NCBI GenBank assembly: GCA_017499595.2
Contig: CM039000.1
Coordinates: 3,038,001-3,102,000 of the forward strand
Reading direction: 5' to 3'
DNA from: Psilocybe cubensis
Taxonomy: Eukaryota
DNA length: 64,000 nucleotides
The stretch's first letter is position 1. Each line of letters begins with the position of its first letter. The notes below the pieces were generated by a model. That model did no database searches, was not told the origin of the DNA, and worked only from the letters and a program-made list of their open reading frames with translations. Positions 1-64,000 of this stretch are shown piece after piece. The translations under genes and the position numbers were made by a program.

Positions 1-314
1 CTGAACTTGTCAATTTCTTGTCAAGCTTCTTCCAATTATTCAATTTCCAAGTGAACACTTTGAAATCTTTCACTTCGTGCCCGAGGTCTGGCATATGTTT
101 GGCGGCGAAGGCATCATCTTGATGACGACACTTTGTAAGCACTTGGGAGTTTGTCTTAGGAGTATGTAGTGCTCACGATCGCGCACTGATACGACTTCGT
201 CTATTTCCATGGGAGGAGCGCCGTTTTGTTTCTCATCTAAAACGTCCATCGTGTCGTTCTGAAGAAGAGATTAGAGTGAATGCATAACAATAAGCGCAAA
301 AGGGTGCTCACCAT
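1..314 (-). CDS. UBP15: Ubiquitin-specific protease (USP7/Ubp15 family), 5' end only; runs off the window
   Basis: Manual splicing: ATG (314-312), intron 311-259, NDTMDVLDEKQNGAPPMEIDEVVSVRD, second intron, then HDAFAAKHMPDLGHEVKDFKVFTWKLNNWKKLDKKLTSS. This resembles the start of the MATH domain of fungal Ubp15. Confidence 0.75.
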
Positions 315-1217
315 ATCAGTCCTGCAACGACTCGACAGTGATGAATTAGCGGCCAACTAAGGCTATGGTGCAGTGTATAGTGGTGGTAGCTTTAGAGAAT
401 GACACGAAGGAGTAGTGGATACTGTATGATGATACCTGGGTGCCTTAACAAGTCAGAGAGGGATCGCCTCAAGGAATTGGAATCGCGGTCATTGCCGGTT
501 GATTACTCATGTATATTTCTCACGCTCTTGTGCCATAAATTTGCGCAAATTTGCGCTGTGCTCTTTTTCATTCTCGTCGCGTGTCCTGCCTATACTATTC
601 TTTTTTCTTTCGCCAAACAACCGTGCTCATATAACACATAAGTCCCCATTCTTACTCTCTTCTAGGTGTGACTGATACACGATCCTTAAATTGTCTCGAT
701 AGGGAAGCTTTTACAGCCTCCAACAGCCTTTCAGCTGTTCTACTGTCGTGGAATGAGTCAAAATCGTGTAAGATCGATCCGGGGAAATACAGTGTGCTGC
801 TCTGTCGTCGTTTTGAAGGCAGCGCAGCCGGGCTCATACCCGCTGTTGTTCTCCGGATGAAGCCTCTGCACATTCACGCACGATTGCGATGCTTCATGCA
901 TTGTATGAGCCATCGTGCGTGGTTGCATTTTTGGCATACATTTTCCATACTTATTGACACAATTTGTATATTTAGCACTAGTTTTTACCAAAATATACAA
1001 AAATATTGCCACTAAAACGTGCTTTGATTGATTGTATACGTAAAGTCCGCATATGGCAAAGGTGCACTGTAGGCGGAGGTATGTTCGTTCAGCCTCATGT
1101 CGACAGTACGCCTTTATAGCTTCGCCCAACGTGTTTACCTCTTGTTTTCTTTTTCTTCTCAATTGACCTGCTCTGGATCCTTAAGAATACCCTTAGACTC
1201 TTTCTCTGCAAATCTGC

Positions 1218-4200
1218 ATGAAAGGTTTCTTCTCACGTCTACAAGAAACCCAGACGGGACATTCTAAATCTGCAACACGAGACTCATACAAGTTCTGGAT
1301 TCCGAATGCTGATCCCGAGCGAGATTCTTCTAAGCCTCTTCCTGCGCACGAGAATGTTGCCAAAGGATCAACAACTCGTACCCACGCTGAGAAGCGAAGC
1401 TCTAGCCGTGCTCCCAAACCATCTCAACCCATGCCGATGCCCACATACGATAAACCTATGCCATCGACGAGTATGGCGGCAGCGGGCACTACTATTGAGT
1501 ATATGCGACCCAATATGGGCTCTTCTTCTCAGCAGTATTATCCTCAACCCCCGACCAAAGTTACTTCAACTAGAACCCGAGATTATGACGACAGTAAAAT
1601 GCCATCTTCTTCTCGTGCCCCGTATCCCACACGCTCGACGATCCCACCAGAGAATCCTGCCAAAAATACTCGCTACCCTAATATGCGAAGCGAATCGATA
1701 GCACCGGCTCAACACGAACGATGGATCCCAACAACAGCTCCATCTACATCAAAATATGCTGATGAGCCGAAGAAATCACTGCAGGAGGGGCTTGAGACAT
1801 TAGACCGCTATCGGAACCGTTACGATGAGAGAGACGGTCAGGTGGAAAGTGGAAGACGAGACAGGGATCGTCGTAGAGACAGGGATCGGGAAAGAACTCG
1901 CGACAGAGATGCAGATAGAGATTACTATCGACGAGATCAGGAGAGGGGTCGTGACTTGGAGCGTGAAAAGGAACGCCAGAGGACGAGGGAACGGGAACGG
2001 GAGCGCGAGAAGGAAAAGGAGCGTGAACGTGAACGTGAAAAAGAACGGGCAGATAAAGAACGAGAATGGGAAAGAGACAGACTCGAACGAGAGAAGGAAC
2101 GAGCGGAGAGAGAACGCGAGCGCGAGAAACTTGAGAGAGAAAAAGAGAGGGAGCGCGAACGTGAAAAGGAAAAGGAGAAGGAACGCGAACGCGAACGTGA
2201 GCGCGAGAAGGAAAGGGAAAGGGAACGCGAGAGAGAGAGAGAACGCGAAAAGGAGAGGGAAAGAGAACGCGAAAAGGAGAGGGAAAGAGAACGCGAAAAG
2301 GAGAGGGAGAGAGAACGAGAAAAGGAGAGGGAGAGAGAACGCGAAAAGGAGAGGGAGAGAGAACGAGAAAAGGAGAAAGAACGAGAACTGGAGCGAGCAG
2401 AGAGGGAACGCGAACGCGAGAAGGAGAGAGAAAGAGAGAAAATGGAACGCGATAGGGAGAGGGAAAGAGAAAGAGAACGGGAGAGAGTTGAACGCGAAAA
2501 GGAGAAGGAGAAGGAGCGCGAAGAAAGAGCGCGCGAGCGTGAGAGGGACAAGGAGAGAGTCGAGCGCGAAAGAGAACGCGAGCGAGAGAAAGAATTGCTT
2601 GAGCGAGAAAAGGAACGCGAACGCGAAAAATACCGTGAACGCGAGCGAGCGGCGAGATATGCGGAGAGAGATCGTCGGGAGCGCGAAAAGGAAAGGGAAC
2701 GCGCTGAAAGAGTACGCGCCAGAGAGCGAGAATGGGAGCAAAGGGCCAAAGATAGAGAAACCGAAGCCACTCAAGGAAAAGAACGAGCACAGGAGGTACC
2801 TCCTACGCCACGGTTTCTGTCTGAAAGACCACTTCCTGATGCAAGTAGGACCGACGTTCGAACTCAGGATCGCGACTTTCGTCGAGAAAGGGATTCTCGT
2901 CGGGATCATTCGACATACCGATCCAGAGATCAAGACAGGGACCAAGTAAGATATCGAGCAGAAGCCACCGACGGCGAGCAAGATTTCAGAAAATGGAAAC
3001 CAAGGACCTCAGATCGCGACAGGCGAAAGGATACTAATAATGGATGGGTTTCTGACACCATAACAGCCCATGAAAGAAGACCTATACGAACGACAGTCAA
3101 CCTTGAGCCAGCTCCTATTGAAGAAGGTGAGAGCTCCGATGGCTCTCTGAGACCTAAGCATGGAATAAGGGCGATGCAAAGGCGCATGCGGACAGACGAT
3201 CCTACTGCATCAACCAGAGTAAGAGACAGTTGTGTTCTTTTCGTTTCTCCCTTTTTAAAAGGTGTATACAGACTCCACGGTTTCCTCAGGACCGCCCCTC
3301 AGAACCTTCTGCCCCCTTGCCTGTGAACAATTATTCGAAGCCGAGAACATTTCCCGCCAATTCCGAACCACAACCTCCCAGCTTTCAACCACCGAAGACG
3401 CACCCTATTATCTCAGAACCCCAGCTACCTTCTACTTCAACGCCACTGCACATGCTTGTTCATTTACCCCCAAAGGCGATGAATGAACGCCCGTCACAGC
3501 AACCTTCAAATCCAAACGTTGCAGTCGAACCAGAACCGACAATGCGACGAGAAATAGTGAGGGAAATTATTCGCGTGAAATGAGTTTACCAATTAATTTA
3601 TATAAATTTAGAATCGCGTAAGGCTTAATGAACCAAACATGCAGCAGGACGAACCTCCTCCAATTCCTGTGGAGGTCAGTCTGGGTTATCTACATGTCAT
3701 ATGTTTAATATTAATGCGTTAATATCTTCCAGCCTTCAACAATGTCATACCGGCGTCCTCCTTCACGGATCATCAACACACCACATATTATGGTTCCACA
3801 GAACATCAGTTTTCAACCGTCACGGAATGAAAACCTCGTTCAGACGGTCCGTTTTCTCATTTACACAATGTATGACAAGCTCACGTCCTTTCAATTCACA
3901 TCGGTTCTATCTTAGAGGAACTTACAGCCGACCACTGCTACGGTTGCCCAAGAATCTTACCTATCTTCTAACGGGCAATCGGGTAATTATGGGGACGTGG
4001 CGAACCGTGCAGATGGCCAGAAAGAGCAACGCGAATTTTCAGAACATCTCCCGGCATTTTCCAGGCCAGAGGTGCCTTCAGAGTCTATGGGGAAGCAAAA
4101 TTTACCATCTACTACATCAAGTCTACCCACAGTATCTGAAAAGACAAACATCCACACTGTTCCTCAGGGAACCCCGAAGGCTATCTTTCCAGATGGATAT

Positions 4201-7200
4201 AGTAGGTCACGGCTGAATTCCCTGACATTGAAGCCAGATTATCCAACCAGCGGACCAACGAGCACGACTATCCCTGTTTCTGCTACGGCCGTTGAGCAAA
4301 CCTCAGGCACGATCACTTTGGCGCCTGCCCTTTCGAAGGGTCAACAGAGCCCGCAATTTCGAGTGCGAGTGGAAACAGATGTTACTCTTCAGCCACCAGT
4401 GCCAGCAACCATTCCAATTGAGCTCCGGAGTCCCGCCCCTCATAAACGAGACTCCATCATTGCACCGAACCCTCTCTCTTCAAATCAGCGGGTTGTCGAT
4501 GATGTGCGTCCAAGTGTACGTTCTCGCATATTCCTCAACGGTAAAACTGTGCTAATTGCTCTTGTGATTTCTAGTCACGGATGCAGCACTTTTCCCCAGC
4601 CAATGAAATTCCCGTAGTTCAAAGTCAGGCACCATCAACACCGCAGATTACAACTGGACTTTCCATACAACGACCACCCACAGCGGGTGGTTATAGAGAT
4701 ACTTCTCGTCAACATGTATCCAGTATCATCCCTTCAACACCACAAGGTACCGACAGCCCAGATTCTGTCCCCACCCCATCCCATCTCCACAGTCGTTTCA
4801 AGGTTCCAGAAACCCCGTTATTGGCCCGTGCAATCAACAACTACTATACATCGACAAATCAAGGACCAATCCGAACAGATACGCCTATTCAGTCAGGAGC
4901 GGTACCCAGCTCCGTGGAATATGTCTCTAACCCTTCTGGCCCTGCGATAACAAATATGCAGCCGAAGCAGGCCGAGCAGAGTGGTCAACAGAAAATTGGC
5001 GCAGGTATATCTCGTCCACCTACAAGCACGGGATTCAAACAGGACAGCGGAAAGGCTTTCCAACAGCTTGAACCTATAGTTACCACCTTAAGCGCAAACC
5101 CTGAGATGATCAAGATTACCAGCGCAGTACCCCCTAAGACACCTGCTACCGTTAATAATAACCAATACCTACCCCCAATTCGAACTGACACCGATGGTTC
5201 TAAATCGGCTTCTCATCAAATATACAAACCTGAAAACACTGCTCAGTCAGAAGGCCAAGTGCGTACAGTAGAACTTGGTGATCGACCAACTGCGCCTCTG
5301 GTTGCACCACCAGTAGGTTTTCAAAAAACAGATGCGCAAAAGATTTCTACTGTTCCTCCAACTCCGGAAGCCTTACTGGACCGTGTCGGTTTTCAGCGAA
5401 CTCTTTCCAATGCGCTGCATCCTCAGGTGACATCAACAGACAATTTGCAAACCAGATCGGAGAATCCAGGCCCTGTGCGACATCCTATCACTCCTCTGCA
5501 ACCATTACCGTCCAGTTCCCTGCCTCAGACGTCCCAACCAAGTCATCGGCCTAAGATTGAAGACGCTGCTGCCCCGGCGTCAACGTTAACCGGAGTATTG
5601 ACAACTGAAGTGAAGGAAAAGTCTTCCACTCATTACATTGTTAAAGAGGAGCCTCAAAGTCTTACGACTGATACTTTTCAGCCCCGTGTCAGAGTTGTTG
5701 AGGATGGTAGTCCAGGGAGGAAACCCCGTTATTACCTTGACAGTGTCCATCAGAAATCCATAGTAACAAAGGAAGAAGTTCCAAAGGTGTCCGTTAACAG
5801 CGCCTCGCAAGGTCCAGGTATTCCGCTTGCCATTCAAAATTCGTCTTCCAACCGTCAAGGTGGACCTCTAGGAAATATCGTCCACCAGCCTCCAACGAAT
5901 AATATGGCAAATTCAGTCCGTCGCAATAACGAAATATTCAATGACCATGTCGTGAAGTCTACAGAAGCTGCCTTGAGTGCACCAGCACCCCTTACCACGA
6001 ACGAGCGTGTTCGCAACACTACACTGGATGACAATAGCCCTGGTACCACTCTTTCTCAACCCCCTGATGTCGTACTTCAGAACACCGTGACTAAGGCTGA
6101 GACCCACGCGCTTCGTGTTGCGAACTCGGTCGCAGAACATCCAGGTACTCAGTCATTAAGAAGCGGTAATTCGAACCGCCCTATCTTCAGAGAAGATGAG
6201 AGTGAAGTGACTAAACCTCGTCAATTCTCTGGAATCTCTGTCGCTCAGGCTTCTGCATCCCAGAGAACAGAGCCTGTTGGTTCCCGCAGCGGAAATGTTG
6301 CGCAAGTTTCGACACCTATAATGCCCCCTGAACGAAAGATCCTCAAGGAAGATGACAGTCCAAGAAACAGGACGGGACAGCCAGCGGCCGTTCAAGTTCA
6401 AAATTCTATAGCCGCTTCCAGAGAAAGTCTTCTGGTACGCAGCTCTGCGGTACAACCAACTTCTCAGTATCCAAGTACCCCTACACGTCCTTTGGGCTAT
6501 ATGCACCCAAACAGCAGTTCAGGATCTACAGACCTACAGTCATCACGTGCAAACAATTTTTCTTCCACAGCTCCCGACGTAATGTTTACCCCACTTGCGA
6601 ATCAAGAGGGTCCAGGTTTACGAAGCCGCCCTGCAAATGTTCCATCTACTCCGAAGGTAGAAATGGCGCCTATGCAATTTCCTTCGATTCCTGTAATGAA
6701 AGAGGAGAGTCCTAGACTGCAGACATATATTAATCCTTCCGTAGTGGCTGTTCCAAACCCTCTTACGAACTTGGACAACGTTTATTCTCGAACAAGACGA
6801 GATTCTAAACAAGACAATCCTCGCAATAGAAGTGAACATCGACCATCCGGCTCTCCTGCCAAGCCTGGTACAATTCCAATCTCGCAGGATGCTTCCCTTT
6901 CTTTGAATACACATGATCGTCCCCCTGTCGCCAACGCCAGTACACGTATCGACAACCAGGCTAACATCGTTGGGCAAGACTTTGTGAACGCTCCTTCTTT
7001 CCCTGATCCTACATTGAAAGCTCTGCAAAACGTCAACACAGGCGCCTCCGCCATACAACCAAAGATTCCACCAACAGTTATAACTGGCGGAAGTGCGGTG
7101 CCATACGCTGGGCGTAGTACTCCTCAAGTAACTTCTGCGCACCTTCCAAACGACCTCAATACTTTTCAAAGCGTTACGAAAAAAGGTTTCCCCAATGTGC

Positions 7201-9806
7201 AGTCTGAAAGTACGTCACTATCAACTTATCTAAATGCAAATATATCTTACGGTACTAGTTACAAGGTCAAACACACCCCGCCAGCTAGATCTGCTTGACC
7301 GTGCTGAATCAAGATATACTCCGGCCTCCCATCCCCAGCCCAAAGAAGACACTGCCCCGCAAACGATCCAACCTAGCTGGTCAAATACGGCATACGATCA
7401 TCGATCTTTACTAGGCTCAAAGCAAGGTAACAGAATTGGCGAAGGCCACATCGATAATGAGACTCCTTCACTTGGTTTTTTTTCATCAAACTTCACTTCG
7501 GCTCTTAACGCTGGCACTGAGAAAAGAGGAGGCCCTGGTTCCAAAGCACTTACGTTCGATAATGGTTCCGATACAAAACTGCACACGAATATGGGGAACA
7601 CTGTAGATAATGATAAACAAACAGCGGCGTACAAAGTCCATGAATCGGTCCCTACAGTAGTGCGCGATCCCCAGATACAAACTTCATCCCGTGCTCCAGT
7701 GGTGGAGACTGATGTACGAGAATCGTCTCAGAAGTACGCGACAAACGAAGCTCGACAATTTGTTGCACGCAAAGAGGCAGAACCAGAACGCCTTCCAACC
7801 CCCTCTGTGCCTTCTGTCCCATTTACCCACCCTGTTTTGGCTGAAATTCTCTCTTCTCCGCCTCCCAAGTTCCAAATCCCCCGCTCACGTACTACATTCA
7901 TGCAGCAGAGTATTTCTGTCGAAGCGAGCGCGGACACCCCTAAAACTCCCGCTCAAGTCCTTGATCGTCAGGAATCAAGACAGGAATCTAAACCAACCGC
8001 CCCTCACAGAAGTGGTTCCTACCCAGTCGTGCCTGCCGATGTGCCTGCCAAAGAGCCTATTTCACAAGAAAGTCGACCGCAAACCTCAAGGCCTGTAAAT
8101 TATCCTCAGACATCACAAGGGGGAAATATCTCTGCGCAGCCAACTAGTCGGTATGTGTCATCTTCCAACACCGCCGCAGGGGTACAGTCATCAATCGACG
8201 GCCCCAATAGTGAGCCACTTGTCCAGGAAAGTCGCAACCATGCTTCCAGGACTCATAACCCAACTTCACTTCCCCCAGTCCGTCAAGTCAACAAAGATGC
8301 CTATGGCTCAACTTTGGCACAGAGTCGAGTGGTGTCGTCCTCCAATGCTCAAACAGCACCATATACTGTAACCGATGGGACCTCCAGGGACTTGCCGCAA
8401 GAAAATCATTCATATGGCGTACGGAGCAGTACATATCCACCGCTAGTCAGTCAAGGAGTAAAGGATCAACTGCATCAGAATCCGACGTTTCCGCCCCATC
8501 GATCCGCGTCATCATCGATCCCTTCAGCAAATCTGTACTCAACGACAACTAGGCAAGATGTTATTTCACCTGCCGACCCCCGCAGCGTAGCCTCGCGGCC
8601 TGGGTTGGATTCGACTCAAGTAGGAGCATCCGACAAGAAGGCATACGTTCCTCCTTCTCATACAAACCATCAAACCCCCAATGATAATGGCGGCATAACA
8701 GAAAATACTTCTCAAAAACCTTACCCACAAGCATTCGTAGATCCACGTCCACCCACAACAACGCAAGCAATTCCATCTTCACATTCATCTTCTATGCCCT
8801 CGTCTCGACATCATCATTCTGCATCTTTGCCAACATCATCTGTACCACCACTTTCCGCAAATCCCTCCAAGAAAGATGAACACGTTCATTCACGACCTTT
8901 AGCCCAACGAACTCCATCGCATCAGCAAGCTCCATTTACACCCTTTCAGACCACAACTGCGACTTCTTCCAATACACAACCTTCTAAGAAACCAGGTGTA
9001 TCAATGCTTCATGCTCCTTCGGAAGAGACTATACTCATGACACCTTCATCGCTTGCCCGGTCCACTATGCTTCAGCCTTCCACTTCTCGTCAGTCTGTGA
9101 CACCATCCGTAACATCACAGACAGGAAAGAAAGGTGGTCTTTTCAGTTTATTTCGGAAGACGCCTACTCCTGCTCCAGTTCAACAGTATGAAATATGGCA
9201 CCCAAGTCTTGCTTCGAAGACACCCGATTCCAGCCCAGGCCATGGTAAAGCTCCACAGGCTCCGCCCGCACCTGAGCCACAAGCGCCAACGCCCCCAAGT
9301 CCAAAGAGGAGGGACGAGTCTCTTGATTTCTCGATTCCTGTTCCAATTCATGGACAGTCGGGACGTAAAGCGTCACACCCACATTCGAACGTATTCACTC
9401 CTTTCAAGTACTTGACAACAAAGCGGAATCGTGCTGTATCTGTAGCTTCTTTGGAAGCTCAGGATGGCACAGCAGTGAGTATTGTTATATTTGACGACGT
9501 CTAATATTTTAATCGAGACCTTTTCAGACGAATACCGTTGTAGGATCGCCAACTGCGTCTATGCATAGTCAAGCGCCCTTGTTGCCACCTCCAACTCGAG
9601 ATCCGTGGCAGGCAACGCAAGAGTGGAGAAACAAGGAAGAAGCTGAAGCCAAAGCTCGTGCCAAAGCTAAGCTGAGAAGACAGCGCCCAGGAGTCGTCTT
9701 CGATGTCGGCGAAGAAGTTCCAGATGACGGCAAGAAGAAACCGACTCGTGTGCGAAACAAACACAGAAATGCTAGCAGGCAATCTGAGCAACCGTCTCAA
9801 TCATGA
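1218..9806 (+). CDS. Very large (~2,700 aa) low-complexity hypothetical protein with an Arg/Glu repeat tract and a long S/T/P/Q-rich region
   Basis: Consecutive long + ORFs (1218-3326, 3230-3583, 3997-4617, 4581-7298, 7234-9504, 9561-9806) can be joined by GT-AG introns, e.g. 7210-7258 and 9475-9527. No recognisable globular domain. Confidence 0.7.
1850..2740 (+). repeat. Coding purine-rich repeat (ER/EKE) containing about six copies of a 24-bp unit (AGAGAACGCGAAAAGGAGAGGGAA-like) at ~2238-2376
   Basis: Directly visible tandem repeats; translation is EREREREKE repeated. Confidence 0.9.
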
Positions 9807-9968
9807 ATTTTTTTCGTTCTTAATACTATTTATGACCTTTATGACCTCCATGACGATAACGTATAACGAGTCTAGAGTTTTATTCTTTTTTTTTTCATCA
9901 TCTCACATTGTATCCTTATGTTGCATTTTCAAGCTGTATCATTATTCGCATTTTTTACATTATCATAA

Positions 9969-10534
9969 CTATGCTGTCGTGCACATCCATTTTTTATTTC
10001 TCCTTGCAGTGTATTTTATGTGTAATCTGTAGTGTTATATCATACTGGACAATATTCATTTCCATGTGATGTTGACGATTGAAGCCCAGAGGTATAGATT
10101 TTGACCATCATGAGCTTGTCCGCCGTTCAATTTGGGTTTCTATATACTATCACGATCAGGGAGATTCAAATAATTCTAAACGTTGGTGAATAGTCTCTCT
10201 GTTCCCGCCAAATTTTGAGCATGTAGCTGAACCTTATTTCAACATATTTAGCACATAGAGTAGAAAGCATGCTTAAGTGGCTTTCAAATTGCGTCAAAAG
10301 CTGCAGATTCTAAGAGACTATTTAAGACTGAATTTCAGAGATAGCTATGCTGTGGTATACATTCATTTTTACTTCTCCTTGCATTGTATTCTATGCGTAA
10401 TCTGTAGTCATGTCATACTGAGCAGTGGGCAATATCCATTTTAATGTGATGTTTTACGATGGCACCCCGAGGTGCGGGATTGTAGTACGTTTGATCCGGC
10501 GTAGATTTCGACCATCATGAGCTTGTCCGCCGTT
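9969..10534 (+). repeat. Imperfect direct duplication (9969-10127 vs 10345-10534) of the upstream region and first codons of TAE1/NTM1
   Basis: Both copies run CTATGCTGT...TCTCCTTGCA.TGTATT.TATG.GTAATCTGTAGT...ATGTGATGTT...TAGATTT.GACCATCATGAGCTTGTCCGCCGTT. Confidence 0.85.
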
Positions 10535-11524
10535 GAACCAAACGTTCAAGAAGGCATCGAATACTGGAACACCCAACCAGCAAGTCTCGATGGTGTGCTT
10601 GGAGGATATGGATCGGGGGTACCGAGAAATTTTCACCTTCAAATCGTTTTGGATTCTCATTTTCTTATCTGCATTAGTCTCTTCCGAGGATAGACTCACT
10701 CGGCTCCAGGCTTTTCTTGCTTAATCTGTTCCCCCAATTATCCACGATTCCTTCTGCGTTTCGTCCTCTTGATGCACCGTCCGATCCACCGAGGACGCGT
10801 GCATTGGACGTAGGCGCTGGCATCGGACGCGTAACGGCGGATGTGCTTCTCCACCTGGTCTCGGACGTGACGATCCTTGAGCCCGTGGAACCTTTCGTGC
10901 AGGAGGCACTATCGCGCGCACGACGTAGTGCTGCAGATCCATCGAGCAAGGACGCGTGGCGAGGACTTGCAGACGGGTCTAAAAGCGTAACTCTTCTCCA
11001 AGGAACACTGCAAGACTTCCATCCCCTTCAGCCGCACCATGCGCGTTTCCTCGATCGCGTAGGATATCAGCCCCCTCGCCCTGATGATGAGGTCGGACAG
11101 GGATTCGACGTCATATGGTGTCAATGGTGTTTGGGACATTTATCGAACGTTGATCTTGTGGCTTTTTTGAAAAGGAGCCATGAATCGTTAAAAAAGCACC
11201 CTAAAGCGCTTATTGTGGTCAAGGAGAATATTTGTTCAGACAAGCCCGATGGATCCGCGCAGGAGGTATTTGATGAACAAGATTCTAGCTTGACAAGGTG
11301 ATTGTACAAAACTGCATATGTGATCTTCATCTCTGATTGCAGGTTATTAGGTCGGACGCGGCATGGAAGGCGATCTTCGAGCAGGCCGGTCTCCGACTAG
11401 TGAAGGAGAAAGTACAGGAAGGCCTGCCCGATGAACTTTTTGTGGTAAAAATGTGGGTCATAATTTCAATCTCTAAATTCATGTCGTAACAAAGCGATGT
11501 ATGAATAGGTATGGTCTACGATGA
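10517..11524 (+). CDS. TAE1: Alpha-N-terminal protein methyltransferase (NTM1/Tae1)
   Basis: EGIEYWNTQPASLDGVLGGYG, ALDVGAGIGRVT (SAM motif I), FDVIWCQWCLGHL, VKEN, FDEQDSSLTR; 4 exons. Confidence 0.9.
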
Positions 11525-11692
11525 ACGGATAAAAAGACTACTCCAGACAGTCTTGTAGTTGGTTGAACAAAATGTGGTATACACTACAATGGATGTAAAA
11601 AAAACATCGCGGTTCGAAGAGTACAAATACACAAGCACTCGGGCTCGGGAATGGAACGAAGATGAAAAAGAAAGAAATTGCAAAAAAACTAT

Positions 11693-12932
11693 CTACGAAA
11701 GAGTGGTGGCCCCGAGTTCGGCGGCAAGTGCGTTACTGACGAGGCGCCGAGTGCGTATTTCCCTAGTTTCTAATTTTTCTCTCAGTCCGGGGAAGTTGTT
11801 ATGGATGAGGCGATCTAGATGCGGCCAAATCTCGTCCGATGTCGTGCCAGAAAGTGTCTTTACCTTCAATCCCGAGGGAGTATGGAAGGATATTTGGTGA
11901 GGGTGTTGGTGAGTGTTCGGGCGATGGGTATTTGCTGTCTTGGCCGATTTGGCAAAGTATGCGAGTAATGGTGACGTAGACGCGTAGAACGCGGCGAGGC
12001 GGCGCGCGAACACCTCCTGCGGAAATAAAAGATTAGATCAAAATGGAGATCTCTCTACAGGAGGAAGAGGATAGTTGAATGAAATAATACGAACGGGATT
12101 GTCATCGGGACGCTTCGTCAACGGTTCTCCGGTTTGATCGTCGAAGCCAATGACGCGTGGGCGATTGTAAGACATGTTGTAGACGCGACCCGAAGGACGA
12201 TGGATCCATCGGTCGGATATACGACTCAGAATAACTTCGTCGGGAACGTCAAGGTTTACAACAAGTGTCAATGGCATATTTCGTTTCCTAAAATACGCGC
12301 GTGAGTTAGTCGCCGTGTGTCTGTAATCAACGGATTAGGAGGTGGGTGTTTACTTGAGATGAGCATCTAGCAATTCAGCTTGTCCGATGGTGCGAGGGAA
12401 GCCATCCAAGATCCAATGCTATTTGATACAAAATGAGCACATGTCAAAATGCATATAGAGCTTTAGATTGGGTATAGCGCACCTTGTGTTGGAGGTTATC
12501 CAACTTGCTCGTTACAACCTTCAGCATCATGTCATCGGGCACCAGTCCACCTCGAGCTACAATTTCCTCGGCTTGTAGACCGATATCCGTGCGCTCCTCA
12601 ATATGCTGGCGCAGAAGGTCTCCAGTTGACAGAGTGAGTATGTCGTATTTTTGGGCAAGGCGTGCGGTCAGGGTTCCCTTGCCTGCGCCGGGCTTTCCGA
12701 ACATGAGCATGCGAACCACGCGTTCATCGCGGTCGTCCTGTGGGCCACTGTATGTATTAAGGGAGAAAGGGATAGCCCTGCGCATCGCAGCGGACTGGGA
12801 GATAGTCCGTACATGGCTGTCGCCCGACACACGAGCATTGGGGATGCGGATAGCGGGCTGTTGAACGGAAGCTGAGCGAGTTAGAGTGACTTTGTGCACA
12901 TTTCGGACGCCGCTGCGAAGGTTGCTTTGCAT
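11693..12932 (-). CDS. ADK2: Adenylate kinase family protein, probably mitochondrial GTP:AMP phosphotransferase (Adk2/AK3)
   Basis: P-loop GKPGAGKGT, LSTGDLLR, WILDGFPRT, LID RWIHRPSGRVYN, RPDD; Arg/Ser-rich presequence-like N-terminus. Confidence 0.85.
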
Positions 12933-13402
12933 CGAATACGGGACAGAGAACAGAGATGAACAAGTCAGGAAGATACAGAGGGGGATTAGAAAGACAGAAA
13001 GAAAGTTGGAAAACGGAAAGGAGGCGGTATGGAAATAAAATATCATTTGACTATCCCCAAAAATATATCACATCCTGAATAAGACCACATCACAACTTGA
13101 CAAGAATGGCGCGATTGTAAAGACTTCACAGACAGCCTTTAGGGCTAGAGCCCTAACATGTTGAAATTTGTTGACTCAGGTCTTTTCTCGATGCTGAAAT
13201 GTGCAGATGACTCGAGCGGAATGCCGATACACTCCGATGCCCGTTTGATTAGGGTCTTCGGCCACCTACATACCAAGATACATAGCCTTGTGAATTTTTA
13301 CTTCAATGCATACGTAGGCTTTTTTCAGGATAACCATCGCTGTGTTTTTCTACTCTACTTGCAACTTAACAGACGGTGTGTCCGAGACCAAAAACACGGG
13401 GA

Positions 13403-14891
13403 TCAATGTGCACCTGCCATGCCCACCCCGGGATCTGCATTACCATCTCCTGACCATCCAATGAGCTCGCGCATTCTGCGCACGTCTACTACTCCTCTAA
13501 CATTATTGCGCGAGTCCAATGAAGCACAGATCGCGTCTGCAACGTGATCGACATGGATGGGGGGGATAGAGAGGGCATTCGCAACGGAGTCCAATGCGGA
13601 TGTTGTTTGTCCATCCCCCGCAGTCGTCGATGAGGCACCGAGCGATCGGAGCACGCTGGAGGGTGTGGGGATGCTTCGAGGTACCTTGCTATGAATAGTA
13701 GCTGAAAGGTCCAGCAGGGCAGCCACAGGCGTCGTCAGAGGTCGAATATGAGCGTGGTACACCAAGCCTTGAGGTGGTAATTGGGATCATGAATCAACAA
13801 ATGCGTCACGAAGGGAAGTCAATAATAATTGTGAGAACGACGTGGAAATTTGAAAGAGAAGCCTTTTGCGTACTGGGTCGTATATACACGCCGCGATAGT
13901 TCGCGTGGCCACTCATCATCTGCTCGATCCCTTTTTCGGCCTCCCGTTTGCTTTCGATGTATCTAGCTGGAATCACGGGCCTGAAAATGTCCTCCGCAGA
14001 GACGTATATGAATGGTCTAGGTGCATTGGGATCACTGGTCCCGGCTGGGGAAGACAAGAACGCCTCGCACACGCGTAAAGCTAAAGATATCCATGTGAAC
14101 CCCCAAGTCAAAGACCACCGCAAATACAACAAAAAATTTCATTAGCCCAACAAGCTCCACAGAAATAAAACAAAAGAGAAACTTCTCGTAAAGGTATAAA
14201 GAAAACACACACACCAGAATCGCGATTCAGCGCATCGTATCCTGTCAGATTGCCGCTGTCTGATCTTTTCTCTAGAGGATTGCCGCTATCGAAAAACCTC
14301 TTGGTGAGGCTGCCAAACAGAGCGGCGACGTTTCCATCCTGGACGGCACGTTTATAAGAACTATCCTCGATGAGCGTTCCGAGCGTGTGCACTACGCCGT
14401 CCACATTGGGAAGAAGATGCGCGAAGGTCTGGGGTTGCAGTGCGTCCCCGCGTTGCCAGTCTACCTGTATTAAAATGACGAAACGTGGCGTGAGTTTTGC
14501 TGGTCAAAAGCGGTTTAGTGGGGGAGGAAGGCGCAACACATTGGATGTCCACGCTGGTGCGTGTCCTTTGGCAGAACGATAAGGCCTTCCAGATGAGCTA
14601 GGCGTATGAAAAAATAGAAGAAGCGAAGAAAAATCCAAAGGGAAAAAAGAAATGGCGTTAGCTAACTACCAACCCAAAGGCCGCAACAGCCCTTCCTGAC
14701 AAGCTCGAGACATTACCTGACACTTGTCACCTGGATTCCGCGTGCTAATGCGGCTTTGCAAACTGCAGAACCTGTAGTGGGAGAACGCTCATGAGCCTAA
14801 CGAGAATGGATGAAAGAGCTTCGTTCTAAGCGTGCGGACCTATGAACCCATTTCCACCGACCACGAGTATCTTGCGCACTGTCGAATTCAT
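13403..14891 (-). CDS. NAD(P)-binding Rossmann-fold protein (atypical SDR, Coq11/NDUFA9-like)
   Basis: MNSTVRKILVVGGNGFIGSAVCK, VVHTLGTL, FIYVSA, YIESKREAE, PPIHVDHVA. Confidence 0.8.
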
Positions 14892-15680
14892 AGTTTGCGT
14901 TTCTAGTAGATCGGCATCGATTTGCGTTTTGTAGCAAGGAGCAGATGGTTGAAGTACGAGTTCAAGTGACAAGATCAATGTGGGCGAATAATTTCCTGCA
15001 ACGGTGCGGCTTCAATACGGTTGCGTGCAGTGACCTCATCACTTGTATCCCCAAAGGGCTTTCCTCCGGATGCATTTCAAAACAGCCGCAGCAACTTCAA
15101 CAAAAGTGTTTGCACACAAGTTTTTGTTACAACCTCGAAATCATCGAGTATACATATAAATATATCCGGTTTCAGTTTCTCTAATCCTATTGTACAATGA
15201 TGAATGCCGTTTGCAATTGCCTTCGTCTAGCGATGTATGTAAATACCATACGGGAATATGAGTTGTATGTAACGCCAAACCGATTCTATCGGTTGTGAGG
15301 AGATGGAATGGAGAGGATAAAAAAATAAAACAATGCAAGAAACCCTGGGAAAACATGCAATAAAACCGATAAAAAGCCAGCGATAAAAACATCAAGTTAT
15401 GGATAAGACAGCGAGAATAAGATGGTTAAAGGCAACGGGCCAATGAAAGGTTATGGTAGGAGGCTGAACGCCAACCAGGGTCGTGGGTCTCGTAAGGTCA
15501 TAAACTTTCGTGCCGTTGATTTGCTCTGCAGAGTGAAAGGGTGTTTCGGCGAGACTAGCCAGCCATAAAATGAACGAGGCACATCAATGCGCCACGGTGA
15601 AATGGAAAAAATAGCAAATGAAATCAATGCGAGGTGTGGGTTGTCAGGTTTGACGTTCATAAGCGTGAGTGAGAAATGAT

Positions 15681-16819
15681 CTATAGGAATTGCCAGGTGA
15701 CTAGAAGGTAGATTACAACGTAAGATTAAGATGCATGAGAAAGTTTCGAGATGCTTACTAGGGACCTCGCCTTGCTCGAGGGTGGCAATTTGTTGGAAGG
15801 CAGCCACTGACAGGTCAATGGAGTTGCTGTTGATGCAGGTCGGGCAATCATCAGCAATAGTAACGGTGACAGTCTGATGGTCGGAAAAATATCAGATTTA
15901 GCCTTTGGGGAATTGAAAACGAATAGCGAACCTTCTGGTTTTTGGTGTTTGTGATCTTGACCTGTTTACCACAGAGACTGGACTTGGCACCACTGTTGCC
16001 ATAACGGGCTTGATCTAAAAAAACATCGGACATGAGCGTCTGTCTATTCCGAATGATTAGATAGACTGACCGATGGCAGCAATCATGGCGCTGTCTGGGT
16101 GAACAGTGCCGCAAGCACCGGCAACGCCATTCTGGTAGAAGAAAGTGGCACTGTACATTGATTTAGTATGGGAAAAGAAGCATGCAAGTTGTACTATAGC
16201 AACTTACACTCCGCCGGTGTTGACAGAAGAAGAGGCAGCGTTTGTCGAAGGGGTCGCAGCGGGCTTAGCGGCAGGTTTGGCAGAAGTAGTGACCTTGGGG
16301 GCGGGAGGTGGGGTGGTAGCGGCAGCGTGTGTGGTCACTGGAGCGGGAGCAGCAGCATGTGATGTCGCTGGGGCAACTACTTTTGCCGGGGAGGAGTGGG
16401 AATCGTTATCGTCATCGTCATCGTCATCGCAGAAAGGGAGGTCGTCGTCGTCGTCAGCGGCGGGATTGCACTGAGCTGGGCGGTCTTTGGTGAGGGACTG
16501 AGTTGCCTGTTATAAATAGACAATATAAACCAACAATCCATTAATAGAGAAAAAAACAAACGAACCAGGAGAGGGTGGCAACACTGATCAAAGAAGGCGG
16601 TATTGTGCTTTGTCTCGCAAGAGAGAGCCATGTACCTGGTGTGGTAGGTGTCATAGGGCTAGGAGGGTGTTCAGTAACGAAGAAGCAAAAGGAAAGAAAA
16701 CAACGGACCTCCAAGAGAGGAGTGTCCCAGCCGGCAGGGGGAGTAGCGCGGGGGACAGCGAGGGAAGAGGCGGAGAGGGCGAAGGAGAGGGCGACGGTGA
16801 AGGCAGCAAAGTATTGCAT
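15681..16819 (-). CDS. Secreted RlpA-like double-psi beta-barrel (loosenin/expansin-like) protein
   Basis: Signal peptide MQYFAAFTVALSFALSASSLAVP, Cys-rich N-domain, acidic and T/P/A-rich linker, then ATFFYQNGVAGACG...IAAID...ADDCPTCINSNSIDLSVAAF. Confidence 0.8.
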
Positions 16820-17232
16820 GACGAGAGAAGGTTGGTGGGCGGTTAGGGAATGTAAGTTGTGAAAGAAAGGCGGGGTTATAAAGGAAAGCTGGAAAGAAGA
16901 GATTAATTGCAAGATATGAAAAGAAGGAAATCAAAAACACGAGGACGCACATTTGAGAAGGCAAGGAAACGGCGAGGAGAAGGGAGAAAAGAAACAAGGA
17001 ACAATGTCAACCAAAACTCTAATCATCTTATATGGCGATATAAATAGATCCGGCACCAACTATCGGCGTAAGCAACGCCGCTTCCCCTCCAACTCCCTAC
17101 ATCCGAGGGGGCCATTACTATCACCAAATATGGCTTTCTCTTCGGCACTCTCCGTAGGTGGCGGTGCACTCCCCCTTCCGTCGTGCGCGGTCCAGTCTCC
17201 TCCCATTCACGACAACACATCAACGACCCAGC

Positions 17233-18591
17233 ATGAGTACGCTCTATCAGTTCTTCTTTCTTTATTTTGCTCATTCTTTTCTCTCCAGATTATACGCAGA
17301 ATCCCTTTGCGTCAACGCATTCTCTCGATACCAATCCCTTTGACGATCCTCCGCAGCAGTCCGCGTCTGCTGCAAATGCCGCCCGTCTCGAGGAAATACG
17401 CCGTCGCGAGCAGGATCTCGAACGTCGCGAAGCAGAGCTCAATAACAAGGCAGAGCACATTCGCCGTCATGGCAGAAACAACTTTCCTCCATGTTAGTCC
17501 ATTCGCGTCCGCGTTCATATCAATGTTTATACCACCCATCTAGTCTTCCCTCTCATTTATCATGCCATAAACGAAGAAATTCCAGAGGCGTCAAGACCAC
17601 TTATAACCCGTCTATATCAGCTGTGGCTCGTCCTTTTTGGAACCCTCATCATAAATTTTGTTGCTTGCATTTTCATCCTTATTGGGGGTGCTTCAGGTGG
17701 TGGAAGCGACGTTGGTGCCAGTCTAGGGTCAGTCTATTCAAGCTATGCTTCAGAACGACCGTCCAACTCAACTTGACATTTGTTGCTCAGCTATTGCATA
17801 TTCATCATCCCACTCTCTTTCCTCCTCTGGTATCGGTCAGTTCTTTTCTCCCATCCTTCTCTGTCCATCGTGCTTTCCGAATCTCATCAACCGCCCCCTG
17901 CAGTCCCATATACAACGGTTACATGAAGGTGAAACCATCTTTCTATCTATTCCATCTCAGTCCCTCACTCCCCCATAACACAGGAGCAAGCATTATACTA
18001 CTGTAAGATGGCCGGATTTGCCCCGCATCTCCCTCTAATCCGCATCTGAATCTAGACTTCTACTTCTTCTTTGGCGGATTCCACCTTCTCTTCAGTCTCT
18101 ATATGTAAGCACGTCATCACTCACCCCTCCTCCTGACGAGCCCTCATTTTCGCCACTTAGGATCATTGGTATTCCAGGGTAGGCACCCAACATCAAATTC
18201 CGAGGCAGAAGGCTCCATACTCATGTTTACTGCTATAGCACCGGATCCGCTGGGCTGATTCAGACCATCCGGATGTTCTCAAATCACTCATGGGCCGCAG
18301 CTGTCCTCGGCCTCGTAGCTACCGTAGGCTGGACGATCCAAGGAGCAGGCAATGCATGGTACTATCGTGAGGTTCGTCATCACCGGGCCCTTGAACACCC
18401 ATGCCCATATAAACTGACGGGCCCCTACCAGATATATATGCATCATACAGCCGCGGGACACACTATGGAAAAGGTCGGATTCAATTTTCTCCCGCTGACT
18501 ATCATTGAAGAGAAACTAAACTGCACGATGTCATTAGGCTAAGACTGAACTGGCAAGCCACGGCGCCAAGGCGTACTTCACGAGAGGCTAA
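17233..18591 (+). CDS. Secretory carrier membrane protein (SCAMP)
   Basis: Two N-terminal NPF motifs, coiled coil EEIRRREQDLERREAEL, NNFPP, FLLWYRPIY E-peptide and hydrophobic segments; many small exons. Confidence 0.85.
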
Positions 18592-19079
18592 AAAGGAGAG
18601 GGCGATGGTACTTGTACGGGGACGTTAGCTAATTTTTGTATTCTGTGTACCTGTAGTCTACAAACAGCAGACGACACAATGGCTCATTGAACAGCAGGCC
18701 CGAGCACAAAGCGGCGACAATAAGTAGTGGCTGTGTCAGGGTGAACAGTGCGCAGCGGAGTTTGAAAGTGTATGATCAAAAATGAGCGGAGGACTTGTTC
18801 TGTTTCTCTCCAACCACCACCCGTCTGTAAAGGTCAGTCCGTCCAGCCATGCCACCGGCGCATCCCCTGCAGCTCATCGTCCTCTTCAGTTGGAAAAAGC
18901 CGTTTAAAAAAACATATAAAAAAACTTTTATATACACATAAGCGGTTGCGTTATACCTTCTGTGTTCGTTTTTTTCTTTTCGCTGGCCGTATTGGACCCA
19001 TGTGCTTATCCCCCCTACCTGCAGAAAAAACTCTACAAAGCAGTAACGACCCATCAAACTCCATAAAAGTCAATCAACC

Positions 19080-21419
<2,340 letters not shown>

Positions 21420-21979
21420 ATGGATGTATGCGATTTGGAATCAGTATGGTTGGAAATATGCTCTTAGGGTTTTGTCAGGAAACCCGTCCTCTCCTTATGA
21501 AGATATGATTGTATATGATGAAAAAGGCGCTTGTTATATTTTCCTTTGCTTCGTCGTCGGCGCGTTTGTGGTTGTTGATTCACCCATCTGACCTGTTCTG
21601 ATGCCTTTTTACCATTGTTTGTAGTCTTTACTGATTACTATGATGCTGAGGAGGGTTGGGGTTTGGGTGTCGGGGGGTCCGTTCCCTGCGTACTAGTACT
21701 TTTTGTATGTAGGATTCAAAAACAGAGGTGTTTCAACTGCGACATGCTTTGGACTCGTGAATGTGTATAGGAAAACATGCCTGTTTGGGTTTGTTCCATC
21801 TAGTCTGAGTGCTATATACATGGGATTTTCATGGTGGGGGTACATCGAGTAGACTAATAAATACATACGTCGTGGTAATGGTATGGACGAGGGGGGGGAG
21901 AGCTACTGTTTGAGGCCTTAAGCTGAGAAAGAAAGAGAGAGAGAAATTGTCTGGGTATATGTATTCATTATTTCATTCA

Positions 21980-23453
21980 TCAGTAACATTTCGAGGCGTA
22001 AGCAATATGAATGAGGGTCGAAGGACGATAGGACGGGTGATACAGATCGTGCTGCGCGTCACGAATGAGCCGGTCAACGGTCGACGGTGGGAGGCCGCTG
22101 CAGAGGAAAAAGGGTCGCAGAGCAGGCAGGAACAATTCATAATCCATCCATTGAAGCTGACCTACAGATAGAAGATGCGGATCTATAAAGGTTTTAGTGT
22201 GAGTAAAATACGTTAATATTGTTGGTTGTATTACAAGTGGAGCGAAGAAGGGTGTGTTGCAAAAATAAAATCGGAGGTCGTGTGTGTGTCGCGTGGATTT
22301 AAACGGGGCCCGGGGAGGGTGGTAATAAGAAGAGAAGAAGCGGTTTGGAAACCACGTACCTTGAGGCCAGAAACCGACGGGGATATTTCCGTCTCGGATG
22401 ATGATGTTCTCGAAGGCTGCCGTAGCTGCTAGGAGATCTGCAAGCCTTTCAGGGACGGTGACGTCGATGAGCTGCCGGCTGAGGCACGCCCGGTAGGTTT
22501 TCCAGAGAGTGGACCAGCCTGGCATGGGTGGAAGGGACGGCGGCGGAGGAGAAGGGTCCAGTGTGGGTTCTACCAAGAGAACGAGGCCGCCGGGGCGGAG
22601 AAGACGCGCAATTTCATGCAGAAAACGGGGGTAATTGTGGATCTGTTTATGTGGTTGGTGAGAAATCAATTAGGACGGGAAGCGAGTAGGGTAAAGAGAA
22701 AAGGCACGTACGCCTATGTGTATAGACCGGGCATGGATGAAGTCAAAGTGGGCGTCGGGATAGGGAATGCTCCACTGGTCGATGTCGCATATCTCGAATC
22801 TACGCGTTAAAGTCAGAATGAGAACAGAATATTGAGGAGGAGGAAAGGGTGTAGATGAAAAAATTGGGAGACTTGCGTGCAGTTGGGAGGAACGACTCTG
22901 CGGAGGAGGCGATGCGTTTGAGCATGGCGACGGAACGTTATTCGGCAGCGCGACACACCTTGGCTGGATGGGCGCGAGGTCGACGGCGATGACCTCTGCT
23001 CTGGGGAACTCGTCTGCGATGTCGATTGCCCTGCGTCGATGGTAGTGTGAGCAGGCAGAGATTAATTTCAAGTCAAATCGCAGACCATGTGCCTGAACCA
23101 GTACCAAGATCGAGGACTGAGAGAAGAAAATAAGAAACGACGAGCAGAGGCGAGAAAGCAGAAGCATGCCTCGTCGCTGTTCGCCAAATTGAAGAGCCTC
23201 CTTGACGGGGCCTACATAGTTTCTGCCAGAGAAAACAAACTGAAGCAAACGGTGGTGTATATCGGAACGCTGTTAAATGAAATTGTAAATGAAGACATAT
23301 GGCCTTGGCAATGGAGAGACGCGATACCTGGATCTCGTCGTGATCGACGGGGAGGAGGTAGGAGTGGTTGAGATTGTTGAGGGTGCGGGCGTGAAGGGTG
23401 CGGAAGAACTGTTGCTCGTCGTCGCCCACGGCTTGCAAGACGAATTCAGGCAT
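21980..23453 (-). CDS. SAM-dependent methyltransferase, LaeA-like family
   Basis: [76 protein letters not shown]; two introns need GC donors. Confidence 0.85.
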
Positions 23454-24148
23454 GGGGTCTCTGGCCAAACTCGGTCGCTTTCCGTCTATTTTATTTTCTC
23501 ACTTTTACCTGACACCGCGAATGATGTTTTCTTCTTCGCTCGCAGTATGGTCCGCCATCGCCGCTGCCCTGCTCGCCCTCCAGGCCCTCCTCCTCGCTGC
23601 CGTCCCCCGTCTCCTCCTCTTCCTCTCCGCCTCTGACGCCCACGCCCTCACACCCCTCGAACGCTTCTTGGCTCATCACTTTGCCATATTCCTAGCAGTC
23701 CTTGCCCTCGCTTTGCTGCTCAATGTACCGTTTCTTTTTGACGTTTTAGGAAACCGAACAGGGTCCTCATTTGGTTTTGCAGATCCCGTCGCCACCATCT
23801 CCAGTTCCCCCATCTGCTGAAACTGCATCCACTCACCCGCTGTTGTATCCTCTCGCTATCGGTTCCACATTGTCGGCGTTTATTGCCTGGAACAGCGATG
23901 ACGTCGGCACCCTCGCCTCTATCTTCTTTTTCTTTTCCTTGACAATTAGTCTCTGGGGATTATGGGAGGTGTGTCCAACACTCGGTTAATTAAAGATTGT
24001 TAGCTCTCAAACACTTCACACCCAGATCATCTTCGCCAACTCTGCATCCTTTTCCAAAACGACTGGTGCCGACAAGCACACTTCGTCTTTCATTTTTGGT
24101 AACAAGGCCGCTGCTTCATCCGTGAAAAAGAATATGAAAACAAAATAG
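23452..24148 (+). CDS. Small multi-pass membrane protein of unknown function (alternative start 23521)
   Basis: Four hydrophobic segments across exons (VWSAIAAALLALQALLLAAVP; FAIFLAVLALALLLN; LLYPLAIGSTLSAFIAW; IFFFFSLTISLWGLW); C-terminus ...TGADKHTSSFIFGNKAAASSVKKNMKTK*. Confidence 0.7.
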
Positions 24149-24178
24149 TATATGAGATGTGACATATTATTGTATATT

Positions 24179-26350
<2,172 letters not shown>

Positions 26351-26501
26351 GGTCGAGTGCTAGCAACTTGTAAGCTGATGTGGTCACTGCGTTATCCAAA
26401 GTTATAGTATATTTGCCTTTTCGGGAACCCCATCCCTGGCACGGGATCAAGCATACTTAACGTTTAAAATACCGCCGTTAGCCTTCATAATTAAAACGAC
26501 A

Positions 26502-28923
26502 ATGATCGAACCTGAACTATACGACTCTGAGGAGGAGGAAACCCTTGATGGTCTGTATGATGGTGAAGACGACGCGGATGCCGAGGCAGACGATGACGAC
26601 AACGAAAACGAAAACGAACATGACCAGGGAGATCACTTGTTGGACAATATAGGGCACCCGGACGCGGCAGATGATGCGACTGAGGACGGCGACGATGTGT
26701 GTGTACCCTCCCTGCTACCCCAATGAATATTTACAATAACTAGTTATCTAGGACTCTGGCTCTGATGATTCTGAAGAAGACGATGAGGAAGAGGATGAGG
26801 ACGAAGAAGAGGAAGACGAGGAGCCGTCTTTGGATCTCGGTCTCGTTGAGGAGGGCGTACCTCCTGGTAGCAGCGAGCTAGGCTCGAATCACAGCATGGA
26901 TAGCAGGTCCCCGTCAGCACTACCTGCGCCAGGTACATCCTTCCTGCGTCTTATTGAACGTTTCATTAATATCATCTTCTCCAAGCCCCTTCCCCTCCTC
27001 GCAAACGTTCTTTTTCACCGGCCCATCTGCGAAGAAACGGTCTCGCGTTCTCTTTTGACCGACTGCCACGCTCCTACACTGTTGAAGCCATCTGTGCCAT
27101 TCCTCACCCTGTACCTACTCATGCATTGGCTGGTTCTGCATGCTTCTCCCACCTTCTGACCGGCTCTGACGACGGGTATATTAGAGACTACGATATTTTC
27201 TCAGCCGTCAATGGCAAGAACTTTCTAACAGCTCCTCAGAGGCACCATGCCAATGTGGTGGAAGGGCTGATGAAATCGGGTCAATTGCGGTTCTGGTGGG
27301 AGAACACTGCAAATCCTGAAGCCAAACCTCCTGGCATTTTGTCTATTGAAGAAGAGGCAACTACAGCCCCTGTTTACAGCCTTGCTATGCAATCCGATGC
27401 ACTTTGGGCATTAGCTGGCACAGATGTAAGTAATTTAACACTCGTTTTGCCTCTCATTTACATACCTTGCAACTAGGCAGGTTACATCAACCTTTTCACT
27501 GTTCGACATCAACCTGGTCAGTTACAACATGTGTTACCCGGACATCGTGGGCCTGTCTCTGCTCTTGCTTTGGATTATGACGAGAAGAGTGTGTTTAGCG
27601 CTGGTTGGGATGGAGAGGCCATTGTACGTATTTCCAAATTGCGCATGCATTCTACAAAAATAACTTTCGAGCCCTTTAGCAATGGGATTTGAATACAGGA
27701 CAAAATGCTAGAACCTTCACAGCACATAATTCACAGTTAAGCGGTATTGCGTTACGACCTGCGAGCTCAGGTTATGTCCAAACAGGACCTGCTATATATA
27801 CCCAATCAAACCACCCGTCAGGACCAGAGACTGAAACCCAAAAAAGCTCTGATGCTATGAATGTCGATCCTCCGAATGGTACAGAAGAAGAGAAGGCTGT
27901 ACCGCCTACAGCTCAATCCGGAGAACCCACACAAACTATGACCGCAGATTCGGATGCACGCTCCGATGCGTCTTTTGACCCATTATTTGACGATGTACCA
28001 GAAGAAGAAGAAGCAAAACCTGCATTGCCTATGGAATCCATGCTTGCTATTCCAAGCGGTTGGGAACCTGTTGCACAGCCAGCACAACAACCATCGCAGC
28101 CCGCACGTCCCCCACCCACCGTGATTCCACCCCCGAAAGGCGCTCCTCCTCTTTTTGACCCTGTTGAATATTCGACGTATTCCCCGGATCTACTGATGAC
28201 CGCTTTCATCGATGGGCAGATACTCCTGTGGGACCGCAGAGTGCATACCAACGGCCGAGGCGTAGGAAGGTTATGGATGAGCGAAAAAACGCCGCCATGG
28301 TGTCTGTCTGTCTGTCTACCTGATTTTTTTTTGAAGTAATTCACTTATTCACTCCAATTTTCTCTGTTTATCCAGGCTTGCTGGTCTGCCGATGGTGCCC
28401 AGATCTTTGCCGGGAGGCGAAATGGCACGGTTGATGTATGGGATGTGCGAGTGCTCGGACAGAGTGGACCAACCAACACTCCTAGATTACTCAAGACGCT
28501 TCGTAATCCTGCGAGTTCAGGAGTAGTTTCTTGCGTCGTCGCTTTTCCAGATTGCCGGCATATGGCATGGTAAAACTCTTTTTCTTTTCAAGTCTATTCG
28601 ATGTATTTATTGACTAATGGTGTCTCCTAGCGCATCTGTTGACAATATACGTCTTTGGAACGTCACTGACAGCGGGGAAGATGCCTGGGGCAAACCGAAG
28701 AGCGGTGTGCCATTCAAAATCATACCAGGCCATCATGGAGGGTACATATCACAAATGAGTGCGTGCTTCAATGCAGTTGAACGCGTATTGCGTCGAACTG
28801 AAATTTCTTCGTACAGTTATCGATCCCGGTGCCCGTTTCATGGTTAGCGCCAGCAGCAACCGTGGATGGTATGGGGATTCTACAAGGACAGTGTTCGTGC
28901 ATGATATTAAACGCGTGGATTAG
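26502..28923 (+). CDS. SPT8: SAGA complex WD40 subunit Spt8
   Basis: Acidic N-terminus, LLTGSDDGYIRDYD, VYSLAMQSDALW, TPPWCLSACWS, GRRNGTVDVWD, PFKIIPGHHGG, SASSNRGW. Confidence 0.88.
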
Positions 28924-29099
28924 TTTGCTTCAGATTCTTCTTTTCTTCTAGGCAAATGATTGGCATATTGATTCTTCTCTTCATACCTTCCACATATTTA
29001 CTCATTACAATGACGATGCTATATCAGTGTATATTATTCGCGCTGAAAACAATAATAGTGTACAAGGGTGATAAATCCATAACTTATGCAAAAAACTGA

Positions 29100-32000
29100 T
29101 CAACTCCAACCTCCACCTCCACCCCACACACTGCCGGGACGAGGAGGGTTCATATTGGGTGGAGGTCCACCCATAGGCGGGTGCGGGTGTTGACCATAAA
29201 CTGGAGGGCGGAGAGATGGTGTCTGATAACCGGCATATGACGTGGGTGGGGGTGGCATGTAGTTTGAAGGAGGCCCCTGAGTATGATGTGGAGGGACAAA
29301 GGGTGTGTGTGCGCCTCCATAAGGGTTGGGAGTACGACCTGGATTGCGAATTGACAAATGCCCTGGAGTGGCACCACCAATACGAGCAGGGGTTCGAGCA
29401 CCAGCACCATACGGTGTCTTTCCTCCTGCAGCTGCGGCCGCCACATTTTGTGATTCGTGGAGGTGTCTATCAAGAGCTTTAGTACGTTGTAGGAAGTGCA
29501 TGTGCATGATCATTACTCACCGTACTTTGAATGCATCGCACAACTCCGGTACCCCCACTGCAGGAGCATCAAACAGGTAGTATGCTTCAGGTGCAACTCG
29601 GATAGGCTGTAAATCAAAGTTAAGAATGGTTCATAAGTATTCGACCGAGGACAGCATTTACCCAGGTCTGAACAGTGGAGTTCTTGTTGGCCAAAAAGCA
29701 CAGGTTGAAGTGACCTGGCTTCTTTCTGTTAAGTGTAAAGCCGTACATACTCTTCGAAGGGTTAGCAGCCAAGAAGTTCTTCAAAAATATGTCTGTTCGC
29801 GAGTGTCAGTGCCATTTTTCTGCAGGAGAAAAGGGAAGTTGAAACTTACGCAGATCATCTTCCGAACCGTGCTTGAACTTTTCATGAGCCATCAGTTCTT
29901 CCACGCGACGGCTCATAGCCTGGACATGATTGACTATAAGTTCGTCCAAGTCAGAGTAGATGTGGTTCGCGTCGACAACAAGCTGTCCCCCGATTGTTTG
30001 GCCAGTAGGGTCGGCGTTCATTTCGGTAACATCTTAAGCTACATCAGAATGTGAACAGGAAATGACAGTCCACAGAACGCACCAATATGCTGGTAAAGTC
30101 TTTCGTCAACTTTCCATGTAACAGCAAGATGATTAATGCCTTTGGAAGATGGCCGAATTACAACATCTCCACGCTGTTGCTTTTCAAGGTACGCCTCAGC
30201 TTGGGCGGTATTGAAATTGTGGAAGTTGGGGTGTTTAATAACACGACGAGTTCGATCTGTTTCGGCCCGTTTCTTCCTGGCCAACATATCTTGATCCTTC
30301 TTATAATGAGTATCGTCCCAATAGCGTTGATCTGGCCGAACATTTCTGAATAGATAATCGCCTCCGTCTAAATCACCAGGCCGGGTCGAAAGACTGACCA
30401 AAAATTCATCTTGCCGTAGACGAAATATCAGGTCAATGACAATTCCAGTTATCGTTTGGCCTTTCTTCATTACATCTCTAGGTTTCCGACCCATCTCGGG
30501 AAGGAATTCAGTTGAGATGAATCCTTCAATACCAGAGTCAAGACGGACGCCGACCGAATCCGGAGTCGTGCGATATACTAGCGCTGAAACAATGAGCCCT
30601 ACACCAAGCGTCTTCGGCGTCTCTCCGCTGAGCATGGTGACTATGTCCCAATCTTTCGGAAGGAGGAACTTCTCCCTCTTTTCTCGGAAGGGCATAACAA
30701 GTTCTTCACGGATGACATCTAGAGTGTGCCGTTTTTGATCCTGATTGGCCTGGAACAAGCTGGTGGCAAACTCTCCCAGATTCAGTTCAGTCAGCTTCCT
30801 CTCCTTGTCGCCGTCATTCATGATTGAAGTAACTACTTGCGATGGGTGCTCATCGTGGATATCTTCTTCATCCAATTCGAGTGCATCTGTAGCCATCTTG
30901 CGAGCAAGTTCGTAATCCTCGGGATGAATGCGCGTATCATCGAGTGGGTCAGGGGCGTTTTCGTCATCAGGTCGATATTTTCCTGGCCTACTGTTGTCAC
31001 GATCCTGTATAACACGCAAAAACCCTGCTGCATTCAAGAATATTTTTGTAGTCAAGAGCCCGGCTTTGATAAATTGATCACGGTTCACAATGGTGCCTCC
31101 CTGTATACGTAGTAAGTAAAAAGCAAAGCAATTTAAGAATAACTTACTTGAGAAGCTATCTTCTTGACGAGCATCTGTGCTTTCCTAGGACCAAGACCAC
31201 AAACAAAGGGAAGTACATGCTGGTAATACGGGTCTGTCACAGCTCGGTTTATATCTACACCCACTTTGTTGGTCACATCGACGAGAACCTGTTCGAAGGC
31301 AGACAACAACTTTTCCTTCGGAATCTGCAAACAATTTGCATTAAACTGAGGATCAAAACACAAATTTACATACCAAGTTTTGACTTTCTTCGTCAAATGA
31401 GATAGCCGCTATGTCTGATCCTAAAGCGGCGAATTCATTGAGAGGGCTTTGTACATAGCGGGCTAGACCGACACAGTACTTGGCAGTTGGTGAGAGAGCA
31501 CTAAATTCATCCGCAGCCCTCTTGCTATGTTGATAAATGCGTGCAACGTCGTCGAACACATATATCGCAGGAATATTGAAACCCTCCTCTGTCGGTTGAG
31601 TCCATGCTTGTTCACCCGAATTAGGGTCACTAGGTGACCCAAGTATTTCCTTGACTCGATTCATAAGTTTCAGCGTGACGATGCTGAACCCACCGACAAC
31701 AGCAACGTCAGGTTTCCGCCTTGATACAAGGTCTTTGAACTCATCCAAGTTGTCTTGATCGTGAAGATTGTCGATTTTGGTATGTTCGCGCATTCTTCCG
31801 GCTTCATCGACATAGACCAAAGTAATAGCGTCCTTATGAGGGTCTCCTTTGCCCCAAGAAATAGCCAAAACAGAAGCTGTACCCTCGCCATACCTAGGTT
31901 CACGAGCAGTAGCATAAGGTGCAACATTAACCCGCTTTTATTTCATCAATATACGAATGAAATATCACTGTCATATGACGTACCTCCCGTAAACGTTCGC

Positions 32001-34429
32001 TGCATTTACTAGCCAAAAAGTCTTCCGCCTCCTCGCGAACATATTCTCGGGTCCACTTCACTCCAGCGGGTATCAAATGCTGTTCTAGAGTCTCATGGAC
32101 AACGAGCAGGCGTTCTGCATTCCACGCTTTGGCAGATTCACTGAAATTATCGGAGGCGAACGCATCACTGAGCCGCCGCTCAAAATCTGCCTTGACAGCA
32201 GGAGGGATAGAAATCGTAACTGTTACCAAATGTTCCGATTCTGCTGCTAGTATGAGCAAAAATTGCGGGGTGGTCAACATTTCGTCAATTGGCTTCTGCA
32301 ATAGATATTTGAAGTTCTACAGAGGATATGAGGTTTTCGATGATTTAGAATTCCATAATTACATACAAAATAAGGATGGCTCTCGTCGATTTTGGTAATG
32401 CCTCGTTCGGTAGGTTCGACGGAAACATGGGCATTTTCTTTGAAGATTTTGCGAATTTGGTTACGCAGAAGGGGATCTTTTCCTAGTTCAGTTGAGATTA
32501 TCATACGTGCTCGTCGAAGCAACTCCTCGGGAGCCAGAGCTTTGCTAGGATCAGGGTCAGAAAATTGCTCCGCAAACGCAACGGGGTGTAGTTCGGTGTC
32601 TTCAACAAAATGGGTATGTGTTTCGGCCAGGAGATTCAAGACAATATCGTGAGGTTTGATACCAAATCCCTATAAAATGATATGAATAAATTTAACAAAA
32701 CGGAAGCCCTGTAAAATACCTCGGCGAGCTTAGAAACAACGCTCTTTTTCGTGAGCTCATAAGCAGAAACTCGACTGGGCATTTTTCGTCTCTTTGCTGC
32801 CTCTGGCTCATCGTCGTCATGGAATCGAAAGTCGGAGATATAATCCGGCCTTTTATTCTTGTATTTCATATTGAGCCATTCAGTGGCATCAGCAACGAGT
32901 TCAACACTGTCAATTTGGGGAAGAATTTCCACTGTAAAGTAATCGTCGGTGACCTGCAATCTCTCGTACAGCGCTGTTAAAACGTGACGTCTCTCTAGAA
33001 GTGATCTATACTTTTGGCCGAGGTTGTAGATTTGCCAAAGTTCGGGGAGGCTGAGAAGATGCACGGAAGGCCCGCCGTTGGTATCGAAATGGGTTATATA
33101 GTCTTGTTTGTGGGCCCACGTGTAAGGAACCTCATATTCTTCTACAAAGATTTGGCGCAAAGCAAAGGTCACAGCCAGTACAAGGGCTCCTTGTAGCTGC
33201 TGATGACTACCATCGCTGCCGAAGTACTCTTTCTGTTTCTGGTGAGAAAGACGTGTGGTGACCCACATGGCAGCATCTCCAAGGTCCTCTTCTGTCAATC
33301 GAATATGAGTAGAGAGAGACGACGTTTCAGAAAGGGTGGAGGTGGCCAGCTGCATTCGTTCTGGAATATCTTGGACACGGATGAGGTCATCATCTTCAGT
33401 GAGCATTCGTTTTTTGATTTCTGATGGTTCGAACACCTGTAAAGAATGTAAATAAAAGAGAAGATATAACCAAAGAAAGAAGGCAACGGACATCTTGGTA
33501 CTTCATGTCTGGCTTATAACGGTCCTCTTCCAGGTCCGCTTCATCATCGCCGACCAAAGCCCAGTCATATTCGTGTCCATCGCCGAAAACTTCGTGGATT
33601 TCGTCCCAAGCACTGCAATGAATGTTAATAAATGCTACAAATTGAATATGGCAAGGAATCACATTGCATCAATTCCAACCAACTCCGGGCGCGCCCTTGC
33701 TCTTTTGCGTCGAGATTGTTCCTCTTTCTTCTCAAGCCTCCTAGCTTCGCGAGCCTCCTCATTCATAGCTGCACCCTCTTCATCTTCACTATAATCAATG
33801 AAATCCGACATATCCTCATCATCGTCTTCTCCACGACGATCATCGTCCCAAATCTTGCGAATATCAGGAACTTCGTGTGTGTCCTCATCGTTGTCGAGGT
33901 CATCTTCTGATGATTCTACAACTGCCCGACGCTTTGAAGAAGACGCGGCTGGTGGAGAATCTGAGTCGTGGCGACGAAGGCGGGTTAAGCGATTGGGTCT
34001 TTTATATGCAACTCCCGTATTCTCTTCCAATAGTTCCAAATCGTCATCTTCTAACGTCTCTTCTTCTGCTAAGGATGTTAATAAACACAACAAAATTGTT
34101 ATAGTAAAGCAGCGTCACTCACCACGGTGGTGTTTCTTTCTACGTTTTCTGCGCTTCCGACGAGGAGCCTCTTCCTCAGAGTCTTCTTCTTCTTCAGAAA
34201 CAATGAACCCGTCTCGAATTCTGCGTGCCTCTTCTTCGTCATCTTCCCCCTCCTCGGAACTGTCGTCTGATATTCCAGGCATGACTGCATCACCTTCACC
34301 TTCTTCTTCTTCGTCACCTGAGCCACGCATAGGATCATCATTGTCAGCTAAAGGATCGTGCGACGGTACTGTGTCAGGGTCTGGGGAAGACATGATGGAC
34401 GGTTGAGTTGAAAGTTGGTCCTGGTCCAT
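29100..34429 (-). CDS. SPT6: Transcription elongation factor / histone chaperone Spt6 (alternative start 34393)
   Basis: Acidic N-terminus, FEPSEIKKRMLTEDDDLIRVQDIPERMQL, GLARYVQSPLNE, GLGPRKA, LDDTRIHPEDYELARKMATDAL, SH2 region IRPSSKG...VTWKV. Confidence 0.96.
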
Positions 34430-34484
34430 TCTGACCGCTTAAAGTTTACGGTTAATGCTTACGTAAACCATTTCGCTCTATGTT

Positions 34485-35080
34485 ATGGACATCACTCATC
34501 TCGTATGTTGCACCTCTAACACTTTGTCTCGAATACTTACAGGTTTTAGGAAGAAAATACTACTTCGCACGTGAAATATCTTCAACTTGCCTTGGAAGAA
34601 GCAAGAAAATGTATTCCAATACCAACAGCTTTCTGTGTGGGATGCGTACTCGTTGTTTCATCTCCAAATGACAATATACCCCCAACAATACTTGCAACGG
34701 GTTATTCAAGAGAACTTCCTGGTAATACACATGCGGAAGCAAATGCTCTGGAAAAAGCCAGAAATCTGTCATCAAGTCAACTAAATGCCCTCTTTCCGAC
34801 AATCATGCCTGCCTCCCTTGATCAAGTGCTTTCATTGACGGACGTTTATACGACCCTTGAACCATGCTCGATCAGAACCTCAGGATTGGCACCTTGTGCA
34901 GATGCTCTCATAGCATCTAGAGTGAGGCGGTGCTTTATTGGGGTAGGAGAACCCGATGATTTTGTCAAGTGCGAAGGAGCCCAAAGGTTATTGAACGCAG
35001 GCATCAACGTTGTGTGGTTGCAGGAACTTCAAACCGACTGCCTTACCGTAGCGCGTCGCGGTCATGATGCACATGTATGA
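34485..35080 (+). CDS. RIB2: Zinc-dependent deaminase, probably the stand-alone riboflavin-pathway DRAP deaminase (Rib2 deaminase domain)
   Basis: AFCVGCVL, TGYSRELPGNTHAEANAL, YTTLEPCSIRTSGLAPC (HxE...PC...C). Probable first exon 34485-34502 with intron 34503-34549. Confidence 0.75.
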
Positions 35081-35148
35081 TAATTGCACAGTGCCACAGT
35101 CGAACTCTCAATATGCCCTTTATTGTGCTCATTTCTCATTTTAATACG

Positions 35149-38100
35149 TTACAAAATACCAAGACACCCTTCTACACTATTTGCCCAGCGGCGCATCAAA
35201 GCATCCGCCTGTGTAGCATCCATCATGTGAGGTGCAGCATCTATCGACATCATGACAGAGTCCATGCGCGTCAAGGTGGAAATATCAACCATGATATCAT
35301 CGTTCATGAGTTTGGTAATGTCCCATTCAATACCATAGATGTCGTCTTCCATAGTAACTGTTTCTGGTACAAAGTAAGGTGCCTATAGGAAGACATATAA
35401 GATTATCTGAGCGTGGTCTGCATATAATTGACAACTTACATAGACTGGTTCGATGATAGGATCTTGAGCATCGGTGTCTGGGGCCACTTTAACGATGTTG
35501 ACGAAAACATTACAGATGGGCTTGTTCTTAAGCCCAACCAATTCATTCAAATGGACTAAGTCACTTTGTTCGATGACTGATGTTCGTGTAGGGAGATGCG
35601 ACGATATCCATCTCGCAATTTGTAGGACGCTGCTTTGGTCGACATGTGGGACATGAAGGGGTAATACATTCATACAGGGAACGGCAAGGTTGGCAATGTC
35701 GTCGAGAGTACCAGTTCTTCCGGAGTGCCACACGCCGAAGGTCGATGACGAAGACGAAGATATACTTGCTTGCATGGATGCCCAGCAAGCTAGGAAGACA
35801 GACTGTAAAGAAAGACCTAAGATACGTGCACGTTCTTCGCATTTCTTAACGTTCGTTATACACTCCTGGTTAGTTCTGATGAGCCTTTCTTTAGAGTAGC
35901 ATTGTCTGGCTTTGGGATTGAGAGCGGGGAAAAGTGTCGGTTGGAATTGGGATGGGAAATGGCTTCTCCAATATTTCCGCTGTTCTTTTGATTGATCTGC
36001 TTTAATGGAATAAAATTCCAAAAATCCTTGCAGATTACTTGAAGTTGTTGGCTCTAAATCGCGATACAAACGTGACAAATCATGAAGTAACAATTGTAGA
36101 CTCCATGCATCGTATTGGAAATGGTGCAGATGTAGAATGAGGTAATAATGTTGAGTGGAATGGAAAAGAAGGGCACGGGATGGTGGTAATGCCAGAGATG
36201 GTGGATTTGATACCATATCTTTCATCCTGGATATGATAGACCGGAAGAATACCTCATCGGGGACATATTCTTCAGACCATGATCCACCAAAAGATTTAAA
36301 CGTCACCAAACGAGGTTCTTGGTATCCTTTGGCGAATGTGAACGTTGACCTTAATATCGGATGCCGCTGAAGGAGAGAGGACCAAGATTCTCTCATTTTG
36401 GCTATATCCAGATTTTTCGGGAGTTGGAAGGGAAAAACATGCTGGTATCTCGTTCTTAGGCTTTTCTGCCAAGCTCCGATGAGCCATTTCATTCCTGAGG
36501 ACACGACGGTGATGTTTTCGATATTCTGCGACAGGTCTCCGATTTGAGAAAGAATAACAGCCCTTTCTTTATCAGAGATAGCCATATTGACAAACGTTTT
36601 TGCGTCAACTGAGGTGGGTTTCAGCGGAGATGCTTTGGCAAGCATTTCACCAATCGTTTTACTGGCGATCACATCACTGGCAACGATCTTCATCCCATTC
36701 TGCCTGAACTTTCCCACTATCTGAATGGCCATGATAGAATCGACTCCGAGAGTAGAAAGAGGTGTTTCTGGCTGTATCAAGGACGACGGGGCATTGGTTA
36801 TACCCATAAGAATGGGTTTATATGCGAATGCAATTGGCGGTGTAGACGAGGGCATGGAGTCAGGGCCACAATCCTGGTCAAAATTTTGTTTATCGAAGCC
36901 ATCCTTTGATTTGATCTGGTTAGAGGATGCGTCTTCTGTAAGGATGATACCCTCCAATGCGGATGCATGAAGATTGTTCAAGATATCTAAGAGGAATGTT
37001 CGGAAATCGTCCACCAATAAATTAATATTCGTTTGATTGATAAACGAAGGATGTGATGCGCATCTGATAATAATATCAGAATCCCTGCGGATGATCTCCA
37101 CATTAAGAGGGTACTGATGAATGCAATTAGTTAAGTCTTTAGGAATTATAACAAATTTGACCAACTTGTACTTTGGCTTCATCGACAATTATCTCTTCGT
37201 CGAACGCCCAGGAAATCTTCGAATTACTGCCAGAGTAGCTGGCGGCTTGTTGGAACAAAAAGAGAGAATCCCAAAGATTCTCAACTCCTAGTACTTTCTG
37301 AATGGCTCGAGCAGAGGCTTGCTGCCATTGGAGAGCATCGAGGTTTGATTGGTGTATCGATTTTAGTAGTTCAATATTTCGAGCTTTCCCTTCGATTCGA
37401 ATGCAACATGGGATAGTGTTCTGTGAGAAATTATAAGGAAACGTTAGAAACATCATTCACTGGAAAAAAAAATTATAACTCGCCAAGACTGGCCCAATGA
37501 CATCCTCTGCTCCAGGAATGCTCCTACCCGAGATAGTGTGCCCGAAGACAATATCAGAAGACTTGGTATATTTACTTAACACTTTAGCCCACGCTGCCTG
37601 GCAGAGACATTGTATAGTTACGCATGCCTGTCTTAGAACTTCAGTGACCCGAGAAGAGTCTAACTCTATGATCTTTTCTACAGTTGCAGATGTATTTGCA
37701 GATGACGAAGGATGCAGTTGACGCAAGGGTTTCGGTTTATATAGTCGAACTCTATCAACCCAGAATGATGTCCCCTCTTGTTCGTGATGAAGGAATTGAG
37801 GTAAAAGTTCGTGGAACTGAACGACGGGTGGAATCGAAATATTGGAATATAGATGCTCCACAGCCTGCACTAGCTTTCCTATGGAGATTCCGTCGTACAA
37901 AGAGTGGTGTAATACTAGCACCAAAAACGAGAGAGGCTGGCTTGCAGAGCTCTTGATTTCGAAAAATCGAACCCAGAATGGAGGTCGAGTGAAACAAGTC
38001 TCGTCTCCAAGGTCTATGGAGGACAAGAATGATTTTAGTTCGCGTTGATAGTCTTGAGTCGATGCCACAGATATTGTTTCCCAGTCAAGAAGAGACGATG

Positions 38101-41100
38101 AATGAACCGCTTGTATCCACACGCCGGATTCAGTTGAAAAGTGGAAGGAAGTTCGTAAAATTGCGAAGGTCTCGACGGCCTTTTCCCATGCGTTGCGCAT
38201 TTTCTTAGCATCTACTGGACCAGTAATGCGTAATGGGAAAGAATGAATATATAATTGGCCATTTGAATTCACTGTCTGGAAACGCCATAGATGTCAGCCA
38301 AGTGATTCATAGATTCATAGAAGAAAAAAGGCGGACTGACTTGCGACAGCATTCCGGCTTGAAGAGCAGTGGTGGGGAAAAATTCAACGTCTTCCTTGCT
38401 CAGCTTTATGTCGTTGAAATTGGCTTCGGAGAGAACCGTTTGGCTTATATCGGGCATAGTAATAGCGGGGAGGTCATCTTTGAGTACTCGTTTATTTTCG
38501 ATGCAACTGGCCAATTCATTTAGAGTGGCGTTCCGTAAGATGTCTGTGGAGGTCATAGGAAAACCGTGCTTCGTCAAGAATTTTGCCAGGCCAACAGACT
38601 TGATAGAATCCAAGCCCATTGAAATTAGAGATATCGTGGGCGTTAGAATGAGTGGATTGAAACCCATGAAATCAGATATAATTGTACGAAGACCACGTAT
38701 CAACGCAGCATCAAGGCAGGAGTGATCGATTGTCGGACATTCATTTTCCTGTTCATTCCTTGGATTCTGAGAGGACCGCGGAAGGTGCTGGAGCGAGTGA
38801 AAAAGGTAGGGAGATGGATTATCTGCCAACGACTTAACGACATTCTCGAAATCGCACAGCCAGGTGTTGGGAGAGTCAGGGAGACCTTCATCCATCCAAC
38901 GAGCCTTTAGTGTAACAGAATCTGTAGATGGTTCGATCACAATCTCCACAGCAAGGGGATACTGAGTATACTAATGAGTCTTTGGCCGATAAAGAATCAA
39001 GTTAATTGCTCACATCGGCTTCAGGTGGCTCGCTTTCAATCACATCCCAGAGCTCACTTTGTGGTGACTCATTGACAGATACGGAAAACAACGCCTCAAA
39101 AAGGGCAACATTTGGGCGAATCCATCCCTGTATCTTTCCCAGTGGTATGTGTTCGTATTCGATCGTCGAACTGATGTCATCTTGAATTGCCTGCAGTAAC
39201 ATATGTTTCCCGCCAAAGTCCACTCTGACTGGGAGGATAGAAACCAAGGGACAGACTGTCTTCTCAATATAGTCAACCGGCAGCAAGCGGCCAGATCGTA
39301 GTACCTGTATCAGAGTAGAAACAATCAGTAAACAATTGATCGCGAAAACAGAAAAGACGGACTCCGAAGACGACATCCTTCTGTTTATACACTTTGCGAG
39401 CGAGAAGATGTCCAAAAGCACAAGTAAAAAGAGCCTGCATGGTGACACGCTGCGATGCGGCGAGTTTCTTGATCAATGATAGCGGCGATTTCAATGGCAA
39501 GGTGAGCTGCTGAGTGGTGTAGACACCTTTCGGATACAACATACTCAGGGGCCAAACATAATCAGTGAAATAGTTTTTCCAGAATGCCCGGGCCATGTCA
39601 TAGTCTACTGCAGTTATTTGCTGCAGAAGATCCGATATCGTAGCTGTAGGCGACAATTCAAGACCCAAATACGATCTTTCCACCTGTTCAAAAAGCATAG
39701 GAAGTGATATACCATCAAATAGTGCATGATGAATTGATAAAACGAGATAAATTCTGTCGTTTGCCTGGTATGCAGAAAGCCGATACGGAGAGACTGTAGA
39801 TATCGTTTCGTTGACTTGCTTTGCTATTAATGAGGCTTCCTGCGCCATGAAATACTGAGAAAAACTTGTATTTTGAGCGAGCATAAAAAGTTCTTTCTGC
39901 GACCAGTTCAAGCTGCAAGACTGTGGATTAAGAACGACTTGGCTCAAGGTCCGGCCAAAGTGGAATATGGTCCTGACAGTTATTTCGGTTCAATTGTAAG
40001 GTATAATTAAAGACGAGACCACGTACCGAAGAATTTGATTTCGATCTACGACGGTTTTCCATGCACGTTGAAGCAGAGGTATGGAGACAGCAGGTTTGCA
40101 AGAAATGATAACGTGCTGAACGTATAGGGTATTCTGGTCAGCCGATCTTGAGAGCACGCCTTCTTGGATAGTAAAAGGAGGCAAGACATTTTCAATGCTT
40201 TCTGCGATATAAGTCGAGTAGATTTCATCGATAGCAGGGATGTTAAATATTATGTCGCGTCGTGGTCTGTCAGCATCGACGGCAGTAGTAATGTATGATG
40301 CTATGTCTCTGATAGAAGGTGCCTTCATAACATTTGCAGCGGCTACCTTTACTTTGAAAACGTCCATTAGCTCGCTTGTGAATCGAATTACGCCCATGGA
40401 ATCTAAGCCACTTTCGAAAATATTGATGCCAGGGTGAGGGTTGTCGAATTTCATGGCGACATGGTTCTGGAGAACTTCGAATACCTTGATCTCCATATCC
40501 GTGCATGAGCGCGCTTCTTGGACTTCTTGTATGGCAGAAAGTCTGGCAATTTCTTCAACACCAAGTTTTTTGAAGAGTTCTATGAGTACTTTTGCATCGG
40601 TTTTGCCATTGGAGCTCAGAGGAAGCCAATTAAGAGGAATGAAATGACTAGGGCGCATATAGCTAGGGAGCTCAATTTCGCACTTGGCTTTTATTTTCTT
40701 GATGAAATCTGGAGGAGGGTCACAGAGGCTCGGCTTTTGGGATTTACGAGTCGAGATTGTTACGGTGTTATCCCATGTGAAGAATGAGACCAGCTGGTCC
40801 ACGTTGATGGCAGGATGCTTGGCGAGGACTGTTGTAGCATCGAGGGCTATTGTGTCTGTGGGAAGAATAGCTTTGCGAACGATGGCGGAGATTCCTTCGG
40901 ATTCAATGCGAACACCTCGTAATTTGATCTGTGTGTCAATCCTTCCAAGAATTTCAATTGTGCTGTCGGGCATCATCCCTAGAGGCAGAATCTAGGTATC
41001 CAGAACTTGTTAGAAAAAGAACAACTTACGGACTAAATCACCGGTTCTATAGGCCCAACACCCCTTCCGTGGCCATTCAAGAAAAACTTTACCAGTGATA

Positions 41101-43185
41101 TCTGGTCTGCCATGGTATCCGCGTCCGACCAATGGGCCCTCAACAACAAGTTCCCCAACGCCGCCTCTGAGAAGGATGTTCATATTAGGATCGACAACCT
41201 ACTCTATATTAATGACTTGAACAGTATAGAGCTAAACGAGACACATACATAACCTGATACATTAGCAAATGGTCGTCCAATGTTGGCCTTCGGTGTTCTT
41301 GAAGTCATATATCGAGCACAACATCCAATAGTGACTTCGCTCGGACCATAAAAGTTGGCGAGGCGGACATAGGGATGGTCTGCCCATTTATCGAGGATCT
41401 GAAGATTTTGATGAAGCGGAGTGAATAGTGATTTTCTCAAATAGATTCAAGGGACAATGACATACCGAATCGCTCATTTTCTCTCCACCACTGGCAATGT
41501 ACCTCAAGACAGTTTCTGATCCATCAGTCCCACTTTGTGAAGCATTCAATGTCGCCTCGATTAAGCTGGGAACGATGCCCAGGTGAGTGATGCCAAGTTT
41601 TTTAACATAACAAGGCAAATTTTCGAGAAGCTGAGTCCGGCGAGCACTCAACAGAGGCATACCCAATGCCAGGGGAACAATAGTTTCTCCTAGATGAACA
41701 TCAAAGGCAATCGCTAGAGAACATATTCAGCCGCTGAACTATCAGTTTCGAAGAAGATAAAGCACTGACAGGCAACGGCAAGATAACGTCCATTATGTAT
41801 GTTTTTCATACGAACGTCAGCAGCAGTGCTACTAAGGGCTAATATAGCCTGCGCTAGACCATGATGGGTGAGCAAACAGCCCTTAGGATTCCCAGTGGTT
41901 CCTTCGTAATAAGGGTTAGCGACGACGGTTCGGGGTATGCATAAATAAACATCTACCTGAAGTGTATAGAAGGTATGCAAGGCCATCTGATTTCATGCAA
42001 TTCAGATCTTCATCGCTTTCTTGCAGAATTTGAGATTGAGATACGTCGTCTTCTATATAGATAGTACGAGTGCCGAAAACGTCAGGAGATGCGATTTCAG
42101 ATGAAGTCAAAACAAAGGTAGCATTGGCATCTTTTGCGATATAGAGTTTACGCTCAAGAGGGAGTTCTGGATCAATCTTTGGAACACGTGTTTAGAGATA
42201 CTTTTTGGCTTAAAGACCAATAAGCGCTCACCGGAACGTAGCATCCACCTGCTCTCATGATGCCCATCATGGACGTATGGAAGTGAAGGTTTCTATCCAA
42301 ACATACCGCGATGCGATCTTCTGGTTGAAGGCCTAAACGTAATAACCACCGAGCCACCTGATTTGACTTTCTATGAAACTCGATATACGACATGTTTTCA
42401 TACGCAAATTCCGAGGAGTCTAGAGAGAGCTCCGGGTACCAACATACGGCTATCGCCAAAGGCATGTCTATGGCCCTTTGCGCAAGAAAATCCGGTGCGA
42501 AAGAGACAGCGGAGATGTGGGAGTACGATAGGGTAACATCTTCAACCGAGCCTCGTTCGAAAATGGACATTAAATCGGAAGTGAATGACGGTGTCGAAGC
42601 TAAAGATAATAACGGAGATTCTGAACCTTGTCGAATGAAACCGACGACCTGCAAAAGGACTTGAGTTGCTACTGTCGGGTGCATGGTCGCATTGGAGGCC
42701 GATAGGTGTATGATAGAGTCTTGGCTAGTGTAAGAAAATATAGGGGTGTCCTGGACATCTGGTGTTCTGAAGGATTGGTCAAATGTGCATAGCACGACAT
42801 AAGGGCACTGATTATCGTCCAACGAAAGGTGCCTCCGAGCGTTACTTAACGATAACGGCTCGTTCAATCCATTATGTACAGCATGATCAACTTTGACTTT
42901 TGCAGCCGCCCATGTATCGTCTTCATTCCACATTATTCTAACAAGGCTGATATTTCCATGGTGGCCCATCTTCACGGCAATAAGGACATCGGAAATGCCA
43001 CAATACACGCCGATGACACGGGCAATCGCGAGGAGAATTACTGAAGTATTGGTAGTTTCATTCTTGGAGATTCCATCCTCTGAGTGTGAGACGGGTTGAG
43101 AGGTAGTGTATGTATTTTTTGCAGGAGAGCGGTCTCCCGAAAGGTTTGGCCATTCTGCAAAGCTGTAGCCGTCCAGGGGTGACAT
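35149..43185 (-). CDS. NPS2: Siderophore nonribosomal peptide synthetase, A-T-C-T-C-T-C (basidiomycete type VI, CsNPS2/Cpf1-like)
   Basis: One A domain (YLLYTSGTTGNPKG, NFYGPSE, YRTGDL, GRIDTQIKLRGVRIE); three T-domain serines (FESGLDSM, ISMGLDSI, STLGVDSI); three C motifs (HHALFDG, HHSLYDG, HHFQYDA). Confidence 0.9.
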
Positions 43186-43539
43186 TCTCGTCGCGAAAGA
43201 GAGTAGGGTAGAATCGTTAGAGAGGCTAATCCGCTTTGTGTGGTACCGTCCGGGTGGGTAGTCTTAATCACAAGAAAGAATACCTAATATTGAGGAGAGG
43301 TCTGGCCGGATGAGCCACATATTTACAATGTGGAAACAGCTGTAATTCTTCATGATAATAGTCCGCGCAATCGGATGGCGACCTGACGTAAATTATTCAT
43401 GCAATTGAATTTACGAGTATGAAAAGACGGGTATCATAGCGATTCCGGAGCTGAAAGGGGGTTGGAAGGTACTTGGAGAAGCGTTTTAGCACAACCAGGC
43501 AAGAACATTTTCTTGGCGGATTGAGGCTCACATGTAATC

Positions 43540-43637
43540 TTATCAGATATTATCCGATTCTCTCCGTGATTGGTGCTTGGCTTGATCATCGGACGTTATC
43601 AGATAACGTACCCATCGGTCGGTCTAATCTGATTAGA
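43540..43637. promoter_or_regulatory. Cluster of palindromic GATA elements (putative SreA/Urbs1-type iron-repressor sites) in the NRPS/monooxygenase bidirectional promoter
   Basis: TTATCAGAT 43540-43548, TTATCCGAT 43550-43558, ACGTTATC-A-GATAACGT 43593-43609 (ATCWGATAA on both strands), TCTAATC-T-GATTAGA 43623-43637. Confidence 0.75.
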
Positions 43638-43895
43638 TCGAACAAAGCACCCCCGACACATCCTCGGTGCAAAGTTGTGAGGCACCACAGAAGTGAAGCG
43701 CAAACGCATGAAATATACCGCCTTTTGGTATGGCGTGCTTTCATGGACCCCAGGGCCATGAGGTTCTCGAGCGTATGAAAATTTCTGCTCCGATCCAAGA
43801 GTTTACAAGGCGTTGACTATAAGAAAGACATCAAATGTGAACTTGAAAGCCCACAAAAAATCCCTTGACCTCTTCACCTCTAAATTTCCGCAAAA

Positions 43896-45916
43896 ATGCC
43901 AGCAACACCTTCGCAAGAGACTGTTCTCGACTTGGTCGGCCTTGGTTTTGGGCCCGCCAATATTGCCATCGCAGGTGCCTTGACGGAACAATGGGCAGCT
44001 GAACAGGTACGCTGGCGTCCACGCATTTAGCGCCCGGCGGGTATTAACATTATTGTTCAAGGATGGGGTACCATTCCCTGTGAAAAATGTTCTCTTCATC
44101 GAAAAGTATACTCATTTCCGATGGCACCCTGGTATGCTTCTACCAGATGCCAAAATGCAAATCAGGTCGGTAAATTGTTTTCCTCGATGCTCCAATGCAC
44201 TTACTCATTTCCAATTTCTGAGCAGCTTCATGAAAGATCTCGCGACACTACGAAACCCTAAGTCCCCTTACACCTTCCTCTCGTATCTTCATAGCCAAGG
44301 CCGCCTCGTTTCCTTTATCAACCGTGGTTCGACGATTCCAAGTCGCAAGGAATATTCAGATTACCTGTCGTGGGCGTCATCTCAGGTTCAAGCCAACGGA
44401 GTGAAGGTCCTATTCGGCCACGAAATTATCGCCATTGACGATTCCCCAGAAAACACCATCGCCATCCGCTATCGAAATCTGGCTACCGGAGAGGAATCCG
44501 TCGTCAGAGCGAGTATGTCCCCCATCGTTTCTGCCTTCTGCCCATTGCTTAACAGCGTTCAGAAAATATTGTCATTGCTCCTGGAGGTGATCCTAAGGTG
44601 CCTTCCGTGCTCGCACACATTGCCAACCATCCACACGCACTTCATAGCTCTGATTATGCGACGTCGATATCCAAAATCCTTGAAACTGTCTCTGGAACGT
44701 CAAGGCCTCTTAGAGTAGCCGTAATCGGCTCAGGCCAGTCAGCTGCCGAGGTGACAATGGATCTGCGCAACAGATTAAACAATATCCCGTCAACGAGCCG
44801 ACATCAGGTCGACATGCTGATCCGTAAAGGAGCCCTAAAACCCAGTGATGATTCACCTTTTGCCAACGAGATTTTCGACCCCGTTTGTACGTACTTATAT
44901 ATGGAACCTCTTTTTAACATCTCGAAGCCTGATACATTTGTGCACAGCGACCGATGCTCACTTCTCGACATCGTCAAGACAGCTTCGGGAGATGAAACTC
45001 GCAGAATATAAGCTGACGAATTATGGTGTCGTAAACCCTCGAACACTGGAGAATGTACGTATCAGAGCTCTGGGTCGATGTCTAGGAATTGAACATTTGC
45101 CTTCAGCTCTACGAAATCATTTATGGACAGAGACTTGACGCCGATATTACCCACCGTCTGGGCGACCAAGGTGTGCGCGACGCGTTGATCAATATTAAGC
45201 CATATACTTTTATCTCCGAGATAAAAGTCGAGGGAAGCTCAAAGGACGCCCCTGATGCTGGCCTCCTCCTTTCCTCCGATATGAAAGCCCAAGTCGACGG
45301 TACCAAACCAGTGTTCTCGATTAGGACGCAGAACGTCATAGACCTCACCGAGGAGGAAGTGAAATACGACGCCATTGTGTATGCCACAGGTTACGAGCGC
45401 CGTACCTGGGTCAATTTGCTCAAGCACTCCGACATTGCAGTCCACTTCGGTCTTGACTTACTGACTTCTGAAGTTCGCCTGTTGCCCGCCGTCGACATCT
45501 TTCACTCAGTACAGCCACCAATTACCATGTCAAGTCAGTCAGAGTCCGGCATTTCGTCGCCTACTACAACCGTTAGCGCGCACAGCAGCCCACCAACGTC
45601 GCCAGAGATGGACACGTTTTATTCGCAAGGCAGCAAGCGTTCAAAGTGCCAGGAAGTGTTCATTTCGCGCAATTATCGTCTTCTGCCTACCAGACTCGTG
45701 GATGGAAAGGCTGATTACTTTGCTCCTGGAGTGTATCTTCAGGGATGTGAAGAGAGTACGCACGGATTGAGTGACACGCTGCTTAGCGTCATGGGAGTTC
45801 GTGCTGGAGAGGTTGTTCGCGATCTTGCTCATTTGAATTACAAGGTACGTGACTGACTATATTCTTGATCCCATTCCCGGTCCCATTTGGTAATTAATGC
45901 CGAACAGAGCAAGTGA
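43896..45916 (+). CDS. sidA: L-ornithine N5-monooxygenase (SidA/SMO1); ends at 45856 if the last intron is retained
   Basis: DLVGLGFGPANIA (FAD), [38 protein letters not shown] (NADPH), DDSPFANEIF, YATGY, YLQGCEESTHGLSDTLLS. Confidence 0.95.
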
Positions 45917-46167
45917 CATAATATGTAAATTTACACCTCCGTCAATGGACAATTTTGGGCCATGTGTATCGTTAACGCAATCGGTAGTACAGTACTTGCA
46001 GGAATGTAAAAGAAGTGTAATTATCTTATGATGGGGTCAAACCTGGTCAAACAAGAAGCTGCATAGCTGCGTAAATCAATTTAGAAATTCTGATTTGAGG
46101 ATTTGAACAAATGTCAAGGAAGTAAACAGTTGCACTAAAGCTGCACAACAGCAACACGTCACATTAC

Positions 46168-47787
46168 TCAGTAAAACATCCCCTCTTGCGGCCCACTCTC
46201 CATACTGACCTGGTAGCGATTTCTAGAGTGGGAAAGCACAGCGGGGCTGAAAATTGGAGCAGAATCAAACCACCCATTGGCAGACGGAGGTTCTACAATT
46301 AGATCCTCAAAGTCAGAGCATATCGACGAACTGGATGCAGTAGAATATTCGTCGGCCCATGGATCGGCTTCCATCTCGGATGGGATTGTCGAGAGAATGC
46401 TTTCCATGGATTGCGATCTACCAATCGGCAACGTCGATGTTGGCGAGAAATCGATGGTGGGCAACACAAAGGATTGAGAGAGGTCGAATGTGGAACCGAA
46501 TTCATCATCAGTTATGACAGGAGGGACGAATGAAGGTCCATCTTCTAGAAGGCCTGATGAGAGTGAGTCGGTATCAGATATCGAATCGTCTTCTTCAAAC
46601 TGCTCGTCCGAAATAACCTCCTCCAATGTACACCACCCGCTCCCACTTTCACCAATCACACTCCTCACTTCAGCTTTTGTCCAGCCTAGAAATTCGACCT
46701 TCAAAAAAGTGCATACTCCTTCATCAGACTCTACGTCGTTCGACTTGGGATCTCTCCTGCGATGCACCTGTCCATGGGAATATGCAGTGCACTTCACTCC
46801 GCGATTCCACACATTCGCTTGATCTAAGCGACTGAATAAGCTCGACACCCGTATCGCATGCGTGGAATGAGACGCGTGAACATTTCCGAGATAAGACAGT
46901 GGTGGCAGTAGGGTTGGTTCCCATCCCCCCAAATCCGAAGAGGATGTAGGGTTTGGAGGTAATGGTGCACGCAGAGTAGGAGTGGGTGCCAAAGGAATCA
47001 AGAGATAAGTTGTGACCGCACAAGTTGAAGCATGGGGAAAGTAATAATCCAAGTCTTCCGTGGATACATGGCCGTTCGATTCAACCAAAGGCTGCGTCAT
47101 TTTAGCCTTTTTGCACACCGGCTTAATCATCTCCTTGGTCTTAAGGGGTTTCTTGACCTCGTTTTCAACAAGGAGGAGCATACCCTCATAATTTTTCCTC
47201 ATCTCAACATCCCAATCAATCTCGTAGAGTGCCCTTCCAGCAACCGGGACATTCTCTGCCAACTGCTGGAATATAGGGCGAGCGGAACTAAAATTTCTGG
47301 CAGTCCCCAGGCCGACCTGAGCAACACCTCCAAACCGAGGGGGTCCCAGGTTGGGAGCACGGGGTAGAAAAATATTGGCTTGCCGTTGAAGAGCATTATT
47401 CCTGAGAGCTTGACGGGCCGGAAGCGAGAGTCCACTTTGTATGGTGGATCCACGGATAGCATTATGCAAAGAACGAGAGGTTCCACGCGAAACTGGGCCA
47501 GTAAATTGGACTGGCGCTCTGAATCCTGGTGCGGTAAGAAGGGAAAAAAATTTCTGGAGAGCGTTTCTTGACGCAGAGAATAACTTGTGTGACGGGTTGC
47601 GAGCAAAATTTAGGCCCGGGAGTGTTAAGTGCGGTGAATGCAAAGGATTTAGAATGTTATTCAAATGGATAGATCTGGACGCGTTTGTATTGGACGTGCT
47701 TCCGCCAGGTCCGCCATGCCCATGGATGAGGATGTTGGAACCCTTTCGGGCGACGTTCCTCACCCCCGGCGATGCGAACTGCATCAT
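46168..47787 (-). CDS. Intronless hypothetical protein (539 aa)
   Basis: Single long ORF: basic N-terminal third, a Cys/Trp-containing core (CTFLKVEFLGWTKAEVRSVIGESGSGWCTLEEV) and an acidic tail. Confidence 0.75.
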   Translation of the reverse strand: MMQFASPGVRNVARKGSNILIHGHGGPGGSTSNTNASRSIHLNNILNPLHSPHLTLPGLNFARNPSHKLFSASRNALQKFFSLLTAPGFRAPVQFTGPVSRGTSRSLHNAIRGSTIQSGLSLPARQALRNNALQRQANIFLPRAPNLGPPRFGGVAQVGLGTARNFSSARPIFQQLAENVPVAGRALYEIDWDVEMRKNYEGMLLLVENEVKKPLKTKEMIKPVCKKAKMTQPLVESNGHVSTEDLDYYFPHASTCAVTTYLLIPLAPTPTLRAPLPPNPTSSSDLGGWEPTLLPPLSYLGNVHASHSTHAIRVSSLFSRLDQANVWNRGVKCTAYSHGQVHRRRDPKSNDVESDEGVCTFLKVEFLGWTKAEVRSVIGESGSGWCTLEEVISDEQFEEDDSISDTDSLSSGLLEDGPSFVPPVITDDEFGSTFDLSQSFVLPTIDFSPTSTLPIGRSQSMESILSTIPSEMEADPWADEYSTASSSSICSDFEDLIVEPPSANGWFDSAPIFSPAVLSHSRNRYQVSMESGPQEGMFY

Positions 47788-48149
47788 CGAGAGCCGGTAG
47801 AGATAGATTAAGGTCGGTCTCTATCGACCTTGAAGGTTGGTAAGGCTAGACACTCGGAGATGGTAGTGGTTGGAAAGAAAGTGGGTTAGAGACACCATGA
47901 TGACTCGAGAGCGATATATCTAGTAGCTGTAATGGAGTCGCCGAAACCATTCGTCAACCCCGGCAGTAAATCAAGTGGCTGTGCTAAACCCCACGCAGCA
48001 CCCAGATCCCTATTACGTAAGTCTCCCAATAATTTCTTCACAAGCACCTGGACGAACTGTCCCTTGGTATCGTTTAGGCTGGCTACTCTCATTTGTCTTC
48101 TTAACGATCACCCAACGTATACATCTGAAATCTTTCCAATCTTCTCGCA

Positions 48150-48951
48150 ATGCGTGTCGAAAAGTGCTACTTCTGTTCTACCAATGTCTACCCCGGCCAT
48201 GGTTAGCCTTTACTCGGTTAACCCAGTTCTCAACTTCCACTAAATCGTTATCTCTTAGGATCTGCTTTCGTGAGGAACGATTCGAAAGTATTCCGCTTCT
48301 GCACATCAAAGTATGGTTTCCGTTTCTTTTGCATTGACCTTCGAACTGATCCTTTCTTCGTAGATGTCATAAAAACTTCAAGTGAGATTTCTCATGTATC
48401 TATTAGGAATAGCTTCTTACAGATTTTTCACCAGGATGAAACGAAACCCTCGTAAAGTAAGATGGACGAAAGCGTTCAGAAAGGCCGCTGGTAAAGAAAT
48501 GACCATTGTGAGCTACATCAAGATTCATCCAATCCACCTTCTCACACAAGTTGTTTTCGAACAGGACTCTACAATTGATTTCGAGAAACGCAGAAATGTT
48601 CCTGTAAGATACGACAGAAATTTGATCGAAACTACAGTCAAGGCCATGAAGAGAGTGGGAGAAATCAAAGCGAGGAGAGAACGTGTATTCTTCAAACACA
48701 GGTGCGTTAAGTTTTGAATTTGTTATGGTCATCATAAATCTCAAGCGTACTTCAGAATGGCTGCCAGCAGAGAAAAACAGAGAGCACACCGCAAGAAGGT
48801 CATGGAAGCCGCCAAAACTTCCTCTGTCAAGTTGCACGAACCTATATCTATAGAATCCACAACCAGCCAAGAGAAAATCAAGGTTCCTGTCAAAGCGAGG
48901 TCTGCTCTCATTCAAGGAGAAGGCCGCTCAATGGGCATGGAGATCGATTAG
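48150..48951 (+). CDS. RLP24: Ribosome biogenesis protein Rlp24 (L24e family)
   Basis: [65 protein letters not shown]. Confidence 0.95.
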
Positions 48952-49143
48952 TCTTTTGTTTCTTGGTTTACCTTATCTTTGTTCTTATCTCTTTTTTTCC
49001 CGAAAAGTACGTGTAATGCCTTGCGTGTTGTGTGATATATGGATACAGATGTATACGAAAAAAGGAACTAGCTATGAGATACTATACAGGTAAAAACCCT
49101 TCTAAGATGAAAATCTAAACTGGGAAAATGGAAAAGGGAAAGG

Positions 49144-52100
49144 TCATCGCGACTTGTATTTCGCCTCGTTCTCGTGCCGGACGTTAGGATCCAATGTGTT
49201 GTGCAGACCGAGCAGGGTTTTGCTGACCGCCTCACTCGCGCCGATCATGGGCTTTAGGACAGCAATAGGTACTGCCCTGACAACAGATCGCACAGGACCC
49301 TAGAAAACTCGTGAGATTGCAAAACAAAATCATAGACACCAAAATTTACCTCATTTCCAGAACGTTCGTAAACCTCCATAGGAACAGCCAAAATAGTCTG
49401 TGCCGCAGAGCTTAGGTTTCGTTGGAGGCTCTTGTAAGCTGACTGCACGCCTTCCCTGAGGTCCGTGCGTTGATAAGCATATTTGGAAATCAGGTCTGAG
49501 GGGACTTCCTCTTCCTCATTCTCATAGTTGAACTCGTCGCCTGTTGGAACTTGGAGAGGCTCTGCTGTGATCGATGTATCAAATTGACCACCTAACACGC
49601 CTTCTGCTTGCTCCAAAACGACCTGGGTTCCCGTGGCGAGTTTGGCCCCCATTCTGATAGCTTCCACTGCCGTAGATTTGACAAACGCGGTAGCGCCCTT
49701 CTGCATACCGCGAACAATTCGTCCGTCTTTCTTGTATTGCGCGATAGGTAACAGAATAAGGTCGGCGACACCGGAGCCAACATTAACCATGGAACGAATG
49801 GGGGCAACTCCAGAAATAACCTCTACAAGTTGTGTGGCTTTCACGTCAGGCGTCCATAAGTCATTCAACATCTCAAAGAGTTTTGGCCATCCAGTCACCT
49901 AGCAAAACTTTCAGAAAGGAATAAATATTTAGTTGAACTGCGCTTACACCAGTTAAAGTGATATGGCGAAGCGTCATTTCTGCTCCATCGAAATGGAAGA
50001 AGTTCATCAGCTCAATTGTCCTTCCCTCCTTCAATGCTCTATAGTCGACTCGACGTGGCTTATAGTCTAGTTTAAGATCGATAGGGAATATTTCAGCCAA
50101 TTCTATATATGTACCTTTTTAGCCTTCTGTTTACATCGAACGGAAATTTGACTCACGAATATATGCTTCGTTGTCATCGGATTGCGATTCAGCACTGGGA
50201 ACCGCGTGAGGGTCTTTGAAGCTGAAGAACTTCTTTAGAAAATCGACCGCGTCTTGGTCAACGTATAGCCTCAGAGGGAGGATCTTAGCCTATAATGCGT
50301 TACCAAATAATACAGTTAATCTAATGACCACAGGAACTCACTCTCAGTCTAGCCTCTTCTGAAGAGTTACCGGAAACAGGGCGAACAGTACGAAGTTCGA
50401 TTCGTACCATATGTGAGTCAGTTTCTCGTATGTTACCCCTCGAGTCCGATCTAAGCTCCGTCAAAAACTTCTTCCACGTCGATGTCTTTATGTGGTCCAA
50501 AATTTCAAGGTCCTTGACTGTCACAAAAGCCCTTGACACAAGGGGGTCTTCTGGCTGGTATTGATCAAATTCCGCATTGACTCCTGCAAGGCAAAATTCC
50601 ATGCTTGGTGTTTTCGCCCTTGTCAATTTCTTCCCATGTATGCGTAGAGACCGAGCTCTGGATTTCCCGCCAGCATTAGAAGGTCTCAACGACTGCCATG
50701 AGCTTTGACTTGCTGTATCCATGTCGTCTTTCAGCTCTTCGTCAATGGCGGCGATCAAAGCAGAAGGTTCGCCTAAAAGGTCTTCATCGTCCTCCAATCC
50801 AATGTGCACTGAATTGTAGAGAAGAGCACTTGTATCTTCCATCATTGGCTCTTGAATTTGTCCATTGGCCACTAATTGGCGTATTTTGGCCAACCGTTTG
50901 CGCATTTCCTTCACTTCCTCTTCGATAGTTCGTCTGGTCTGGACCCAATCGTACCCGTCGTATAAGAATAACGTGAAGTCACTATCGAGAATCTTGAGGC
51001 TGAAATCTGGTTTACCAGAGCTAAAATTCACATCAGCCTTTGTAATCATATGAGATAAACTAATAACATACTAAGAACTTCCACTTGACTTTTCGGGCGG
51101 TATTGTTAGAAAGTAATCTTCGACAATGTGAAGACCTTCAGCATCAAAAATCTTGATGGTCTCCCCTCCAATATTTGATATAACGTTTGGATCATTCGAC
51201 GAAGTAGTATTTTCAATTTCTTGATCATCAAATTCATCCAAGTCTTCATCTACCATTTCTCTCAAGCCAGCGGCGGCGCCGAAAGATTCGTCGAGGTAAT
51301 CAAGATTGGTGGGTAGATCGTCGTAAATCATATCAGGGGCTGGACCGACATCTGGAACCTTCTTAAATGCAAGGTCCTCTATAGAAGCTGCGGCGACGCC
51401 GATTTTAGTATCTTGTGAACCTGAACCCAGAAACCAAGCTTACACATGAGTGTGCGTCCCTCTTGTTGTGGTTTCTGGTGAACTACAGCTGGCCCTTTCG
51501 GTAAAGCTGGTGGTCTAAAAAACCTTAGCAGTAGAATAGTAAATCATCCCATGAATGTAATGCTCACTGTGGATCTGAACTTTTGAAAGCCGACCCAAGG
51601 TTTTGTGCAAAAGCCGTGACAGCCGTTAAAGTATCCGCACACAAGTGCAGACGGAGCACGATACGATTTATATCAACCTATTCAGTATTAGCATAGCAAG
51701 AAAAAACTTTGCCCATGGGCTGACATGGGCTGACCTTCCATAAAGGAAATGTAGAGAGTTGGTTAACGACGTTTGTATCCAATTCCGCTACTTCAGCTAC
51801 TAGTGCATAGCCCGCAGACTATGGCGCATCAGTTGATGACTGGTGCATCAGGAAAAGACTCACTGTCCATGATAATAACCCCTGCGGAGGTGATCTAGAG
51901 GACTCGGGTACACGCTGGTCTTGGGTGTCGTCTATTGCAAGGAGCGCTAGGGAGGTTGCTGAAATATGAAACGAGGAGTCCCGAGAATCGCCCACAACAT
52001 CCGTTGAGAAGTCCAATTCATGCAAATAGGTCACAATGGATCCAGGATACTGTGGTGCCAGAAGGCAGACAGAGCCATCGACTATCTTCACAAAAATACG

Positions 52101-55100
52101 CGTTCGGTCGCTTGGTATGACGGATTCGAATGTCTTGTCATATAAATGTTATCAGCGTGATGCTGCCTCGGTAACACAAGGATAAGAGCGTACCCCAGGA
52201 GGATTTTTGGCAAATACAGCCAAGTCAGAGATCCAACGAACATCTGGATAGAAACGGTACGTGAAACCGCATACAGTTAATTTGATTCGAGTCTCTTTAG
52301 TATTAAGATTTGGCATAGTGGATGTCGAGAATCGAAGTTTGATAGTTGATCTAGGAGTCGAAGACTAAACACTACAACGTTATAAATACTTTTTGAATGC
52401 GATAACAAGTTACTCGCCAATGATTTCGCAGAAGTCAGTCCGAAGAACCTCTGTAGTTTTCCGTCGAAGTCGGTATTCTCCATAATTAAGTCAGACACCC
52501 CAAGGGTAAGGATTGTCTGTTGCTAGTTGATTGGATTAATATCAGCACAGCCAAAGAAGTCCAAAAAATTACTTTGTTGTCAGGATTTAATTCCACAAGA
52601 ACGTCAATGTCTGACGCTTTGATGTCAAATGGTCGTGGAGCAATGCTATCAGAATCAGTGCGCGGGATCATAACCCTAACAAATGCTAAACTCAAAACAT
52701 TTAGTTTAAAATGGAGTGCTTGAAGGTGATATTAATTCCTTGCCTTCCGTAATTGCCAGTTTTATGATAGACTCTGAACTTTCAGGTGTACTAGCACTAA
52801 AACTCCCGCTCCCATTCCTTGACTTTGCAAAGAACCTACTTCCAATGAGACTCACGTCCTTGCTATCTCCGGCAAACGATGATGACTCGTTGTTAAGTCT
52901 ACCCGATAGGCGTTCTAACAGCTGACTTAGGTCATCCACCCAATATTGCAAGGCATCGAACTCTTGCTTCGAAAGATCGACATGAACCGCAGGGATATCG
53001 ATACTGAGTGCGAAGGTTGGCGTTGCGCGTGACGGGCTAAGAGGTGGTTTGATAACGTAGATTGTTGGCTGTAATGAAGGGGGGGACTGAGAAGGAAGAT
53101 ACTCTGGATTGTCAGTCTCTAGATCTGTGAGGGCGCCAAGAGACGCAAAAGTAAAGGCTGTGGTGGCTCCGACCATCGAGCAGGCTATAACCAGTCTGCT
53201 AAATTCAATTTTGAGAAGGGTATCTTTTTCTGAAAAATCGAGATTGCGTGAGGGGATTTCATTGTCGTTGGCAAATCTGGCCGATGCCCTAGGCGAATGC
53301 GCGCCATGCCGCACTATAATATTATGCCAGTCAACAACGAGAGTGCCGGAGCGGGCATTTAATCGAGGAGGAGGGGACCGGACAGCCAGTCGAATTAGAG
53401 GGAACTTGATTGTTATGCGTGACTGATTACCGTCTCTGGTAAGATCCTATAAAGAACATTATTATTGCCAAATAAAATACAAATAAGGATAATGGTATCA
53501 CTGACCGGCTTGTTAGATCGCTGCTGATCATGAGTTTTGAAAATGTTTGGTCCCTTTGCAACTTTGCTCTTTGCTGCCATATTCCATGTAGAGGCATGCA
53601 TATCATTCTCAATAGTGTCTTCAGACGAAAGAGAGTCATGGTCACGGTCATCCTGCGTTTGAGGAACCAAAGCTTCAAAAAATGACAAAGGACCACCTGG
53701 TTGAAGAAGACACTCCAAGTCGATACGAATGTTAAGAGGAGCAATTTGAATGTCGGTAGTTTGGTCTATTGACACCCGACCGGTATCTTCCTTGGTTCGA
53801 CTGAGAAACCTGATAGCAGGTAGCGGCCCCGCATGCGATTCCTTCAACTTCCCGGGAGATGCAAGTGTCTGAGCCTTAAATTTACTATATTTCTGTTGGC
53901 AGCGCCAAAATGATAATTTGGTACCATAGCTCCGGCTTTCCTTATTCGTCCAGTCAATGACCTCAAAGTTGGGTAGAATAGGGTATCCTTCATTTGATTG
54001 GGGATGTATATGCCTATGAGGATACTGAGAAGACAGATAAGGATCGGTTAGAAGGAGAGGAAAGGCGGATAATGTCTCGTCATTAAATCCCGTTGTTCCC
54101 CGGAACAAGAATATAGATATATCTGCAATGGTGAAATCTGTCGACCTGGTCTCCGGTACCGTAGGTATGGGATTTGAGGTTGACGATGCTGATTTTTCTA
54201 CCCCCACGTTAGCCATCCTTATGGAGGCCGACAATGTATCCAAATGTAGTCGTATACAGCCATGCTTCAGCGAGGGAGGTGTCATAGGCTTCTCAAAATA
54301 TCCCGTCACATCAACCTCATTGGGCGAAGGGGGGACAAGGATGACGACGATTCCACGTATTTGTGCGTTGACCCTTAGAGATGGAAATTGATTTCTCGAA
54401 TCGCCCCTGTTACCAGAATCGTTGCTCGACACACTTTTGGAGGGGACTGAGGGGACTATAACCTTTCCCAGTTGCAGCAGTGCGTCCACTTGCCAAGGTT
54501 TCATTGCGCAAGCTATAACACCGATTGATGCAGAAAGCCTAAGTGGCTCCTCGCCAGGGTTGGGATCTGCTGACGATATGAATGGGTTATCATCGTCTTC
54601 TGGTGGTTCGGTGACGGGCGAAGGTGTCGTCAGAGAAAAATTGATTGGTTGACGTCCAAATGATACGAGAACCTCATCGACATTGTCCACATTTGTATCG
54701 GGAGCCAATACTGTGTCTTGTTCCTCAACGTCACTATGTGCATCAGTAAGAGTAGTTGGAAGGGTTTCCTGCGGATCTTTGTGGGAAGAAATTGTGGAAA
54801 TGGCGCTTTCGTACATACTACTGGACACTGAGCCCGTTGAGGATGGTGGCCTTGGTGGAAGCACAGCGAGCGACTGAGACATCATAAACTGTGCAGCGTC
54901 GTCTAAAGAGGACTGGGAAGATCGGCGAGAAATTGGCCGAGATGTCGCAACGCTGGGCGATCGAGGTTCAGGTGATTTTGTGACATACTGGAAGAAGGTA
55001 TGGGAGGAAGCAGACGAAAGATTGCGAGAAGACAAAGTCAACCCGTTGACGGATAGAGTCCGAGTTTCTCCTTCGACCAGACTACCTGGAGGAGCCGTTG

Positions 55101-55904
55101 AAATAGTCGTTTTGATACGAGAGTCAGTATGATACCGAACATCATCCAGAAACAAGGTCAAACTGATGTTATCTGGATGTACCAAAGTAATTTTGACATC
55201 TTGGACATCAAACTCAAATCTCGCCAGCAAACGCTCAATAAGACTCGCAAACACCGAGACTCCAGCTGGATCAGAATCCAAAGAGTGAGAAGTTTCTTCA
55301 GCCGAAGCTGGCACGTCAAGGCCGCCAGGAATGCTGTGATCTTCGTCATAGCTGGAGTGCAGTGCGGCTTCGTGATGGAACGATTGCCAAAGAGTGGCTT
55401 CTTCCCCCGAAGATAATTCCTGGTGAATGAAAGATTCGGCGACAGAGACGACAGACTCTGTTAAATCAATTCCTTCGCTACCCTTTTGATTAATGTGAGG
55501 GATGACGTGGAACACGAGATGCAGAGACCTCAGCGAAAAGCCCAATGTGGAGGCCAGAGGGTTAGGCCATGGAATCCGGGCTTTGATAAACGATATCGTT
55601 CCAGAATGTAGAGAAATAGGAAGACCATCCAAATATGCATTTATAGCCTACAACACCAGATTCATAAGCGCACTAGAGTATCGACTAAGAGATTACTTGC
55701 ATCGGGGTTTAGTTCAAGGTCATTCACCTGCACGTATCCCGAGCCGATTTGAGAGTCAATTTGATGATAATCGAGCTGACCGGGTTTGAGGAGGTGTCCT
55801 AACGCCTTCTTCAGCACGAATGATAGGAAGCGACCTTGAATACCGCTAGGGATGGAGAAGTTGAAGCTAGGTAAACCTGGGATCCAGGATGAATACCAGG
55901 ACAT
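49144..55904 (-). CDS. ATG2: Autophagy-related lipid transfer protein Atg2
   Basis: Chorein-like N-terminus ([15 protein letters not shown]), [67 protein letters not shown]. Confidence 0.93.
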
Positions 55905-56316
55905 ATTGATGTTACAGTACTATAGGTTACAGTTCAACTCGAGAGCTCAGAAAGGGGGGTGTCGTTTTCAAGCGACATGGGCTATGACTTGGGGAATGAA
56001 TGTTATAAGAAGGAAACCCCTATAGTGCAGAGCAATATGGCTGTCTGCTCAACGTGCAGCAGCATGACGCCCGTGAAGCCTCGTAAAGCGTAATGCTACA
56101 CGTGACATTGCATTTCTGAGACCCGGTCCGGGTAGTGTCTGCGTCTGGCGAGATTCAAGATCTTGCGGTGATTGAGCCTCAGGGATGAAGGTAAAGCATC
56201 GACGGTCCTAGATGGCTGTTTACGCAATTTACCGTCCATGCGAACTACTTCTTTCAGCGTATTCTTTCTCAGGCCCCAAAAATTATAGCTTTCAGGATTT
56301 CTGTTGACTTTCTTTC

Positions 56317-57444
56317 ATGCCAGTTCCACTCGCCGTAGGGTATTCTTTCTCAAACTCAGAATCTCGGTGGGACGAAGTACGAAAAATCGAATAAATTGTT
56401 ATTATTTTTATTGAAACTAGCCTCTTCTCTCAGAGTCAGATATCCAATGAGGAAGAAACGGTTAGGCGAGTCACTATTCGACAGTTGTGGAACGCGTTGC
56501 GCACAAGCGAAAAACATCATACCCAATGCACTCTCGACGGGGTCAATTTGAAGAAGGTGCGTATGGACATGTACTTTATATATTCACTCCGGCGCTCTGA
56601 ATGCATATCCATAGATAATTTTGATAGCCAATCTGCAACACTCAGGGTTGGCGCCATCCGAATGGCATATTCTCGATGATGGCACTGGCAGGATCAAAGC
56701 TTTCATCGGGAAGAACAAAGATCCAACCTATGTTTACGAGTTTGTCTTCTTATCTAGCTTTATTGTTGTCCGGAAAGTAATTGTTCGTCCTCGTCAAGTA
56801 AATTTGAATACGTTCGTGTTGTCGGCACCCTGGAATTTGGTGTTAGAGGAGAAAAAAGGTCGCTATCTGTGTTTAACATGGCGCCCGTCCACGATCCATA
56901 TGAAGTCTACTATCATATCAATCATGCTATGGTTGATACTATGATATGTGAAAGAGGCTCTCCTGTGAGTGTCGGCTTCTTGAATCGTCGACTGTATTCA
57001 TCGCCCATGGTGCCTACCCTTAGCCATATAATCTGATTCCAGATACCCATGGTCAAGATATCGAATCCTTGAGTCAGGCATTCCAGAACACATCCTTCTC
57101 AGACGTAACCGAACCGCATATGGCTCAACAATCAGTTCAAGAACCCAACCGCCAATACGATCGCGTCCCATTCAGGTCGCTCCTTGAGCGCGATATCATC
57201 GCGTTAATCGATCGAGCTAATCTTGTTTATCTCGAGGACCTCGTCATGTTTATTCGCCAAAGTTGCCCTACTGTGGACTCTGCCGCTTTAAAGTGAGTAT
57301 ATACGTATCAGGTTCTGAGTACGTCTTAACAATTACTCCAGGGAGGCTATTCAGTACCTATTGAGTGAGAATCTCATCGAGGCTGGCGAAGACAGTGGTC
57401 GTGACTACTTTCAACTCGGGGAGCGTATTACTGGAAGGAATTGA
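56317..57444 (+). CDS. Divergent replication protein A 32-kDa subunit (RPA2) paralog, ~281 aa, OB fold plus winged helix
   Basis: Exons 56317-56376, 56434-56556, 56615-56739, 56799-56964, 57024-57292, 57342-57444 (846 nt, in frame). Motifs RRVTIRQL, ILDDGTGRIKA, YVRVVGTL, DPYEVYYH...ERGSP and EAIQYL align with the RFA2 gene in this window. First exon least certain. Confidence 0.8.
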
Positions 57445-57657
57445 TTAATTTTATCTGGGGCGCGTTGTAGCATTAAATGTCCCAATATTCAATGTAAGTC
57501 AGTGCCTTGTTATCCCTTGAAATAATAAATGGATTTTGGAGTCACTGAACGGGGATACTGTGCCATGATGAGATAAGATCAGATAAAAGGACACAAGGTC
57601 ATGCAACTTGCCGAGAACTCTGGTTAACCTGTTGACCAACTTCGGTGATCAGCACAA

Positions 57658-58856
57658 ATGAATCTCACTTCTTTGTTGTCACGGTACAGGAGCTCTGGAA
57701 ACAAAGAGCATGAAGTTCCCCCAAATAATCGCCCTATCCATACCTCGTCTATATTCCATGTTGGATCGACGTGGACAGGCTTTTCTAGAATCCGGCGTAT
57801 AGTGATATTGTTCGTGCAGCTCTATGTTATCCATGTTTTCCAAATGAGAGAACTATAACTGATCAGCGGCCCGATCTTCACAGCGGAGACTCGTACAGCT
57901 CCGTGGAATTCTTAAACGACGAGGAAAGACCTAGCGCTTCTGATCCTCTTGGAATTGACTTTCCCGGACTCACCTACAATGAACCCGGTTTACCAAACTG
58001 GATTGGACACCTAATTACCAAACACTGCCCCGAGCCAAGATATAATCCAAGGAACCGAGACGAGCAGAGCGACGCTTGGAACCAAAGTCCATTGTTAGTG
58101 CACGATTATGCAAAGGGCGGCCAAACGGTTACAGGGGTTCAGAACCAAATCATGAACCGATTTCTCCCTACACTTGGTAAAAAACCAAAGTGGGCACCGT
58201 GGACTGCCCAAGAGACACTATTCAGTATGTGCTTGAAACACAATTTATTATTTTTCTCATTTATTGTCAGTTACATGGGTCGGAGTGAATGATTGCGGGT
58301 GCGTCAACACCATTTTATGAACGATCTTCCCGAAGTGATGCGAACACTTAATATATCAGGCTCTCTGCAAATCCAGAACATGCACTCGAACAGCTGTTTG
58401 TGACTCAGGAACGACTTTACAAGGCTGGTGCCCGACATTTCTTGTTTATTGACGTTCCTACGATTCACCGCAGTGCAGGAGGAAAGTTTGATCATGATTA
58501 TTTGGAACGTCCTGTCTGATAATGCAACTAATTCTTGACCTCTAAATTTAGTTGCGGTCGAAAAACAGTCAAGAGTATTGGAGGTCATTCGGAACTGGAA
58601 CACGGCCCTAAACGAACAGATTCATCGATTCAGCTTCAAGTTCAAAGATGCAACCGTTTTGTTATTCTCTGCCTTTCGCGCCTTCGATGTGCTGCTTGAT
58701 GACCCGGAAAGTCTTGGGTTAGACCCTGCAGATGTTCGTCGTAGAGGAGGCAGCATATGGATGGACCACATCCATCCAACCAGCGCAGTTCATGACTATC
58801 TCGCAAGCAAGATAGCGGAATTTATTTCTGAAGTACCTTCGAAAAAAACAACTTGA
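57658..58856 (+). CDS. SGNH/GDSL hydrolase (CE16-like esterase), no signal peptide
   Basis: Spliced block I IVIFGDSYS, block II DYAKGG, block III WVGVNDC, block V WMDHIHPT. Confidence 0.85.
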
Positions 58857-58978
58857 CAACACTACCACAACCATTTATGCCAGATCTCGAAAGTTAATAT
58901 ATCAAACCATCGTTATCGTTCTTTCAACTTGCGACGCAGAATTAGTACAAAATGCTAAGGGTATATAAATGAAGTATA

Positions 58979-60117
58979 TCAAAGCGAAACATTGAAATGA
59001 GAGTCATCGATGGTCGTGAATACGTGACCATCGTCCATCAATTTATCGAGCGCCTCACTGTTCAGCCATTAATGTGTAATATCGCACAATAAATAATGAA
59101 ACATACCTGATTTTGTGAGCGTCTTGACCGCCTGCACCGATCGCTTTCGCAATGGCAGCAACATGTATACCCTCTTCCCTCGGAGGTTGACTCATAATGA
59201 AACGCACAATGTTTCGCTGTAAAGCTGGTAGGTGGCTGAATTGGTCACTTGGTCCACCCCCGCCTTGTACCGAGTACGCAGACATATTGCCACCACCGTT
59301 TTCGCTTGGTTTTGCATTAGCACCATGGGGGTTCGAAGGCTAAAGAAACATTAAGTCAGAGACCACGCGACAGGATAACAGATCGTACAGGGCCCCGCTC
59401 CATGATTAGGTTAACCGTTATGGCCTCAAGGATATGGAAATAGATTTCATGCGCATCTCGAATCTCCCGAATGTGGGTGGTGTTAAGGTACCTTTTTTTA
59501 CCAAAGCTTTTCAAGCCTCCGGTGACACGCACATAGTGGCCTTCACTGGAATATTTGTTCAACAATGAGAGATAAGAAGGAGATCAAGAACGACACACGT
59601 AATCTCGCCAAACCTAGAGGAATCGTCTTCGTTTGAGTTGTCGACCCAGTGTCGCGCTTCCATTTTTCCAGTACCATCGTCAATCATATACACGCAATTC
59701 GTTGTCTGTTTCTGAATAGACACGACTTGACCGACTACTGTGATCTATTTCGCAAATTAGGAAAGAATGAGTTCAATACAATAAAGAGACTGCCAACCTG
59801 GCCAATCTCTACATCATCGACCCTCCATTCCGCGTCGGTGTGGGCCTGCGTGGCTTTGTTGAGTTGAGCGATAGTGAAAGGTCGTAGAGAGTTCGAGGCC
59901 TCGGTTCTCTGCATATAACGTCAGGTCGTCGGCAAGATCACATCGTTGACAGCAGTGTAGATCACTTGCCCTTGCACCGCCTGGACTGCCGCTCTGGCTA
60001 AAAGGAGAGCCTCCCTGAAGATATCCTCCGCCGCTACCGTAGTGGTTGGTTTCGTCTGGGAGAGTTATTAGAGTCGGTAAATAAAGAAGGATGAAATAAA
60101 CGGCTACATTGACTCAT
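58979..60117 (-). CDS. RFA2: Replication protein A 32-kDa subunit (canonical)
   Basis: N-terminal GGYLQGGSPFSQSGSPG, LRPFTIAQL, YMIDDGTGKMEARHW, YVRVTGGLKSFG, HEIYFHILEA, winged helix EGIHV...LMDDGHVFTTIDDSHF. Confidence 0.95.
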
Positions 60118-60118
60118 G

Positions 60119-60242
60119 ACGCGTCTTATTAGAGTGGATGCAAGAAGTTGTACGGTACTTTAAGAAGGCTCAATGTCACAAGCGCGTGACAGTGAAATTG
60201 AGTGTACGTGACGTTGGCGTACGTCACATGAAATGTCGCGTC
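60119..60242. promoter_or_regulatory. MCB-like (ACGCGT/CGCG) and inverted CRE-like elements upstream of RFA2
   Basis: ACGCGT 60119-60124, GCGCGT ~60182, TCGCGT ~60236, GTGACGT 60208-60214 with ACGTCAC 60221-60227. Confidence 0.4.
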
Positions 60243-60542
60243 TATCCCCATTTAGAAACGTGGGCATTACATTTTGGAATTTCATTCTATGACTTCGACT
60301 AATTCTCCACCTACAACATAGACGGGGAGAGAACGTATGCATTGGCGTGTACATAATGAGTGGTGAGTCTAAGCATAACTGATAATCTACATTTTACCGA
60401 GCATTAGTTCCAGGAAAACCGAGTTCACAAGAATGGATATACAAGTAATGGTAGTACTAGGCGAGTGAGAGGAGGTATAGCGAATGTTGAGAGAGAATCC
60501 GTAGAAACAATGGTCTGTCAGTCTATTTTTTGTTTAAAATGC

Positions 60543-63500
60543 CTACGCAGAATAGGCTGCACGAATCCGTGTGATTCCATTACCTATGCCATCCAAGACT
60601 TTTCGACGGGAGTCGCCGATCTTTTTAGCATTAATGAACAGGAAATCATGATCAATCTAAATATCTTTAGTCAACTGGAACCATAAATCTAACGCAGTAT
60701 TACCTGTGGTGTCAATATTGGGGAACAATTAGAAATCAGTGCATTTCGTGTGTCGGACGAGCCATCGGCCTTGCCCCTTAGAACCAGCTCGGCGGATATA
60801 GATTGAAGAACGGACAATGCATTGGTGCGAAGTGTCTTGAAAATAGGCACGAGCTATTATGAAGATATTAAGATGAGGGATTTTTCTACTAAAATTTTGA
60901 AAAATGCTTACCCCGCTTAGTTTATTGATTTTGACGACCGAAGGCGATTTGAAACGTAGTGTTACAGCCACTAGAAGTAGGAAAGCCTAGGAAAAATGTT
61001 AACATCGGTTCACATTGGCTAATAGAGATAAACACCTCTTGAGCAAGGGTGGCTACATGAAGCAATTCACTTGGTGATGACTTCATAGCTTCAGGCAGTC
61101 GCTCCTTCACACCTTGTTTCGCCAATCAATCTCTCATCGACAATGACGTTGAGTTATTAATTACCATCAAAGTATTTCACAACAACTTCAGGGGCGTCCA
61201 TTATGGTGGGAGGCTCTTCGTCCTTTTTGTGGTGGCCGTTTGTCGTTGGCACCTCAACCCCTTTCAATGGATGTCCGGTCTTTAGTTCGGTTTGCTTAGC
61301 CGCTTCAGCCAGGACAACATCAGGAGGAGGGCGGGCATAATTATGGTAAGGCTCTAGCCAATCGATAAGGGCGTTCATATATTCAATGAACTTGGCTTCA
61401 TCCTCAGTGAGCTAGTACATACCATGGGTTATTATGGAAGTGGGAAAAAATCATAGAATGCTTACATCCGCAAAATCTTCTGGGCCCCGTTGCATTAGTC
61501 TTTCCTTAAGGGTGAGTCCATTTTCGTATTTGGCAGTTTTCTTTGGCCGATCCCCTATCAGCAGCTTTTCTTCCACTGTATCATCAATATCACTGGCTTG
61601 TTGGAATCCACGGATATAGACTTTGAGGAAACATGACAACCATTTGCTCTAGAATGGTAAATTAGAAAGCCGAATAATTCAAGGTGGATGCAACCTACTC
61701 CTTCAGGTTTTCCAAACAGTAATGTTTGTTCATTGAGATCTTTTGAAGCCTTTGGTTGATAATTAGGAAGAATATCGAAATCACGGTTGTCCGAGTGTTC
61801 TATGACGCTGTGTTAACTAATCAGGAAAAGTAATGTAAAACCACAACTGACCTCTATCAAATATAAACTTCAATTCAATCAACTCCATGTCGATGAGATC
61901 GTTTGTGACTGGTTCATGCGCAATACGCATACGAATATGTTCAAGTTTCACGGTATCACGCTGCAGTGAATTGTCCAAACGTTCTTCAAAGACGATAAAT
62001 TCGGGTATCTAGAAAGTGATAAATGTGCGAACAGTCGAAAGGAAGATGTTGTTCTAACCTGAGAGTATTTTTCAGACTGGAAAGCGCGAGCAATAAAGTC
62101 ACCGGTCTGATTAAAGTGTTTCAATCGAGTGTGTTGATATACAATATACAGGGGTCTTACTTCTTGCGTGTTGCTCAGGTAGATCTGTGTTGATTCCAGG
62201 CATTCGGTCAATAAAGTTAGGTCACCAATTGAACCTAGTGAAAAGGTTGACGCCCGAGAAAGAATCAGGTGAGAAAGGGTATCATTTTGGACTTGTTTAA
62301 TGTGCATAGCACGGTAATGCTCAAGAGCCAATGCAGGAGCACCTAAAAGCGATGGAGATAAATCAACAATTGATACATAACTTGTCCAGGGAACCATTAC
62401 TCGCCAAGTAATCGGTATAACCTGATCAAAATCAATCTTGTCAAAAACGATTGCTTGCTTCTAGAAAGAGCAAATTCTAGCAAGTAAGTAGCATCCAAAA
62501 GGTGGTTATCCTTTCCAGTCAATTTCCATAGGGTGATGAAGGCATTTGCAGCCAAGAGGGCAAAATCGTCAGCAGGTTGAAGTTCTGTGGAAGGAAGTCC
62601 AACTCCAAGAGCGAGACCCTCAAAGTAATAACGAGCGTATGCGGCCACACGAATCAACTCTTTCTCAGCCGTAATCTCCGATTCAGAGAGTGTATAACGA
62701 ATAAGTTTGAAAGAGTTAATTAGGCGGCGCAGTTCAGAGATTGTGGTCTGTTTGCCGACAGTCAGAATTTCTCGGAGAGCGTCCACCTCGCATTTAGTTC
62801 GACTCACAAAAGCTGTCGGAATTGCCTCCAGGAATGTACGTAATATGGACAGACTTTCTGCATCTAAAATCACGAAGGGTTTTAAATCCTCAAAGCAGCA
62901 AGCCTTGTCTCCGAACTTTTCAAAGTATTGCTTCAGTAGTGAAACCATTCGCGTAGGTTCTATATGGGGCGTTAGCGGGCTCGAAAAATTGAAAATTTAT
63001 GTGCCGACCTTGCGACAACCCGTGAAGGCGTGCTCGTTTCTCGAGGTCTAACAGTGCTAGAAGGCCAGAGCGATCTTTTGTACTATCCTCTTCGGCAATT
63101 TTGGAGAATATTTCCTGAGCGTGATTTACTTTTTCCCGGGCATCTGCTTCACCAATTATTAAAGGTGTCGTGTCTGGTAAGGTACCATCGAGAACGGCGA
63201 GAAATTCCAACCAATTACGGTCCCTGGTCCAGCATAAGCCAAATTCATATAATAAATAACGCCGCATACTTCTTTTCTGTTATTAGTTGCTCTGCGCGTT
63301 TAGCTTCCTGCTGATATCTGCCTTGCTGAATCATAATCGCGCGACGAATCTCATCGCACGCGAGACTGGTGGAGCAGATACTTTTCCCAACATCACTCTC
63401 AATGAGTTTGTCAGCTTCTTCCCATAGTTCTAGTTCTCGGAGGATGGAGAGGTGAAGATGGAAACGTTCAGCATTGACATATGATGGAGTAGGTGAAGAT

Positions 63501-64000
63501 GCAATCAGGCGATGTGCAAGTTTGTAAAGAATAGGGCGCATGGTTGGCGGTGTATTCGCGTCTTTAGCCTATAAGGGCTTGAAAAACTATAAGGAGAAAA
63601 TAACCATGGTAATGTCGTACCTGCAGGACTGCACTTATAACACTCCAGTATAAATAACGCTCTTCCTGAAATTGTTTATACATGCGCGTCGCAATCTAAG
63701 CAAATGTCGTAAGAACGCGATGACACACCCACCAGAACAAAACAAGACACACCTGATGCGCGGATTTCCAATGGTTGGCTCTGACGTTGGCAAAAAAAGT
63801 TTGCTGTCCAAGTTCTTCATTTGTTGGTTGCTTTTTGAAGGCGTCTTCGAACATGGTGACCAAGTCGTTGTCTTCCATAAAGTTAAAAACACGTATGGGA
63901 ACACGAAAAAATATAACGTACGTCGTCCTAGGCCACGAAGAACATGCATCATCGCTGTCAACACTGCATCATCGGTGGGTTTTGTTTCGAGAACTTCGTC
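60543..64000 (-). CDS. MDM20: N-terminal acetyltransferase B (NatB) auxiliary subunit; 5' end outside the window
   Basis: TPR-like start (NEELGQQTFFANVR...QQ-like), YFEKFGDKACCFEDLKPF, TELQPADD, LIRLYRLLG, IKQVQNDTLSHL, DNRDF. Confidence 0.88.

What the first reader, a model, noticed from the sequence alone, without database searches (positions are those of the whole stretch)
56317..57444. Hidden, intact and highly diverged second RPA32 (RFA2) gene next to the canonical copy
Seen: six exons splice into a stop-free 281-aa protein that aligns segment by segment with the RFA2 at 58979-60117: VRRVTIRQL/LRPFTIAQL, ILDDGTGRIKA/MIDDGTGKMEA, YVRVVGTL/YVRVTGGL, DPYEVYYH..ERGSP/DAHEIYFH..ERGP, K|EAIQYL/S|EALDKL. 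Four introns fall at the same aligned position and phase (0, 2, 0, 2) and a fifth is nearly equivalent, which argues for duplication of RFA2 rather than Stn1. The copies face each other around an SGNH gene. Known: model yeasts have one RPA2, while alternative RPA complexes exist in mammals (RPA4) and plants. Inference: an alternative RPA or CST-like ssDNA-binding complex in a mushroom, possibly meiosis-, repair- or telomere-specific.
Basis: partly seen in the sequence, partly recalled or inferred. Interest (0 to 1): 0.8.

Follow-up and report, generated by a model that had tools for sequence, protein, structure and literature searches.

The report
Second, fast-evolving RPA32 gene in mushrooms
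Next to its normal RFA2 gene, Psilocybe cubensis carries an expressed, correctly spliced second copy of this single-stranded-DNA-binding subunit; the copy belongs to an unstudied, fast-evolving gene family found across mushroom-forming fungi and is not the telomere protein Stn1.

Summary
Six GT-AG exons at 56317-57444 (+) give a stop-free 281-aa protein.

The protein is homologous to the neighbouring RFA2 (27% identity over 219 columns). Four introns share position and phase with RFA2 introns, and a fifth lies within 1-2 codons.

The gene is not really hidden. It is annotated as hypothetical protein JR316_0003842, 226 aa, with a wrong 5' end.

It is also not a Psilocybe novelty. It belongs to a family named here in 25 species of Agaricales, Polyporales, Russulales and Jaapiales. 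Every one of the 10 species I could check also has a canonical Rfa2, on a contig of the same length in 9 of those 10.

A profile of the family matches RPA32 structures at 1e-36 to 1e-21, against 9e-9 for human STN1. Pfam Stn1 matches 0 of 40 members, and models show one winged helix, not two.

The family evolves about three times faster than Rfa2. Its function is untested. The most likely role is an alternative middle subunit of an RPA-type trimer.

The parts
56317..56376 (+). Exon 1 of the RPA32 paralogue. Holds the start codon and residues 1-20 of the disordered N-terminal tail.
   Evidence: Model. The joint 56376>56434 appears in contigs of X1 and X2. The N-terminus aligns with the P. cyanescens orthologue P0004.
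56434..56556 (+). Exon 2, residues 21-61. Covers the end of the tail, the VRRVTIRQL motif and the first OB strands.
   Evidence: Joints on both sides. The motif is shared with canonical Rfa2.
56615..56739 (+). Exon 3, residues 62-103 (last codon split). Forms the OB-fold core with the LDDGTGRI motif.
   Evidence: The public model P0003 uses a different acceptor inside this exon; the contigs do not support that acceptor.
56799..56964 (+). Exon 4, residues 103-158. Holds the last OB strands (YVRVVG) and the long helix (about residues 136-155) that follows the OB fold, ending in ERGSP.
   Evidence: The helix is H81-100 in the P0003 model. The DPxEvYxH...ERG motif is the best-conserved stretch shared with Rfa2.
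57024..57292 (+). Exon 5, residues 159-248 (last codon split). Covers a low-confidence linker and the first two helices of the winged helix.
   Evidence: The linker has pLDDT below 55 and the winged helix 95-98 in the P0003 model.
57342..57444 (+). Exon 6, residues 248-281 plus the stop codon. Holds the recognition helix and wing of the winged helix.
56180..57509 (+). Approximate span covered by the spliced transcript-like contigs (1044 nt in X1, 961 nt in X2).
   Evidence: tables 2 and 8. Contigs do not define true transcript ends.
58979..60117 (-). Canonical RFA2 (RPA32). It has 7 exons and encodes 273 aa; it is the parent-type paralogue, convergent with the candidate.
   Evidence: Model. 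All six introns are joined in X1 and X2 contigs. It is 99.6% identical over 242 aligned residues to GenBank 'Replication factor A protein 2 [Psilocybe cubensis]' P0132, which lacks the first 30 residues. Pfam tRNA_anti-codon and RPA_C are precomputed for P0132.
57700..58856 (+). Intervening gene. Its start is not determined and it may be a GDSL/SGNH-type hydrolase. It is not part of the paralogue pair.
   Evidence: GT..AG joints at 57809>57884, 58224>58271 and 58297>58359. The only Pfam signal is Lipase_GDSL at E 0.21 on the last exon; nothing appears at E<=0.001.

Best explanation
The gene encodes a paralogue of the middle RPA subunit (RPA32/Rfa2).

Architecture: a short disordered N-terminal tail, one OB fold equivalent to RPA32 DBD-D, the long helix that in RPA packs into the three-helix trimerisation bundle, a flexible linker, and a single C-terminal winged helix.

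Origin: it belongs to a family that arose by duplication of RFA2 before the radiation of Agaricales, Polyporales, Russulales and Jaapiales. The family has stayed on the same contig as RFA2 in most species and evolves about three times faster than RFA2.

Shown here: the gene structure, splicing and expression, homology to RPA32 over the full length, the family's range, and its coexistence with a canonical Rfa2.

Inferred: it replaces Rfa2 in an alternative RPA-type heterotrimer with Rfa1 and Rfa3, or with unknown paralogues of them. Rfa1 would then supply most of the DNA binding. The diverged tail and winged helix would change which partner proteins are recruited and how the complex is regulated, as human RPA4 does in alternative RPA.

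My confidence that it is an RPA32 paralogue of an Agaricomycetes-wide family is about 0.9. My confidence in the alternative-trimer mechanism is about 0.5. The figure below is for the whole statement.
For: Structure and expression.

Homology to RPA32:
- BLASTP to the neighbouring RFA2 gives E 2e-13.
- A profile of the two Psilocybe proteins finds U. maydis RPA32 (4gnx_B) at 3.3e-6 as the only one of 4 PDB matches (E<=10) below E 1.
- A profile of 40 family members finds U. maydis RPA32 at 1.2e-36, human RPA32 at 8.8e-29, yeast Rfa2 at 7.9e-21, and the human RPA32 winged helix at about 3e-6.
- hhalign of the family against 21 canonical Agaricomycete Rfa2 gives probability 100, E 1.7e-57, over 235 columns spanning the OB fold, the helix and the winged helix.
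- Shared motifs include DPYSHLSxLQRxI just before the winged helix.

Fold:
- AF2 model of the Cyclocybe orthologue: pLDDT 80.9, with one OB fold, a helix and one winged helix. Its best Foldseek hits are RPA32 chains; 4gop_B gives TM 0.88, rmsd 2.1 and 30% identity.
- Model of the window's own annotated product: winged helix at pLDDT 95-98, with RPA32 chains again on top.

Family and phylogeny:
- 105 profile hits at E<=1e-3.
- In the quick tree of the 77 hits of at least 200 aa plus the two window proteins, a 49-row clade with SH-aLRT 100 holds the candidate.
- The careful tree of 59 rows gives the family (23 rows) 100/99 and canonical Rfa2 (21 rows) 100/99.

Coexistence and linkage: in 9 of 10 species where both proteins are listed, the two sit on contigs of identical length. 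These are P. cubensis, P. cyanescens, Cyclocybe, Crucibulum, Hypsizygus, Lyophyllum atratum, Guyanagaster, Jaapia and Sparassis. Cyathus is the exception.

Introns: four identical and one near-identical intron position.

Precedent: RPA4 replaces RPA32 in a complex with RPA70 and RPA14 (PMC10779431, passages seen).
Against: - No binding partner was tested, and Rfa1, Rfa3 and Ten1 of this organism were out of reach.
- Pfam finds nothing significant in the Psilocybe proteins. Only 18 of 40 family members match RPA_C, and 18 of 40 match tRNA_anti-codon, at E<=1.
- The aromatic residue aligned with human RPA32 W107 is G in P. cubensis and N in P. cyanescens, with F/Y two residues upstream. The F135-equivalent is I in P. 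cyanescens. Most other family members keep aromatics at both sites. That these two residues contact ssDNA is recalled, not checked here. DNA contact by this OB fold may therefore be weakened in Psilocybe.
- Divergence is high: 51.9% identity between P. cubensis and P. cyanescens, against 84.6% for Rfa2. This could partly reflect relaxed constraint, and dN/dS could not be computed.
- The tree cannot be rooted. The family, canonical Rfa2 and 15 unnamed Rfa2-like rows meet at one node, so the date of the duplication is an inference.
- The transcript evidence comes from one study, and its runs are only guessed to be RNA.
Confidence: 0.6

Rival explanations
1. It is an RPA32-derived protein that no longer works inside an RPA trimer. 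Either it is drifting under relaxed constraint in the Psilocybe lineage, or it has been re-used as a free-standing OB/winged-helix adaptor in some other process.
For: - It diverges roughly three times faster than Rfa2 in all 9 species pairs compared.
- The W107-equivalent aromatic is lost in both Psilocybe proteins.
- No Pfam family reaches threshold on P0003 or P0004.
- The N-terminal Gly/Ser-rich tail of canonical Rfa2 is absent.
Against: - The reading frame is intact and all five introns are spliced.
- Conservation between the two Psilocybe proteins is patchy, not uniform: 74 of 123 aligned residues are identical in the OB fold plus helix, against 18 of 43 in the linker.
- The post-OB helix motif is the best-kept segment of the whole family.
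- The family has been retained in 25 named species of four orders.
- The winged helix is modelled at pLDDT 95-98.
Confidence: 0.25
2. It is the Agaricomycete Stn1, or has taken over Stn1's role. In that case it pairs with Ten1 in a CST-like telomere complex that promotes C-strand fill-in.
For: - Stn1 is an RPA32-like protein built from an OB fold plus winged helices.
- The family profile does reach human STN1 at 9.3e-9 and S. pombe Stn1 at 0.063. That is better than the canonical Rfa2 profile, which reaches human STN1 at 1.1e-4.
- Many family members are 340-503 aa long, like Stn1.
- Rapid evolution is typical of telomere proteins.
- I could not check the P. cubensis genome for another Stn1.
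Against: - RPA32 scores 130, 104 and 78 bits against 38 bits for STN1 with the same profile.
- Pfam Stn1 (PF10451) matches 0 of 40 members at E<=1, and neither Psilocybe protein.
- Both AF2 models have one winged helix. The extra length of long members lies in the variable, gapped linker between OB fold and winged helix, and the Atlas model of the 441-aa member has mean pLDDT 0.57.
- RPA32-specific motifs and four exact intron positions are shared with the RFA2 of the same genome.
- The ESM Atlas lists a separate cluster, 'putative CST complex subunit STN1' (304 members, 295 with a known phylum, commonest Basidiomycota, 47% carrying PF10451). This is a lead only.
- Stn1 and Ten1 homologues are reported for U. 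maydis (PMC9119445, passage seen).
Confidence: 0.08
3. It is an annotation or assembly artefact, or a dead pseudogene that merely looks open.
Against: - The locus is present without differences in a 108,708-nt contig of run X3. Run X4 differs at one synonymous site, Ala41 GCG>GCA.
- Spliced contigs match the six-exon model exactly.
- Orthologues exist in other genera.
Confidence: 0.02

Closest known systems
Canonical fungal Rfa2 / RPA32 (for example the RFA2 at 58979-60117; U. maydis RPA32 in PDB 4gnx/4gop)
   Same: - Same domain order: tail, OB fold DBD-D, helix, linker, one winged helix.
- Shared motifs and intron positions.
- Profile-profile E 1.7e-57; fold TM 0.88 to 4gop_B.
   Different: - Only 27-41% identical to the Rfa2 of the same species.
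- Lacks the Gly/Ser-rich N-terminal tail.
- The linker varies, giving total lengths of 281-503 aa among the named members.
- Evolves about three times faster.
- Always present in addition to a canonical Rfa2 in the 10 species checked.
Human RPA4 (alternative RPA)
   Same: A lineage-restricted RPA32 paralogue with the same architecture. RPA4 replaces RPA32 in a trimer with RPA70 and RPA14 and changes partner interactions (PMC10779431, passages seen). This is the model for the proposed mechanism.
   Different: - Independent origin.
- RPA4 is 47% identical to RPA32 (same paper), so it is much less diverged.
- RPA4 is restricted to primates according to that paper, whereas this family spans a fungal class.
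- Complex formation was not tested here.
C. elegans RPA-4 and plant RPA2 paralogues
   Same: Further independent cases of duplicated RPA32 subunits, some with germline or meiotic roles (PMC7913698, PMC12033130 and PMC4731521; only titles and abstract openings seen in the search listings).
   Different: They belong to different lineages with independent duplications. No stage-specific expression data were available for the fungal gene.
Stn1 (CST complex)
   Same: An ancient relative of RPA32, with an OB fold followed by winged-helix domains. It binds a small OB partner (Ten1) through the OB fold and its helix, and it evolves fast.
   Different: - Stn1 has two tandem winged helices (abstract opening of PMC3691326, seen in the listing); this protein has one.
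- No PF10451 match.
- Sequence, fold and intron evidence all place this protein with RPA32.

Membership tests
RPA32 / Rfa2 family | Central OB fold homologous to RPA32 DBD-D | tested here: met
   - A1 profile (two Psilocybe proteins) matches U. maydis RPA32 at 3.3e-6.
- A2 profile (40 family members) matches RPA32 chains at 1.2e-36 to 5.7e-20.
- Foldseek gives TM 0.80-0.88 to RPA32 OB chains.
- Pfam tRNA_anti-codon matches only 18 of 40 members at E<=1, and not the window's protein.
RPA32 / Rfa2 family | Long helix directly after the OB fold (trimerisation helix) | tested here: met
   Predicted helices are 139-158 in P0005 and 81-100 in P0003. The DPHEiYxH...ERGPP motif is shared with canonical Rfa2 and is the best-conserved block. 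Its use in a trimer was not tested.
RPA32 / Rfa2 family | Single C-terminal winged helix of the RPA_C type (PF08784) | tested here: met
   - Family profile matches the human RPA32 C-terminal domain at about 3e-6.
- hhalign covers it.
- One winged helix appears in both models, at pLDDT 95-98 in P0003.
- Caveat: Pfam RPA_C matches 18 of 40 members at E<=1 (best 1.5e-8) and does not match P0003 or P0004.
RPA32 / Rfa2 family | Ser/Thr-rich N-terminal phosphorylation tail | tested here: inconclusive
   The tail is predicted to be disordered and holds several Ser residues, including one SQ. The conserved Gly/Ser-rich motif of canonical Agaricomycete Rfa2 is absent.
RPA32 / Rfa2 family | Aromatic ssDNA-contact residues equivalent to human W107 and F135 (their role is recalled, not checked here) | tested here: inconclusive
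   Positions were mapped through. Most family members keep W/Y/F at both sites. P. cubensis has G at the W107 column (F two residues upstream) and an F near the F135 column. P. cyanescens has N and I.
RPA32 / Rfa2 family | Assembly with RPA70 (Rfa1) DBD-C and RPA14 (Rfa3) | not testable with these tools
Stn1 (CST subunit) | Match to the Stn1 OB-fold family PF10451 | tested here: not met
   It matches 0 of 40 family members at E<=1. It does not match P0003 or P0004 at E<=10, nor the 10 proteins at E<=0.1.
Stn1 (CST subunit) | Two tandem C-terminal winged-helix motifs | tested here: not met
   One winged helix appears in the models of P0005 and P0003. The Atlas model of the 441-aa member has mean pLDDT 0.57.
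Stn1 (CST subunit) | Closer in sequence and fold to Stn1 than to RPA32 | tested here: not met
   - Bits with the same profile: 130 (U. maydis RPA32) against 38 (human STN1) and 15.8 (S. pombe Stn1).
- Foldseek identity: 18-30% to RPA32 against 12-14% to full-length human STN1 chains.
Stn1 (CST subunit) | Being the only Stn1 candidate in the genome; binding Ten1 | not testable with these tools
   No genome is held. A separate Basidiomycota STN1 cluster in the ESM Atlas is only a lead.

The most novel reading that the evidence does not exclude
Mushroom-forming fungi have kept, since before the split of Agaricales, Polyporales, Russulales and Jaapiales, a second RPA-type complex built around this fast-evolving Rfa2 paralogue. 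Under this reading the complex is dedicated to a special DNA transaction, such as meiotic recombination in basidia, replication control in the dikaryon, or telomere or repeat maintenance. Its rapid divergence would then reflect adaptive change in partner recruitment rather than decay.
Probability: 0.3. Interest if true: 0.65.

Novelty: new member of a known kind. Interest (0 to 1): 0.45.

Why it matters
Fungal work on RPA rests on yeasts with one RFA2, and alternative RPA32 subunits are known from primates, nematodes and plants. A class-wide, expressed, rapidly evolving Rfa2 paralogue that stays linked to RFA2 would add a fungal case that can be studied genetically in Coprinopsis, Schizophyllum or Pleurotus, if they carry it.

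It may also explain part of how mushrooms handle ssDNA in meiosis or in the dikaryon.

It is a caution for annotation too. The family is filed as 'hypothetical' or, in Hypsizygus, under the same name as the true Rfa2. Both P. cubensis gene models are truncated at the 5' end.

Tried and rejected
- Whole-genome search was impossible, because no genome is held for the window. I therefore ran no search for Stn1, Ten1, Rfa1 or Rfa3 in this organism and no complex prediction.
After that I worked with single-exon references, stored database proteins and in-box computation.
- A search with exon 5 alone found only the organism's own protein (1 of 63 candidates).
- Pfam on the Psilocybe proteins alone gave nothing usable: MCM4_WHD at E 0.068 only.
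- The look-up of sequencing runs listed no holder on record as RNA. The spliced contigs of X1 and X2 were used instead. Contig depths were not used to rank the two genes.
- Rooting and dating of the duplication stay open. The quick tree put the family next to canonical Agaricomycete Rfa2 (support 85). The careful tree gives an unresolved three-way node with 15 unnamed rows. Of three unnamed rows probed, two look closest to U. maydis RPA32 and one to human RPA32. That fits a duplication within Basidiomycota but does not prove it.
- dN/dS could not be computed, because no coding DNA of any orthologue could be fetched.
- The SGNH identity of the middle gene was not confirmed.
- ACGCGT (an MCB-like site) occurs 16 times in the window against 8.86 expected, and 3 of 100 shuffles reach 16. 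One copy lies two bases upstream of the RFA2 start codon, inside a depth bin (60048-60188) that the contigs cover, and one lies inside candidate exon 2. This is not informative.
- Literature. Searches for RPA32 + paralog + basidiomycete (0 papers), for RPA2/RPA32/Rfa2 paralog phrases (35 papers, 20 listed, none on fungi by title or abstract opening) and for Coprinopsis + replication protein A + meiosis + paralog found no description of this family. The held part of the Agaricomycete fruiting-body review PMC10282164 (first 300,000 of 653,132 characters) has no mention of RPA, Rfa or Stn1. Supplements were closed and may hold expression tables that bear on this.
- The search of earlier findings returned nothing.
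Full report
**1. What is in the sequence**

The window is from Psilocybe cubensis. A search with exon 5 alone returned one protein, 'hypothetical protein JR316_0003842 [Psilocybe cubensis]' (P0003, 226 aa, 100% identical; 1 hit among 63 candidates).

On the + strand, the stretches 56317-56376, 56434-56556, 56615-56739, 56799-56964, 57024-57292 and 57342-57444 join into an 846-nt reading frame of 281 codons plus a stop. The five introns are 57, 58, 59, 59 and 49 nt long, all GT..AG, with phases 0, 0, 2, 0, 2.

Its intron phases are 1, 0, 0, 2, 0, 2, and its second intron is GC..AG.

The spliced products align at 59 of 219 identities, E 2e-13.

Four candidate introns coincide exactly, in position and phase, with RFA2 introns:
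- K61|I62 against Q69|I70;
- the split codons D103 and T118, each four residues before the Y of YVRV;
- P158|P159 against P170|P171;
- the split codons K248 and S248.

The first candidate intron lies 1-2 residues from an RFA2 intron of the same phase, in a weakly aligned tail.

**2. Is it transcribed and spliced as proposed?**

Five public runs from two studies hold the stretch. I laid four of them. Two (X1 and X2, one study, labelled only 'RNA?' by the tool) each contain one contig (1044 and 961 nt) that skips exactly the five proposed introns. Another contig in each skips all six RFA2 introns, including the GC..AG one. The two DNA-like runs X3 and X4 show none of these joints.

The spliced form therefore exists as RNA-derived sequence, though the evidence comes from a single study. 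Contig depth cannot rank the two genes, and I did not use it for that.

Run X4 differs from the window at two places in 4.2 kb. The one inside the candidate is synonymous (Ala41 GCG>GCA).

**3. 'Hidden'?**

Not quite. The gene is annotated, but the public model starts at an out-of-frame ATG in exon 2 and uses another acceptor in exon 3. Ten wrong residues therefore replace the true first 65.

It departs from the candidate at exactly three of the candidate's intron positions (residues 61, 103 and 248). I read that as mis-called splice sites in that annotation, which is an inference.

Neither Psilocybe protein reaches any Pfam threshold. This explains the label 'hypothetical'.

**4. What family is it?**

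A profile of the two Psilocybe proteins already finds U. maydis RPA32 (4gnx_B) at 3.3e-6 and no Stn1. Against 1.84 billion representative proteins, the same profile finds 105 proteins at E<=1e-3 (16 at <=1e-10, 2 at <=1e-30).

I built a quick tree of the 77 hits of at least 200 aa plus the two window proteins (79 rows). In it the candidate sits in a 49-row clade (SH-aLRT 100), separate from an 11-row clade that holds the window's RFA2.

Source names obtained for 30 representatives, plus the two Psilocybe species, place this family in 25 named species:
- Agaricales: Cyclocybe, Gymnopilus, Cyathus, Crucibulum, Lyophyllum, Hypsizygus, Leucoagaricus, Cristinia, Guyanagaster, Lentinula, Amanita, Pluteus, Mycena and two Psilocybe;
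- Polyporales: Dichomitus, Gelatoporia, Somion, Panus, Cytidiella, Daedalea, Sparassis, Fibroporia;
- Russulales: Artomyces;
- Jaapiales: Jaapia.

I checked the orders of five of these. The rest are from my own knowledge.

UniProt calls many of these proteins 'Replication protein A C-terminal domain-containing protein'. Hypsizygus has both this protein and its true Rfa2 named 'Replication factor A protein 2'.

**5. RPA32 or Stn1?**

A profile of 40 family members (A2) gave these PDB matches:

| Target | E-value | Bits |
|---|---|---|
| U. maydis RPA32 | 1.2e-36 | 130 |
| Human RPA32 | 8.8e-29 | 104.1 |
| Yeast Rfa2 | 7.9e-21 | 78 |
| Isolated human RPA32 winged helix | about 3e-6 | about 30 |
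| Human STN1 | 9.3e-9 | 38 |
| S. pombe Stn1 | 0.063 | 15.8 |

As a control, a profile of 21 canonical Agaricomycete Rfa2 (A4) gives 8.1e-47, 2.5e-40 and 5.5e-24 for the same RPA32 chains and 1.1e-4 for human STN1. Both profiles therefore see STN1 as a distant relative. The paralogue profile sees it somewhat better, which I attribute to its greater diversity.

Other evidence points the same way:
- hhalign of A2 against A4 gives probability 100 and E 1.7e-57 over 235 columns, from the motif before the OB fold to the last strand of the winged helix.
- Pfam over the 40 members matches RPA_C in 18, tRNA_anti-codon in 18, RMI2 in 3 and Stn1 (PF10451) in 0.
- A multiple alignment shows that the family keeps RPA32-specific blocks: LRPVTIRQL, DDGTGRI, YVRVxG, DPHEiYxH...ERGPP, DPYSHLSxLQRxI, and the ...EGYIYTTiDDxHY end of the winged helix.
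- The AF2 model of the Cyclocybe orthologue (pLDDT 80.9) has a disordered tail (1-24), one OB fold, a helix (139-158), a low-confidence linker and one winged helix (219-290).
- Its best Foldseek hits are human RPA32 chains (about 1e-12) and U. maydis RPA32 (TM 0.88, rmsd 2.1, 30% identity). Human STN1 follows at 1.7e-9 with 12-14% identity.
- The model of the window's own annotated product, which lacks the first OB strands, has the helix and a winged helix at pLDDT 95-98. RPA32 chains again rank first.
- The ESM Atlas lists the family's own Basidiomycota cluster and, separately, a 304-member 'putative CST complex subunit STN1' cluster that is mostly Basidiomycota, with PF10451 on 47% of members. 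This is a lead, not a test.
- Stn1 and Ten1 homologues are reported for U. maydis (PMC9119445, passage seen; PMC13234504, passages seen).

I conclude that the family is an RPA32 paralogue, not Stn1.

**6. An extra copy, linked to RFA2**

A search with a canonical Rfa2 (P0026, Gymnopilus dilepis) found 131 proteins at E<=1e-10 among 1158 candidates, of which 120 are listed.

For 10 species both the canonical protein and the paralogue are named. In 9 of them the two lie on contigs of identical length:

| Species | Contig length (nt) |
|---|---|
| P. cubensis | 4,186,456 |
| P. cyanescens (locus tags CVT25_001071 and _001061) | 131,546 |
| Cyclocybe | 997,541 |
| Crucibulum | 1,845,564 |
| Hypsizygus | 1,512,123 |
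| Lyophyllum atratum | 4,672,155 |
| Guyanagaster | 2,897,764 |
| Jaapia | 1,897,776 |
| Sparassis | 3,720,193 |

Cyathus is the exception (777,524 against 1,391,544).

Together with the shared introns, the simplest history is one local duplication of RFA2 in an ancestor of these orders, with linkage retained since.

**7. When, and how fast?**

The careful tree (59 rows, 276 columns) recovers three groups that meet at one node:
- the family (23 rows), support 100/99;
- canonical Agaricomycete Rfa2 (21 rows), support 100/99;
- 15 unnamed Rfa2-like rows, support 93/80.

The bootstrap had not fully settled when the search ended. The tree is unrooted.

I probed three of the unnamed rows. Two are most like U. 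maydis RPA32 and one is most like human RPA32. If the root lies among the latter kind, the family is sister to Agaricomycete Rfa2. This fits a duplication inside Basidiomycota but is not proven.

In all 9 species pairs compared, the paralogue is far more diverged than Rfa2. Three examples:

| Species pair | Paralogue identity | Rfa2 identity |
|---|---|---|
| P. cubensis / P. cyanescens | 51.9% | 84.6% |
| Hypsizygus / Lyophyllum | 44.5% | 82.4% |
| Cyathus / Crucibulum | 38.4% | 70.3% |

Between the two Psilocybe proteins, identity is concentrated in the OB fold plus helix (74 of 123 aligned residues). It is lower in the linker (18 of 43) and in the part of the winged helix present in P0004 (17 of 43). 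That pattern suggests constraint rather than uniform decay.

**8. How it most likely works**

Shown: an RPA32-type architecture, with the post-OB helix as the best-conserved block.

Inferred: this helix does what it does in RPA, which is to pack with Rfa1 DBD-C and Rfa3. The protein would then form an alternative RPA-type trimer whose tail and winged helix recruit or regulate differently. Human RPA4 is the precedent (PMC10779431, passages seen).

Points against or left open:
- No partner was tested.
- The column of human W107 (mapped) is G in P. cubensis and N in P. cyanescens, although most family members keep an aromatic there and at the F135 column.
- The canonical Gly/Ser-rich tail is missing.
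- No stage-specific expression data could be reached.

**9. Novelty**

RPA32 paralogues are known in primates, nematodes and plants. I found no paper describing one in fungi. The sequences themselves sit in databases under automatic names.

This is therefore a new, class-wide fungal member of a known kind. It is real and worth a genetic test, but it is not a new kind of system.

Noticed in passing
window 59970-60117 (- strand): The GenBank model of the canonical RFA2 (P0132, 243 aa) starts at an internal Met. It lacks the first 30 residues, which are encoded by a 10-nt first exon and an 86-nt second exon. Spliced contigs support these exons, including a GC..AG intron at 59909-59969.
   Followed up: partly
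P0004 (P. cyanescens CVT25_001061) against the candidate, residues 61, 103 and 248: The P. cyanescens model has a 4-residue gap, an 8-residue insert and a premature end at exactly three intron positions of the P. cubensis gene. These are probably mis-called splice sites, so the true orthologue is likely more similar than 47-52%.
   Followed up: partly
window 35386-43263 (-) and 43984-44715 (+): ORF pieces carry Condensation, PP-binding and AMP-binding domains (a non-ribosomal peptide synthetase). They lie next to, and diverge from, an L-ornithine/lysine N-monooxygenase. This looks like a hydroxamate-siderophore gene pair.
   Followed up: no
window 50324-55647 (-), 61951-62996 (-), 30042-33502 (-), 19513-21225 (+): Neighbouring genes by Pfam on ORF pieces are ATG2, the NatB non-catalytic subunit MDM20, SPT6, and a multi-RRM RNA-binding protein.
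   Followed up: no
window 1197-3323, 4575-7295, 7234-9501 (+): Three very long open frames (709, 907 and 756 aa) have no Pfam match at E<=0.001. Long antisense open frames lie over the first of them. Their nature is unknown.
   Followed up: no
window about 57700-58856 (+): The gene between the two RPA32 genes is spliced in the RNA-like contigs. It shows a GDS motif and a DxxH motif, but only a sub-threshold GDSL hit (E 0.21).
   Followed up: partly
window 60119-60124 and 56492-56497: ACGCGT (an MCB-like hexamer) sits two bases upstream of the RFA2 start codon, inside a depth bin that the contigs cover, and once inside candidate exon 2. The window total of 16 is not clearly above chance.
   Followed up: partly
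Family members P0009-P0012, P0023, P0024, P0033, P0040: Many orthologues are 340-503 aa long because of a long, poorly conserved linker between the OB fold and the winged helix. The Psilocybe, Gymnopilus and Cyclocybe proteins (281-291 aa) have a short one.
   Followed up: partly
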